From Paraspadella gotoi (taxonomy: Eukaryota > Animalia > Chaetognatha): a stretch of 64,000 nt of DNA. The notes below the pieces were generated by a model. The model saw only the letters and a program-made list of their open reading frames with translations, made no database searches and was not told the origin of the DNA. This document shows, piece after piece, positions 1-64,000 of the stretch. Made by a program: the position numbers and the translations under genes. How positions within the stretch are numbered: position 1 is the first letter of the stretch; every line of letters begins with the position of its first letter. The stretch covers positions 1,617,554-1,681,553 of the forward strand of contig CM119266.1 in NCBI GenBank assembly GCA_051294375.1. Direction: 5' to 3'.

Positions 1-32
1 ACACTCTCCATCTCTCCCATCTTTTAATCCAG

Positions 33-1341
33 GCTCTTTCAGCGAGTGGAGGAAGCCCTCCCGCAAGTCGACGATCTCCTCCAAGGTCGGTGGCGCCGGA
101 TCTTCACCGACGCAGCCGTCGCACCTGACGCCGTCGACAAGGCGGTGGATGGTGGCGGCGGCGAAAGCGGAGTATCACCCTCTGGCCAAGATGCTCGCGA
201 ACGACGGGCGGTTGGCAACCTTCAAGGACATCGTCAACGGATACACCGCGTTGCACTGGGCCGCCAAGGAGGGACAGGTTGATAATAAGGGTTTTATGTA
301 TCTGCGCTTGGCCGAAAAGGAAAGGATCGGTTGATGATTTCAAATGCGCGAAGTGCTCAACTCTCAATTCCCCTCCAAGGTCGACGTTGTCAAGCTCCTC
401 ATGGGCTTTGGCGCAGAAGTTGACGCTCGGAGCAACGGTGGCTACACTGCCTTGCATCTGGCGTCGATGCATCGTCATTCGCAGGTGCGATACAATCTAC
501 GATTCCCTCTTGACATCTTGCTCTGCTTGTGCTTTTATCATCTTTAAATCTCTCTCTCTTTCTCTCTTTCTCTCTTTCTCTCTTTCTCTCTTTCTCTCTT
601 TCTCTCTCTCTCGCCCCAAAGGTTGCGCGCCTTCTCATAGAGGTTTACCACGCGAACGAAAACGCTCGCGACTTCGCCGGTCGTCGTCCCCGCGACTACG
701 GCGTCGAAAGTGAACACAAAGACGACGAAAATTCCGACAAATTGGGAGGTAGGCTTAGAATGACTTATCGAAACTGTTGGTATATTTTAATCCACTATAG
801 TTGATTCTTTCCGCGAAATTAATACTTATTTCATATTAATCCTTATTTAACTAATACAACTCTCGTCAAGTTTATACTTAATCCCTACCCCGCAGTGGCG
901 CGCGGCGGCTCCCAGCGCTCCTCGTGGCGAAAATTCGCGTCGAAATCCGAAGAAAAACAAGAGACAAACGGAAAGAAATTGTCGTCGTGGCGATCCAAAT
1001 CCGACGGGCATTTCAAGCAGTATCAGCAGCAGCAAAAGCGGGAGCAAGAGCGAATCAAACAGCAGCAAGAGCAGGAGGCCCAACTGCGTAAGATGCAGCT
1101 GCAGCGAATGAAGGACCTGCAGCAGCATCACCGGCAATCGATCAAAGAACAGCAAAATCAGCAAAGGCTGAAGGAACAACAGCAACAGCATCAGAGACTG
1201 AAGGAACACCAGAAACAGCATCAATGGCAGGATACGCGGCAGGAAGAGCAGCAGCACGCGAGGTCGGCGCCGAAGAAATCGCCGATGAAGGCTTTCGAGG
1301 AAGCTGAGTTTCAGAGAACCACACAGATTACTTTCGTTTGA
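33..1341 (+). CDS. SOWAH (sosondowah)-like ankyrin-repeat protein, 3' exons: 33-277, 380-484, 622-748, 896-1341 (5' end outside window)
   Basis: GT-AG junctions join in phase to give ...RWMVAAAKAEYHPLAKMLANDGRLATFKDIVNGYTALHWAAKEGQ|VDVVKLLMGFGAEVDARSNGGYTALHLASMHRHSQ|VARLLIEVYHANENARDFAGRRPRDY..., the two-ankyrin module typical of SOWAH proteins, followed by a Gln-rich tail. Confidence 0.8.
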
Positions 1342-3368
1342 TTGGAGACTCAGATTTTAATATATGCATTATTTTAAATTTGTAATTGTTATAATTTGAT
1401 TTCCTCAATCTTTTTCATCGATTAGATAGACGATTTAGATCTAATTAGACATCTAAGGGATCTTAGCCTTATGATAATACATATACTTATTTATCGATTT
1501 TTTTTCTTTGTTCTTGTTTTCTTGTTCTTGTAATATTCGATGTCTTTTATTATAAAACAAGAATTAAAAGAGAGAAAAAAAAATTGTTCTCGTGAAGCAA
1601 AGAAATTTGTAGTTATTTTCCAAGAGAGAATGAGTTTATTCTCTATAGACAATCCGTTTTCCTTTTTAAAAATAAATGTATTCTCGATTGGCCTCGTTTA
1701 ATCCATCAATTAACTCCATCCGCCGATTTCGCTTTAACTTTTTTACCGCTTCATTCTCTCCCCTCGCTTCTCAAAACGGGCCGTTCTCCCAAAGTCATTA
1801 AATTCTACCGCCGTTCTCCAATGGTCGTTCTCGCCAACCGAACCTCCCGATTCACAAATTATCCCTCGCATATTTTTTAACAAATTTTGACGCTTTCGAT
1901 AAAACTTCGCCGATCGTTAAAAAATCTCCCCTTAAATCATCGGATTGAGGGGCGCGAAATGAGGAGAGCTCTCTCTCTCTCTCTNNNNNNNNNNNNNNNN
2001 NNNNNNNNTTATTTTTATTAATATATAACTCTTTCTCGCTCATTTTTTATTATTTTTATTATTTTTATTATTTTTATTAATATATAACTCTTTCTCGCTC
2101 ATTTTTTTAACACTCTTCTCTTCCTCTTCTCTCTCCCTCCCCATCTCAAAACCGATGCTTCGGTCGATGGTGAAACAAAAAAATGTTCTGTCAAACTGGA
2201 TGTCGTTGTCGTCGTCGTCGTCGTCGTTGTCGTTAGACTCGGAAATTAGCTCGGGGCGTGTTTGGCTGGATGGGCGGGTAGAAAGAGTGATAGAAGTCGG
2301 TACAAAGTGGAAGGGGTGTTGAGAATATAGATACGGTATTTAAGTAACGGTATCATACTGTATAATACTAATCACTCGGTAAGGTGAGTTAATTAGAAAA
2401 ACTCTCGAAAAAGGCATTAAAACTCTCAATACTTTCTGCAATCAATCGATCGATCAACAATGAACCAATGGCCTTTAAAATTTCCAAAGATAAAATCTAG
2501 ATTATATGAGGAATTCAAATGGGAAAGGTGACGTTTTAGAATGGATTAAAGGAAAGTCAATTTCTTTGTTAATCGTGGAAGATTTTTATACGAACTGATT
2601 AACGAATTGGAACGTCCGCAACAGAGAAGACTCATTTCGTCAACTAATAAATCTGACCCCCGGTTAACGATTTGGGTATTTGGTTAATCGATTACGTTAG
2701 GGATTATGGTTAAGGATCGGTTAGGCAAGTTTATAGATTAAGAACAGAAATGGGCGTCTTTGGAAAATAGTGCCGACTTTTCGTTATTCTTTTTCTTCTT
2801 TAAAACTAAATCAGTAAATGACCGAAAAATCTAATAATTAAATTCTTTTATTTTCACGAACGCGACTCAAAACTTTGTCGACTGAGAATCGTTTAGGCGG
2901 GAATCATCGTCGATGTCTGGAGAATGAGGACGACAAGGACAACAACGACAACAACAACAACGACGGCCGAATGTCGTGATGTTAATAGACGCCTATAAAC
3001 GTCCGTGAAGCGAGAAGGCGGGCGCTAGGGATCGAACGCGGCTATTGCCGGACTGTGCGTCCACTACGGTTATATTTTTGGTATTGTTTTTACAATTTTC
3101 TTATATTTCAAAGTCATTTCATGATCTCAATATCTTATTTAGCTCTATTGCAGTATATCTTTTCTGTCGTCTCTATAATCGAGGTCCTTACGTTTATAAA
3201 AAAAGAGAGACTAACAAAGTCAAATATTAATACATTTCATTACATTCACGGTGAGACCATGAGCCGAAATGTAATTCGTTTGGGGTCAAGCGAAACTCTA
3301 AATTGGCGATGATGATGAAAAAATAATGAATTCTCGACGGAAAATAATCGAAAAAGACTCATCATCAA

Positions 3369-3439
<71 letters not shown>

Positions 3440-3604
3440 CTCTCTCCTCTCTCCTCTCTTCTCTCTCTCTCACCTGTGTGAAACTGACGGGCGATAAACT
3501 GTTTTAACTCGCGAAAATCGATCTCACAACACGAATAAGTCGTTCGTCATTTCCTTTCGTACATTTCGTCGCCGCATGACTTCTTTTTTTTTTAACCGAA
3601 GGCG

Positions 3605-4590
3605 GAGGATTGTGGGTGGGATGGGGAATATGGTGGGGAATTGCGGGGGACTTGTGGACAGTTAACGTGGGTGAGATAAGGGGGATAATGTGGGGAATTG
3701 ATAAGATGGGGATATGTGGGGAATTGCCGGGGGACTTGTGTGGGGAACAGTAACGTGGGGAGAAGAATGGGGGATATGTGGGGAATTGTTAAGATAAGAA
3801 TGGGGGATAATGTGGAGAATTGCCGGGGGACTTGTGGGGACCATGTAACGGGGGAGATAAGATGGGGTATTTGTGGGGAATTTCGGGGGACTTGTGGGGA
3901 CAGTAACGTGGGAGATAAGATGGGGGAATGTGGGGGAAATTGATAAGATAAGATGGGGGATATGTGGTGAATTGCGGGGACTTGTGGGGACAGTTAACGT
4001 GGGGAGATAGAGAAAGGGGGATATGTGGGAATTGATAAGAATAAGATGGGGGATTGTGGGGAATTGCGTGGGACTTGTGGGGACAGTACACGGTGGGGAG
4101 ATAAGATGGGATATTTGGGGAATTGCGGGGGATTGTGGGGTTACAGAGTAAGTGGGGAGATAAGATGGGGGATATGTGGGGAATTGCGGGGACTTGTGGG
4201 GCAGTAACGTGGGGAGAATGAGATGGGGTATATGTGGGGAATTGATAAGATAAGAATGGGGGATAGTGGGGAATTGCGGGGGACTTGTGGGGACATAGTA
4301 ACGTGGGGAGAATAAGAATGGGGGATATGTGGGAATTGCGGGGTGGACTGTGGGGAGTAACGTGGGAGATAGATGGGGGAATATGTGGGGAATTGATAAG
4401 AATAAGATGGGGGATTATGTGGGGATTGCGGGGGAACTTTGTGGGGACAGTAACTGTGGGAGATAAGAATGGGGGATATGTGGGGGATTGATAAGATAAA
4501 GATGGGGATATGTGTGAGGGGAATTGCGGGGGCGGGGACTGTGGGGAACAGTAACGTTGGGGAGATAAGATGGGGATAATGTGGGGAATT
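3605..4590. repeat. G-rich minisatellite running into an N-gap
   Basis: Recurring blocks GGGGAATTGCGGGGGACTTGTGGGGACAGTAACGTGGGGAGATAAGATGGGGGATATGT with variable G-run lengths; strong strand asymmetry. Confidence 0.9.
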
Positions 4591-4951
4591 NNNNNNNNNN
4601 NNNNNNNNNNNNNNNGCACAGGATCGACTGAGACATTTTTTTTTCTCGAAAAAGCCGTAAGTATATATATTACCATGGCAACGAGACGCAATAACAACAA
4701 AGCATTAATCCGTTAAAGTAATTCAAAAGCCTTGTCATGATCATCGTATGTTTCAAAAACCTCACACGCCAAAGAAAACGAGTTTCACGGATCTTCACCG
4801 TTCGTGAACGTCGAATCACCGTTAGACAAAAGACCAATAAACTTTGACCCGAGTTTTACTAATCGCTACCGATGTATTTTGAATTATAATTACAATTATA
4901 CAATATAGACTGATATCACAAGATATAACATTTTACTAAAGACGAAAGTTT

Positions 4952-7900
4952 CTATCGCTTCGTCAAAATATCGGTCTCTTTCTGTTTAAACTTCTTTTGT
5001 GCCAGAGCGGAAACTCTGGTTAAACCCTTGTGCCGCTCGCCCGGCAGCGCCGCCTCCGCCGCCACTCTCGCCACCTCCTTCTCCCTCGCTTCTCTCGCCG
5101 CCCGCCGCGCTTCTCTCTCCAACACCGCCGGGTCAGGCGGCGGATGGCGGGGAAGAGGAGTCCCGTCCTCTGGGGGGAGGGAGGGAGGCGGGTTTAGAGA
5201 GAGGAGGAAGTTGTCAATTTTATTGTTTTATTTTATTTTCCTCACTTCTTTCTTTCATTTATTCATACATTCATTCATTCATTCATTCATTCATTCATTT
5301 ACTTTTTTTTGTTTATCTATTTGGCCATGCATATCTCCATATATTCATTCATTCATTCCGTCCGTCCGTCCGTCCCTCCGTCCCTCCATCCGTCAGTCCA
5401 TCCATCCATCCATCCATCCATTCCATTCCATTCCATTCCATATTCATCGTTCTTTTCATCAATCCATCCAGTCAACTCCTCCCATTCCATCTGTACCCAA
5501 TCCAATCCTTCTTAATACCAACCGTAATGAGGGAGTTCCTGCTGCACCAGCTGATCCTTCCGATTCGTGGTGTGGACGCCGCCGCAGCGCCGCTCTCCGC
5601 GCCATACGTCCGCAGCCTCGCCCGGCGCCGGCACCGTCATGTAGGCGTCCGCGTCGGAGAGAAGGCGGCGCCGATCGGCGAAGAAAGGATCGTCGATTGG
5701 CTGAATTGAATGAATGATTGAATTGAATTAAAAAGAATTGGTTGATTGATTGATTGGATTGAATGAGTGATTGGATTGAATTGAATGAGTGATTGGATTG
5801 AATTGAATGAGTGATTGGATTGAATTGAAAAGAATTGAATGAGTGATTGGATTGAATTGAAAAGAATTGATTGATTGATTGATTTTCAACGGATTCGCTG
5901 ATTGATTAATGATTGATTGATTTGCTGATTTTCAAATATTTCCGATTGCGTGTAAATAGTTCTTTTATTTATTCATTGATTTGTTGATCGCTTACTTGAT
6001 TCAACAATTTCTTGATTGACTGAATGATTGATTTGCTAATTGACAAATGCGACTGATGGCCTTAAAAGATGGATTGATTTATAATTCAATGATCTACTTT
6101 TTTTTTATTTCTAGATTTATTGCCGAATTTATTGATTCCATTTTCTTGATTGATCGATGGATTGATTGATTGATTGATTTGATTGCTTCACCTTCTCCAA
6201 TCCCCTGTCCCTCTTTTCCTCCCACACNNNNNNNNNNNNNNNNNNNNNNNNNNNNNNNNNNNNNNNNNNNNNNNNNNNNNNNNNNNNNNNNNNNNNNNNN
6301 NNNNNNNNNNNNNNNNNNNNNNNNNNNNNNNNNNNNNNNNNNNNNNNNNNNNNNNNNNNNNNNNNNNNNNNNNNNNNNNNNNNNNNNNNNNNNNNNNNNN
6401 NNNNNNNNNNNNNNNNNNNNNNNNNNNNNNNNNNNNNNNNNNNNNNNNNNNNNNNNNNNNNNNNNNNNNNNNNNNNNNNNNNNNNNNNNNNNNNNNNNNN
6501 NNNNNNNNNNNNNNNNNNNNNNNNNNNNNNNNNNNNNNNNNNNNNNNNNNNNNNNNNNNNNNNNNNNNNNNNNNNNNNNNNNNNNNNNNNNNNNNNNNNN
6601 NNNNNNNNNNNNNNNNNNNNNNNNNNNNNNNNNNNNNNNNNNNNNNNNNNNNNNNNNNNNNNNNNNNNNNNNNNNNNNNNNNNNNNNNNNNNNNNNNNNN
6701 NNNNNNNNNNNNNNNNNNNNNNNNNNNNNNNNNNNNNNNNNNNNNNNNNNNNNNNNNNNNNNNNNNNNNNNNNNNNNNNNNNNNNNNNNNNNNNNNNNNN
6801 NNNNNNNNNTTTCCTCCCACACGCGTCGCTGGTGATTGATTGATTGATTTGATTGCCTCACCTTCTCCAATCCCCTGTCCCTCTTTTCCTCCCACACGCG
6901 TCGCTGGTGATTCACGGCGTCAGTGAATCCATTCACGTTTCGTTTGAACGAAGGATTTATCGTCGCCGGTGAAACGCCGGTCAACCCGCCGAAACCGGCG
7001 CCGCAGCAGCCGCCGCCGACGGCGCTGTTGTTGAGATTTCTGCGAGAAAAGAAAAGGCTTCATTTTCTTTCTTAGCCTGTGACGACAGAGTTTCAGACTT
7101 TCATTCCCCCCCCCCACACAACTCGCCTCAAATTCCTCCTGAGCTGCGCCTGTCCGAAGACCGTATAAGGCGTGGCCGACTTGGAGGTGTTGAGCCCGTC
7201 GATGGCGGGCAGAGGCGGAGCCACGGCCTGTTTGACCATCCTCACCGGTCGATCGCAAGAGGCGCAGTGAAACTTGAGGAACTTCACCAAGGCGCCATCT
7301 TCCTCTCCTTCGGTGATTCCTGGGGAAATAAAAATAGTGAATTAATCGGTTGAATGAGAGAGTGAGTGAGAATTAGTGAGCGAGTTTCTCGGTTTTTCAT
7401 GTTTGTACCTTCAATTTTTAATCTGTGTTCGATTTTCGTATCGTTTAAACTATTTCAACATTTTACTATTAAGTTGACACTTAAAGCCGCACTTTTATCT
7501 CAAATCCGACTTTTCCCCCCCACGTCCCTCGAAATCTCATACCAGATCCTCCCGAAACCCTCAACCTCCGACAACCCCCACACCTCGCAAAAACCCTACC
7601 CAGCGCCCACCCAAAATCTCTCTCAGCATGTTCCTCATCCTCTCCATGGCCTCGCCCCATTCTTCCTTATAAGTGTCGAAGAGACGAAGGTTGAGCTTCT
7701 GATCCAAAAGGTCGCGCGTCTCCGCCACGTGGCGGACGAGGACGCCCTCGTTTTTGACCACCTCGAGGAGGAGGAGGAGGAGGAGGAGGAGGAGGAGGAA
7801 GAGGCTATTAGAGTCAGAGCCTTTATTTGACTATGATTCGACCACCTTAAACGGTAAAATGAAATTATGATTTAATGTAATTTAATTTAATTAAATTCTT

Positions 7901-10900
7901 AACTCTTACTCCTCATATTTATCTTCAGCTACAAGGAGATATCAAATAATCAATAATCAATCAATGAAACTAATAAAAATTATATCCTGACACTTTTATT
8001 TCCCTTTTTTTCCCACTTACCTTTTTTATCTGATCATCCCGATCTCTTTCTCACCAAACGAATTCATCCAAACGGCCATATTTTTCAAAACCTCCCCATT
8101 TCAGATGAAATAAAAGAAGAAATCGTTTGTTTTTTTTTTTCAATTTAAAAATATTAAGGTTCAAATTAAGTTAAAGAACAGAAATGGGGCGGTTTCTTTC
8201 TACCTGCCCTAACCTTTTTCTACATTCTATGTTCTATTTTTCAAACCCAAGATCCCCCTCAACCACCTTCCCCCCATCCACCATTCCCAGCCCAGTCAAC
8301 CCACCTTATCGCTCAAATCCGCCATCGTCTCCCCGATTTCTCGCAGATTTTCCTGAAATTCTTCCTGTTGCACCAACGAAGGCAGAACCGCCAAGTCCAT
8401 CTTCTTGTTCAGCTCCATCAAGGCCCAGAGTCGGTCGGCCTTGGTGCTTTCCAAGTGGGTCACCTTGATTAGGAAGGTTCCATCGGACAACGTCTCTCCC
8501 ATTGAGTTTGGACAAAAGCAAAAACCTTTTCTTTCAACATTTTGATGTCCCTCGAGTGTTCGTCGGTGATGACAGTGAGGCTTTTGATCGTCTCCTGTTG
8601 CCGCAACACCTCGTCCTTGATTTTGCGCTGGGTTTCGCCGAATTCCTCAAGGGTCTAGGATCGTCGAGGATTGAAGCAAGAATTAAATTTATACAGTTTT
8701 ATTAATCAAGTGAGTTTACACAAATTTTAGCTTAGCAACGACCCGTCTTCAATTGTAAAAATTGGGTTATAAAATTGTAACATTTCCCGCCAACCTGGTC
8801 GATCCTATCTATTTGTTCCGCCGCTCTCATTTTCTCCTTCTCCATCTCTTCCTTCATCGAGTCCAGATTGTCTTTGAGGCCGGCGACGCCGCCGCCCTCC
8901 CGCTGCTCCTCCTGCAGCATCTTCTTAAAGGCGTCGAGTCCCCCTCCGGCCAGCATCTTCACCAGATTCGACATCAGGTCGCCCTGGGTCGAGGTGAAGA
9001 GTAAAGGGTGGGTGAGGTATGAAGGGAAAAAGAAGCAATCTTGAGGCGACTTACCTTAAGTTTTACCAATTGTTAACCTCCATTCCTTTTCTCTCTCTCT
9101 CTCTCTCTCTCCCTCTCTGAACAACTGAACATGTCTGTTTTTGTACTTAAACAAGAAAAAAAGGCAAAGAATGTTATGCATGTACCTTATTCTGTTTTGA
9201 ATGATCACCCAGTCTGTTTAAAAGCGGCTTATATTTTGGTTTTTCGTGTACTTTAGTTTCCATTTATTTCTTTCAAATTTTCCAACATCGCAGAGTTAGT
9301 TTCCCATATTAAGCACCATAACATTTCAACTGCACCATAGCCTCGATTTTATCAGCATCATTAAATTCTACCTGCACCATGGCGTTCCTAAACTTCATGA
9401 GCAACTTGATCTGCGTGTCGTGCATGTTGAGCCTTTCCTCGGTGGCGCCGCGGAACAGCGCCATCTGACCCAAACCAGCGAGTGTCTTTTGCGCCTCGCT
9501 GGTGCCTGTCAAGAAAATAAAAAAGAGTAAACAAAAACCTATTTCTTACACAGAATGAATATTTTATCAAGCATAGGACCAAACAAGTTTACCAAAGAAA
9601 ACCATCAAGCAAAAGAAAATCAAGAAATGTTGCAAACAAGCAATTTTTCGAAGGCGATTAACTAAAAAATCATTCAAGGAACCAAATTTTAAAAAAAAGT
9701 AAACAAAACAACCAGGTAAGCTAGCAAGCTTTTTTTAACAACCAAGCAAGCAAACAGCCAATCAAGCAAGCAATCCGTCTCGCCTTCTTCGTGAAAGATC
9801 GACTCTGGTTCTCCATCGAAGGGGCTCCAGTCTTCGTCCGAGTCCAAGGGTCGGTCGTACTGACGCGTGGACGGCCGACTCGACTGTTTGGTGGAAGGTC
9901 GAGACGAGGCCTTCGTCGATTCTTGCGCCGGAGATCGTCCGCCGCTTTTCTGGGCTCCGCCGGCGTCGGAAGGCGGCGCCGATTTAAGGGAGACTGGAGG
10001 CGGCAGCGTATCTTCGACTGCGCCGCCACCGCCAGCTTTCTTGCCAGCTCCCGCGCCGCCGGCTCCACCTCTGGCTCCCCCTTCTCCGCCACCGCCAGTT
10101 CCAGCTCCTGCTCCGGCTCCTTTACCTTTTCCTCCTCCTCCTCCTCCTCCTCCTCCTCCTCCTCCTTCTCCTCCTTTATCCTTCCCTCTATCTCCAGCAC
10201 CTGCCTCTACTTTCGCTCCTGCCCCGGCTCCAGCCCCGGCTCCAGCTCCTCCTCCTCCGCCGCCCTTTCCTTTGCCCTCTTCCGCTTTGTCTTCAGCCAG
10301 GGCGACGTTTCTCTTTTCGCTTGCTTTTCCTCCTCCTGCTCCTCCTCCTCCGCCTGCTGGAGTGGGACTCTTGATGACCGGTTTTGCTTCCGAAGCTCCA
10401 GTTCCCCCTCCTGCTCCTCCTCCACCACTATTCGCTCCACTATCACCCCCGCCACCGCTTTTTCCTCCTGCTCCTCCACCTCCCACCTTTCCTCCTTTTT
10501 TCCCTCCTTTCTCTTGCTCGTCCTCATATTCGGACTCACCTCCGCTCTTTCCTCCCTTTCCTCCCCCTCCTCCTCCTCCTCCTCCTCCTCCTCCTCCTCC
10601 TCCTGTTTTGGTCTGACCTTTACCTCCTTGCGGTTTGATGTCCTCTTCGTCTCTGGAAACTAAATTAGTGAAAGATAGTATAAGCTAAGTTATAATTTCT
10701 TAGCAATAATTAAAATTAAAAACTGCATTTGTATTAAAAAAATGGCTCATGTATGAGAAGGAAAAGTATGTAAAAGTAAAAATAATAATTAGAACTAAAA
10801 TTAAAATAATAGATTTAGGCAATTATCATTAAAAATTTAAAAGTAACAAGACTTAAGGAATAAGGAGACTCCGTTTTGATATATATAATCTCTCTCTCTC

Positions 10901-10912
10901 TCTCCATCTCAT

Positions 10913-10958
<46 letters not shown>

Positions 10959-12144
10959 TCTCTCTCTTCCATCTCTCCCTCACCCTTACGCTCCTCTTCT
11001 CCTTTCCCGCCACTAGGGGGCGGAGCGCTATTTGGTCGTTCCTGCTTATCCTGCTTTCCCCCACCGCCGCCGCCGCCCCCACTGACGCTGGCGGCTCTGC
11101 TCTGCGGGCGGCTGCGCCGGCCGTCGGAGAATCCCTCGAACAGAGAGGAGTCGTCGTCGGTGTCAAAGATGCGACTCGCTTGACGAAGAGATTTGCGACC
11201 AGACGTTGCCGCTTGAGATTTTCTTGTTTGGAGGAGGAAATAAGATAAGAGGAGAATAATTAATAATTAATAATTAATAATTAACCTCTCACCCATCTTC
11301 CTTTGACCTTTCCCTGCCACACCCTTCTTCCAAGTCAGTCATTCCCCACTTCCTCACTACTTGTCCTGCGCTTCAAATCTTTCCCCCCTCTTTCTGTGTT
11401 CCCTTCTTCTTCAATCTCTACAACGCTTGTCCTGCACCTCGAACCGCTCCCTCTCTTCCTTTGTCCACCCCCTGCCTTCTCCCTCTCTCCCTTCTTCCTC
11501 CCTCCCTTCTTCCTCAATCTCCTCACCGCTTGTCCTGCACCTCGAACCGCTCCCTTCTCTCCTTCATCTTCCTCTGCTTCTCCTCGATCTCCTTGATCTT
11601 TTCTTTGTCGTCGCTGAAGAACTTTTTCGCATCCTCCAAATCCCGCCAGGTTCGCTCGTAGTCTTCGTGAGTCTTTTGTTCGCCGAGATGGAGATGTTCG
11701 TCCAATCGGCCCCAAGTCACCAAATTCGTTTCTGGTCGTTTTGTTTAATGCTTAATGTTTGTCAAGTTTGTAAAGTAATATATTCTGTTCCTCTTTAGAA
11801 AAATGTAATGTTTTCATATCTTATTATTGATATAATTTCAAAAGAATATTTTCTTTTGTATCGGCTCGATTCTAAAACCTTAAAATATATAAGAAATTTT
11901 TCATAACCAAAAATAAGAGAGCGAAGTCAGATTGAGCAAACAATTTAGAAACCCCCCCTCTTCCACACCCACGTATCCCTTCCACACCCATGAATCCCTT
12001 CCTCACCTCCAGCGATCATATCGGAGACGAGTTCGAAGACTCGATCCACGCCTTCGGTGTTCGCCTCCACGCGCTTCGCCAGCTGTTCGGCGAAAAGGGA
12101 AGTTAATGGTCAGGTCAAGTCTAGTCAAGACGCTGTTCTTGAGA

Positions 12145-12208
<64 letters not shown>

Positions 12209-12948
12209 GTTCTCGCCACCTCTCCAACCTTGGTCATATTCCACGCGTCCTTCGTTCTGTTAGTTACATCCGTATCTTCGCCGGCGAAGTTAAAATCCGG
12301 GGGCAGACCGACGTCGTCAGTATCGACGACGTCGTTTTCCAACTGATGAAAATAATAACAAGATATAAAAATAATAATATTAATATTAATAAGACAAAAT
12401 ATAATTGATATGTAAAAATCATATCTCAAGTCTAAAGGGTGGTTTAGAAAAAAAGCTGATAAGAGATATGATTTAAATTCTAAAAATAAAATTGCGGAAC
12501 AACCCAACCTTTTCGATTTACTTAATCTTTAAAATCAAAGATCAAATGGAATTCCCGTGAAAAGATCGAGTGATATCTTTACAGTATGTCCTACCGTTAA
12601 TTATTTAATTATACCTTGTTGTTATTGTTATTATTATTACTATCATAATCATGATTAAAAATATCATTTAGTATCATATTATTTTATTATTATTTGATTT
12701 GATTTTACCTTTTATTTTTAAACCCATTGATATAAAAGCTTTCAACTTTACAATTTCGGTATAATATTGTAATCGGCCCAATTGAAGAAAATGGGATGAA
12801 ACCCGCCCTTCCCCGTTTCACCCCGTTGGCTGTGATGAGCCTCTTGATGCAGACATAGAGGAGATTCAAGTTGAGGCATCCTATGTCCGGACTTCCGATG
12901 GCCAAGTCAAGCGCCTTCAGCAACGGAAGTTTATTCTTTCGCGCCCAT
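4952..12948 (-). CDS. QRICH2/C16orf96-like (DUF4795) coiled-coil protein, multi-exon; exons approx 12948-12810, 12342-12230, 12082-12007, 11731-11526, 11230-10986, 10652-9775, 9506-9372, 8985-8794, 8654-8526, 8463-8305, 7762-7611, 7319-7127, 7039-6862, 5700-5523, 5169-4952
   Basis: Family motifs occur in order: LDLAIGSPDIGCLNLNLLY, AWNMTK|LAKRVEANTEG, LVTWGRL, LESTKADRLWALMELNKKMD, KFHCASCDRP...PYTVF and RRCGGVHT. The last four exons were phase-checked (7127 would use a GC donor, AG|GCGAGT). The ATG at 12948 is 1 nt out of frame in a G run. Confidence 0.8.
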
Positions 12949-14388
12949 GGTCGCCGCGCCCAGTCGCATCGCAGTAGCCGATGATTTTTTAAGTCGAAAA
13001 AAAAAATAACGTCACTAAAGTTCCACTACTTTAAAAGACATTTTTAGATTAAGACAAATTTTATTTTGATTATCCTTTAAAATTATGTATGAATGGATTC
13101 TAAACCATTTCGCTTCGTCGGACTCATTTAGTTTACGGCGCGTGGAATTCGAAATTTTCTAATATTTCATTTTAATTACTATTTACAATACTGCCTATTC
13201 ACTAATTGATTACTCTTTTCTAAAGCTAACTCCAATATTCTCTTTGTTTCCGAGTAATTTACTGTAATTAATTATCCAAAGATTGTTTTTGTTTTAAAAT
13301 TTTTATATTTATTGGTTGGTTTTTGTTTTTTTGTCATCTTAGGTCAAATATTTTATCTGCTATTTTAAGTTTCTTATATATATCTCCTAGAAAACCCGTA
13401 AAAACGGTCAAAATATTTCACGATATTATGCAATCTTCGTTGCATCATTTTCATCGAATCAGAAGATCACTAATTTAGGATAAAATCGGAGTGAAGAGCC
13501 GGTGAAACACCGGACGCTGCACCCGACTAGCCTTCGCTGGATCGAAAATTTCAAAAGCACTGGCAACTTTAGCAAATAAGAAATTCAGTCCCAATGTCAA
13601 ATGATTTGTGGGTCGAAGCGGAACCGGCTGCTGCTCTCTGCACCGCAGTCTAACTTGACGGCTCGACGGTTGGAGCACCGGCGGCGGCGGCGACTCGAAA
13701 GATTGTTTAAATTTCAGAATTATCACGAAGTTCATGCATCTCTGCATCTTTTGTCGATTGTTTTTTGTTCATTCTCTTGAACATATTAAATTGTTGTCTT
13801 TTCTTTCTCTTTCCAGAAAAAAATTGTCAATTTAAAAATCTGATAAACATTTTTACGGGAAGCATCATTATTTTAAAAATTTATATAAAGAAATTAAATA
13901 AATGTCATTATTATACATAAATATAAAAAGGAAAAAATAATGAAGTTCATTATAAAATTTCATTCCGAACAAGTTTTTTTTTTTTAAATCCGCATCCGAC
14001 TGAATTGCCCCCTCAATACAAAATCTGCCTCGTCATGATTCCTCGTATTTCTTTCTCTGGGTTTCCCGGTCCTTCACGTCTTTAAAAATTCATATCCCTC
14101 GTGTGATTTTAAACAAAAATCTATATTCATTAGAAACAATTAACTTTCTCTTCGTAAAAAAAACTAATCGATCGAATTTTTTCTTTTATTTCTTTTCCAA
14201 AACGATTTCTCATTATTTCTTTTCCAAAACGACTCTATGATTTCTCATTATATACTTTTTGACATCCTCGTCTAGTGGTTTCAGCTCTCAGTTTTTTTTT
14301 TAGGTTATTTTCTCTAATACTTACGTGAATTACTACTTCCAGTAAACAATCGACTTCCTATCATTTGTTAACGCAAGATTAACTCACA

Positions 14389-17300
14389 ATGGCCGCGGCA
14401 ACGAGCGAGATCAATGACAACAACAGCAAAGAGGAGGCGGAAGAGGCGTTGAAGCCGGTCGTCGACGCCTCCGACTCGGACAGCTCCGACTCCGTGGACT
14501 CGGACGACTCCAACGAAGGGGAAGAGGACGAGTCCATCGCTCGACTCATGGCTGCCATCGAGCTGGAGAAAGAGAAGAAGAGAGAGCGAGAAGCGGCGCT
14601 GGAGAAAGAGAAGAAGGAAAGAGAGGCGGCTCTGAAGCAGAAAAAGAAAAGTTCCAAAAAGAAAAGTTCCAAAAAGAAAAGCTCGAAAAAGGAAAAGGAA
14701 TCGGAGAGGTTGAAAGAGCAGCGCGCCGCCTTGAAGGAGCAGTTGAAGAAATTAAAGGAGGAAGGAGAGCGATTGAAGCGGACGGAGGAAGAATCGGATT
14801 CGGACAGTTCGGACGAGAGGTGAGTCATCGGGAAAGGGTGGTCAAAATGGTCATTGGTCACTCAGGGACGTGTATGATAGGGTGAGGTGAAAGTTTGGAA
14901 ACAAAATTTAGCAGTTATATCTTGAAAACTATCATATTGGTGAATACTAATCTGTACTGTAGTTTTTTTTCTTTTTTATCGTCGCAAACGCAAAGCGATC
15001 TAGTAACGCTTTTGGGCATAAGTGGCGTAGGCGTCGTCATCGTTTTCGTCGTCGTCGTTGTTGTTGTCGTCGGCGTTCCAAAATATAGATCGCCTTTTTT
15101 ATGATTAAATTTGGGTGTATGAAGCTGAAAATTTATATACAGCTTCTCATCATCGATGTGCTTGAAATTGAGTCAAGACAGTTATTAAATATGTTTTGTT
15201 TACGTTTTATCAAAACAAACAATTTTTTTCTCTTTTATTTTTATATGAAAATTTTCAAATTACTTGTTTCACTATTTTTTATTTTTATATTTTATGAAAG
15301 ATTTACCATTTAATCTATATTCTTTAAATATATATATATTGCTTTCTTAAAAATTTTTTACTTATCATTATATCTAATAACTCAATTTGGGAATGGGAAG
15401 TCAGTGTTGTCTTCTGGAAATAGAGGGAGCATCTACACAACACAAGGTTAGATTACAATCTGTCCTAGTTTTCTAATAGATATCACACATCATTCCTGTT
15501 AGAAAGTCATTAATGAAAAATCATAATATCTAATAGGCTGAACAGAAAGGGGTGGGAATGGATAATTTTTGATGGGGGACCAAAGTTATATATGATTTTT
15601 TAAAAAAACTAATAGGGATAAGACTACAAAGTAGAATTGTATGTTCTGATAGGGATACATACTGGGGAAAGGTCTATAGGGGCACCTTTATGTCATGAAT
15701 ATAATTTTAAAATACTTTAATGAAAATAAATTTTTTCCTTTATCCTAATTTTTAATTATTCTATTTCTGAATATCTTTTATCTATTATGTTTATACAATG
15801 GGAAGGTCATCAGTTGGGAACCTATACCCTTCATGGATTTCATATATCATTCTCTCTCTCTCTCTTTTCTTTTTTAATTATAAGTCTCTCTTTTCCCTAG
15901 TCACTGATTCACAGGGGGGAAAAACGAGTCTGCAGCTGGCTCTGCAGGAGCTTATTCTTTTTCTTTCTTTTCTCCTGCTGCTTCTGCTGCTGCCTTTTCG
16001 CTTAGCGTTTGCGACGATAAAAATGTAAATCTTTTTTAAAAAAATGTCATTAAATAGGTTAAAATTACAAAAAACTATATTTTAAAGCTGGAAATTGAAA
16101 ATTGGTGTCTTAAATATATTTTTGTTAGTTATGACCAACTTTAATAACAATAATAACAATAACAATAATTTTCAAAAAAGAATTATACTTTCTTAAAGCA
16201 ACTTTTTGCGATGAATCCAAATCCGATCTTAAAGTTTAAAAATTTGTAATTCGAGTGGAGGGGCCTGCCATTTCTCTCCTCGCTTCTTAGTATCTTTGTC
16301 TTTAGGTATTCATTAGGTTGTCTTTATTATGAATTTCCGCCTTGTTGTATTTTATAAGTGGTTTCTTAATAAGATAATGGCATTTGCTACGTAGTGTTAG
16401 TTAGTTTTTTTTAGGTTTGTTCGGGAGGTGGTGGTTTCTGTGGTTTCGATTACGCACAAATTTTATTTAGGGATAGTGCAATTAGGTTAGGTTTTGGCTC
16501 TTAAAAATAACTTAAGTACGGGGATTTAAACAAAACTTCGAAAGTAGATTGTGTGGGCAAACCAAATTTCAGGATTGCTCTCCATCCTGGAATCATAACC
16601 AGATTATAATTCGGGTGGATAATTGAAAATTAATGTATTAATTTTTTTTTTTCATTCTTTTATAATAACTGAACTGTTTGCCCTTTGTTCAGTTCTGAAT
16701 GTTCCACGCCGCCATCTTCAGAGTCATCGGATTCCTCCGACTCCGGCGCCGGAACTCAAAACCGGAGCTCGCGTAAATCGAGGCGAAACAAAGGAAAAGG
16801 AAAAAAAGGGAAAAAAGGATCAAAGAAGAATGTGGAGGCGAAACTGGACGAGCTGTTGGCCAGGGAATACGAACAGCTGAAGAAAGAAAAAAAGGATAAA
16901 AAGCAGCGGATCGCGGAAAAGCTGCTGGAGCTGGAGAAGTTGAAGGAGGCGAGAACCAAGGAAGACTCGAAATTCAGCAAGGCCTTCAAAAAAGCGAACG
17001 ACGACCGGAGCCGTCTGCTGAAACTGGAGCAAAAGGAGAAAGAAGACGCGGAGAAGCTCAAGATGGAGTTGGACAAGCTGGAGAAGGAGAACGCCCGGAA
17101 GATGGATGAAACCATTATGACGGCCGCATACACTAGAGAATTGACCTTTATGCTGGATAAAGAAAGGTCTATGAAGTTTTCTATGGTGAAGAGAAAGGAA
17201 GAAATTTCTCAGCTTTTGAGGCTGATGAAGAAGGCACAGATCGTGGACGTTTGTTTCTTGGTCGATGCTACTGGTAGCATGAGCAGATACATCGCCGAGG

Positions 17301-18736
17301 TTCGTGATAAGATCAAAAACCTGGCGACAGAACTCTCGGTCAAGCACAAGGACTTGAGGCTCAACTTGGCCTTCGTCGCCTACCGGGATCACTGCGACGC
17401 CGGTACAAGCTACGGTCAGTTCAGCATTTTCCCGTTCACGTCATCCTTGGACGACTTCAAGAGGTTTGTCGGCACCGTTAAGGCCGGCGGCGGAGGTGAC
17501 GGTCCTGAGGATATCTTTGGAGGATACAAAAAAGTCACGGAGCTTAATTGGCAGGCGCCAACAACGAGGGTCTTGATTCACGTGGCCGATGCCCCTTGTC
17601 ACGGAACGCGATTTCACTCGATGGCTGATGATTACCCAGCTGGAGACCCTAACGGGCTCACGGCCGAGGATCTCCTCAAACGGCTACGCGTAGACTGCAA
17701 CATCTTTACATACATGTTCTGCCGCATCAACAACTATACGGACAAAATGATCGAAGAGTTCCATCTCATACTGGACCAAAACAAGGATTGGCTTAAGGTC
17801 CTGCCCATGACCTCCATGAACATCTTCATGGATTCCGTCTCCAAAACAATTTCCTCCTCAATCATAGACGTGGAGACCAAAACCGTCTCGTCCTATATGT
17901 CAGAAGGAAAAACCGCCAAGCGCGAGTTCACTTTGGACCCCAGAAAGCCAACCGACTGGAGCGACATCTCGGTGAAGGAGTTTGAGTGCAACTTTTATGT
18001 CATGCCCGAGTTGCGCTCGCCCGATCCGACGAGCATCTTCAAAACGATCCAAGGGCGTTTCGAAATGCAGACCTCTCGCGGTTGCGTGCAAATCGCGCCC
18101 AATCCCTTCGCCAAGGGGGCGTTGAGGGTGGTGTATCACGCGAGAGAGAGAGGCAGTAGTGAGTTAGATATGCGTTCCTGCGTGATTAAAGATTACATCG
18201 CCGTCGACGTGAAGGGGAACGCCCAGGAGAAGCACACAAGCGAGATGGAAACACAAGTCGTAGCTTCCTTCCTGGCCAGCTGCTTCAACAAGGTCAAGCC
18301 CAGAGGGGCCAAAGACATGTCCTACCTGCGAACGGAGACCATCAATGTGGAAGGCATGGGCTTTTTAACCAAGGAACAGTACCTGGATGGCAGTTATCAA
18401 AAGTTCAACAACAACTGGGGCTGGGTTGACGAGGAAACGTTCAGCGCGTCAATCCAGGCTTTCAGCCACTGGACCTACGACGTAACCGTCGGCTACTTGA
18501 TCGTCGTAGATCTTCAAGGGAAGAAGAATGAGTCGACGGTCGTATTGACGGACCCCGTCATTCACTGCAAGAATCTTGACCGCTTTGGACGCACGAATCT
18601 GGGCGGAAAGGGAATTTCAAAATTCTTCAGGACTCACGCTTGCAACAAGGTGTGCATCAAGATGGGACTCAAGACACACCGTGAACAACCGCTTTACAAG
18701 GGAGTGCCGGCCTCCGGGACAGTGTTGCTGGAGTGA
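14389..18736 (+). CDS. Coiled-coil + vWA domain + alpha-kinase (VwkA-like), join(14389..14819,16693..18736), ~824 aa
   Basis: Phase-2 intron AG|GTGAGT...TTCAG|T. vWA: DVCFLVDATGSM, LAFVAYRDH, GGGDGPED, VLIHVADAP. Alpha-kinase: PFAKGALRVVY, VIKDY, KFNNNWG, QAFSHWTY, VVDLQG, LTDPVIH, FGRTNLGGKG and Zn site HACNKVC. Confidence 0.93.
14972..16022. mobile_element. Probable non-autonomous HINE/MITE-like insertion in the kinase intron
   Basis: Inverted pair TTTTTATCGTCGCAAACGC(A/T)AAGCGA at ~14972 (+) and ~16000-16022 (-), with a (GTC/GTT)n microsatellite just inside the left end. Confidence 0.45.
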
Positions 18737-18984
18737 ATATGATTTTTTTAAATGTTTTTTTGTTAGTTGGATTCTTCAGCTTATTACATGTACTTTTAAT
18801 TACATTAATATTGTAATGGCTAAGTTTTTTTTCCCCTTCCCCAAGTTGTTTTTTTTTGGTTTCGAGTATATTTATACTATCTTTAAGTTGTATATTTTGT
18901 TTGTCTTTAATCAACAATACACAATTGCTTGTTCAATCTGCCATAGTTTATGCTTCAATTAACAGTTTTTAAGTTATTGACCAA

Positions 18985-21801
18985 ATGGCGGCGGCCATGG
19001 ACATTGATTTTCCCGAAGGGACCGATGAGGACACGATCCATCGAATTCGCGATTTAGAGCGACTATTGGAAAACGAAAGAAACAAACTCGCGTCCCGTTG
19101 CGTCATCGGGGACAAACCCAAGAAGCCTCTGGCTAAACCTCCGCCCTTCGAAGCTTTGGAAGAGCAGAATACGTTCGAGCGGGCGCAAGAGATCGTCGAC
19201 GAGGAGGCAGATACTCGGCCCGACATTGTCGAAGTTTCGACACCTCCATCGAAGGCTTCGCCGAAAAAAGAAGAAAAGAAGGAAAGAAAAAAGAAGGAGA
19301 AAAAGGAGAAGGCCATGGCTGAGTTGGAAAAATTGCGGCAGGAAAATGCGGAGCTGGAAAAGTTGCGAAAAGAAAATGAAGAGCACGATAAAATCTTGAA
19401 AAAGTTGGAAGCGGAGATCGAGAGGAACAAAGCGGAAAGAGCAGAGAAAAAGGAAAAGCTCAGAGTAGAAGAAAAGAAAGTCAACGCGGAGACGCTACGG
19501 CTGCAGCAGGAAATCGAGAAGCAAAAACAAATGGCTCGTCAAATATCCGCGCAGCAGCAGCGAGTAGGACAGCTGTTGCACAAGATGAATAAAGTTCGAC
19601 ACGTTCAAATCTGTTTCGTTACCAACATCCGAAACAAATCGGCGGAAGAAACGTTTCAAAAGGTTTACTGCAATGCGCAATTAATTGCATACTATCTGAG
19701 GCAAATGTTTTCCAAGCTGCAATTGGAGTTTGGCTTTGTTTTTGCCAGCGGGTACGCTAGCGCTCAAAAATTAGATTTCGACTATCAAGAAGCTTCCATA
19801 AAATGGTGTAAACATTCTGAATACAAGTGTGATTTTGACAGCGTCTTAAAAGAAACTCCTCACCTCAAATGGAACAGGGATTCTTTTAATATATTATATT
19901 TCCTCGTTGATTATTACCAGACTCCTACAAAAACTAAGGCAAAATTGGAAGAAGCTTTTAAAGACAAAGGACTTCGTAGAGTTATTGTTTCGACTGAAAA
20001 ACTCTTGACCAAACACGCACAAGATGGCTGGAAATCGATTATGCCTGTAGCTACATTTATAAGACAACATATCAATAAGGAAAACATAGTCTCTACCATA
20101 CAAACCTTACTAGAATCATTTCTCTGGTCTGAAGAGAATCAAGTGTTTAGGGACATGGCTTATGGAACAAACCCATGCCAAATTCCCTATCGAGATCCAC
20201 GACAGTGTACTGTTAGGCAACAAGGCGTTTTGCGCTACATGACAGTGAGAAAAAATCCGCCATCGTCAAGACATTACTACTTGACACGTGACGATATTGA
20301 GTCTAATATTTTTCAAGAACAAAAGACATTCGAAATCTTAAGGAGCTCAACGCCTTATGAAAATGATAGCGTTTGGAGCAAATACCAATGTTATCATAAT
20401 GACCAAGTGTTCACGTTGAAATGCTTCCATACCAACGATCTCTCTCACGATAAAAACATGATTGGCAGTATTTTGGAATCTATGAGCACGGCGAAATTTT
20501 TAGGGAATATTTTCAACGAAATGATTCCGACGAAAGAAAGTTTGTTTTTTGACGAGAAAAACAGTTTCGAATCCAACGACGCTGTGTTCCTTATTGAACC
20601 GATCGAAAGAGGCGAAAGGTTTTTCCGTTTTGACTCGATCGAACCGTTGACAGCTTTTTCACATTGGACTCACCACGTCACGAACGGCCTTCTCTTGGTC
20701 GAAATCATTGAAGCCTCCAAGACAGAACGCGGATATCATGTCAATGAGGTCGCTGTGCACTGCAAAGAAGTCCTTTCCTACGCGATGTCAAACTTGTCTA
20801 ATTCAGGAGTGGATAAATTCTTCGCTCGACACTCCTGCAACGCGATTTGCGGAAACCTACGACTGAGGCGGCATCCGAAGCAGGAAAAGGAGCCCGTTCG
20901 GGAAGTAGAGCCGAAGGTAGTCGAGAGTAAAGGCTACTTTTCGTCGATCGGTTCCAAAATAAAGAACGCTGTTTGGAGCGACGATCAGAACGGAAAAGAT
21001 CCTAAACCGTGTGAGCTCGCGTCGCTCGCCAATGATCGACGAACTGACTACGACGTTCGACGCAAGGAATACTCCTCCAACGATTACTCAAACGACAAGC
21101 ATTTGTTGCCAAATCCTAGTCCTCTTTTCGCTAAATCATCGCCGGCGGCGTCTCCCGTCGCTAAGCATAACTCCGAGAGAAAGCTGCCTCTGTTAGTGAC
21201 CGCCGGCGGTAAGAGCGGTTCAGATCTCGGCGAGCCGAAAGCTCCTGGTCTTTTGGAGAGCTCCCGGCGAGATTGTCAATCGAAAACCGATTCAGAACGA
21301 CAGATGTCTCCGGAACGTCGGGACAGCGGGCGGAAGAAGGTCGATAAAACAGAGTGTATAAGCTTGCTTGATAAGAGACAAGGACGCCATTCCAGTCCGT
21401 CAAAATCGCCAGAACGGAAGGGTCATCAGCCGAGGAAGATCAACGAAGCTCATGAAGACCCAATTGTCGAAACTCGTAAGTCTCCGGAACGAGGTGCCGA
21501 TCCATTGAATATTGGTAAAGATGATAAGTTGCTTGCTGGGAAACAAAACAAAAGATCCGATCGGTCGAGGTCGCCCGATAAACGGAATGCCGTTCTTAAG
21601 CATGCAAACAAAAACGACCATGCAAGCATGCTTTCCAGTCGACCCAAGAACTCGTCTCAATTGCAAGAATCCGTGCCAGAAGGCTATTGCGATTGTAGAC
21701 CCAAAGATTCTCAATTGAAGATGTTGTTGACGACAAAACCGACAAAGGACGGTTCGATGTTTCCAGAAGGCGACGAAGACGAATCTGAAAAAAGATATTG
21801 A
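18985..21801 (+). CDS. Intronless 938-aa paralog: coiled-coil, degenerate vWA, predicted alpha-pseudokinase and Ser/basic low-complexity tail
   Basis: Collinear with the upstream kinase: KVRHVQICFV~KAQIVDVCFL, LQLEFGFV~LRLNLAFV, STAKFLGNIFN~VVASFLASCFN, AFSHWT, HSCNAIC~HACNKVC. DLQG becomes IIEA and LTDP becomes VNEV. Confidence 0.88.
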   Translation: MAAAMDIDFPEGTDEDTIHRIRDLERLLENERNKLASRCVIGDKPKKPLAKPPPFEALEEQNTFERAQEIVDEEADTRPDIVEVSTPPSKASPKKEEKKERKKKEKKEKAMAELEKLRQENAELEKLRKENEEHDKILKKLEAEIERNKAERAEKKEKLRVEEKKVNAETLRLQQEIEKQKQMARQISAQQQRVGQLLHKMNKVRHVQICFVTNIRNKSAEETFQKVYCNAQLIAYYLRQMFSKLQLEFGFVFASGYASAQKLDFDYQEASIKWCKHSEYKCDFDSVLKETPHLKWNRDSFNILYFLVDYYQTPTKTKAKLEEAFKDKGLRRVIVSTEKLLTKHAQDGWKSIMPVATFIRQHINKENIVSTIQTLLESFLWSEENQVFRDMAYGTNPCQIPYRDPRQCTVRQQGVLRYMTVRKNPPSSRHYYLTRDDIESNIFQEQKTFEILRSSTPYENDSVWSKYQCYHNDQVFTLKCFHTNDLSHDKNMIGSILESMSTAKFLGNIFNEMIPTKESLFFDEKNSFESNDAVFLIEPIERGERFFRFDSIEPLTAFSHWTHHVTNGLLLVEIIEASKTERGYHVNEVAVHCKEVLSYAMSNLSNSGVDKFFARHSCNAICGNLRLRRHPKQEKEPVREVEPKVVESKGYFSSIGSKIKNAVWSDDQNGKDPKPCELASLANDRRTDYDVRRKEYSSNDYSNDKHLLPNPSPLFAKSSPAASPVAKHNSERKLPLLVTAGGKSGSDLGEPKAPGLLESSRRDCQSKTDSERQMSPERRDSGRKKVDKTECISLLDKRQGRHSSPSKSPERKGHQPRKINEAHEDPIVETRKSPERGADPLNIGKDDKLLAGKQNKRSDRSRSPDKRNAVLKHANKNDHASMLSSRPKNSSQLQESVPEGYCDCRPKDSQLKMLLTTKPTKDGSMFPEGDEDESEKRY

Positions 21802-21949
21802 CAGACATACTTGTATAAATTTAGTGTTCCGAAAGCTCCGTAGCTCAAGAAACTTAATCATATACATTAAGGCGTAGTAAAATTTCTAAATTTAACTTTA
21901 ATTAAAATTCTAAAAGTGAGTACACAGGCAGGCTTTGGAAGCTGGATAA

Positions 21950-24900
21950 TAGACCTTGCCAGAAAATTTGAAGTTTATGATCCAGCTTAGTAGTTGGGCT
22001 CAAGACGAGCTTCATACATGTGCAGATGTTTTACAATATCCCTTTTTGAAAAAAAATTATGGGAAATGCTGCCAACTTTTCAAAAAATGCTGAAAAACTG
22101 AAAAATTAGGGCATTTCTTCAATATCTCAAAGGGCATTAAGTATAATCAAATGAAACCAGTTTTAATCATTAAAGCGTAAAAAACTGTACATGTTGGTCA
22201 CCTTGATGAATTAAGTGCATTTTCTATTAAATGGGGATTTTTTAATAATCGAGGTCTTGTATTTTTCGTCAAAAAATCTTATAAAAGGGTTATTTTTTAA
22301 TATTTTTTAAAAAGCTTGCTTTATGAATTTAAGTAACTCTTTATAAACAGATAATTGGCTAATTCTTAGTAACAATATTTTTTTTAAATTCTTATCGGTT
22401 TATGAATTATGATTTTTTGAAAAAAAAAATATTCAAAAAAGTTAATTTTTTGAAGATAAACTATATAATATAATGTCCAAATATTATTTATTTGAAAGCT
22501 TAATAAAAAAACTATCCTTAACTAAACTTCCTACAGTTGCAGAAGTACTTACTATTTAATTGTTAAAGATACTGAATTAGAAAACACTATTTTGGTAATG
22601 AACCAAGCTCGAAAACAAAGGAAAAAAACAAAAATAGTTTTTGTAATTTTATTTTACATTAAAAATTAATGTTTTGTTTGTTTTGTATTGGACTTTAAAT
22701 ATATATTAAATTTTAATACCTTTATAAATAAGTTATTTTCTATTCAAAATGCCTGGTTTAGATAGTTGTTAAAAATTTATTATACCTATTGTAACAGTGT
22801 TAGTATTTGAAGAAAGAAAATCATAGTGATAAAGTAGAAATAATATTATCTAGTATATACAAACTGCATAATTTGAGTTCTGATATTTGTGGTACAAAAT
22901 ACTGATTTGTTCGATAATGAATATCTTTTTTTTCTTTTTGTATGAATTAACATCCAAATTCTTTGGATTAAAACAAGTTTGAGCAAACAATGCTGGATCT
23001 GTCCACGGTAATTAATTAATTAAGTAATTAGTTTATTTTACTAATTAATTAATTAATTAATTTTTTTTTTGGTCAAAATTGTTTTCTACTTTCTCGTCTC
23101 GCAATCACAAAACAACAATCTCAATTGCAAAATTAATTAATTAATTAATTACAAATAATTAATAATTAATTAATTATTTATTAATAATTAATTAATGCAG
23201 CTGGAATTTACATTTAATATAAAAATAAAGCATAATCAAATAGATTGTTTATTTTTTCCATTTTAACTAATTTCCACTTGGACAATTCCATCGAAACTTG
23301 ATTTCCTTCTCAATCACACACTTTCCTACCCACATACAAAATTTGAAGTCAATCGCCCCATTCAATCATGAGTAATTGGCGTTCAAATAGTGAAATATAT
23401 TTTTTGGTTTTTTCCATTTTAACTCATTTCCACCTTGACGATTCCATCGAAACTTGATTTCCAGTTCAATCTCACACTTTCCTACCCACACACAAAATTT
23501 TATTCCAATCCATCCATCAAATCACGAGTAATTGGTTTTTTTTGCTAAGGTGGGATGGATGGACGGACAGATGGACGGACGGACCGATCAACATTTTTTT
23601 TGCATAATTTATCATAATTTGATATTCTGATTGGGGGGCGGACCAACAGACTGACAAAGTAAATTATAGAGCCCGTATCTGCTGTAAGCTGATCCGGCTA
23701 AAAAAATGCTTCAATAAGTTTCAATATATTGATTGCTACAGCTTATGACACAATGAAAAATGGCGTAACGTTACTGTTCCGTGCATAAAAAAAATTCACT
23801 GTTCAATATTATTATATTTTTTTTTATTTTTTGAAACGTTATAGTTTCATATGCTGATATCCAAAATATCAATGCAAAATTTGTTTTTGTTTTTTTGATA
23901 TGACTGAATATAGGGTGAAAGATGATAAATTTTTTAAAAAAGTTACTTATTCATATTTATTCATAGAATTGTAATAAAAAAAAATAATAGTATTAATAGT
24001 TAGTGTTGTCTCAAATAGATGGAAAAAAAACCTCATTTAAAAATTCGATCGGGAAGTGGGGTAACTAAGGCTTACCAATGGCATCCTCCACGCCGATTGT
24101 TCTTTCAAATATTTTTTTTTGTTTAATATATTTGAAAGGGAAAAAAAGAAAATTTGGAATGCAGGTTGCAGAAAGGGTACAGATAATCTGGACTTATTGA
24201 CATGATAACCATGACTTTTAATATCTTGTGAAATGGGGGCAATAAAGAAATCTAAAAAATTTCATCATTAAGTCAGTCAATGAACCCTTTCCAATGGGCT
24301 ATTACGAGAAATATTTTTTCTTAATTAAAATGGATGATAAATGATAAAATTAAATTCCTTGCTATATTTTTAAAAAAATTATCAATACAAATTAACACAA
24401 TGATGTTTTGGTTTGTCAAATATGTTACCAGCTATATAATTTTTTACCAACTTTAATATGATAAACAAGCAGTGTGTACAAGCTTTTAGTTTGCAGTTAA
24501 AGATAATGAAAAATGACGATTTTTTTCACAGACAGAAGGTAGATGTCCAGACTGTTTATATCAAGCTGAAAACATTTTTGTATTATCATTTTAATATTTA
24601 AAAATATATTTTATCAAGCTACAACATAAATTTTTGTTTGTTTTTTACTTTAACTGAAAAATATAAGCAATTTTATGGAATAAAAAAAATTAATAATAAA
24701 CAAAATGTAATTCAGTCTTTCCTTTTCAAATTATAAAAGAAAAAAGAAAAATTTATATGTCTTCATTGAAATTTTTAAAGCAAAAAACTGTTATACTTTT
24801 AACTCTGATTTAAACAAAAAGCTGTGTAAAGATTTATGGATTAATTAATAAAACTCTTTTTAGAAAGGTGCCCATAATTAGGCTTTAATTTGATCCACAT

Positions 24901-26476
24901 CCACCTTGCTACCTCTTTTTTTTCAAAAGTTATTAAAAAATAACGTTTTTTAAATTACGCAGTACAAATCTTTGTTAAATAAAAATTTCGGCAAAAGCGG
25001 GAGTATCTCACTTATTTCTGTTGGTACAATACTTAAATTTTAAAATAAAAATTGAAGAAAATTTTTTATCATTTAGGAGACATATCACTTTCAGATATAC
25101 TCATCGTATAATAATTTATTTATTTATTTCCCCTAAAAAAGCCTAATTAGAAAAGTTGAAATTTTTCAAATTGTTGGGAAAAAAATTTCATCCGACCTAT
25201 GCTCATTGAGAATAATGGTTTGCCATAGAAAATTAAAATATCAAAAAAATAAAAAAATCAGCCTCTAGAAAAATCGAAAGGCTAGAGGCTGATTTTTTAA
25301 GAATTGCAAAATTTTTTCCTGACTCATAATCCATTATTCTCAAGTTTCAAATTATTTTTTTTCAAAATCATTCAATCAATTTTTTTTAATAATTTAAAAT
25401 GTTTTATGATGTTGTTTTTGTTTGAAAGAATTGAAAAAAAGTAAAAAATATAGTAATTATATAAGGTTTTGAAAATACCTTTAAAATATTAAATAATTAG
25501 ACACAAGGGGAGTAAGCAGAGAAAACTTCCCATTCATAAAAAAAATTGAAAATGAATTTGTCATATTGTTATTTAGATTAATTGACTAATTACAAACAAA
25601 TGATTCATATAAATTGAGGAAATGATGGGTAAAAAATATTCATCTTGGTCTCGGTTAACTATTAGGTTATCGTTAAAGTTTGTTTTAATAATATTAATAT
25701 TTTTTTTACATTTATAAAAGCAATGGTTTAAAATTTTGTAAGCGTTTCGAGCTATATTGCTTCATCTTTTTATTATTTTTGATCTAGTAGCTTTTTTGTT
25801 GATGGTCAAGGGTTATGGTCAGATACAGATATGTCCAATAGTGTATATCGCACATATACCAAATAGTGATCAATTAATTTGGCTCAGAAACGATTTTAAA
25901 AGGACAAAATCTGCATGAGACCGTTTCGCCACGTTATTTTTCATTGTGTCTTATATAGTTTCTCTTCAGAAAAAATAACTTTTTTGAATATTTTTTTTAA
26001 TTTAAAAAAATCATAATTCATAAACCAATAAGAATTTAAACAAAATATTGCTACCAAGAATGAGCCAATTATCTTTTTATAAAGAGTTACCTAAATTTAT
26101 AATGCAAGCTTTTTAAAAAATATTAAAAAATAACCCTTTTATAAGATTTTTTGATGAAAAATACAAAACATCCATTATTAAAAAATCCCCATTTAATAGA
26201 AAATGCACTTAATTCATCAAGTAAGGTGTCCAACATGTACAGTTTTTTACGCTTTAATGATTCAAACTGGTTTCGTTTAGGTATACTTAATGCCCTTCGA
26301 GATATTGAAGAAATGCCCTAATTTTTTAGTTTTTCAGCATTTTTTGAAAAGTTGGCAGCATTTCCCATATTTAAAAAAAAAGAAGAATATTATCAAACAT
26401 CCGCGCATGTATGAAGCTCGTTTTGAGCCCTACTACTAAGCTGGATCACAAACTTCAAATTTTCTGGCAAGGTCTA
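21950..26476. mobile_element. Non-autonomous hAT-like DNA transposon, ~4.5 kb, with ~500-bp TIRs and 8-bp TSD CTGGATAA
   Basis: TAGACCTTGCCAGAAAATTTGAAG... at 21950 and ...CTTCAAATTTTCTGGCAAGGTCTA ending at 26476. Inverted similarity runs ~21950-22455 against ~25965-26476. CTGGATAA sits at 21942-21949 and 26477-26484. No transposase ORF is present. Confidence 0.88.
22971..23704 (-). mobile_element. Helentron-associated (HINE/DINE-1-like) element, copy 1, nested in the hAT-like element
   Basis: AACAAG end with GTTTG-AG-CAAAC hairpin and subTIR-like GCTGGATCTG; (GGAC)n microsatellite; opposite end GCCCGTATCTGC..GCTGATCCGGCTAAAA. Homologous to 27591-28504. Confidence 0.75.
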
Positions 26477-27444
26477 CTGGATAATCAAAAAGTTTTTAAC
26501 TTACTGTAATTACTTTCCGCGTTAATTCTGAAAACTCCTTTCTCATGAATGGAACTGTGTTGAAACTTCTGTTGGTTCGAATTTAAATAGTTATCTCATT
26601 GATGAAATATCGATTTGTTTTCGGTGAAACAAGAAAAACAAATACATGTAATTGCCTTCGTGAAAGTCACTGCCTTGGTGAACTGATTTGTTTTGTACCC
26701 TTTTTTTTCATTTATTTTTTTACAGTTCTAAGTTTCTAACTTCTTTTGTTATTGGTTATGTTTTTTCTAGTTTATGTATTATAATCCTTTCGAAAATATT
26801 TGCTGCGTTTTCTCTGATTCAAAAGTTATGTCTTTTTTATTCCGAGAAAAATAAAGATAATCACAAATACGATTGAACACAAAAATGTTGGTTTAAAAAA
26901 AAAAACCAAATAGTTTGCCAAATGATCCAAGAACAAAATTCCAGGATCTTATAGATATTTTGTAATATTAAAAATCGTAAGTACTACGAGCATAAAAAAT
27001 AAAGAACGCATTTATCGCGTTACGCATTTATCCAATATCCACGCATTCTCTGAAAGAATATCAAGTCTTAAAAGTAATTGTGGATATGCTGATAGTAAGT
27101 ACATGCGGACGACAAAGGTGAGAACACAAAAGTAAAAATTAAGATAAATATACATAACAAAATACAGGGTGTAAATTATAAAAAGCTGGAAGCAAATTAA
27201 AAAGGTAAAAAAAAAATCCCCCGCTAAACCCGAAGATCTGGAATGGCCGCTTTAATACAGGAAGCACCGAAATAAGAAATACAAAGTTTTAACAAACAAA
27301 CAAAACTGTCCCCGTGAGTATTGTCATTAACCAGCTTCCGCTGCTCAACAATTAGAGAGCCCACGAGTTAGAGATAAGTCTTTTGTTTTTTTTGAGTAGT
27401 AACTTGCTCCTACAAACGCCTTCTTTTTAGAAGATCATGATGCT

Positions 27445-30400
27445 TTAAAGCTGCCGTGCCATCCTGATGCAGCAGAACGCGACAACGGCGATGATGATGA
27501 TGATTACGACAATAGCGACGACGATACCGATGATCATGCCGAGACTGAGAACGCCCTGTTGACGATATCCCGGCCCTGTTAAAAAACATAAAACAAGTTT
27601 GAGCAAACGATGTCGGATCTGCCCACGATAATTAAGCGGTAATCAGATAAATAAATAAATACTATAGTAGAAATAATTACAAATAATTTTTTTAAATATT
27701 ATTAATTTTTTTAACTTGCATAATTTTTTTCAATTTGCATAATTTTGTCAAATTGCATCATTTTGTCAAATTGCATCATTTTGTCAAATTTCATCATTTT
27801 GTCAACTTGCATACTTTTTTCAACTTGCATTATTTTTAACTTGCATCATTTTTTTAACTCGCATCATTTTTTAGATTCGCATTATTTTTTCAACTTGCAT
27901 CATTTTTTCAACTTGCATCATTCTTTCAACTTGCATCATTCTTTCAACTTGCATCATTTTTTCAAATTGCATAATTTTTTTACATAATTAATTAATTAAG
28001 TAAGCATAAATAATAAAAATTCAATTCAACTTGACTTTTAGTTTTTTTCATGCAAACTCATTTCCACTTTTCGATTCCATCAAAACTTTATATCTTACTC
28101 AATCATACACTTTCCTACCCACACACAAAATTTAATCTCGATTTAATTCAATTAATTATGGGTTGAAATTAGTAAAAAGATTCAAATAAAAGTGACTTTT
28201 GTTTTTTCCATTTAAACTCATTTCCAATTGCACGATTCCATCAAAACTTTATATCCAGCTCAATCATACACAAAGTTTTATTCCAATACATCCATCCGAT
28301 TACGAGTAATTGGAGTTTAATGAAAAGGTGGGACGGACCTTCAGACAGACAGATGGACGGACAGACATTATTTTTGCTAAATTTAGCATAATATGTTCTG
28401 ATGTGATAAAAATGATTTACCGACAAGATTTAGGGGTGGGACCGAAGGACCAACAAAGTGAATTATAGAGTCGGAATCTGCTGATAAGCAGATCCGACTA
28501 AAAACGAACCTTTAAAAAATAATTATAATTGTTGCAAGCAAAAATTTTCTATGAAATTTACCGTAGGGTCTGTTATACTCTTCTCTGTATCGATATTCAT
28601 TTCTGTATCCGTTTTCGTAATATTCGTTGCCTTCAAAAATTTCTCCCATCTAAAAATGGAGTTCAATGTTATAATTACCTTATATAATAAATGATTTAAA
28701 AATGATTTAAAATCCAAATCTACAGATTAATATTCATTTCATGCATTAAAAATTTGCCCGTAACAAAAATAAAATAATTTAAACATCAAAATGCGTTTGT
28801 TGTTACAAATGCGATTTTACATATTTGTTTTTAAAACTAACCAAGCATTCAAAAATTGACGTCAAGTCAAACCTGTACAAGTTCTTTTGATTACAACTTG
28901 TTAAAATTTTCAAGATATCAACTGAGCGTTCAAAGAAACCAAACCCAAAAAAAAGACCTGACAAAAGAAATTAAACACTTACCCTTACCCTCGCGCGCCC
29001 ATACTGTGGATTTTTAATACAATAACTTAACTTATAATTATTTACTATAAAACGACGCGCTTCTAAAGTCAGGCCTCAAAATTGTTACAAGTAAAGGTAA
29101 GGGTTCAAGCTTAAAAAATAAATCGATTTAGTCCATTACACATTAGAGTAATAACATATATACAGAAACTCTATAGTATGAAATTGGTACAACCAATATA
29201 AAAATTATCCATTCATTTATAAATAAGCTATCTTGCCCCTGACTTTGGACAGGCTTTGGTGGTTTAAGGCCTCCATCACTCTACAAGATAATTACTAGAG
29301 GTCCCTGCAAGCTTCAATCAAGACTCTCTCACAGTCCCGTTTATTCACTCCAGAGTACCTGGGCTTCCCTATCAATGAAGTGGAAAATATTTCAAAGAAT
29401 GTTTCATTGTATGAAAAGACCACTCCCTTAAGTATTAGATCGGGGAATACTTATTGTACTCCGCACTAGCATCAAAATACAAGGAGCTGAATTTTATGAA
29501 ATTGGTACAACCAATATAAAATTGTCCATTCATTTAATAAATAAGCTATCTTGCCCTGACTTTGGACGGCTTTGGTGGTTTAAGGCCTCCATCACTCTTA
29601 CAAGATAATTACATAGCAGGTCCTGCAAGCTTTCAATCAAGACTCTCTCACAGTCCCGTTTATTCACTCCCAGAGTACCTGGCTTCCTATCAATGAAGTG
29701 GAAAATATTTCAAAGAATGTTTTCAATTGTATGAAAAGACCACTCCCTTAAGTATTAGATCGGGGAATACTTATTGTACTCCGCACTAGCATCAAAATAC
29801 AAGGAGCTGAATTTTATGAAATTTGGTACAACCAATATAAAAATTATCCATTCATTTAATAAATAAGCTATCTTGCCCCTGACTTTGGACAGGCTTTGGT
29901 GGTTTAAGGCCTCCATCACTCTTACAAGATAATTACATAGCAGGTCCCTGCATGTTGTAGTTTGGATCATAACAAGTCAGTTTGAACGGCGACTCACCCG
30001 AACTCTTGGCCCGACCCTGACTCTTGGCGTCAAACGAGGCGTTAGTCTCGTTCTTACCGATAGCGATTCATCTGAAATGGACATTTAATATTCATGATGA
30101 CCAACTAATGAAACATAGTACCATGGGCCCGGTTAGAGAGCAAAGAATATTTTTAATTCATTATTGAACCGAACTTGGGTTAGATTATAAGTAAATTATT
30201 TTAGCGTAATATTCATATTGCTTTTATGGTTCGGTTAGCTCAGCTGGTTAGAGCGTGGGGCTAACAACGACAAGGTCGAGGGTTCGATCCCCTCCCTGGC
30301 CAATGCCCATTTCTTTATATTTATTTTATGTAATACCTTTTCATTTTTTTTTCGTTGTCTTTCTTTTCTTTCAAAAAAAAATATATATTTCTGATTACTG

Positions 30401-30579
30401 CGATATAAAAAAAAATCATCAGAATTAACTAATATAAAATATTGATCTTTCAGAATCAATGTTGACATTTCGTACAAACCGGCAAGAAACGACAAAGTGA
30501 GAAACACGGCCAATCCAAACCCGACCAGCGTTTTGGTCGTCCAGTTTCTGAGATTCCATCCTTTCCAGGAACGCCGCAT
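27445..30579 (-). CDS. Putative small single-pass membrane protein built with micro-exons: 30579-30480, 30071-30058, 29003-28983 (or 28989), 27575-27445
   Basis: Signal-peptide-like MRRSWKGWNLRNWTTKTLVGFGLAVFLTLSFLA; micro-exons DESLS and YGRAR(VR) bounded by CAG and GTAAG; last exon PGYRQQGVLSLGMIIGIVVAIVVIIIIIAVVAFCCIRMARQL*. The phase at the last junction is off by 1. Confidence 0.5.
27591..28504 (-). mobile_element. HINE/DINE-1-like element, copy 2 (best preserved), with an internal 18-19-bp tandem repeat at ~27710-27985
   Basis: SubTIR GTCGGATCTGC next to the terminal hairpin; its inverse GCAGATCCGAC at the other end, inside the palindrome GTCGGAATCTGC-TGATAA-GCAGATCCGAC; GACA/GGAC microsatellite; array of TTCAACTTGCATCATTTTT. 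Confidence 0.8.
29177..29953. repeat. Tandem array (~2.4 units of ~319 bp) of a dispersed repeat
   Basis: Units start TATGAAATTGGTACAACCAATATAAAA at 29177, 29495 and 29815. The same sequence occurs at 53013-53258, with fragments at ~34735, ~48635 and ~57527-57590. Confidence 0.9.
30228..30302 (+). pseudogene. tRNA-Ile(AAT)-type body carrying an AAC anticodon; probable pseudo-tRNA
   Basis: TAGCTCAGCTGGTTAGAGCG D-arm/A box and perfect T arm GAGGG-TTCGATC-CCCTC. Loop is CT-AAC-AA. The anticodon stem TGGGG/CGACA has 2 mismatches and the acceptor stem is imperfect. Confidence 0.75.
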
Positions 30580-31139
30580 GGCAATCGAGAGTTTTTGTGC
30601 GTATAACTTGTGCGCGATGATTGCTTAAATTAAGTAAGTTTTAAGTACTCCGCCTAAATATAAATAGTTCCTGTAGTATTGTCATGAAGGAGAAAAAGGA
30701 GAGAATCGGTTTGTTTACATGTGACGCGATTCGAACGGGATTTACTCCGCGGAGGAAGATGATTCCACGAGGAGGAGGTTTTAAGGCTTCGGGGAGGAAG
30801 AGGGGATGAGGAAGAGGTGGACGGGTTTTTTTCTTCGATGCTCAGGAAGAATGAAGGAGCAAAGGATTTATTTGAACGACTGGTGGCATTTCCGAATTTC
30901 CCTCTCAACTCGATGTTCTTTTGTTAAAGAGCCCATCGGTTCGCGGTCGCAGCGCTGGAAGAACCGCTCGGATGGTTGTTAAACTACTACTATAACTTGA
31001 ATTTAAAAAAAGTCGTAAGCCTCTGGTAGCCATAGCCGATGAAATTTAAATGCTAATGTATACAGCGTTAAAATAATCTATCATGACCATAGATTATGGT
31101 ATTAAAATATTTTTTGTCAAAAATGCTTTCTTTGAGGGT

Positions 31140-31520
31140 ACTAGCCTAATTAAAAATATTATATTACTATATAGAGCAAAAATTTTTTTTTTAAATCTTA
31201 AATTTTTTGATGGATTCTGATAGAGCATAAAAAGTTAAACAAGAAATATAATTACATCTTTTAAAATTCTTACGTTTCTAAGTGAAAATATAAAAAAACT
31301 GATAAAATCATCGAAAGATGATGATGATGATGATTTTTTACGGTTTTTCTTATTTTTGACACACTTATCGTAAAATATTTAAAAAAGAATTATACTTTGT
31401 GTAGACAACTTTTTATGAGCTATCTGAATCTGGTCTTAAAATTTAAAATTTCTAAAAAAATTTTTTGGCCTTTCCTATATATAAATAAATATTAAAAAAT
31501 TAATTACTAGGGTATAGAGC
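31140..31520. mobile_element. Degenerate foldback/MITE
   Basis: Imperfect inverted arms (GATTCTGATAGAGCATAAAAAGT against ACTTTTTATGAGCTATCTGAATC); related sequence at ~16170-16240. Confidence 0.45.
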
Positions 31521-32094
31521 CATATTAGAAATTTTTGTCCATTGAAAGTATTCTTAAAAATGTCTAAATATTCGTTTGAGCATGTACTCACTCTAAATTT
31601 TTGACTCACCCCATTGAGTGCGGCTACCCCTACCTCTGGCGATATTTTTACGGCAGTGTATTCCGAATGCTTTTGTGTTCTCTTTATTACGGTTACCGGT
31701 AAACAAATTTAGTAATAGTACGATAATTTAGGCGTTCCACTTGTGAAATGAATAAGGCACACATTCAGTAAAATTTTTTAGTCAATATTGTAAAAAAAGT
31801 ATGTTTTTTTGACATAATACAAATAGCACCAATATTTACAAATATATCTGTTAAAACCGATTTTTGTCACGATTAAAATGTACGTAGCAAATTAACAGCG
31901 CGATAAAATCAATAAACAAATTGGTAAAAAAAACCTTAGCGAACGTTAATTCCAAATGCATCAATGTAAATACTGTTCAGATAGTAGGTTTGATTTTAGG
32001 CAGGCTCAATTCCTCGGCTTCATTTTAATCTATCCCATTGTCTTGATCATCATCTCCCTTTCTCCATCCTCACCCCCTCCTTTCCCCCCATCAA

Positions 32095-33155
32095 TCATGG
32101 CAACAGCTTCGTCTTGTCCGTCGTCTTATTCTTCGTCGTCGTCGTCGTCATCTTTCTCTTCTCGAAGATAGTATCGTCCTCGTCGTCGCCTTCGTCGTCG
32201 TCGTCGTCCTCCATGCTGGCGGCGAAGTGCCGGATCTCCGTCCCGGCGTCGTCGCCGTCGTCCAGAATGACGCCGTATTTGCGCGTCCTGGACGTCAGCC
32301 GTCGCCGCGTGACGTAGCGTACGACGACGACGATGATGATTATGACGACGATGGAGAAGACGACGCCGGACGCTTGGACGAGGGTTCGTTGGTCGTGGAG
32401 AGACGCGTTTCATGAATCTGTTGGGGGGGGAGAAAGAGGGGGAGAGAGCGGAAGTGAAAGAGGAAGCGGAAGGAGGAGAGGAAGTGTGAAAGAGGAAGCG
32501 GAAGGAGGAGAGGAAAGTGAAAGGAGAAGCGAAGGAGGAGAGGAAGCGAAAGGAGGAGAGGAAGTGAAAGAGGAAGCGGAAGGAGGAGAGGAAGTGAAAG
32601 AGGAAGCGGAAGGAGGAGGAGGAAGTGAAAGAGGAAGCGGAAGGAGGAGAGGAAGTGAAAGAGGAAGCGGAAGGAGGAGAGGAAGTGAAGAGGAAGCGGA
32701 AGGAGGAGAGGAAGTGAAAGAGGAAGCGAAGAGGAGAGGAAGTGAAAGAGGAAGCGGAAGGAGGAGAGGAAGTGAAAGAGGAAGCGGAAGGAGGAGAAAG
32801 AGTGAAAGAGGAAGGCGAAGGAGGAGAGGAAGTGAAAGAGGAAGCGGAAGGAGGAGAAGAAGTGAAAAAAGCGAAAGAAAAGTCAAGTGATCATAACAAT
32901 GAATATTTGTTTCTTTGATAATTACGGATCGTTTCGTTTTTCTTACTTCGTCACTTTCTCTTTCGTCGTGTCGGTGACGTTGACGACGTCCACGCCGGAA
33001 ATTGACGCAGCGACGTTAGTGACGCCGGGCGACGGCGTTGGCGTTGTCGTCGTTGGGGTCGTCGTCTTCGTCGTCTCGGCGACCGTCGTGGTCGTCAACG
33101 TCGCAGTCAAGGACAAGACGACGATCGTCACCATGGAAACCATAGGCGACACCAT
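32095..33155 (-). CDS. FAM174 (TMEM157)-like membrane protein, exons 33155-32947 and 32417-32095
   Basis: Signal peptide and Thr-rich ectodomain, then TM GVVFSIVVIIIIVVVV, RTRKYGVI and acidic DDEDDTIFE, the FAM174 signature. One extra base in the A run at 32408-32410 breaks the frame. Confidence 0.75.
32450..32880. repeat. 30-bp purine-rich minisatellite filling the FAM174-like intron
   Basis: Repeats of GGAAGTGAAAGAGGAAGCGGAAGGAGGAGA. Confidence 0.9.
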
Positions 33156-36100
33156 TTTTTTGTCCGATTTTCTTTTTTTGCGGAGTTTTTTAATTGTTCA
33201 ATTTTATTAAATTACGTCATTTGGAATTTAACTGTTTATTGACAAACCGGTCGCCTTCAAAAACATTTACTCTTACAGAGGTAAAAATTCATAAAAAAAC
33301 AACAAAAAAACAGTGATTTGTATTGTTTGTTTTTTTTCCTGTGATGAGTTTTGGACAAAAAAAATTTAGTACTGTGGCTGTTGTTCGTTGACAGGAAACT
33401 GCAGCCGAAGTCACCAACCCGTAACTGTCAGTTGTCAATTGCTAGAAATTTCGTAATCATCGACTTCGATCAGCAAAATATAACAGTCAACTTCGAGATA
33501 AAGGAACAAAAATTGTCTTACTAAAAAATATGTTAGAAACATTATCTTAGAAGACAAATATATATCGTTTTATCAAAATATAATCAAGTGTTTTATTCAA
33601 AATATAAAACGAAAATTATTTTTCTCCAATTTCGATCTCGAGTTTGGATCGATTTATTTACGTTCGAGCAACTCGAGTCCCTGTCGCGAAATCCAGTTCT
33701 GTTTTTTTTTTTTTTTTTTAGATATTTTTTTGTGTCCACGTTGGCAAAGAAGGTTTTATCGAAGTCAGACCCGCGAGGAACGAGGGCGGCTTCGATCTTT
33801 GTTTGGGATCGAGGCTGCAATATTTTTTGCAATCACGAGACCGGGGTCGTTGGCCCGTATGTTGGAATTATGCAATTGTTAGATATAAGTCAACTTTATG
33901 ATTTTTTAGCGAGTAAAACAAATATCTTATTGTTTAGGAAACGCATGTAGTGAATGGTAAAATTGCATGATTTGATGTTATGACGTTTGTTGTGAGCGAG
34001 TGATTAGCCTCCATATATGTCAATCGTTTCAGTGACTGTCTTTGTCGCCCAATTTAAAATAGAAATAATATGTTTTTTTTCTTAAACTACAAAAGTCCCT
34101 AAAAAATTATTATTTTTTTTATAAATATTATCTTTTGTGATTGTGAACCCAACAATGCTAAAGGAAACAGTCTCAGTCAATGGCACGTAAGTGTCGACCA
34201 CGAGGATTTGAAATTCAATTAAAAATTAAAAATAAAAAAAGGGAAAAAATCTTTACTTTAGTTCCGGTTACTTTTTTTTTATCCCCGAAGAAAACAAATT
34301 GTAGAATGCTAAATTACAGCCAAATGACTGTTCTGCTTTGTTCGCTCCACCAACGGTAATAATAGCTGAAATTAAACTCTCTCTCTCCCTCTCTCTCTAT
34401 ATTTCTCTCTCTCTCTCTGTCAAAAACCGGTCTGTCGTCAGTTTCTAAATTTCGGATAAAAACGATCTCTACCGGTTTGATCAATGAACTGCAGGGTGAA
34501 GGACAAGATGATAATTTTTAGGTTTTGGCTGTGGAATCCACTTTATGCGACTCTTTTCGGTAAGTAAGTCGGCCATCTGAATGTGCTATTAATTCATATT
34601 AATTTAGACATATTAAATATTATTAATCAATTTTGATTACAAAGTTCCAGTTTGGTAGTTATCGATCTCAGGCTGACTCAGAGTCGCGGATGAAGGATTT
34701 AGAACCGAATGATATACAATTGAAACATTCTTTGAAATGTTATATCACTTCATTGATAGGGAAGCCATGGGCAAATTAGCTTAAATGAATGTATTATTTT
34801 ATATTGGTCGTACTGAGTTTATACGATGTAGGCGGTAATTTATTCTGTAGTGATAAAAGGGAAGAGCTAACTGATAGTGATGCTATAAAATATCTGTTTA
34901 GCTGTCATTCATTGTTTGTTTGTAATTTAACAAATTTCGAGTAAAAATTTAAAAGTTTATGGAATACAGAAACGTAATTGTCTCATAATGAGAAGATCAA
35001 AGTTTTAGGTTTAAGTGCGATGTAATTTTTCATTTACAGGGACCAAACAGGATTTTAGGATTCATGCAACTCCAGTTTTGTTAGAAAATTTCTCTAAAAT
35101 TATTTATCAGCTTTTTAAGCGATAGTATCTTGTAAAAAATATAAAGTTTTAATTCACATTAGGAAAACTTTGGTCTCTGATGCAAAATATCGGTGCAACC
35201 TGTTTCACAAATTTACAGTGTAATGACATAAGATTAAGACATTAATAATTTACATGAGTGCCATATTATCAAAGTTCGATACACAATAAAAAAATTTCGA
35301 ATCCAATATTTTATCATTTAAGCAGTGACAGGAAGCCTTTGTAAAAACATCACATAAAGCACGGTTCACAAGTTTTTCATTAAGAGAAAGAGAGAGAGAG
35401 AGAGAGATCTCCGAAAGTCAGATAATTTTTGCTGATGGCGTCTCTCATACATTAATTATTTCCTCTTCGCCATGTCCTTTTGTTTATAGAGTAACTAAGG
35501 ATATTTAGATTAGGAAAACGATTTTTTTTTCATAATCTAGAGAAAAAGTCACACGAGTGGATTGTTTAAAAACTTCAATTAAAAAGTTCAACAACCTTAG
35601 AAGTCATATGTAACAAATAAAATTTGTTAGGACAATGTATGTCCGATTTAAAAAAACTAAGGTAATACGTAAATACAGTCAAAATAAGCTAAAATTAGTA
35701 GGTTTGGTGAAATTTTGACTTGTGTTTTATTACAAATTTTGACAAGCTTGGGCAAAATCAATAAGAAGAGAGCCTTTTAAATCAATATTAGCCGCGATGT
35801 TTGCCTAACATATATTGACTTAATCCACAGACTTTAAAAGGGGCGATTACTAAACATACCAGATTATGTTTCTTCAAATTCAAGGTGGATTCGACAAGTA
35901 AAAATCACAAATTTGAATGAAAATATGACAGGAGTAAAACTAGGATAAGAAATAGGCAACCTCGAAACATTTTCTAACATCCATTTTTCGAAAATGGGTG
36001 CCATTAAAAATTCATATACGTATGCGTTTTAAGAGCAGACGATAGTTGTATAAAATATAAAACAAAAGGGCAGTTTTTTTTAAGCACAGCGAAATTAGAC

Positions 36101-36551
36101 AAATTTGACTCGCGAGGCGAGTTCACAGGGATTTGTACAAAGCGAAGACGAAAGAGACTTTGTGATACGCAGAGTGAGAAAAGTCACAAGCACGTTTGTT
36201 CACGAGATACATAAATTTTCAAGGAGCGCGGGAATAAAAAAGATAGAGAGACATTGCATGTCTGAGCACGAAAATTCCGTTTTAACGTTCAGCGATTGTT
36301 GAAACTTTTACTGTTGCAAATGATGCTGCTGCTTCTCTTTCATTTTCTCACTCACTGCTCTTTAAATTAAACCCAAATTTCATAACCTAAACACTGTTAT
36401 TCTTTCCACGTTTTTTTTTTAAAGCTCTTTCTCCTCCATCCTTTAGCGACTTACCTTTTTTCCTTTCCTTCCTCGAATCCTCTTTCTTCTATCTCTTCCC
36501 CTCCACCCCCTCTACCCTCTCCGCCCCCTCTCCCTCCCTATCCCTTTCTTC

Positions 36552-37149
36552 TCACACCCTCCCGCCCCTCACCACCTCCACGTCGTGACAGACGATTCCC
36601 GAATATTCCAGAAACTTCTCCGGACTAAACTCGTCGACGTTCCAGTCGTCGTCGTCGTCGTCGTCGGTGACGTCGCGGACGACGACGTCGCCGATGACGA
36701 CGTCCTTCAACGACGACGTCAGAGAGTCCGAGTCGGAAACGACCCCGCTGCCGCCGGAAGCGGCGCTGCCGGGACGCCGGTCCGCGTCGGCGCCGCCGGC
36801 GACGACGACGGTGGCTTTGACCGCCGACGCTCGCCCCTGCCGCGTGGACTGCTGCTGCTGCTGCTGCGGGGGGAAACTCAGCTGCGTCGCCAGCGGCGGA
36901 GGGAGGCGTTTGGAGGAAGAAGAGGCGCGGGGGCTGGCGGACGGCGCCGAATCGTCGGCTGCGGCGCGCGGCGCGAAGAGATCGGCGGTGATAGCGCCGC
37001 GTTTGGCGACGGATCCTCCCGCGTAGGTCATGTGACGCGGAGGCGTCTTTACTGCGCCGCCGGACGCGGAGGAAGCGGCGCCGGTGGGATCTTCGTCTCC
37101 GTAGGCGGTGCGATCGAGGCGAGCGCGTTCGCGGTTGCGGGCTTTGTAT
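36552..37149 (-). CDS. Probable exon of an unidentified gene (low complexity)
   Basis: GC-rich block with acceptor CCCCCCCCTCAG; open frame YKARNRERARLDRTAYGDED...DWNVDEFSPEKFLEYSGIVCHDVEV. No recognisable domain. Confidence 0.45.
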
Positions 37150-37207
37150 CTGAGGGGGGGGGTTGTTGTTAAGAAGGTGGGGTAGATTCTAAAATTTTAA
37201 AATTAAA

Positions 37208-37633
37208 TTTAAAGAAAAAATTTCACTAAAAATTAATGAGAAAATATAAATTGATTCATGAATATTTTAAATTGAATACAGAAACGTCTCTCGCGTCAAT
37301 TTAAGTCTTCCTGATGAGACCGATGTATGATGTATTATTTAGTATTATGAAATTTAGTATAAACTTTAAAATATATTAAATTTTAATATATTTTAAAGTT
37401 TATCCTAAATTTCATTACTAGATTTATTAAATTAGTGAATTTTATGTGGAAATATAATTCTAATCATGATAAGGTTAAACTAATTTCTTCCCGTTCACGA
37501 AATAATACATCGTACATCGGTCTCGTCAGAAAGACTTAAATTGACGCGAGAGACGTTTCTGTATTCAATATCAAAATATTCATGAATCAATTTATATTTT
37601 CTCATTAATTTTTAGGGATATTTTTTCTTCAAT
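37208..37633. mobile_element. Foldback MITE with ~130-bp TIRs and an internal AT-rich palindrome
   Basis: 37208-37340 is a near-perfect inverse of 37499-37633 (e.g. GAAACGTCTCTCGCGTCAATTTAAGTC / GACTTAAATTGACGCGAGAGACGTTTC); second palindrome at 37341-37419. Confidence 0.85.
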
Positions 37634-38003
37634 TGTTACTATTTAGATTTCTAAATCTAAATCTATGTCGATTTCTAAATCTATTAATTTTATTCTTGAC
37701 TGAAACAAAAACAAAAGAAGGAAAACGATCCTTTTTTTGGTTTCCAGTTCATAAATCAAATTTAAGACTATGTAAAGGTCTCTCTCTCTCTCCCTGTCCC
37801 TCCCTTCCACCATCTCCCTCTTTCTCTCTCACTTTTTATCGTTTCGGAAACACCAAGTCAAGGATAAATCACCCAAAGTTGGGCAAAAATTCGTTAAAGT
37901 TGAGCATAATTCATGAAAACCGGACAGAAATGTGTTGTTAAGTATTATTTCCCCTCTTTCCTTTTTTGAGAGGTCTCTGGGAGAGAGAGAGAAGAGAGAG
38001 AGA

Positions 38004-38068
<65 letters not shown>

Positions 38069-38459
38069 ATAGAAGGAGATCACGAGCCCGGACATATGAA
38101 CCGGGAACAAAAACAACGAAACCGATGAAAAACAAATCCAATAAAAACATAACAAAGGAAACATTCCGGAACGGAAATGAGAGCTCGAGCGGGAGGGAGA
38201 GGGAGATGTTGAGGGAATGATTACGGAAAATTAGAGGGAGGGAAGGGGGAGATATAGAGAGATAGAGAGCGAGATACGTCCTATCGAAAAGTCGAACGCT
38301 CGATTATTCTCTTCCAGCAATTTTATCTTTCGGGAGTAAACAATAAAATCGGGAAAGTAATAAAATGATGAAGAGAGAGTAAACTCAACAAAATGACAAA
38401 ATGACTAAAATGGACCAAAGGATAAAATGAAATCGACCAGCGGCGTCGGGAACGGCGAC

Positions 38460-38490
<31 letters not shown>

Positions 38491-39008
38491 GCGGCGGCGG
38501 CGTGAAAGATCCGGAGCAACGAGCAAACAAAATGTCAAAACTGAGTGGACGTAAAAATATTGAGAAACGAGCAAACAAAACGAGAAAAACAAACAAAACG
38601 AGAAAAAATAAACAAAAGTAGCGATGGAATCGTCGAAAGGACTTAAACTCTCCGAACACCAGTTTTGGTTTTTAGGTTAAAGGGGGACGATATCCTATGG
38701 AAATAAGAGAGAGAGAGGAGGAAGATGAGAGGAGAGGAAAGAGGAAGAGAGAGAGAGAGGAGGAGAGAGAGAGGAGAGAGATACCATTGCCTGTCCGAAG
38801 TGAGGGGCAAGATATACTATTATTCAATGAATGGATACTTTGAACAGTTGTCCTACTATTTAGTAGAGAGTAGTGTGTTTGAATCAGTAATAAGTTCGGC
38901 TGACTATAAAAACTATGATTCTTGATTAAAAAAAAAAATTTTCATTAAAGTTCTTGGTTTTTGTAAACATTTAGTAAATCCAATTACGTTTGTTGTAAAC
39001 AAAAGTAC

Positions 39009-39221
39009 GTAGGACACAATGAAAAATAACGTGGCGTTACTGTCTCGTGCTGATTTTGTCCCTTTAAAATTGTTTCTGAGCCAAATTAATTGATTATTAT
39101 TTTTGGTAATATGTGCGATATACACTACTGGACATTACTGGGTCTGACCATAACCCTTGACCATCAACAAAAAAGCTAACCTGATCAAAAATAGTAAAAA
39201 AGATGAAGCAATATAGCTCGA
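39009..39221 (-). repeat. Dispersed copy of an internal segment (25745-25955) of the hAT-like element
   Basis: Shared TCGAGCTATATTGCTTCATCTTT...GATGGTCAAGGGTTATGGTCAG...CCACGTTATTTTTCATTGTGTC. Confidence 0.8.
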
Positions 39222-40684
39222 NNNNNNNNNNNNNNNNNNNNNNNNNNNNNNNNNNNNNNNNNNNNNNNNNNNNNNNNNNNNNNNNNNNNNNNNNNNNNNN
39301 NNNNNNNNNNNNNNNNNNNNTTCTTGGTTTTTGTAAACATTAAGTAAATCCAATTACGTTTGTTGCAAACAAAATTACGTAGAAAATATTTTACCTTCCG
39401 GATCGAGATATTGAAAGTTGACGTTGAACTCCCATTGAAGATCGTGATTGGGGCTCTCTGAGCACTCCTAATGAAAACCATTGGAGATGATTTAATTTTA
39501 GTAACTTGTTTAAGTAAACTTAAGTATGATTTTGTTTATAACTTAAAACTTAGGCAATGATTTAGTCTACTTTAGCTGGGTCTGTCCTATTATATAATTC
39601 TCGGTATAATAAAAAGTGTTTTTTTTAGTATCTCTTCATACTGTTTCTCAGTATCTCAGATAATATTTTTAGCATCTCATGAGAACAGTGAATTAATTCA
39701 GCGATTGATTTGATCTCATTCAAACTGCCCTCTCGCTTTCCTACCGGGCAGAAAGACGCTTCCATTGTCCGACAAAACTTCGGGAGGAAGGTCCTTCTTC
39801 TTTTTCTTCGATTTCACCCAAAATTTGAGGAAAGACATCGCGGGTTCTCGGCTCTTAAGGCGTCGTCGTCGTTATTTCCGAGAAATGTTTTTAAATCCGC
39901 GATCGTGAAATAAGTTACATCTCTCCATTACCGGGTTGTAATTTGTTTTAATGTATGTAGTTCAGGTTGGATTATAGTTTTAAATCAGAATTTTGGAATG
40001 GATTTCTTGTTTAGTTTTTATGCAGTCCAGTTCGTAACCTGCAAAAAAAAAGTTAGATTTAGAATATTTGCATTGTGTAAATACTTGGGACAAAAAATTG
40101 TTATATCTTTTATCACTAAGGTTTCTTCCGTGGCGTCGCTATTGCCATTTAAATACGTTTTAATTCGTGAAAAAAAAATTAACTTTTTGAAATATATTGT
40201 TTTGTCTAACAAACAACCATTAAGGCCGAGACGCCTTCAGTTATTAAGGTACAAAGGTTAAAGTTTACGGAAAACAACGCGAAATATTAAGAATTCCGAT
40301 CGAAAGAAGCGAAGTGACTTTTGAAAAGCGGACTCGTGATATTCGCCATTTAATCATTGGATTCATAGTTAGGTTGCCCCAATTTTTGACAAATCTATTT
40401 TAAATTTATTTAAACTTCTAGTTAAACCTAAATACATATTATCTTACTTTAAAACAAATATTCTTTTTTTTTTTGTTAAGATCTGTATTGCCTGGGGTTC
40501 GAACCACCGACTTGAGGGAAAAAGAAATAAAGTAAATTAATTGAATAAACAAATCGATAAAATTTTTCGCCGACGGAAACCAAATCCTAGAATTCTATTC
40601 GATTATTGAGAAAAGAAGAAATTAAATAATCAAAATTGAATTAAGTTTGAATTTACAACAAAGTTATCGCGGAAGTTTTATTTC

Positions 40685-40729
<45 letters not shown>

Positions 40730-41766
40730 CTTGTTGTTGCGGCAGAGAGTGAGTGAGTCATTTTCAGGTGAGGTGAGGCGAAGAGAATCCAGGTGAGGTA
40801 GAGTTGAGCTGAAGTGAGGTGAGGTAATCTTTCTTGTAAGTTTGGACGATATATATTTTTTTTGGGCACAAATTGAAAGGAAAACAGAATGTAAAAGGCC
40901 AAATTGGAAAGATAAAACGTAATATCATTTCGTAATATGTTAAAAATTAAAAAAAAAAGATTTCGAGTCCAACCATTTGAACAATCTTGAATCAACTTTG
41001 GCTGCCGTATCTTTTTAAGGGAATTCCAATGATAATAATCGTGGATAAAACTTTGGATAGACCAGAAGATAAAATAAAGAATAAAATCATTTATAAAATA
41101 AGGATAAAACAAGAATAAATCAAAGGATAAAATGGGAATAAAAAAGCGGATGAAACATGTCCGCTTTTTCATTGTTAAAAAATCGTTGTTAGCAACAAAT
41201 AAAAACTTTTTCTCTTAATCATAACGCCAAGGGAAAAAAAGACGAAACACAAAATAAATGTTAAAACAATGGATAAAACAGTAAAATAAAAGGCAGGGAA
41301 AAAAGGAAGATAAAAGATAAAACAGAGGTTAAAACCAAGAATTAAACAAAATAAACTTTTAATCGAGGATAAATGCCCGGTTTTTTGACCCAGTGATTTT
41401 ATTATTTTTTTGACTTCGTCGAAGTTCGGATCAAAAAATGTGACGTCGGTGGCGAAAGAAAATTCTTCTGCTTTGAAGTTTGAAGCAGAATCTGTTTCGA
41501 TTTTGGCGTCGACGTCGTCGTCGTCGTCGTTGTTGTTCTTGTCTTTTTTCTGATTTACGAGTTTTCGACATTTAGATATTTACTTTAAAATAGTATTGAG
41601 ATTCATGAATTAGTTTTAAATTTTCAATTGGAGAAAATGTATAGCATTAAATTTAGGATTTAGTAGATTTTTCCTAATAAATACCTTACAAATCTATCAA
41701 TAAATTAAGCTCATTCTCCATAGAGTAATTCATCAATACTTCCAAATTTAGTAAAGATTACGAATA

Positions 41767-41861
41767 TCCGTGGGCATGGGTTTCGAACCCGACAGCCATC
41801 ATCCCACTTGACTTGGCCTTAAAGACCACGCCAATCCGGCCGCTCAGCCGGCGCCGACGGA
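41767..41861 (-). pseudogene. Degenerate type-II tRNA-like sequence (Leu/Ser-derived)
   Basis: A-box-like GGCTGAGCGG, B box GGTTCGAAACCC, long variable arm and acceptor-like pairing TCCGTCGGC/GCCCACGGA. The anticodon region GTCTTTAAGG is irregular. Confidence 0.5.
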
Positions 41862-42052
41862 GGTGACGACCAAGTAATACCAGTTTCTGAAGTTTCTCTC
41901 TTGAGCTTAAAGAAACGAGTAGATCTTGGGTAAGCGAGGAAGGTATTAAAAAAGAAAGAAAGAAAAAAATAATGGAAGTACGATAAGAATATATTGAAAA
42001 GAAGAGGGAATTTTTAAGAAAGAAAAAAGAGAAAAAAGAATTTGAAAGAAAA

Positions 42053-42092
<40 letters not shown>

Positions 42093-42301
42093 AAAAAGAA
42101 AGAAAGAAAGAAAAAGAAAGAAAGAAAGAAAGAATTAAATAGAGAAAGAAAAGAAACAAAACAAAAAAAAAACCAAAGCGGAATCGAAAAGATTCGCATT
42201 TCGTTACGAAAAAGAAAGTTTGAGGAAAAATAAAAGACTTTGTCAGGTTTTGACTTTCACCGCCGCGCCTCGAACAAACAATGAAGGAAGGGTTAAGAAA
42301 G

Positions 42302-42393
<92 letters not shown>

Positions 42394-45240
42394 GCAAAAA
42401 AGAAAAACAGAAAGAAAGAGACGCGAAAGTAAAGGAAACGAAAAGTGAAAGTAAAGGAAAAGAAAAGGAAAAGAAAAGGAAAAGGGCGACGTCATCTCTT
42501 TTAACCATTTTTCCATTTTCTTTCGTCATAGTTTAATAGTCTTGGTATTGTTATGTATGTTTTTTTTTCTCCGAAAAGGTTCTTTCCTCCCACAGGAACT
42601 TAGTTAACAAAGCTTTCATTGTTATTGCCCGCAGAACGTTATTCTTTTTCAAAGTTATTCACTGACGTTCTGCTTGGTTTGCACGATTTATTCACGAATG
42701 GAATATTATTTATTTCTTGATGTTTTTTCAAACTAATTTTAATTAAATAATAACGACATTCCTTTACAGGACGTTCCCCATGTTTTCCCCCGAAACCATC
42801 CCCCAGTCCCCAGCCTCTCTTCCCTCAACCGCAAAGAATTAGAAGAAGGATCAAATATTCTTTCTTTCAAAATTCAAAAAGGTGCGTCGAAAAACGAAAC
42901 GAAGAAAGAAACGAAGAAAGAAGAAACGAAGAAAGAAAAACGAAACGAAGAAAGAAACGAAGAAAGAAGAAACGAAGAAAGAAAAACGAAACGAAGAAAG
43001 AAACGAAGAAAGAAAAACAAAACGAAGAAAGACAATTCGATCTCAATTGAGTTCGTCTCAGTTTTTTTATTCAATCTTCTCTTCTGTGTAGTTTAAAAAA
43101 ATATTCAAGGAATTTAATTTTAGGTTTTTTAAATATGTCTCTTACGTCCATTGTTGCCTTACATTTTAACTAATTGATGTAATTGTAACAAAAATAACCA
43201 TTTACATTAGCTCCGGGCAATTTAAAAAAAGACCAAAATCCTGTTTTATTGTATTTTTTTTTTTACGAACGACGACGGGAGACTAGAGTCGACGCAAAAG
43301 TTTTCACTGTAGAGGGCGTTGGAACAAAAAGGACCTCGATCGAGGGCGGTGACCGATAGAAAGAAAAGCAAATCCGAAAGAGGGCGTTTTATGAAAACAA
43401 AAATAAAAGTGATAGGTTATATGTGCATCGGAATAAAAAAAAAATGTTTCCGATCGAAGAGAAAACAAAAGATTAAAAATGGATTGTGAGTCAAATCAAA
43501 TCAAAAGTAAAGACTAAAGTATCGGCGGTTATTGATTTCTGTCGAGAAAACGCAATCGTTGAAACAGTTTTCAATGCAAGAGGAAGAAATGTTTTCTTCG
43601 TTTTGCATTAAAATACATTGTTTAATGTTTATTTCGTCGCTGTAGAGACCGCCCCTGCTTCTGATTCTTTTCGATGTCATTGCTTTCGGCGGCCATTGCC
43701 TCTCGCTCCCAAAAGAAGTCCCCATTGCAGCATTTCTTGGCAACGAAACTTGGTGGCTGCGTCGGTTCGACGACTTGGCGACTGCACCTGCTACGGTGAC
43801 TGCATCTCTTGGCAAAAGGCCTCGCTCAGAGTTACGGGTGGAGGTGAGGAAGAGGAGGAAGAAGAGGAGGAGCTTGGTTGGATGACATGGTGGGTGAGGT
43901 TAGAAAGGGGAGGAGAGGAAGTGGTAAAGGTAGGTGGTTAGGTAGGTCAGTGGATGGTGGGTGAGGTGAGGTGAGGGAAGTGGAGTAAAAGTAAAAGTAG
44001 GTTGAGGTGAAGGCAGCAGTTGGCTGAGGTGAGTTGAGGATGTGAAGAAAAAGAGAAAAAAGTTTTGCCGCAAAAGGAAAAAAAAAGGGAAAAAAAGGAG
44101 AAAAAAAACTTGATGCCAAAATTGGGGCCGGGTCTCCCAAGGCAACCGAAGTTGTCGTCTTTCTCATCGTCGTTTCTGTCGTCGTCGTCATAGTCGTTGT
44201 CGTCGGCGGCGATTCTGGAAGGAGCGCATAACAAGTCTTCCGCCAACTGAGGAAATTTACGAAAAACCCAAAAAAATAATTAGAAGAAAGACAGAGAGAG
44301 AGAGTGAGAGAGAGTGAGAGTGAGAGTGCTAGTGACTATTAGATATCACTTTGACACCCTATCACAAAAATAAGGAAAAATAATGTATAAAATTTGAAAA
44401 GACAATCATATTTGTTTTCAGTATGTTCATTGTTCAGTTCAATTCTGAGCTGAGCGATTTTGTTGGCTTCTTCTACATTTAATAGAAGAGTTTTGACAAT
44501 TAATCTTAAATGTTATTATCATTACCAAAAGATTTACACCGGTCCGTCTGAGAAAACGGGTTTTTATCGACCGGAAATGGGAGAGAGACAGAGAAAGATA
44601 GAGAGGGAGAGACTATAATTGGTAATATCGATCGAAATAAAAAAAGACAAGTAGATCCAACTAGAAAAAGTGATAAACGTAAACCAGAACAATTTGTTAA
44701 CGCTTCTAAAGAGTGAAAAAAATTGGCATCAAATCATCAGGGCATCAGGAAGCCCTGCCAAGCTCATCGTATATTTCGTTTTTTTCTGTAAACGGATTAG
44801 GTATAAGTTTATAAGTTTTATGTAGGTTAAACATTAAATGATAAAATTAAATTCTGGGATAAACGAAAAGAAATGGGGCACTCTCGGAAAAGAGAGCCAA
44901 AATTGTAATAAAAAAAAGATAAAAGATGGAAAAAACAGGAAAAAAAGGGAAAAAAATGAAAAACGGAAGGGAAAATGTAAACAAAGGAAGGATAATTTCC
45001 CTGGGTTTAACGCGAGTGGGTCTGGCGTCTAGGGATGTCTTTTTTTTAGATTTTTTTTTCTCTTTGTTTCAATTTCGATTTTTGAGTTTTTTTGTTTGTT
45101 TTTTTGTTGATTTTAATTTAATTCTTAATTTCTGTGTGTGTGAGAGAGAAAGAGAATGTCTTCAACTTCTTTGTCCCTTTTTTGTTAGTCGCAGATGCTC
45201 TGTGATTTTTTTTGTGTTTTTTTTTTTTTGCCAAGGGTAG

Positions 45241-45310
<70 letters not shown>

Positions 45311-45999
45311 CATTCCCCAAATCCAAATTGATAAAAAAAATTTTTAAAAATTAGAAGAAAAATTAGAAGAAAAATAGAAAGATAAAAAACACTCAAAATG
45401 AATTGGATTTTGTAGTGACCTAATTTTCGATTGTTATAAAATTCCATAATAATTTTAAAAATGGCCTTTTTCTTTTTTACGTGTATTTAACATATAAGTT
45501 ATTAATAATATCTCCTTTGGACTTTCACTTAAGGTCGTTTTCGACTCTTACTTCTAAATCTGATTCGAGANNNNNNNNNNATCGAGAATCGAGGTCGAAT
45601 TAATTCAATTCGATTGTCATTCGATCCAAAAACTAACTGAGAGTGATATTACGTGACGTCGGCCGTGACGTTGAGCGTGACATCGAGCGTGACACTTGCT
45701 ATTTTCCCGTGACAACTGGCTCTCGAACTCGAAAGAGATTCTCGCGTAATAAACATTGAGAAAAAGTTTGTAGAGTCATCACATGCACTCTTTATATTAA
45801 TTATATACTATAAAAGAAAAAAAAATACTGCACTTGATCCCAAATTCGACGTTTTCTTAATCATTGAGAAAAAGGTTTTTTAAAAAAATTACGGTAACAG
45901 TTCCGTCAAGTTAAACGATGATGGACCGCCCTGGAAATACGATTCGAACTTACCTAAACTTATCTTTGTTTGAACCTTAAGTAAGCAGCTAATCAGATA

Positions 46000-46683
46000 A
46001 TTAGTCAATTAATAATTAATTAGTCAATTAATAATTAATTAATTAATTAATTAATTAATTAATTTTTATATTTTTTTTCTTTTCATAGTAAATGTAAATG
46101 CCCACGATGCAGATGATCGGATAACTATTTAATCAATTAATTGGATAATTAATTAATTTATTAATTAATTGCCTAATTAATTAATTATTATACTTATTAA
46201 TTAACTATTACAGGTTACATATGGTTACAGGTTACCAATGGCCGCTGATGAACCATTGGTGGATTTTCATCCACCATAACATTTACATTTAATACAAAAG
46301 TAAGAAGCATAATCAAATAGTGAAACAGCTTTTTTATATTTTCCATTTAAATTCCACTCGGACGATTCCATCGAAACTTGATTTCCAGCTCAAGCTCACA
46401 CTTCTTTACCCACACACAAAATTTCAAGTAAATCGACTCATCCGCTCATAAATAATTGGCGTTCATTGCTAAGTGGGGACGTACGGACGGACGTACAGAC
46501 AGACAGACAGATAGACGGACGGACGGACGGACGGACGGACATCATTTTTTTTTGATTATTTATCATAATTTGATGTTCTGACATGATCTCAGTGAATGAC
46601 CGACAAGATTTTGGGGGGGGATCGACGGAGCGACAAAGTGAATTAAAGAGCCGGAATCTGCTGTAAGAAAATCCGGCTAAAAA
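46000..46683 (-). mobile_element. HINE/DINE-1-like element, copy 3 (left boundary approximate)
   Basis: Same core (GACGATTCCATCGAAACTTGATTTCCAG), (GGAC)n and end GCCGGAATCTGC..ATCCGGCTAAAA as copies 1 and 2. Confidence 0.75.
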
Positions 46684-47137
46684 TCACTGATAATTCTCTT
46701 AGCAATAATTACCGTAACGAAATCCAGGAAAACAAACCGGTTTAGGATCTCGGCCGTAATTTCCCACCCAAAATAAAAAAGTTTTTTTCGACGTTGTAAT
46801 TCATTCGGCCGGATCGAGTTTTATAGACGCATATAACTGATCACGATTCGGAACCGAAGAAAAGACAAAATGATAAAAGAAAAACTAATGTCATCCAGAT
46901 GCGACGTCGATATATTCAGAGAAAAAAAATATTTTTTACCTTATAATTTTGTATGTATTCACGTAAAAGGGTATATGTTTCGTTGTCTACAATTATTTAA
47001 ATATGTAGAGCATCAACAAATTTTTAGATTAAGTCATTAATAGATGCGTGTGTTTCTGTTGTTTTGAGATTTAGAAAAGTTAGAAAGATGTTTACGCCAT
47101 GTTGACGCATGAAACTTTGTCCGCTTCCGTCTTTTTT

Positions 47138-47227
<90 letters not shown>

Positions 47228-48017
47228 GACGACGAGGACCGATTGATAAAGATCCGAAAATCCACAGAAAAATTGCGTCCGTCTCTTCGTTCGTGCGGAA
47301 CGAGAGGTTAAAGAAAGGCAAGAGAAAGAAAGATTCAAATTTTAAAGAAAGGCAGGAAAGATAAGAAAGATTAAGATTAAAGAAAGGAAGGGAAGAAAAG
47401 AAAATTTAAAAGAAAAGTAGAGAAAAAAGGAATAAAAGAAAGTCAGGAAAGAAATAAAAATTTGAAGAAAAGTTAAGCAAGAATAATTTTTTTAACAAAA
47501 AGTTCGAGGCAATGTCGACTATGTAGTTTACTTTATTTCAGACACGTTTTGATGGTAATGTGGTAATAAATGGAACAGTTTTTATCAGTACGTTTTTGTC
47601 GTTTTTTATTGAGACACTGATTTCAATGATGAGATATTATTTTTCACCTGACGACGACGACGACGACAAAAACAGGAATGTTTCCATTATGCGAAAAAAA
47701 GTTTTCCGTTCAACTTTCCAATCTTCAATTTAAATAAATCAATGATTGAAAGTTTAAATCGAAGAAATAATTTAAAAATACATTGAAAAACAAAATTTAA
47801 ATTGATATTCATAAACGGTGACGATCGTTGTGAATGAAAGACACGATGAAGACGACACGACAACGATGATGACAACAACAAGGCGTCCACCAGGAAAAAT
47901 TTTCCTCTCGTCGAACGAAAAGGTGATAAGTCGTGACTGCAGCAGCAGAGGGCGGCGATTGCTGCGGCGTAGGCTGCGGCGGCGGTCGAGTTGAGCGACG
48001 AGGACAACGACTATGAG

Positions 48018-48048
<31 letters not shown>

Positions 48049-48147
48049 ATGCGCACAAAAAAGTTTGCAATGATCTTATAAATCGGAACGACGCCCAGGG
48101 GTATGGCCTTTTATTTAATTTTATAAAAAAAGAAAATAGACAGAAAT

Positions 48148-48188
<41 letters not shown>

Positions 48189-48241
48189 AACAAATATAGA
48201 TAGATCTAGATAGATAGATAAATAGATATTTAGATATTTAA

Positions 48242-48278
<37 letters not shown>

Positions 48279-48316
48279 AACAAATATAGATAGATCTAGA
48301 TAGATAGATAGATATT

Positions 48317-48370
<54 letters not shown>

Positions 48371-48397
48371 TAGAGTTAGATGGATATAGATAGATAA
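48148..48397. repeat. (GATA)n microsatellite
   Basis: Direct inspection. Confidence 0.95.
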
Positions 48398-50652
48398 ATT
48401 CGAGGTACAAAAAAAAGGTTATCTGGACAAGTGGACCTTCGAAAAAAATGTTTTGGTTTTTCTCAAATTAAAACCAAAATGAATATCTTGAAAAGTTTTT
48501 CGGGTTTTTTTTTTTTTTTTTTTTTTTTATATTTTTTTTTTTAGGTTAAGTGAGATTTGGAACGGAGACAAGACAATGGCGAGAACTTGAAATTAAGATT
48601 TTTATTCTAAAAAAAGTAGGAGAAATATAATATTTTTATATTGGTTGTACCAATTTCATAGAATTAAAGAAAAAAAAAAAAGGAAAATGAGGGAAGTAAT
48701 GGCTGAAGGAAAAAAATATAAAAGTGATTGAGAACAAAATTTAAAAAAGTAATAACATTGAAGAGTAAATGAGTGGGGACAAGAAAGAATAAAAAATATA
48801 ATAAAATAAAAAAAAGGAAAGAAACGAATAAAGAAAATTAGAGAGAAAATAAAAGACAAAGTAAAAGAAAGAGGGTAAGTAAAATTGTCACCGAGTTCGG
48901 CCGATTCATGAAAAATGCGAAACGATGCCAAGACGCTACAGATGCAAACAGATGCCAACACTCTGCAGTTACAAACAGATGCCACCGGTCGAGTTGGTGT
49001 CACCGCCACCAACGCCACCGCCTCCGCCGCCTCCGCCGCCTCCGACCGACCTGGCGGCCAATTGCGTAATTAGTCCGAAAAGTAGAATGTTGAAAAATAA
49101 GGTAAGGGTTGTTGGAAAGATAATTTAGGTAATATCCTTTTAATGAATGTATGAATACATTATTTAATTTATCATTTAATTATTGAATAAAGTAAGGAAA
49201 ACAATAATGTTAATGTATGATTAAGAGGGGGAAGAAAAAGGTAATGAAGAAGAGTCAAACATGGATACAAATTTACAGATGAATGTATTTCTAGATTTAA
49301 GACTACATAGAGCTGACGGATCCCAACAGAAATTAAAAAGATTGAGGACAAAAATAAAAAAAGAAAGAAAGATTGAAATCAGAAAAAAAAAGAAAAAGTA
49401 GGAAAAGTGAAAAAAGTGACCCGTGAATTGCCAAGAAGAAACGAATCGGTGAAAGTTAAAAGGAAAAAATTTCCTAGACTTGATAATTAATTAATAAAGA
49501 TGAAATTTCGAATTTTTATTCGAAAGCTTTAGAATTCTAGACATTTGAACGTACATAGGTAGTAAAGTCATTTGGCAAGCTTAGGGTGAAACGTTAGTGA
49601 TTACTGGTCGCTAATCAGTAACAGGAGTTAAAACCTAAACGCTCGACGCTCGAACTTAAGTAGTAATTGGCCAATAAAGTTAAAGTTAAAGTTGCGTTTG
49701 ATTTAGAGACGAAATAATAACATTTTAATTGTTGTTGTTAACTATTAAAATGTTATTATTTCACCTATAAAAATTAAGCATAAAATTCGAATTTGATGAG
49801 TAATGGGATTTGATACCAAACTTAACTTACTAGTTTTCAACCCAGCACAGGACCTAGCAGGTAGCAACAACAGGCCAAAAGAATTGATTCTATCCCATCG
49901 TGGGAGAACAGGAAACAGTCAGAACTATAACAACAACAAAGTCACAAATAAATATTCGAAAATAGAAAAACAAAGAGGCGACGATGACACCCACGGCCAA
50001 AGTCGACCATGTAGAAGCGACGATGAAATTTCCAAAGTTTACTCAGATTTTTTTTGAACAATTTTGCAGACGTCATTTCGAAGGGCAGAGCGACAAAATG
50101 TCCTCAGAGATGACTTTCAAAAGTGAGAAAAGCACCTCAAACTGAAAATAATGTTAAATAATAGAAATTAATAAAACTTACATAAAAATTATCATTGTAT
50201 TCAATAAACATACCCCGTCTTTAAACTGGCAGTGATTTATGGTCTCCGTCCTACTTTCAAGATTTATTTAAGCACAAGTTTATTAATTTCTATTACGTAT
50301 TAACCCCACAATCTTTAAATTTAAATTTATTTACTTGTCCATTATCTATGTTAAAAGTTAAATGGCGCTGAAAGATTCCCCAAAATGACATATTGTGGGT
50401 CATATAAATTAATAAGTATAATAAAGGGTTTTCCTAATAGTCTCGGTTAATTTTTTCAGCCGAAAAAGTGAGTCGCTCTCGGGTTGGGCGGACTCACTGG
50501 ACTTTTTTTGTCTGTTGACTTTGAAAAGGTTTCGAAAGTGTGGAATCAGAAAGGAAAAGAAAAAACTAAAAAAGGAAAGAAAATTGGAAAGGAAGACGGG
50601 GAGAGAAAAAAGGGAGTCTTACGTCAAGGTGAGGAATTGAATTTTTTTTTCT

Positions 50653-50706
<54 letters not shown>

Positions 50707-51183
50707 CTAATTGTAAATTACTACGCTAAAATAACTTCGATTTGTGCTTTGATTTTTGTATTCTTTTATCATTAATACGTTTGCGATCCCTCAAATCCGA
50801 CTTGTGATACAGGAAAATATGGTACAGCCTTGTCAATAATTCAATTCGGTATCACATATGCGAAGAAAGTAATTAATCAATTTATTAACTCCCAAACCTG
50901 GTAACAAATATGTAATTGGTAGATACAGATGTGAGATTAAGAGCAAACGTTGCGAATCACGCCGAAAACGGTGTAAACTTGAAGATCTGTGTTGACTTCT
51001 TCTTAAAATTCAATGAACGGAATTCCTTGCTTCATTAACAAAAACAGCGAATACAACAAGATTGAACACAAATTGCGCGATTAAAGTTACCAAACGAACT
51101 CTTTCCAGTGTTTTTATTCAATATTTTACAAGTTTTTAAAAAATTAATTTTATCAACACTATCAAAGATAAAGACAAAACAAA

Positions 51184-54100
51184 ATGTCTCGAATGCGCGA
51201 AAACAAGAAAAACGCAAAAACTGCTCGGCAAATGCGGCAGCGCCACAGCGACGTCTTGATCGAGCTGCGCAAACTTCGACGTAGCGTCCAACTCCTCGAG
51301 CGTCGGAGCCTTTTTATTGAAGATATTGCCGAAGATTTGGTCGGCGAGCTACCCGACGATCCCGCGGAGATTAAGTTGGCGGCGGAGGCCAAAGAACCGC
51401 GGGCGTCTACTACGACAGCAGCTGGAGCGGAGGAAGCTCCGCCTATGGCGGTTGCAGTGGAGAAAGCTCTGCCTGAAGCGCCTGCAGTAGAGAAAGCTCC
51501 GCCCGAGGAATCTCCTGCAGAGGTTGCTGCGGTGGAGGAATCTCCAGCAGAGGTGGCTACAATGGAGGAGGCTCTGACGGCGATGGAGGAAGCTTCTTCA
51601 GAGGTGTCGGATGTTAATCTGGTGGAGGAAGCTTCATCAGAGGCAGCTTCGGTGGAGGAAGTTCCGGCGGCAGTAAGTCCGGTGGACTGCGCCTCTCCGG
51701 CTTCAACTGCGGCGGAAGCAAAGACTCGGGCTCAGAATCAGATGAAAAATAAAGTGGCTTTCGTGACCAGCTATCTTTGCACTACTAATGCTAAGCTGGT
51801 TCATCGTGGTATTCGAATGGCTCGTCTCACGATGACGCGGGAGAAGAGCGACTTTGTCCAAGAATTCCTCGCGAGGCAGAGCCTCAACCTGCTGGTCCGC
51901 TTTTTGCAGCCGGAGACTAGCATCGTACAGCAGGAAAGAGACCAAAGCCCACTAAACTCATTAAGGTTAGACTCGGCGAAAGCGTTGTTAACGATCGCGC
52001 TCGAGTCAAAGGAGGCGGCGGCGGCGGTGGCCGATGCCGGCGCCATACCGCGCCTCGTCCACTTTACGAGATGCTTCGGTCATGTCGAGGTCGAAGTCAT
52101 CCAGCAAGCCCTTATGACGATGGGCGTCATTGCTAAGGCAGGCCCCGACTATAGAGACATGGTTCTGCGGAGCGGCGCTTTGCCGCCGATGCTGGAGCTG
52201 TTGAAGACGAGCCATTGGGCAGGTAAAAAAATTCGGGTTGAGAATCCCGATAAAAATCCGGGTTATAGATTTTTATTCTAGAAGGCTTTTCTATAAAATA
52301 ATTAGTGAAAGATTAAATTTTACGTTCGCCTACTGGGATTATCGCTACTTACGAGTAGCAATTTCAAAAAAAATATTTCATAAAAATGATAAAAGTTGTT
52401 GTCTAACTACCCTAACCACCCCTAATCCTAGTCAGCCAATGTAAAATTAGCTAAATAATTTTATAATGGTTGTCCAAATTTTCTAACCAGTTTTTTATTT
52501 TTTTTTGTTTTTTAGTCGTATTCTCATAGACTTGGTATCAAAGTAACATTGTTTTCCTTATTTTGAACTACGCTGCGTTCGTAAGCCGCGAGCCGCTAAT
52601 TTGTCCCTGACCCGCTTTTAACCCTGACCCGCTTTTGTCCCTGAACCGCTTTTGACCCTACTATTTTAACAGCATTAATCAATCACATCGCCTTCGCTCT
52701 GCGTCGCCTCTGCATGCACGCGGAAAAGCCCCTCGACGTCGACCTCATAAAACCAGCCTTATGCATTCTCCTCTCCTTTCTCAAGTGTCCGGACCCCAGC
52801 ATACAGTTCCACGGCAGTCTCTCATTGGCCGAACTGTCGGAGATGGGGGAACCGGTCGTCGAGGCCCTCGTGAAGTCGCACGCGGTCCCAGCGCTCGTCC
52901 CCGGGCTGAACGGCGACAACCCGAGGCTGATGAGACCCTGCCTCGCAGCGCTGCGGAATATCGCGCGCGGTACGCAGAGCCAAGCGCAGGTATCTTTGTC
53001 AAGGTTTATCGTTATGAAATTGGTACAACCAATATAAAAATTATCCACCCATTCAACAAATAAGCCATCTTGCCCCTGACCTTGGACAGGCTCTGGTGGT
53101 TTAAGGCCTCCATCACTCTTACAAGATAATGACATAGCAGGTCCCTGCAAGCTTTCAATCAAGACTCTTTCACAGTCTCGTTTATTCACTCCCAGAGTAC
53201 CTGGCTTCCCTATCAATGAAGTGGAAAATATTTCAAAGAATGTTTCAATTGTATGAAATATAAAAATATGAAATATAATTATCTGGGTTTTTTCTTTCAT
53301 AATTCAACTGGTTCATTTCCTTTTTTTTATATCTTCCCGATTATTTCGGATTTTTTTCATTTTCTTTCCCCTTCTACTGATATTCTTTCTAGCTCGCTTA
53401 TTTACTTTTATCATTCACTCAATTCTATTATTTCCTCTTTCGACACCCAGGCCGTCGTCGACGCGTGCCCCTGGTCCCAACTCGGCTCACTGCTCCAGTA
53501 CGGAGACCCCTATATTCGGTACAGAGTGGCTTGGTTGATCGGCGACGCGCTTCGCTGGTTTGAAACCGAAGAAGAGTCCCTAGTCAATGCTGTTGCGGAT
53601 GGAAATCTGTTGACGCCTCTGACGATACTCGCTCGAAAAGGACTTGAATACGTAAGGACATCGGGGAATGGGGGGGGGGAGAAATAGGTAGTTTTAACTA
53701 ATTCGAATTGGGAGGCTGAAAGAAAAGAGGCTGAGGGGAGTTGCTCCTCAAGCAAACGAGGATGTTACATAGAATATTTATATTTATTTATTTCCGATAA
53801 AACTCGTTTCAAACCTTACGACCCAGATCAGATATCAACCCTTGATTCTTAATTTAGTATAGGACCTATTTATTTTTCTTTTTTTTTTCTAATCGCAGGT
53901 TCAGTCTGCGGCACTCAGAGCAATCTTCATCATTACCAACTATAAATCTCCTCAACTCGTCAAGAATTTCGATTTGAAGCTCGTCATTGACTATTGCAAT
54001 CTTCTCGACTGCAGCGGTCGCGATTCCAAGGTGAGGCTGCTTGGTTGAATCCGAAACTTAACTTTTAGAATAGTAATGTTTAAAATAGTTAATTTGCGCA

Positions 54101-55490
54101 CCTTGGTTTTACTGAGACACAAAGGTGAAACCAAAGTGGATTTTATTTCTTTAGAAAATGGTCAATAATAAAAGACGGTGCCAATTTTCGGGGCAGAGTA
54201 AATCAATACAGATTTGGTTCAAATTTATACAGTTCCATCGGATCGGAGGTAAGGGTAAAAATCAGCGGCGGATGGAAGCCTATCCGATCATTGGCCGGTG
54301 CCATTTGTCTCTTGACCCATGAGAAAGTTCCATTCTGGTTCCGGCGGATTTCACCCGAGTCGTTGACCCGATTTCGTTTCTGGAGACTTGATTCCTCTGC
54401 CATGCACTCGTATGCAAAAAAAAAAAGGTGCCAGTTTATAACTTTATATTCCAGACGCTCTATAAAAATATTTAAAAATTCATATAAGCAAAGGAAAGTT
54501 TTTAGCCGGATCTATATATAGCAGATTATGGCTCTGATTCATTTTATCGCTCTATCGGTCCAACCGAAAAAAACTTGTCGGTAAGTTATTTAAACCATTT
54601 CAAATTAATCAAATTATAATAATAATTTAAGCAAAAAAAAAATGATGTCCGTCTCTGTCAGTCCCACCTTAGTTTTAATCGTAATTACTCATGAGTGGAT
54701 GGGGCGATTACTTTACAATTTTTTTGTAAAGGTAGAAAAGTGTGATTGAGCTGGAAATTAAGTTTAGATGGAATCATCCGAGTAAAAATAAGCTTTTAAA
54801 AAAAAATCTATTTAAATCTTTGATTATACTTTCTCTTTATATTAAACTCATTAATAAAATTAAAAATATAAAAATTTTAAAAAAATATTAAAATGAAATT
54901 TGATAAAAATATTGGAAAAAGATGAAAAAATAATTAATTAATAATTTGATCAGTTGCATACTGCAAAATATTAAAAGGGAAAAGATTAATCTTAAATTAT
55001 ATTTTTATACCTTTAGTACGGAGCGACCGATTTTTATAAAAATTATTACTTTTTTTTAATAAATTTTATTTTATATAACGATTTTTTTAAAAACTTAAGT
55101 AATAAGTATATAGGGTGATATAAAGTGGCGCGATTTTTTGAAACTGGCTTTAACGTAACTGACTTTTTCTACAAAACTTTATCAACACCCCTATTTAACT
55201 TTATTTTTCTTGCTCACAATTTCACTGACCCTTTTTCTCACCCTATCCAGAATCAACTGATTCTCTTGGACATAATTGACAACCTCATTTGCATCTCCAA
55301 GCGGACGAACCAATTCGGCAACATGATCTTCGACATCGAGGATTGCGGCGGACTGGACAAGATAGAGCAGCTTCTGTCCTCCGAAAACGACGAAGTCTTC
55401 GACGCCGCCACGGATATCATCGAGCAGCATTTCACAGAGAACGAAGAGAACCAAAAGAATAACACGTCCTACTTCGTTCTGAAAGACTGA
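51184..55490 (+). CDS. Divergent importin-alpha (karyopherin alpha), join(51184..52222,52673..52989,53451..53651,53899..54030,55251..55490), ~642 aa
   Basis: All junctions are GT-AG and in phase. IBB-like MRQRHSDVLIELRKLRRSVQLLERR, ARM repeats (VADAGAIPRLV, GPDYRDMVLRSGALPPML) and C-terminal IEDCGGLDKIEQLLSSENDEVFDAATDIIEQHF. Confidence 0.9.
53013..53258 (+). repeat. Single copy of the repeat that is arrayed at 29177-29953, in importin intron 2
   Basis: High identity from ATGAAATTGGTACAACC to CAATTGTATGAAA. Confidence 0.9.
54499..54850 (+). mobile_element. HINE/DINE-1-like element, copy 4 (degenerate, opposite orientation)
   Basis: TTTTAGCCGGATCT..GCAGATT, GTCCGTCT microsatellite remnant and reverse-complemented core. 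Confidence 0.6.
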
Positions 55491-56631
55491 AAGACTTTTA
55501 AAAGTTTGAAAAGTTGATTTTATCGTTTGGGTAGGGGGGGATTGAATTGTTTTGAACGTTGTTTGTTGACTTTTTAGAAATTCGTTGCTGTTAAACGAAG
55601 AAACTATTTGTTAAAACGTTTCAAGAGATTGTTTAAAAATAAACATCAGTTGATTGTAATTACTTTATTTATTTCTATAACATGAGCGAGCAAAGCCTGA
55701 TTTATACAGAAATCAAAGAAAAGTTACAAAGCCATTAATCTACAAGCCCCAGCCGATAATAGTTAGAATTCTTTGCGTAGGAAAGTAGCCAGAAAATTGT
55801 TAGATTTTAATAAAATGACGGAAGTATCAACGGAAGTACAGCGAAAAAACTAGTGCAAACCTCTAAGGCTTAGCCTCAGACCTGAGGTTAAAACTCTGCA
55901 AAAAAAATATGTGCTAGATAGTACCCTCAATTGTGCTAAAAATAGCCGATTTTTTTTACTATGCTGAATATGCCAATTTCTTTTAGATAAGTTAATGCAA
56001 AACTGTTTCGAGAAATTATTATTATTAGAGCTTATGAAAAATCATTTAAAAAGACGAAAAAATTATACTTTTGTGAATTTCTTAAGCGACGAGCCATATA
56101 TAACCGGTCAAGTCCTGTAAAACAAAGGTATTTCACAGCAGCAATTATCAAACTGACGCCATAGTGTCTTGCACTTGTAAAGTTGCTTACAGAATTACAC
56201 AAGCGTCTCAGAGTAAAATCGGTATTAAACCAATACTTTGGGAACGGAGTGCTAGCATTTAAACAAAGCCAGTCTCAAACAATTGTAGAGGGAATTAATA
56301 TGATGGGTAACTTTACTATTCGACGTCCGCAACCAACCACAACCTTCACTCTAATGTAATATTTTTTTAGTTGAAAAAAAGGTTAAATTATACTTTCGCC
56401 GACCGCGTTTTGGCGGCTTATTTAAAAAAATAAATATTATTTAATTACTTTAACCCTAAACCCTTTTAACCCTAATTACCCCTAACCACCCTTAACCCTA
56501 AACCATTCTTAAACTACCCTTAACTCTAACCCTTACCTAACCCCGATCGACTAAAGTAAAAATAATCCGAAAAAATGATATTATTCTGGTGGTCCTATCA
56601 CCACAGATGGATTAAAGCTGTTTCTTTCACA

Positions 56632-56858
56632 GCGCCTCAGTTGCTCAGTGGACTAATGCACAATGTGCGTCCCTGGTTCGAGCCCTGAGGTTGTCATGTA
56701 GAAAGTGGGATGGACCGGGTAACCCGCCTGTAGGCATGGGCCTACTGTCAGATCCAAAGCTCTGGACTACATGAACATGCTGTCTCGCTGTCGCCACGAG
56801 GTGACACCGCTGCGGGTGTGGCGCCCTGTAAAACCAGCCTATTCATTATCATATATTT
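56632..56858 (+). ncRNA. Unit A: tRNA-like Pol III head (56632-56693), putative P5-type twister ribozyme (56694-56774) and tail ending at TTTT
   Basis: A box TTGCTCAGTGG, B box GGTTCGAGCCC, acceptor GCCTCAG/CTGAGGT. Twister: P5 TCATGTAG/CTACATGA, GA-TGG, T|AA at 56720/56721, GCC, P3 GTAGGC/GCCTAC, P4 TCAGA/TCTGG, loop TCCAAAGC. Confidence 0.72.
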
Positions 56859-56891
56859 TATGGTGGACTAAAATCCACCAACCGTTCATCA

Positions 56892-57092
56892 GCGGCCATT
56901 GGTGCCGGAGGCAAGTCATTCGCCTCCCAACCCAAAGGTCCGGGGTTCTAGCCCGGTGGTCGTCTGGCAGTTAAGAGGAACGGGGCGCTTAACCCGCCTG
57001 TAACATGGTGTTACAGCCTGATCCGAAGCTCAGGGACTGCTTATATTGAACAGTTCTGTCATTAACACTTATCAATAATTACTGTCTCTTCA
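56892..57092 (+). ncRNA. Unit B: tRNA-Gly(CCC)-like head (56892-56963) and putative P5-type twister ribozyme (56966-57041)
   Basis: Acceptor GCGGCCA/TGGTCGT, TCGCCT-CCC-AA, GGTTCTAGCCC. Twister: P5 GGCAGTT/GACTGCT, CGG, T|AA at 56990/56991, GCC, P3 TGTAACA/TGTTACA, P4 CCTGA/TCAGG, loop TCCGAAGC. Confidence 0.68.
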
Positions 57093-57875
57093 TTGGTGAG
57101 CCCGACTTCCGAACACAACAGCAACAACAACACTTTCAGGTGACATGCCTCAACCTGGCGATGCACTTTCCGCCCACAACACATCAGGCGACATGCCTCA
57201 ACTTGGTGATGAACTTTCCACCAACAACAACAATTCACAGAAGAGACGCAACAGACTTATCAATAATATCAATAATTACTGTCTCTTCAATTTTATATTA
57301 TTTGTTTAAATTTATTTTAATTATTATTTTTGTTATATTATAGTTAAATTAAATTAAGGGTAATTAGAGATTAAGAGTAATTAGGGTTTAAGGTTAGTTT
57401 AGGGATTTTTTAAAATAACATTTGTAATAAAAACTTTTTTTATATTTTTGTGTAACGAGATTTCTATACATCATTCATAAACAAACAAAAAAATAACCGA
57501 CAACAAAATCCCGGTCGGCGTATATAGGGGCAAGATAGCTTATTTATTAAATGAATGGATAATTTTTATATTGGTTGTACCAATTTCATAAAAATAAGCC
57601 AATATGATTGTTATCAAAGAAGTAAAAAATAAAATAAGCAAATAGCATATTTTAATACAAATTTAAATTGCCACAGAAGAGTTTTTCATAATTTATTCAA
57701 TGCTGTAGATTCGAAAACCTTGTCTTTTTTTTTTACATTTTTTTACAGGCCAAACGGTCAGAAATTATGCCAGATCTGACACACAGTATGCTAAGTTTAA
57801 ACCAGAGTCTTAGTCTTTTGTTCAATTTTTTGTGACAATCCGTAATTCTCTGCGCCCCCGAATTGCCGTGCTTTC

Positions 57876-57913
57876 ATTGGTCGAAATTTCGTAGAAGCTA
57901 CTCTTTTTATTGG
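57876..57913 (+). promoter_or_regulatory. Two inverted CCAAT boxes 33 bp apart upstream of SAP30BP (possible NF-Y promoter)
   Basis: ATTGG at 57876 and 57909, ~130-165 bp before the ATG. Confidence 0.3.
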
Positions 57914-58039
57914 TGAAAAGCATCAGCAGGCAACAGCTCAGGTACGATCGTTATATTCGTAAACTGTCTTCGATTCTCATGCATTCTCAATAATCAAAGA
58001 AAAAATAATCAAAGAAATAAAACATTAATCAATACCGTT

Positions 58040-59197
58040 ATGGCGCTCGTGTCTGCCCAATATTCTGACTCTGAGGGAGAACTAAGCGACGGAGGGCAAC
58101 GTGATGTCAACGACGATGACTATTTTAGCGATGCCCCAGCCTCTGCTCTCCGCCGTGATCCTTCCATTCTCCCCTTTGCTCATCTCTCCGCCGAAAACCA
58201 ACCCTCGGGGGGCAGCAGCGGCCACAACACGCCACCCCCTCCGCCACGTGGGGGCCGCGCCCCGTCGGGATCTCCGGACGCGATTCCGGCCTCGCTTCTC
58301 GGCAGCCGTCAGCCGAGCCCCAAGTCCGGTGGGACGGACTCGCCACTCGTTCGCCTCATGCCAACACAGCGGCTCAAATCTCACGGCCTCTCTGGACTCG
58401 TCTCTTATCCCGGGGAGGAGGAAGAGGAGGAAGATGATCCTGACAATTACGAAGTCTACGATGATTACAAGGAGAAAGAGAACGAGCCTGAGAAAAGAGG
58501 ACTCGACGAGGGACTCGTTCCCGACTACATGGATCTCTCCTCTGCCAATATGAGCGTAATGGTCGTTGAAGCCGCCCCACCCGCAGAAGGTGATTCCAAT
58601 TCCTACGCCGACACCTCCGCAATCCCGCCCGAACCTCAGGGCCGCTGCTCAAAAGCGCTACAGGAAAATATCGCCCTGAAGTATGAGCGGTATCTACGTG
58701 AGGAAATGGACTACAACAAAGCTATTCAACGCAAAAAAGAATTCAAAAATCCATCCATTTATGAAAAACTCATCGAGTTGACCGGGATTTACGAATTCGG
58801 CACCAACTATCCGGCTCAAGTATACGACCCCCATTTTTGGGGGGATCAGGCTTCCTATGAAGATTTGGCCAAAGCGCAAAAAGTTGAGATGGACAAACGC
58901 GAAGAAAAGCGAAGGGGGGAAGGTGCCAGAGCTAAAGTGGAATTCGTTTCAGGCACTGCTAGAAAACCAACTTCATCTTCCACCATTGCTGACACTGATA
59001 GCAAAGAGAAAAAGCGGAAAAGCAAATGGGATCAAGGCGCCGTTGATGGAGCGTTGGCTGCGTCGTCGGCGTCGTCGTTGTCCCTAACTGATGTCCCGGT
59101 CGCAGTGACGTCCTCGAGTGTTCTTCCCGTGGCGTCCGGTACGAAGACGACCGTTATCTCTGCTGTTGGAGGCCTCTCAAAAAAGACTAAGTCTTAA
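58040..59197 (+). CDS. SAP30BP: SAP30-binding protein (HCNGP family), intronless, 385 aa
   Basis: [66 protein letters not shown]. Confidence 0.93.
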
Positions 59198-59205
59198 GAA
59201 TATTC

Positions 59206-59396
59206 GCTATTCGTCGCCTGCTCCGACGTGGCGGCGTCAAACGTATCTCTAGTCTCATCTACGAAGAACCCCTTGGCGTCCTCAAGGTCTTCCTCGAGAA
59301 CGTCATCAGAGACGCCGTCACCAACAACAGCAACACTAAAAGAAGGACCGTCACGGCCATGCACCTGCTCTACGCCCTCACGGCTTCGGTGGCTAA
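59206..59396 (+). pseudogene. 5'-truncated histone H4 pseudogene
   Basis: [54 protein letters not shown]-terminus is missing, with a 1-nt deletion, loss of KRQGRTLY and several substitutions. Confidence 0.93.
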
Positions 59397-59420
59397 GAAA
59401 TCACCAAGACTTTCCAACCC

Positions 59421-59464
59421 CAAAGGCCCTTTTTAGGGCCTCTATTTTCCTCTCAAAAGAATTG
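59421..59464 (+). terminator. Histone 3' stem-loop and histone downstream element-like purine tract
   Basis: CAAA-GGCCCT-TTTT-AGGGCC at 59421-59440 and AAAAGAATTG at 59455-59464. Confidence 0.85.
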
Positions 59465-59624
59465 TCTAACTTATTGTACCCAAATGCAATCAGAGAGCTC
59501 TTGGCGGATTTTATCCTAATCGCGGGTCAGATTCCATCTGCGATGCTATAGATAAATATCCATCAGTGTTTTGTATAAAACTAATTGTAAACAATTTTGA
59601 GTCTTGGTTTTTTTTTAGGTTATA

Positions 59625-60375
59625 CAGAGGTTGGACCCTATATCGAGACAAAACTTAACGTCCTGCCCTGTCTGAATGATTTGTTACGCAATGATACAAT
59701 GAGTGTCAAGTTTTTTTGGGCTTTTTACTTTGATATACAATGAAAAAAAATTTAAGCAACTACAAGGCATCGTGGTTGTTTTTAAAACATTGTCGTTTTT
59801 ATGCGCGCGCATTGTATTGCATACGATAAAAGCCATACTTATTAATATTTTTTAGTGGTTGTTTTCTGAACATACAGTGTTATATCTTATCTTCAATTCA
59901 CCTGATTTTAAGCTTTTCATTACTATCCAATTAAACATTTTTTTAGGTAAGTAAAAAAAACAAATCTTACCTTTTTGACGCTTTTATTATGCATTAAGAA
60001 ATCTTAGTAATTATTAGGTAACTTACCCAAATCTTACCTGTTTACTTTAAAAATGTTTTAACCAAAATACCATGTACACCTTGCCAGAATCATTATTATA
60101 CACAAATATGTATTTCAAAATATTTTTAATTTTTATATATTAAAATGAGATATAACACTAAATTTCAAACATTTTTTTTTACAAATCGCTTGGATAAAAC
60201 CGAGCAGTTGTTTTTGCTGCATCAAAGCATACCATCAAAGAATTTTAAAACAATTAATATATTGTTTAAAAGCTAAGAGATAGTACTATACCAATATTAA
60301 TTCAGATTTTAAAAATCATTAAGATCTTTAGAATAATGATTTTTAAAATTTTGTCCGATATAGGGTCCCACCCTG
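59625..60375. mobile_element. Tc1/mariner-type MITE with TA TSD
   Basis: TA|CAGAGGTTGGACCCTATATCGAGACAAAA ... TTTTGTCCGATATAGGGTCCCACCCTG|TA. Confidence 0.8.
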
Positions 60376-61484
60376 TATATTTACACATATTACAGAATCA
60401 AGGAAACGTATTTCTGAAAGTGAAGACATACCTCTCGCCCCCTTTTTAAAACTCATTTGCAGACTTGTGTACATATCATATTTTGTTTGTTTTCTGTAAT
60501 TCAACCTTGTTGCATTCGAATAAAACGCTTATAAATAATTAGTGTCTCAAGCGTACTGTCACTTTACAAATGTCAAATTGGTGATTATCAATTTGATAGA
60601 ACCACCGGAGAGATAAGTTCATACAGTTTCTTTTGGTAGCTATATTATCACTTTTATTTTTATAGATACAATGCAAAGTTCAAATGAAGGGGAATTTTGT
60701 TTTGACAGTTGATCAAAAGATTTTGGTGAAATTTATAATGTAGTCCTGCTTTTGGTTACAAATATAATTCTACATATTATATTATTGTAGGCCACTGTTT
60801 ATAGGGCTTTGACTAAGAATTTTGTGAATTTGGAATGATTGACGATGATGATGATGATTTCAGAAAAGAAGATTCAAAGAATTATTATGAACACTCATTT
60901 AAGTTTATCTTCAGGAAACTGATAAAAGCTTCAAATTTAGTATCCTATGATTCAGCATATGATGCATAGATGCATTGAGTACATTCTACTGCTAAAACTA
61001 TTTTCCAGATGACTGCAGCTCACAAGCATTGCTAAAATAATAATAATAATGTAATTGGCTCTGTCAAACCAGCTGAATATCTGTAACAATCTTTCAATTA
61101 AAACTAATCAAATACCCTCAAATCCGGAAGGACAATGGTGAAATTCTATTAGGAAAGGCCTGTGACCTTCACTTTACAATGGCGACGTATTATTATATAA
61201 CTAAAGTTTTTTTTAAAAAAAATTTAGGTAATTGGAAAGAATATTTTAAAATTGTTAAAAGTATTTTCGACATTGGCTGATAAAATGTGATATAGAGGGT
61301 TAGAGGGTCTCGTGCTTCAAGCCCGGCCGGCATCGCCCACATTAATCCCCCTCGAACAAGTTTAGATTTTAAAAATAAATATATAAAACTAAGAACTTCT
61401 GGATCCAAGGAGTACAGTAAATGCATTTTTTATAACTGTACTGATTCACTGTATTCATTTGTACAGTAACAGTACGCTTGAGAC

Positions 61485-61580
61485 ACTATTTAATTAATTA
61501 TGAATTAGTGACAAACCGTTCAATATCAGCAGTCCCTGAGCTTCGGATCAGGTTGTAACACAATGTTAAGGCGGGTTTAA
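61485..61580 (-). mobile_element. 5'-truncated dispersed copy of unit B (3' part of the twister plus tail)
   Basis: The minus strand reads AACCCGCCTTAACATTGTGTTACAACCTGATCCGAAGCTCAGGGACTGCTGATATTGAAC; upstream sequence is unrelated to unit B. Confidence 0.8.
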
Positions 61581-61783
61581 AGTTAATATTATAGTTAGGT
61601 AATAAATTTCTTTTTATACCGCGAAATATTTGAGAAAAAGGTTTTGTATTTAGCACATAAAATCTCTCTAGAACATGTGACATGCTCAGTTCCCGATTAA
61701 AAATCAACGACTTGCTTTTTTTTCAATTTGTAATGTGCACTGCATTGAAAAACAATTANNNNNNNNNNNNNNNNNNNNNNNNN

Positions 61784-64000
61784 TCAGTTGCATACTGCAA
61801 AATATTAAAAGGGAAAAGATTAATCTTAAATTATATTTTTATACCTTTAGTACGGAGCGACCGATTTTTATAAAAATTATTACTTTTTTTTAATAAATTT
61901 TATATAACAATTTTTTTAAAACTTAAGTAATAAGTATTAGGGTGATATAAAGTGGCGCGATTTTTTGAAACTGGCTTTAACTAACTGACTTTTTCTACAA
62001 AACTTTATCAACACCCCTATTTAACTTTATTTTTTCTTGCTCACAATTTCACTGTCCCTTTTTCTACCCTATCCAGAATCAACTGATTCTCTTGGACATA
62101 TTGGACAACCTCATTTGCATCTCCAAGCGGACGAACCAATTCGGCAACATGATCTTCGACATCGAGGATTGCGGCGGACTGGACAAGATAGAGCAGCTTC
62201 TGTCCTCCGAAAACGACGAAGTCTTCGAACGCCGCCACGGATATCATCGAGCAGCATTTCACAGAGAACGAAGAGAACCAAAAGAATAACACGTCCTACT
62301 TCGTTCTGAAAGACTGAAAGACTTTTAAAAGTTTGAAAGTTGATTTTATCGTTTGGGTAGGGGGGGATTGAATTGTTTTGAACGTTGTTTGTTGATTTTT
62401 AGAAATTCGTTGCTGTTAAACGAAGAACTATTTGTTAAAACGTTTCAAGAGATTGTTTAAAAATAAACATCAGTTGATTGTAATTACTTTATTTATTTCT
62501 ATAACATGAGCGAGCAAAGCCTGATTTATACAGAAATCAAAGAAAAGTTACAAAGCCATTAATCTACAAGCCCCAGCCGATAATAGTTAGAATTTTTTGC
62601 GTAGGAAAGTAGCCAGAAAATATTGTTAGATTTTAATAAAATGACGGAAGTATCAACGGAAGTACAGCGAAAAAAACTAGTGCAAACCTCTAAGGCTTAG
62701 CCTCAGACTGAGGTTAAAACTCTGCAAAAAAAAATATGTGCTAGATAGTACCTCAATTGTGCTAAAAATAGCCGATTTTTTTTACTATGCTGAATATGCC
62801 AATTTCTTTTAGATAAGTTAATGCAAAACTGTTTCGAGAAATTATTATTATTAGAGCTTATGAAAAATCATTTAAAAAGACGGAAAAAATTATACTTTTG
62901 TGAATTTCTTAAGCGACGAGCCATATATAACCGGTCAAGTCCTGTAAAACAAAGGTATTTCACAGCAGCAATTATCAAACTGACGCCATAGTGTCTTGCA
63001 TTTGTAAAGTTGCTTACAGAATACACAAAGCGTCTCAGAGTAAAATCGGTATTAAACCAATACTTTGGGAACGGATTGCTAGCGTTTAAACAAAGCCAGT
63101 CTCAAACATTGTAGAGGGAATTAATATGATGGTAACGTAACTTTACTATTCGACGTCGCAACCAACCACAACCCTCACTCTAATGTAATATTTTTTTAGT
63201 TGAAAAAAAGGTTAAATTATACTTTCGGCGACCGCGTTTTGGCGGCTTTTTAAATAATTATTTAAAAATAAATATTATTTAATTACTTTAACCCTAAACC
63301 CTTTTAACCCTAATTACCCCTAACCACCCTTAACCCTAAACCATTCTTAAACTACCCTTAACTCTAACCCTTACCTAACCCCGATCGACTAAAGTAAAAA
63401 TAATCCGAAAAATGATATTATTCTGGTGGTCCTATCACCACAGATGGATTAAAGCTGTTTCTTTCACAGCGCCTCAGTTGCTCAGTGGACTAAATGCACC
63501 ATCCCAATGTGCGTCCCTGGTTCGAGCCCTGAGGTTGTCATGTAGAAAGTGGGATGGACCGGGTAACCGCCTGTAGGCATGGGCCTACTGTCAGATCCAA
63601 AGCTCTGGACTACATGAACATGCTGTCTCGCTGTCGCCACGAGGTGACACCGCTGCGGGTGTGGCGCCCTGTAAAACCAGCCTATTCATTATCATATATT
63701 TTATGGTGGACTAAAATCCACCAACCGTTCATCAGGGCCAATTGGTGCCGGAGGCAAGTCATTCGCCTCCCAACCCAAGGTCCGGGGTTCTAGCCCGGTG
63801 GTCGTCTGCAGTTAAGAGGACTGGGGCGCTTAACCCGCCTGTAACATGTGTTTACAGCCTGATCCGAAGCCAGGGACTGCTTATATTGACGGTTCTGTCA
63901 TATACACTTATTACATAATTACTGTCTCTTCAATTTTATATTATTTGTTTTAAAATTTATTTTAATTATATTTTGTTATATAATAGTTAAATTAGATTAA
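61784..64000 (+). repeat. Near-identical duplicate of ~54950-57350 (importin last exon, MITE, units A at 63469 and B at ~63735); haplotig or segmental duplication
   Basis: Collinear sequence starting right after an N-gap, with scattered 1-nt indels (importin exon frameshifted) and lacking the insertion at ~57093-57290. Confidence 0.93.

Follow-up and report, generated by a model that had tools for sequence, protein, structure and literature searches.

A probable vWA-alpha-pseudokinase gene beside an intact VwkA-type kinase gene in the chaetognath Paraspadella gotoi

The window, that is, the whole 64,000-nucleotide stretch of Paraspadella gotoi DNA analysed here, was eukaryotic in content, with spliceosomal introns, an importin-alpha gene and a SAP30BP gene. 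Two neighbouring genes on its forward strand, here called gene 1 and gene 2, comprise the following features, numbered from the first letter of the window.

14073 to 14388, forward: untranslated 5' part of gene 1, up to the limit of a contig of run X7; the contig does not fix the transcript start
14389 to 14819, forward: exon 1 of gene 1, 431 nt (143 codons plus 2 nt), with a MAAA start at 14389 and an acidic, K/E-rich N-terminus
14820 to 16692, forward: intron of gene 1, GT..AG, 1873 nt, containing high-copy repeats
16693 to 18736, forward: exon 2 of gene 1, with K/E-rich helix, vWA, alpha-kinase, Zn finger and stop
18737 to 18984, forward: spacer from the gene 1 stop to the gene 2 start, 248 nt, T-rich (50% T)
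18985 to 21801, forward: gene 2, an intronless vWA-alpha-pseudokinase gene by prediction, 938 amino acids
19003 to 19200, forward: N-terminal module specific to gene 2 (about residues 7 to 72), its best-conserved part among orthologs
19483 to 19593, forward: long helix leading into the vWA (residues 167 to 203; model H2-38, pLDDT 86 to 96)
19582 to 20139, forward: predicted vWA fold (about residues 200 to 385, from structure models) without MIDAS and without the GGGDxxED loop
20209 to 20886, forward: predicted alpha-kinase fold without the catalytic Asp; Ile574 at 20704, Zn ligands H560, H616, C618 and C622 present
20884 to 21798, forward: basic Ser/Pro-rich tail, 305 amino acids

When spliced, gene 1 gave a frame of 824 amino acids over two exons with a single terminal stop. 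One 2970-nt contig (record 17 of X7) aligned to 14073-14817 and 16691-18942, with a junction equal to the predicted one except for the offset allowed by a shared AG. Because the contig matches the exon junction, we regard gene 1 as spliced and X7 as likely an RNA run. All of the motifs listed as intact in an earlier sequence-only reading of this DNA (DATGS, the catalytic Lys, DLQG and TDP) were found, as D335, K643, D750 and D764 in spliced numbering, together with FAKGALR, E705, H736 of AFSHW, and a Zn finger formed by H792-x-C794-xxx-C798 with H736. The vWA residues D335-x-T-x-S, D413 and D443 match the family, and the P-loop has a single Gly. Within exon 2, D335 of the DxTxS MIDAS lies at 17264 and the catalytic D750 at 18509, and the Pfam kinase match covers about 18110-18655. 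Pfam scored Alpha_kinase (PF02816) at 6.4e-45 and VWA_4 (PF25106) at 1.8e-8. Dictyostelium VwkA, in which a vWA is combined with an alpha-kinase and which influences both myosin II levels and contractile vacuoles, is the one characterised VwkA (PMC2827801). Like VwkA-type proteins, gene 1 has a vWA with a MIDAS and a C-terminal alpha-kinase with the invariant Lys, both Asp residues, the Zn finger and every other catalytic residue; unlike VwkA, it has a long acidic, K/E-rich N-terminus. Judged from these residues, gene 1 is a VwkA-type vWA-alpha-kinase, complete in its catalytic and Zn positions, and a predicted kinase.

The search with gene 1 returned 367 matches among 7992 scored candidates. 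Among the 120 listed, P0001 and P0002 stood out at 57 to 59% identity, the others being at or below 42%; the lower matches included coral "alpha-protein kinase vwkA-like" proteins and similar rotifer, fungal and protist proteins. The product of exon 1 resembled the N-termini of P0001 and P0002 (z 4.0 to 4.6). Three of the 4 runs have depth over exon 2, in each case from a single contig, and therefore no near-identical paralog of gene 1 is apparent.

Several other observations concern gene 1 and its surroundings. Over the intron repeats (14844-16379), summed contig depth climbed into the thousands and up to hundreds of thousands, compared with some 15 to 90 for unique DNA. In exon 1, a 15-nt repeat coding KKKSS (14640-14700) seems variable in length, and the X2 and X7 contigs carry 15 and 29 gap letters over this exon, their exact place within it not being given. 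Seven single-base differences among runs X7 and X1 fell within 16922-18241 of exon 2; four cluster at codons 380-382, and four of the seven, taken singly, alter a residue. On the reverse strand, parts of a gene lie within 8296-13750; they match DUF4795 weakly, include long exons rich in Gly, Ala and Lys, and seem to face gene 1 head-to-head. A multi-exon importin-alpha-like gene (51184-55490, forward) looks like a divergent paralog: its IBB domain is weak and is separated from the ARM repeats by a long, acidic repeat rich in Ala and Glu. SAP30BP (HCNGP), encoded by several exons in vertebrates, is intronless here (58040-59197, forward); its best matches were seven unnamed proteins at 50 to 57%, followed by named animal proteins at about 40 to 52% over the conserved part, a pattern that would fit a thinly sampled lineage of animals.

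Gene 2 was open over all 938 codons, as the sequence-only reading had stated, and the other five frames carried 24 to 60 stops; from base composition, such a frame would be open by chance at about 4e-25. Pfam recognised only the kinase C-lobe (8.7e-12) and found no vWA in gene 2; the HMMER check proposed earlier thus agreed for both domains of gene 1 and for the C-lobe of the gene 2 kinase, and not for the gene 2 vWA, the assignment of which rests on HH-align and structure models. In HH-align, the profile of gene 2 and its orthologs was collinear with that of the intact family over 452 columns (probability 99.96%), and the helix at residues 167-203 aligned with the equivalent helix of the kinase family. 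The vWA model matched vWA and integrin I domains (VIA Z 11 to 12, rmsd 3.1 to 3.7, 150 to 178 residues aligned), and the kinase model matched 4kuj_A (VIA Z 21.5, rmsd 2.6, 217 aligned), the top fold matches all being alpha-kinases. The Atlas also grouped gene 2 with vWA-alpha-kinases (0.95). The main model (pLDDT 79.9) is biased, since its 131-row alignment consists mostly of intact kinases. AF2 run on the 4 ortholog rows alone reached pLDDT 47: the vWA part formed (block pLDDT 46 to 80), and the kinase part did not form without rows from the intact family (21 to 46). The complex runs described below, which were alignment-free, folded gene 2 at pLDDT 70 to 72. Gene 2 is thereby predicted to keep the helix-vWA-kinase fold, collinear with gene 1 as had been proposed. 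The tail of about 300 residues noted earlier was also confirmed, with 8 SP dipeptides against 3.3 expected; the tails of the orthologs (215 and 231 amino acids) share the SP excess and have a motif resembling R-x-R-S-x-S-P.

X7 contained 0.94 of 548 words sampled from 16693-21801, a stretch of which gene 2 makes up 55%; most of gene 2 must therefore be present in this likely RNA run, where DNA carry-over is possible. Missing depth at the start of gene 2 is uninformative on expression because that start is blank in all 4 runs, the DNA runs included.

With phmmer over 1.84 billion representatives, gene 2 gave 356 matches at E <=0.001, and among the 150 listed only P0123 (2e-40) and P0124 (2.5e-30) spanned both domains; P0265 is almost identical to P0123. 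Gene 2 residues 170-640 had drawn a blank in a word-based search of 5409 candidates, where phmmer succeeded. Both orthologs match gene 2 from the N-terminal module to the SP-rich basic tail, and the orthologs of gene 1 and of gene 2 are separate proteins. Gene 2 is 26 to 29% identical to its orthologs (26 to 37% within the trio overall), and the gene 1 trio is 59 to 75% identical over its domains. The N-terminal module is conserved at 28/65 residues with P0123 and 33/74 with P0124 (z above 21). The MAAA start common to the two genes, which had been pointed out earlier, looks coincidental from the sequences: the orthologs begin MAES/MAEA and MATS/MATA, and only one of nine between-clade comparisons of N-termini exceeded z 3.

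To compare functional residues we used 127 family rows, P0011 and P0033 being excluded because each contains two kinase modules. (These two carry two vWA-kinase or two kinase modules per chain; tandem doubling recurs in the family.) At the aligned sites gene 2 has N214 for the MIDAS Asp, YENDSV at the P-loop, K479, E538, H560, EIIEA at 573-577, NEV at 587-589, and H616/C618/C622. The catalytic Asp of D-[LI]-Q-G, an Asp in 124 of the 127 rows, is I574 in gene 2 and C and V in the orthologs. The P-loop Gly, invariant in 127/127, is N, Q and E in the trio; the TDP site reads NEV, TDV and SDV; the MIDAS Asp is N/N/D and its Thr N/E/H; and G411 and D413 of the GGGDxxED loop are lost in all three. 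The four Zn ligands (H..HxCxxxC) were retained in gene 2, P0123, P0124 and P0265. The losses and retentions described earlier were thus largely borne out (MIDAS, DLQG to IIEA and TDP to NEV lost; AFSHWT, the Lys and the Zn ligands kept), with the exception of several lost P-loop glycines, gene 1 itself having only one.

A wider count gave the same picture. Among 57 columns at least 90% conserved across the 127 rows, the pseudokinase trio kept 18 in all members, lost 26 in all and differed among its members at 13; the gene 1 clade kept 54. The retained positions include the 4 Zn ligands, AF-HWT and the F, D, L and W of the vWA core. Invariance within the trio was enriched at family-conserved columns (22/48 vs 54/321, p 2.5e-5). 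A predicted kinase fold, the loss of an essential catalytic residue and the conservation of that loss are together the sequence mark of a pseudokinase, and gene 2 has all three. Since its diverged orthologs share the losses as well as the retained Zn ligands, the N-terminal module and the SP tail, we consider it very probable that gene 2 is a long-conserved, catalytically dead pseudokinase kept for its fold, and not a decaying copy. Frames this diverged would not be expected to remain open with such a pattern in the absence of selection. The earlier proposal that fold but not catalysis has been kept therefore held up, with orthologs at 26 to 29% identity lacking the same catalytic residues and keeping the Zn ligands and core.

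A quick tree was built from 32 hand-picked rows of the 131. Each trio formed one side of a branch with SH-aLRT 100 and with the sequence from the window outermost; these matching shapes are weak evidence, as each has three taxa and the relatives are possibly not from the same two species. Measured by tree path, the rate of gene 2 is roughly six times that of gene 1 (4.4 to 4.7 vs 0.75). The 32-row tree did not place gene 1 and gene 2 as sisters, and sisterhood was not rejected either (AU p 0.104). With a whole-domain profile of the gene 2 clade, members of the gene 1 clade came 16th, 22nd and 31st of 177, and with a hand-picked 26-residue helix, chosen post hoc, they came 1st, 2nd and 4th of 81. 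With sisterhood neither recovered nor rejected, an origin of gene 2 by tandem duplication with gene 1 is plausible. Scanning metagenomes with the gene 2 alignment left 3 loci from 277 pattern matches, none of them with synteny of the gene pair; they are not gene 2 orthologs, because the catalytic motifs are intact in all three.

The spacer between the two genes contains AATACA at 18916, which we take to be a poly(A) signal variant, the end of the X7 contig at 18942 and an out-of-frame ATG at 18950. Downstream of that ATG lies an acceptor-like TTTTTAAG, with its end at 18973 and 11 nt short of the gene 2 start codon; such a motif arises by chance at 0.05 to 0.10 per 42 nt. The contig stops 21 nt past AATACA and 42 nt short of the start codon, in data from one study and with contigs that do not fix RNA ends. 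Fusion of exon 1 onto gene 2 was also considered and rejected: joining to either AG before gene 2 leads to a stop within two codons. The same-strand arrangement at 248 nt resembles trans-spliced animal operons and falls under the 250-bp cut-off for same-strand genes in the methods of PMC12460157, and the 31 nt from the contig end to the acceptor-like AG resemble the Oikopleura medians of 31 to 33 bp in PMC7986045. Unlike in spliced-leader operons, neither a spliced leader nor a read-through transcript was seen in the assembled contigs and the Rfam search, which returned no SL RNA. (The one Rfam hit was a weak tRNA match at 30229-30302, forward, 31.8 bits.) This layout weakly suggests that the spacer acts as an intercistronic region.

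A predicted complex of the gene 1 and gene 2 products scored 0.34 against 0.00 for the best of 3 controls (runs 0.02/0.34/0.35), with contact agreement of at least 17% and partner pLDDT of at least 70. The mark for a pass was reached by 51/78 solved and 2/108 mismatched pairs (39/65 and 2/126 in eukaryotes), and at 0.60 or under it was reached by 5/78 solved pairs and by each of the 4 passing mismatches among 180. Passes this low are more often wrong than right unless the complex was likely beforehand, and the mark is uncalibrated for close relatives of a partner; the score may reflect family likeness only. The earlier suggestion that gene 2 partners gene 1, be it as regulator, decoy or substrate, is thereby weakly supported, by the 0.34 vs 0.00 and by the 248-nt spacing.

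The reading that we tentatively prefer, at a probability just short of even, is that the gene 2 product binds and regulates the VwkA-type kinase encoded upstream, with which it would be co-expressed. Gene 2 would be a dead vWA-alpha-kinase paralog retained for its fold, and its product would lack phosphotransfer, as we infer because the lost Asp aligns with D756 of MHCK-A, the Ala mutant of which is titled inactive in the PDB. The two genes would be expressed together, possibly as an operon of two that is resolved at the acceptor-like site 11 nt ahead of the gene 2 start codon, and the products would form a heterocomplex through their common helix-vWA architecture. The dead subunit would then tune or target the active kinase, the N-terminal module may bring new interactions, and the SP tail may serve as a phosphorylation target. 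Rather unlikely in our estimate is the bolder form of this scheme, a two-gene operon long kept in an animal lineage, with the active kinase and its doubly dead twin (without Asp and without MIDAS) heterodimerising, the twin being both allosteric switch and targeting subunit, a split counterpart of JAK JH1/JH2.

To our knowledge, vertebrate ALPK3 has neither a vWA domain nor an adjacent active paralog; a signalling study reportedly found it active, and its pseudokinase status is debated. It was described in 2022 as the alpha family's first pseudokinase, with a non-catalytic role proposed (PMC9698156), and it offers a precedent for a competing view of gene 2. There is a real though lesser chance that gene 2, as a conserved pseudokinase of the ALPK3 kind, serves as a scaffold with partners of its own, and that its adjacency to gene 1 is a relic of duplication or of shared operon transcription without binding. 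Its best-conserved part, the N-terminal module, has no clear kinship to gene 1, its clade has 29 invariant positions of its own, and it evolves about sixfold faster, with sisterhood unsupported by tree or whole-domain profiles. Against this, gene 2 retains the complete helix-vWA-kinase architecture of its neighbour, each gene has two close relatives among the matches listed, and the weak complex pass exceeded all 3 controls. Gene 2 resembles ALPK3 in having an alpha-kinase fold with conserved cleft residues lost and yet retained by selection. It differs in that ALPK3 keeps a predicted catalytic Asp, D1774, which was mutated in PMC9698156, whereas in gene 2 the Asp itself is gone, as is the MIDAS, and the gene belongs to the VwkA-type branch; the collinear vWA-kinase architecture is that of VwkA, from which gene 2 differs in lacking MIDAS and catalytic Asp and in continuing for 305 residues where VwkA ends (PMC2827801).

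With the acidic residues E573, E576 and E588 and the basic K479, the protein may still bind nucleotide or metal or catalyse in an unusual way, and a divergent active enzyme could be built on such relocated residues. The trio has E/D/D immediately before the lost Asp (Val in 93/127 family rows), E/E/E for the Gln after it, E/D/D at the Asp of TDP and a basic K/R/K at the beta-3 Lys, and N603 is retained. We nevertheless hold this to be improbable: gene 2 has neither the P-loop Gly nor the KFNNN loop nor the catalytic Asp, the ungapped register sets Ile574 itself on MHCK-A D756, and the alternation of a beta strand would turn the preceding residue off the cleft.

Linked kinase-pseudokinase immune pairs had been invoked as an analogy, by which the pair would be a sensor/executor module with the dead copy as decoy for pathogen effectors. 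Plant tandem kinase-pseudokinases (WTK1/Yr15, RPG1) and JAK JH1/JH2 likewise keep an active and a dead kinase together, one possibly regulating the other, and the rapid evolution of gene 2 would suit such a role. These precedents, however, are single-chain conventional kinases (PMC6170490), unlike the two separate genes here (gene 1 stops at 18736), which have alpha-kinase domains only in Pfam and come without immune evidence. Gene 1 is moreover about 60% identical to its orthologs, near the 50 to 57% of the SAP30BP gene in the window (species not matched), only two close clusters per gene appear among the matches listed, no near-identical gene 1 paralog is apparent from contig depth, and the role of the one characterised VwkA concerns myosin II levels and contractile vacuoles (PMC2827801). 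The analogy found no support, and we find an immune decoy highly improbable. That gene 2 is a neutrally decaying duplicate is largely refuted and has next to no probability left, since its very long branches and poorly similar tails are outweighed by the 938-codon open frame, by full-length orthologs at 26 to 29% identity with matching losses and retentions, and by the presence of most of gene 2 in X7.

In titles and abstract starts, our literature search found no VwkA-type pseudokinase and no linked alpha-kinase pair, and ALPK3 was the only alpha-pseudokinase encountered. A VwkA-type pseudokinase beside its intact paralog is apparently undescribed. Few pseudoenzymes are known among the alpha-kinases and ALPK3 is contested; as a very probable pseudokinase, gene 2 would be a cleaner case, with the Asp gone in three diverged sequences and on a different family branch. 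Kinases of the VwkA type occur widely among invertebrates, fungi and protists, and their activation and substrates are little characterised. A dead paralog adjoining an intact copy separates the residues that serve the fold from those that serve catalysis, and the gene pair would give a direct way to ask whether VwkA-type kinases are regulated by dimerisation.

Follow-up and report, generated by a model that had tools for sequence, protein, structure and literature searches.

Tandem ribozyme elements headed by a Pol III promoter are already known with the hammerhead ribozyme. In the available parts of the source papers, Sm-alpha of Schistosoma consists of tandem units in which a Pol III promoter is followed by a hammerhead (PMC6765202), and the element is tRNA-related (PMC2770079). 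Animal retrozymes carry type I hammerheads and are described, in the text available, as promoterless (PMC7229834, PMC7761336, bioRxiv 10.64898/2026.07.22.740005); the words 'twister' and 'tRNA' occur nowhere in the accessible portion of the last of these. Animal twisters are described at the 5' ends of RTE retrotransposons in the available passages of PMC8501958 and PMC7761336, and the accessible part of PMC10085705 reports no further twister permutations.

The window analysed here, a whole stretch of 64,000 nucleotides (64 kb), is AT-rich animal DNA that carries two diverged units, A and B, each composed of a tRNA-like head and a closed fold; every element that a preliminary description of the sequence had reported in them was found at its place. 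Like Schistosoma Sm-alpha and Sj-alpha, as far as the available text describes them, the units combine a predicted Pol III promoter ahead of the ribozyme, a tandem arrangement and a relation to tRNA, and cutting would leave the promoter in the 3' portion of each monomer, as in Sm-alpha. They are unlike Sm-alpha, on the same partial account, in that the ribozyme is a putative type-P5 twister and no hammerhead, the head resembles tRNA-Gly(CCC), the two units have diverged, and the same genome has a head-less sister family, D.

Other described systems resemble the locus in part. Animal non-LTR retrozymes, as portrayed in the accessible text, consist of tandem non-coding units that measure 150-450 bp and carry a single ribozyme apiece, a trait shared here (D has 2.4 units of 320 bp). 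D also has the low GC content (37%) of retrozymes and lacks a B box, whereas A and B have 56% GC and box promoter elements; the predicted cut sites of A and B lie 270 nt apart. The type I hammerhead, the hallmark of retrozymes, had no match around A and B in the Rfam scans, the fold there being that of a twister. The T-variant twisters of Perere-3/RTE likewise belong to an animal retroelement, with a long P3 of the same base sequence and copies that start at the cut (PMC8501958); according to the portion available, however, they are of type P1 and sit at the 5' terminus of a LINE that has coding capacity and target-site duplications, and they have neither tRNA head nor tandem units. In the gut-phage theta ribozymes a small ribozyme stands right behind a tRNA (PMC10879173), but these are described in the available text as HDV-like, attached to real tRNAs and cutting <=5 nt from the tRNA end, whereas the predicted cut in unit B lies 26 nt past the head.

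The preliminary description knew of no described tRNA-SINE with this layout but allowed that one might exist. A promoter followed by a ribozyme in tandem is in print with the hammerhead in the available part of the Sm-alpha literature (PMC6765202); a natural twister element with a tRNA head, or one that is tandem or dimeric, did not turn up in the literature searched. The reading favoured here, with somewhat better than even confidence, is that A and B are small non-coding retrozyme-like retroelements with a twister, predicted to cut themselves at a U-A step midway through the fold, in a manner that may depend on dimers.

Structure of units A and B

Units A and B align without a gap from P5 through to the start of P3, and both were read as type-P5 twisters (Table 1). 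Their elements run in the order P5, three nucleotides, a 4-nt P2 strand, a purine-A with three pseudoknot bases, a 6-nt linker and UAA, and then CCC, GCC, P3, G, a P4 of 5 bp closed by a loop of 8 nt, a single purine and P5. The element order, the UAA cut site, the L1' purine-A, the two pseudoknots, P4/L4 and the ends in P5 are those of the type-P5 twister RF02684; the 6-nt P1 linker, the bulged 3-bp P2, the 5-bp P4 (A and B) and the lack of an Rfam match set the units apart from it.

Table 1. Features of the window; positions are counted from its first nucleotide.
Feature	Position	Strand	Remarks
Family D tandem array	29177-29952	-	2.4 units of about 320 bp, twister variant in each; cut-site U at 29906, 29582 and 29266; linker A-GGCC-U
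D copy	34714-34819	+	ribozyme removed by internal deletion
D-like fragment, diverged	38783-38854	+	begins about 5 nt past predicted cut
Fragment bridging the last part of tail A and the start of head B	46233-46285	-	
Family D single copy	53013-53258	-	intron of importin-alpha-like gene; cut-site U 53103; 3' end as in array
Shell around A+B	56380-57525	.	inverted TAACCC-rich ends, 56380-56560 and 57290-57525 (fold-back DNA-type repeat)
Head A, tRNA-derived	56634-56691	+	closing stem of 7 bp, 56634-56640/56685-56691; A box 56641-56651; B box 56675-56684
Twister A, type P5	56695-56773	+	P5 56695-56701/56767-56773; general base G56709; L1' GAUGG 56709-56713; linker A-CCGG-G 56714-56719; predicted cut between U56720 and A56721; P3 56728-56747; P4 56748-56765 with loop UCCAAAGC
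Tail A	56774-56891	+	two GC-rich hairpins, AT-rich stretch, small hairpin preceding head B; T4 run 56856-56859
Head B, tRNA-Gly(CCC)-like cloverleaf	56892-56964	+	73 nt; ARAGORN at 80% threshold: possible pseudogene; anticodon loop 56924-56930; B box 56944-56953, one mismatch
Twister B, type P5	56967-57040	+	P5 56967-56971/57036-57040; A56979 at general-base position; L1' AACGG 56979-56983; linker G-GCGC-U 56984-56989; predicted cut between U56990 and A56991; P3 56998-57016; P4 57017-57034 with loop UCCGAAGC
Tail B	57041-57092	+	
D 3' fragment	57526-57590	+	3' end matches other D copies
Tail-only fragment, B/C type	60524-60573	+	
Copy C, solo B-like, decayed	61441-61577	-	match to B starts at first base past predicted cut
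Second A+B copy	63471-63932	+	within 2.1-kb duplicate 61784-63932, starting directly after N gap

The cut-site U-A-A, followed by the P2 and T2 strand, is present in A, B and D. The T1 pseudoknot between L4 and L1 (3 bp) reads CCA/UGG in A and D and CCG/CGG in B, as the preliminary description had stated for A and B, and the 2-bp T2 pseudoknot, which joins L2 with the end of L4, reads GC/GC in A and B and AC/GU in D. In all three, P2 has three pairs with a bulge and a covarying first pair, P4 has 4-5 bp and P5, in which the termini lie, has 5-7 bp, with a pair probability of 0.97-1.0 in A and B. A P1 stem is absent from A, B and D, and one pair with a palindromic tetraloop (the 6-nt linker) stands in its place. 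The general-base position is occupied by G-A in A and D and by A-A in B, the second copy of B differing at that position. Family D sets the register, by which the general base of A is G56709 and its counterpart in B an A. The twister pairing pattern recognised earlier was confirmed; the A56979 of B, the bulged P2 and the short P1 linker had been missed. The type-P5 assignment and both predicted cut positions are supported, with family D adding evidence beyond the two units.

A descriptor of the fold, drawn up after the sequence had been inspected, matched only at 56720 and 56990 in the window and nowhere in 600 shuffled windows. The pair count over four A/B rows (94% paired) was not significant, being reached by 36 of 500 shuffles. 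In nearest-neighbour folding with pseudoknots left out, the twister-compatible monomer fold lay 8-17 kcal/mol above the minimum, and the preferred folds hid the cut site or the P2 strand. Four positions of Osa-1-4 tolerate no single change (PMC5113685); all four are retained in A and B; in D, G13, one of the four, has changed along with its partner. The available portion of PMC11662667 reports that imperfect P1, P2 and P4 are tolerated in natural twisters, and that those with a G-to-A change at the general base were cleaved to a mean of 0.54, against 0.76, so a G56709A mutant is a weak negative control. Judged by sequence features, A and B are twisters in every respect save P1, the Rfam score and the general base of B. 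The units very probably belong among the twister homologues, and self-cleavage by at least one of the families is predicted with good confidence.

The ribozyme follows the head at a spacing of 2-3 nt in both units (2 nt between head B and P5). Neither head was called by ARAGORN at its default threshold or by Rfam. The A and B boxes are better in head A than in head B, whose A box is weak, but the cloverleaf of head A has collapsed; its anticodon arm lacks 7 nt relative to the second copy, where a CCC loop is kept. The alignment of that second copy of head A with head B beat 2000 of 2000 shuffles, and the closing stems of the heads are strong (z -2.8 to -3.9). The relaxed ARAGORN call, the boxes and this homology uphold the earlier view that the heads are tRNA-derived; that the A box of head B is poor had gone unnoticed there. 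The T4 run in tail A, a possible Pol III stop, is the sole one within A+B. Homology was not significant between tails A and B, nor between tail A and the region upstream of head A (220 of 2000 shuffles).

A reading-frame scan placed SAP30BP-like, importin-alpha-like and alpha-kinase genes in the window. The SAP30BP-like frame (57917-59197, 426 aa) is intronless, and a match to a histone-type 3' stem-loop lies downstream of it at 59420-59465, with 29.3 bits against a cut-off of 34. Two long alpha-kinase frames lie adjacent to each other at 16673-18736 and 18973-21801, the first with a vWA domain (vwkA-like). ARAGORN also reported a tRNA-Val(AAC) at 30227-30303 (+) and a 'Stop'(TTA) tRNA-like sequence at 41768-41853 (-), which are possibly SINE heads.

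Family D, dispersed copies and twister models

Family D was found at four sites, with E values of 4e-4 to 0.011, by model R2, which was built from A/B copies alone. Its layout is that of A and B without the P3 extension, the tRNA head and the B box. The units of the array are 95% identical, the core is intact in two of the three array units, and the motif positions give predicted cut-to-cut lengths of 324 and 316 nt; the copy at 53 kb has an A-to-G change in L4. Candidate tRNA heads in D were rejected, as they were called only at ARAGORN thresholds of 60-70%, amid other spurious calls. The first P2 pair is A-U in D as against C-G in A and B, both partners having changed with the bulge retained. 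The compensatory changes that D carries in P2 and in T2 argue that the fold is real and that it has been under long selection. A descriptor of the pairings only matched A, B and two D sites, with no match in 1000 shuffled windows, and a relaxed version gained the 53-kb D copy and no other site. The comparison of a D unit with tail A plus head B gave a hint only (17 of 1000 shuffles as good). D is a cleaner retrozyme candidate than A and B.

The second copy of A+B belongs to a 2.1-kb duplicate (54950-57092 against 61784-63932) that includes the last importin-alpha-like exon. Between the two A+B copies there are 17 substitutions and 36 gaps, 21 of the gaps being single-base ones in homopolymers. 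As the differences are mostly indels and the copy follows an N gap, it was not counted as independent, and it is probably an allele or an assembly duplicate. Single bases in A and B are uncertain because the assembly is indel-rich. The second copy lacks a 197-bp piece (57093-57289) that contains a 48-bp tandem and lies between direct repeats of 23 nt.

The dispersed copies in the 64 kb comprise three A/B-type fragments, none with a whole head, and five D loci, the array included. The junction of tail A with head B exists elsewhere, since the fragment at 46 kb spans it. Three D loci share their final 3' base, and the 5' ends are ragged. Two of the eight dispersed 5' ends, those of copy C and of the 38.8-kb fragment, lie at the predicted cut or about 5 nt past it, for which a rough uniform model, chosen afterwards, gives a chance of about 1% (0.008 was computed for seven ends). 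The likeness of the B tail to the 38.8-kb fragment is a hint only, with 10 of 1000 shuffles as good. Target-site duplications were found neither for copy C nor for three D insertions, which showed only AT-rich chance matches of 5-8 nt, and the 21 plus 103 window reading frames scanned held no reverse transcriptase, endonuclease or transposase families (the 103 were taken from 139 listed, the remainder overlapping known genes or having been scanned). Spread of the element through RNA is considered fairly likely.

The likeness of the inverted shell ends was reached by 7 of 2000 shuffles. The shell is related to a repeat at 52290-52480 in an importin intron, with none of 2000 shuffles as good. 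A+B may have inserted into the shell or may have been carried by it.

The Rfam twister models, offered by the preliminary description as a check, gave no match to A or B (RF02684 and RF03160, even at E 10 on an 89-nt stretch); the Rfam scans covered units A and B, at E up to 10 or 5. Reference twisters came from pattern scans of viral contigs. The Rfam gathering score was passed by 2 of 20 type-P1 loci, and that for type P5 by 2 of 12 loci and by 3 of 10 viral loci. The base of P3 in unit A is, letter for letter, that of the Rfam twister-P1 consensus, and schistosome twisters have the same P3 base in the available text of PMC8501958. A 3-nt P2 strand also occurs in viral type-P5 twisters that pass Rfam, having been imposed by the search pattern in one of the viral scans. 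P4 has 5 bp in A and B, one pair more than the 4 bp of all 61 viral cores, and the 6-nt P1 linker of A, B and D compares with hairpins of 16-30 nt in all six viral type-P5 examples checked. If the favoured reading is true, this is a twister shape that escapes Rfam, A and B having gone unscored and a 320-bp array unnoticed in 64 kb, and counts of twisters in animals are likely too low.

The core model R1, built on 35 viral twisters with L4 set by the search pattern, scored three of the five A/B-type cores (B', B and C at E 0.65, 1.1 and 3.2) and listed neither A copy nor D. Model R2, from four A/B copies, placed viral twisters at the top of a ranking that, of 95 intended loci, took in 80, with best E values of 8e-5 and 2e-4; two chance loci chosen by the family pattern reached E 0.03 and 0.09. 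Pattern searches for relatives returned no loci in viral contigs, 29 in metagenomes, none with twister pairs on inspection, and four in GTDB, none scoring better than E 0.47 with models R1 and R2. The palindromic-linker pattern gave four loci, none with P4 pairing, a psRNA2-like pattern gave two, without an Rfam hit at the match, and phage BLAST with the units gave no match. These searches brought up no relative beyond the window. Among viral sequences below the Rfam cut-offs, three twister-like ones (L182:298-352 (-), L191 and L176) have a 3-nt P2 strand and a 5-bp P4 as in A and B, and twister pairs 220-600 nt apart in the same orientation occur in five viral contigs (L091, L092, L135, L043 and L180).

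The palindromic linker and possible pairing between copies

The linkers of A, B and D each have one closing pair (a mismatch in A) around a palindrome, and the three palindromes are different. Palindromes are 16 of all 256 4-mers and 4 of the 16 GC-only 4-mers; three by chance would be expected at 1 in 64 for GC-only cores, and the palindromic linkers are a lead, not proof. The middle two linker bases cannot pair within the hairpin, yet they are complementary, which indicates pairing between copies. Linker self-duplexes were calculated at -8.1 to -9.1 kcal/mol, and A with B at -2.0. A strand-swapped dimer came out 10-20 kcal/mol better than two twister-shaped monomers and, with pseudoknots left out, 6.5-13.7 kcal/mol worse than two misfolded monomers. 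In the predicted misfold of A and B the linker Gs trap the P2 strand, which a palindromic duplex, on this model, would free.

The closest parallels are found in hammerheads. In the available text, those of axolotl retrozymes have a single pair with a palindromic tetraloop and cut efficiently only as dimers (PMC7229834), and Penelope hammerheads have the same one-pair, palindromic-tetraloop, dimer-cutting design (PMC6765202). The closing helix described here is like that of the axolotl HHR_Amex1, which, on the same partial account, cuts well only as a dimer. The accessible part of a twister review names dimers solely as a crystal artefact and does not contain 'palindrom' (PMC5408937). P1 was dispensable in tested twisters, according to the available portions of PMC11662667 and PMC5408937; monomers may therefore cut, and the palindromes are perhaps just weak hairpins. 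Dimer-dependent cutting is given a little less than an even chance.

The palindromes, P5 strands and pseudoknot bases of A do not match those of B, and A+B therefore looks like a hybrid of two subfamilies. A 270-nt circle running from A to B would not restore a ribozyme.

If the favoured reading is true, the tandem ribozyme retroelements of animals are not bound to the hammerhead, and the twister can fill that role. The likeness would include the palindromic helix, through which cutting comes to require a second copy, so that the purpose of the dimer switch would become testable across two ribozyme chemistries. If dimer dependence is also true, this would be a natural dimer-dependent twister, with two unrelated ribozyme classes converging on one retroelement control logic. 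A Pol III head with a tandem twister would further be the natural counterpart of the engineered tandem-twister constructs for circular RNA described in the available text of PMC7229834.

Proposed cycle and competing explanations

In the proposed cycle, Pol III would start at head A and either stop at the T4 run or read on into B, and D would be transcribed by read-through from outside promoters. The twisters would cut at 56720/56721 and 56990/56991, leaving 2',3'-cyclic-phosphate and 5'-OH ends, and the pieces between cuts would measure about 320 nt in D and 270 nt from A to B, the promoter coming to lie in the 3' part as it does in Sm-alpha. As P1 consists of one pair and a palindromic tetraloop, the active form would probably be a strand-swapped dimer of like copies, by which cutting would be restricted to tandem or abundant transcripts; because the loops of A and B do not match, the A+B locus is perhaps an old hybrid that cuts poorly. 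An autonomous element, either Penelope-like by analogy or RTE, would supply the reverse transcriptase that copies the cut RNA, whether linear or as a ligated circle. A wider and more tentative proposal is a twister-based animal retrozyme superfamily with dimer-dependent cutting, in which the palindromic helix evolved independently, circles would arise from tandem transcripts only, and one branch captured a tRNA-Gly Pol III promoter with which it would drive its own RNA.

An ordinary tRNA-SINE could alternatively have borrowed its twister end from an RTE/Perere-3-like non-LTR element, with monomers that cut and A+B as a chance dimer. The order of head, ribozyme and tail, the T4 stop after unit A and the dispensability of P1 fit this explanation, as does the start of copy C at the cut, which recalls the Perere-3 copies in the available text of PMC8501958. 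However, RTE twisters are of type P1 and lie at the 5' end, whereas the P5-type fold here has both halves inside the unit; the ribozyme of D is tandem and head-less, the palindromic loops are left unexplained, and target-site duplications were not found for C or the three D insertions. This origin is considered unlikely. A plain dispersed tRNA-SINE likewise fits less well than a tandem retrozyme or Sm-alpha-like element, given the head-less D array, the tail A/head B fragment and the same missing duplications.

The units might also be dead relics of ribozyme retroelements, no longer cutting or transcribed, with A+B carried passively in the fold-back DNA shell. The missing general-base G of B, the poor A box of its head, the shortened anticodon arm of head A, the dominance of the predicted misfolds and the relation of the inverted shell ends to the 52.3-kb repeat are consistent with decay. 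The 95% identity of the D units, the core retained in two of the three, and the compensatory changes between the families, which point to long selection on the fold, argue against it, and this explanation is judged improbable.

Less probable by far is a host non-coding RNA gene in which the ribozyme would trim a tRNA-like Pol III transcript to a stable regulatory RNA, in the manner of theta ribozymes, the dispersed pieces being pseudogenes. The start of the ribozyme 2-3 nt past the tRNA-like 3' end and the strong closing stems of the heads would suit such a gene; the heads are not intact tRNAs, D is head-less, and the predicted cut 26 nt past head B is at odds with the <=5 nt of theta ribozymes in the available text of PMC10879173.

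It is scarcely credible that the fold is no ribozyme and unit A a relative of bacterial psRNA2 or the IS481 left end, or that the pattern arose by chance: psRNA2 (RF02349) is the best Rfam match of unit A (19.6 bits, E 0.011-0.24), and a plasmid psRNA2 matches it at 81.5% across 53 nt (E 0.4), but the Rfam score is far under the 65-bit gathering score, the match is lost in the second A copy, the plasmid sequence lacks the L4 loop and the L1' strand and has its UAA paired, and B and D retain the twister pairs and not the psRNA2 sequence. The kinship, tried as a candidate, was treated as probable chance in view of the missing L4 and the paired UAA of the plasmid member, and the psRNA2-like lead was absent from two genomes and 14 controls.

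A separate observation concerns psRNA2 itself. On plasmid NC_012723.1 (L200:344-544, 143 bits) and at L201:2501-2599 it occupies the antisense strand of the 5' leader of an IS481-family transposase gene. It recurs up to several times per plasmid, and the family may be an insertion-sequence end, not a small RNA.

Follow-up and report, generated by a model that had tools for sequence, protein, structure and literature searches.

Twister ribozymes cut at U^A with a guanine as base and an adenine as acid, and the type-P1 candidates tested withstand defects in P1, P2, and P4, whereas defects in the pseudoknots are not tolerated; in the accessible portion of the same source, natural type-P1 twisters carry P1 defects without a drop in cleavage (PMC11662667). 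Engineered twisters lacking P1, which a preliminary description of the present locus stated to be still active, cleave at a near-wild-type rate, and the sole twister dimer mentioned in the available text of that source arose as an artefact of crystallization, its site being disordered (PMC5408937). Among hammerheads, those with a helix III of 1 to 2 bp and a palindromic loop are reported, in the parts of two sources at hand, to be poor alone and better in tandem (PMC4209133, PMC7229834). The Schistosoma Perere-3 T-variants are natural twisters with a weak or absent P1 and a link to a non-LTR retroelement; as far as the excerpted source describes them, they are of type P1, stand at the 5' end, and have P1 completed by the target site (PMC8501958). 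Unpublished truncated twisters at RTE 5' ends are mentioned in part of another source (PMC7761336). Non-LTR retrozymes are described, in the extracts available, as noncoding tandems with one hammerhead per unit (PMC7229834; bioRxiv 10.64898/2026.07.22.740005), and the word twister is absent from the second of these sources. The available portion of Craig et al. 2021 describes Naiads as being without canonical hammerheads (PMC8557442). Within the accessible parts of the literature including PMC6765202, PMC13725137, PMC7761336, PMC10085705, PMC8501958, and bioRxiv 10.1101/2022.07.19.500677, we found neither a dimeric or palindromic twister nor a twister in SINEs or Penelope-like elements (PLEs), and earlier short-P1 examples of type P5 are possible.

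We analyzed 64,000 nucleotides of contig CM119266.1 of the chaetognath Paraspadella gotoi, here called the window, which holds eight full twister copies of three families, U1, U2, and U3 (Table 1). As read from its letters, U1 lacks only a normal P1 among the core features of a type-P5 twister: an 8-bp P5, AAA, the P2 3' strand, GA, T1 (UGG), the linker, UAA, and CCC are followed by T2 (GC), the P3 hairpin, P4 with L4, and the second P5 strand. Strand order, the UAA cut site, GA, both pseudoknots, P4/L4, and the optional P3 and P5 agree with type-P5 family RF02684 as far as the available family description goes. The window's twisters differ from that family in a 6-nt palindrome in place of the P1 hairpin, a bulged 3-bp P2, a low or absent Rfam score, and their location in animal repeats. 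U3 has the linker AGGCCU, is without P3, and has AC/GU rather than GC/GC as T2. The core letters (U^AA, GA, GC, and U-CC-AA-GC in L4) are present; the majority sequences of 4/4 families preserve both catalytic letters (G base, A acid), together with A2 and the core of L4, when L129, a metagenomic locus described below, is counted with the three of the window, and P5 stems of 6 to 8 bp close the fold in U1, U2, U3, and L129.

Table 1. Coordinates of the twister folds and the repeats that carry them (positions in the window; the strand is + or -)
Feature	Position	Strand	Remarks
U1 P5-permuted twister fold	56694-56774	+	P3, P5, bulged 3-bp P2, palindromic linker
U1 P5 strands	56694-56701 / 56767-56774	+	
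U1 P2 3' strand	56705-56708	+	
U1 GA	56709-56710	+	
U1 T1	56711-56713	+	
U1 linker	56714-56719	+	6 nt, ACCGGG
U1 predicted cleavage U^A	56720/56721	+	
U1 P2 5' strand	56723-56725	+	CCC
U1 T2	56726-56727	+	
U1 P3	56730-56745	+	
U1 P4 strands	56748-56752 / 56761-56765	+	
U1 L4	56753-56760	+	
U1 family tRNA-like head	56634-56691	+	Acceptor-like stem of 7 bp; GGTTCGAGCCC at 56675 resembles a B box
U1 repeat family, approximate extent	56580-56854	+	5' hairpin, tRNA-like head, twister, ~80-nt tail
U2 twister fold	56967-57040	+	Predicted cleavage 56990/56991
U2 linker	56984-56989	+	GGCGCU
U2 dispersed SINE-like element	56862-57092	+	~230 bp; hairpin-bearing 5' extension of 30 nt, then tRNA-like head, twister, and 52-nt tail
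U2 tRNA-like head	56892-56963	+	
5'-truncated U2 copy	61480-61577	-	First letter is the A that follows the predicted cut; single case
U3 tandem	29177-29952	-	2.4 copies of a 320-bp unit, one twister per unit
U3 twisters in tandem	29869-29931, ~29551-29602, 29229-29291	-	
Dispersed U3 copy	53013-53258	-	Twister 53070-53123; between exons of an importin-alpha-like gene
Duplicate of U1	63538-63617	+	CC instead of CCC
Duplicate of U2 twister	63811-63878	+	Several indels

A structural descriptor that fixed only the catalytic letters and demanded pairing matched 5 times in the window versus once in 30 Markov-resampled windows (0.03 expected). A model built from five sequences recovered 8 full units at an E value of 7e-11 or better, four of them its own training sequences, together with 3 weaker units that are partial or decayed. 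In the five-sequence alignment, 77/78 cells pair and 9/16 pairs undergo two-sided changes; this pairing was equalled in 0/500 shuffles and fell to 13 to 60% when the structure was slid, figures that describe more than they test, since the structure was drawn from the same five sequences and U3a and U3d are kin. Compensatory changes occur in both pseudoknots, P2, and P4, and T1 and T2 are 100% paired in the sequences, with one two-sided change each. A search of Rfam with 551 bases covering U1 and U2 returned no twister match even at an E value of ≤10, whereas RF02684 matched U3 (29.2 and 29.9 kb) with 25.8 bits and L129 with 24.2 bits, under the gathering score of 37.6. The sequence comparison thus confirms a type-P5 twister fold, which we file as a variant since the P1 hairpin is missing and the RF02684 scores fall below the cut-off.

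Much of the preliminary description stands. It proposed a natural P5 permutation that standard models may miss, and both parts are supported, the second by the Rfam results. Exactly 6 nt separate the pseudoknot strand from the cleavage U in both units, and the 3-nt P2 strand forms 3 bp with a conserved bulge, the first pair changing from C-G to A-U in U3. Its view that 6 nt are too few for a stem-loop holds for the ordinary within-strand P1 hairpin, which is absent, the linker folding to none; it is slightly too strong, because a single base pair closing a loop of 4 nt can formally be drawn, at a modeled cost of 3.6 kcal/mol. The 5-bp P4 noted there is present in U1 but is not unusual, as P4 ranges from 4 to 6 bp over the families, with covariation.

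The possibility of a homopolymer error in the C run, also raised there, is contradicted by short-read contigs aligned to 56540-57130 (runs X1, X5, X9, and X10, the last covering only the last part) and to 56935-57050 (runs X1, X2, X5, and X9), with X9 counted as DNA-level evidence alone. The U1 CCC is free of indels in 3/3 covering runs, and positions 56993-56995 of U2 are free of them in 4/4, with none listed across 56935-57050; five indel rows over 56540-57130 all fall outside the U1 linker and C run. The block that carries U1 and U2 is duplicated 6.8 kb away (54950-57092 and 61784-63932), with 36 indel events and 17 substitutions over 2,174 columns. Because the CCC is indel-free in the reads and the block is indel-rich, the CC of the duplicate probably stems from an error in the assembly. 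The reads also change two letters: position 56979, the general-base position of U2, is A in the assembly and G in 98.3 to 99.8% of the depth in three runs, which restores the general-base G, and position 56748 is C in 99.8% of the X1 depth, the assembly letter being the minority, so that the U1 P4 pair becomes C-G and P4 is fully Watson-Crick.

U2 is dispersed, present in many copies, and sharp ended, and it shows a target duplication, features of a tRNA-derived SINE. Unrelated flanks adjoin its 5' end (56858-9) in 88 + 121 X1 contigs and its 3' end (57092) in 118, the ends are likewise sharp in X5 and X9, and the copy at 63705-63932 has the 7-bp duplication ATTTTAT on both sides. The element starts ~30 nt upstream of its tRNA-like head. 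U1 forms a family of its own, known as a repeat from high depth only, and U2 has been inserted in its tail; X1 depth climbs from <300 to >200,000 at ~56580, the approximate start of the U1 repeat, and the ends of this repeat are imprecise. In both U1 and U2, the tRNA-like segment directly precedes the twister and has an acceptor-like stem, a B-box-like motif, and a loose A box, and the duplicate of the U1 head folds with a z score of -3.6. These segments are degenerate, and neither ARAGORN (at the default threshold for U1) nor Rfam calls a tRNA in them; the 195 ARAGORN calls at a low threshold are uninformative. No second GA-T1 half was seen downstream of U1 or U2. The element in which U1 and U2 lie (56360-57525; 63220-64000) has inverted repeats at its termini, short and imperfect, and subterminal repeats resembling TAACCC; it is located within the duplicated block and interrupts a U3 tail at 57526. 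The duplicate copy lacks an insert present at 57093-57289, which contains a tandem repeat of 48 bp and ends in a second U2 tail copy.

The tandem unit of U3 (320 bp, within the 150 to 450 bp of the retrozyme class) resembles non-LTR retrozymes in being a noncoding tandem with one ribozyme fold per unit; it differs from them in carrying a predicted twister fold instead of a hammerhead. The 40-codon open frame of the unit has no Pfam match. The dispersed U3 copy shares its 3' end with the tandem, ~65 nt past the twister, and differs at its 5' end, the pattern of target-primed reverse transcription. U1 to U3 further differ from the Perere-3 twisters in being of type P5 and internal, 50 to 80 nt from the 3' end. 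Decayed copies of the twister repeats occur at 50209-50259 (-) and 38775-38840 (+), the former with a nonpalindromic linker and a broken L4, and a tRNA-Val(AAC) gene is called by ARAGORN at 30227-30303 (+), 270 bp from the U3 tandem.

Each linker of the window (ACCGGG, GGCGCU, and AGGCCU) has a palindromic core. When the linker of L129 (CAAUUG) is added, covariation extends to all three of the linker pairs, the adjacent central letters among them (CG, CG, GC, and AU); these two letters go from CG in U2 to GC in U3. Adjacent letters are unable to pair within a strand, and their covariation points to pairing between copies. The chance of a central 4-nt palindrome is 1/16 per family, in a set of four families of which three come from one genome. 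Self-duplexes of the three window linkers have predicted energies of -8.1 to -9.1 kcal/mol, and a minor U1 variant (56715 C>T with 56719 G>T, linked only by equal X9 depth) keeps the self-pairing. The likening of the locus to a P1-less engineered mini-twister (Kosutic et al. 2015, via PMC5408937) is not supported as it stands: a within-strand P1 is absent from both, but in the available account the chain of the mini-twister is open at P1, and here it is closed by a conserved palindrome in 4/4 families. What had been called P1-less is better described as a co-varying palindrome and candidate dimer switch, a rereading supported by the blind match L129.

L129 came from a scan of metagenome contigs, run after the palindrome idea had been set down, in which the linker was free between 2 and 12 nt. 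Only 1 of 27 loci passed a filter for a P4 of at least 4 bp and Watson-Crick pairs in T1 and the first pair of P2, and its linker is a perfect 6-nt palindrome, for which chance gives ~1/11 for the length times 1/64 for the palindrome. A P5 stem and the AA junction are likewise present in L129, whose contig (1-1097) has a 123-nt terminal repeat, implying a 974-nt circle or tandem unit, with two long frames that gave no Pfam match. L129 is an independent fourth family. Locus L141, with a 3-nt linker, was dropped because it lies inside a bacterial reading frame, and the ambiguous L128, which was left out of the family count and is bacterial and intergenic with a bulged P2, an ordinary P1 hairpin, and an interrupted P4, may be a chance match or a relative with a normal P1. 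One viral scan gave at least 120 chance matches, 3 of which passed a loose filter among the matches listed; further viral scans (4, 8, 0, 26, and 21 matches) contained no member of the short-linker family, and 0/22 matches passed the filter in a prokaryote scan. L165, L177, and L183 were set aside as support because Rfam identifies them as type-P1 twisters with their own downstream half, as was L227, which like L212 is an ordinary P5 twister with a full P1. In the phage contigs of L177 (279-378) and L183 (260-359), two type-P1 twisters stand back to back and share P1 letters.

On balance, we favor a type-P5 twister fold carried on nonautonomous retroelements, whose palindromic linker would likely form P1 between copies, so that cleavage proceeds mainly in a dimer. 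Two linkers would pair into a 6-bp P1 helix, at each end of which a core would be assembled from the 5' half of one copy (P5, P2, GA, and T1) and the 3' half of the other (UAA, P2, T2, and P4/L4), and the usual G base and A acid would cut at U^A. A tandem transcript would amount to two type-P1 twisters, each having a large P5 loop, and in the U3 tandem, double cleavage would free a 320-nt monomer that could circularize. A lone U1 or U2 transcript would stay mostly uncut and be copied back whole; such slow cutting of monomers would explain how whole U2 copies spanning the cut site have multiplied. A close parallel is the dimeric type I hammerheads of PLEs and amphibian retrozymes (PMC4209133, PMC7229834), which, as described in the available parts of these sources, likewise build the minimal helix at the cut site from a palindrome, occur in animal genomes either in tandem or dispersed, and have been proposed to be activated by dimerization; they belong to an unrelated ribozyme class, and their dimer function was measured, whereas that of the twisters is proposed from sequence. 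Folding models give a linker-linker pairing near 0.99 between the first and the third U3 copy; they predict a swapped form for the dimers of U3 and L129 and a shifted one for that of U1, and the predicted U2 dimer is not swapped. Co-folding energies are weak evidence because co-folding favors duplexes for any hairpin.

Several observations count against a dimer. Dispersed U1 and U2 transcripts must meet in trans, the outer linker pair of U1 is an A-G mismatch, the linker duplex of L129 is weak (-3.0, with 38/180 letter orders doing equally well), the palindrome is broken in decayed single copies, and L128 combines a bulged P2 with an ordinary P1 hairpin. CpG decay in X1 is similar in the U2 linker (4.7% at 56986) and in T1 (6.7%), so that there is no copy-level sign of selection. 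Moreover, since P1 is dispensable in engineered twisters and defects in it are tolerated in natural ones (PMC5408937, PMC11662667), a monomer may work. The locus would then be a natural monomeric mini-twister in which the linker serves as a flexible tether or closes a single base pair under a tetraloop, the palindrome being a relic of loop deletion from an old 3-bp P1. We regard this as unlikely, even though deletion of a hairpin loop does leave a palindrome and a single U2 copy starts right where the cut is predicted (61577). A relic would be expected to drift, whereas the four families maintain four different palindromes and the adjacent central pair co-varies; most U2 copies, moreover, span the predicted cut site intact (contig ends, X1), and ends do not cluster at 56990-56991 in the loose-end rows listed (24 of 327).

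The dominance of full-length copies would equally follow if the fold were kept as a recognition or pairing structure, for a partner reverse transcriptase or for RNA dimerization, and cleavage at a useful rate had been lost. PLE hammerheads are poor cleavers in vitro, and the predicted minimum-energy folds of the monomers, in which pseudoknots are not modeled, are alternative hairpins that bury the cut site. A mere binding site, however, need not keep the G base, the A acid, A2, and the L4 core through four families, and this reading seems to us improbable. An indel-rich assembly and the failure of Rfam to match U1 and U2 could also suggest a chance match or a long-read assembly error, an explanation that we consider extremely improbable, given the confirmation of the letters by short-read contigs, the excess of descriptor matches over expectation, the covariation, and the independent L129.

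A wider form of the dimer reading, which we put forward tentatively and hold to be somewhat doubtful as a whole, is that of an obligate, domain-swapped dimeric twister, gated by its palindrome, that was spread through animal genomes by Naiad PLEs and taken over by SINEs with tRNA heads and by twister retrozymes, none of which current Rfam models would see. The motif would originate from the 3' end of a Naiad-type Penelope-like element that mobilizes the repeats, the most tentative step of the proposal. By eye, 2/2 clam Naiad consensi in the available supplement of PMC8557442 have a P5 twister-like fold and palindromes near the 3' end, with a linker of ~24 nt that has two longer palindromes where P1 would stand and a 4-bp P2, compared with 6 nt and 3 bp here; Naiads also resemble the window's repeats in their partial tandems and AT-rich targets, as far as that source describes them. 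In the same material, no twister fold was seen by eye in three octopus Naiad consensi, and the exact loop letters of the window family do not occur in a twister context in the Naiad consensi of the Naiad/Chlamys supplement. No Naiad coding sequence and no autonomous partner were found in the window, reverse transcriptase and GIY-YIG being absent from the 10 frames scanned. The clam folds support a general link to Naiads and not a descent of U1 to U3 from a Naiad. The Chlamys-1_cAtm consensus from the accessible supplement (PMC8557442) starts, by eye, like the 3' product of a twister cut, with a P2 strand, GC, and a UCCCAAGC loop.

If the dimer reading is true, the P1 of twisters has a regulatory role, hidden from deletion studies, in counting copies, and two unrelated ribozyme classes have converged on a dimer switch in retroelements. 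It would likewise answer why Naiad elements seem ribozyme-free and add a large class of animal twisters missed by current models, and a twister gated by concentration would be a useful part for RNA engineering.

Several other features were noted. A CUGAUGA hammerhead half-core occurs at 56886-56892 (-) and ~70 nt after the L129 twister; its GAAA partner is absent at the usual place, and the matches may be due to chance. A match resembling the histone 3' stem-loop (59420-59465, +; 29.3 bits versus a cut-off of 34) lies ~220 nt past the stop of an uninterrupted frame for SAP30-binding protein (57917-59197), a nonhistone gene. Two neighboring alpha-kinase frames, both uninterrupted, occupy 16673-18736 and 18973-21801 (+), and the former also has a VWA domain. 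Beyond them, long inverted repeat arms (21950-22429 and 25994-26476) that are 90 to 94% complementary enclose an AT-rich interior of 3.6 kb, and the element is likely a DNA transposon.
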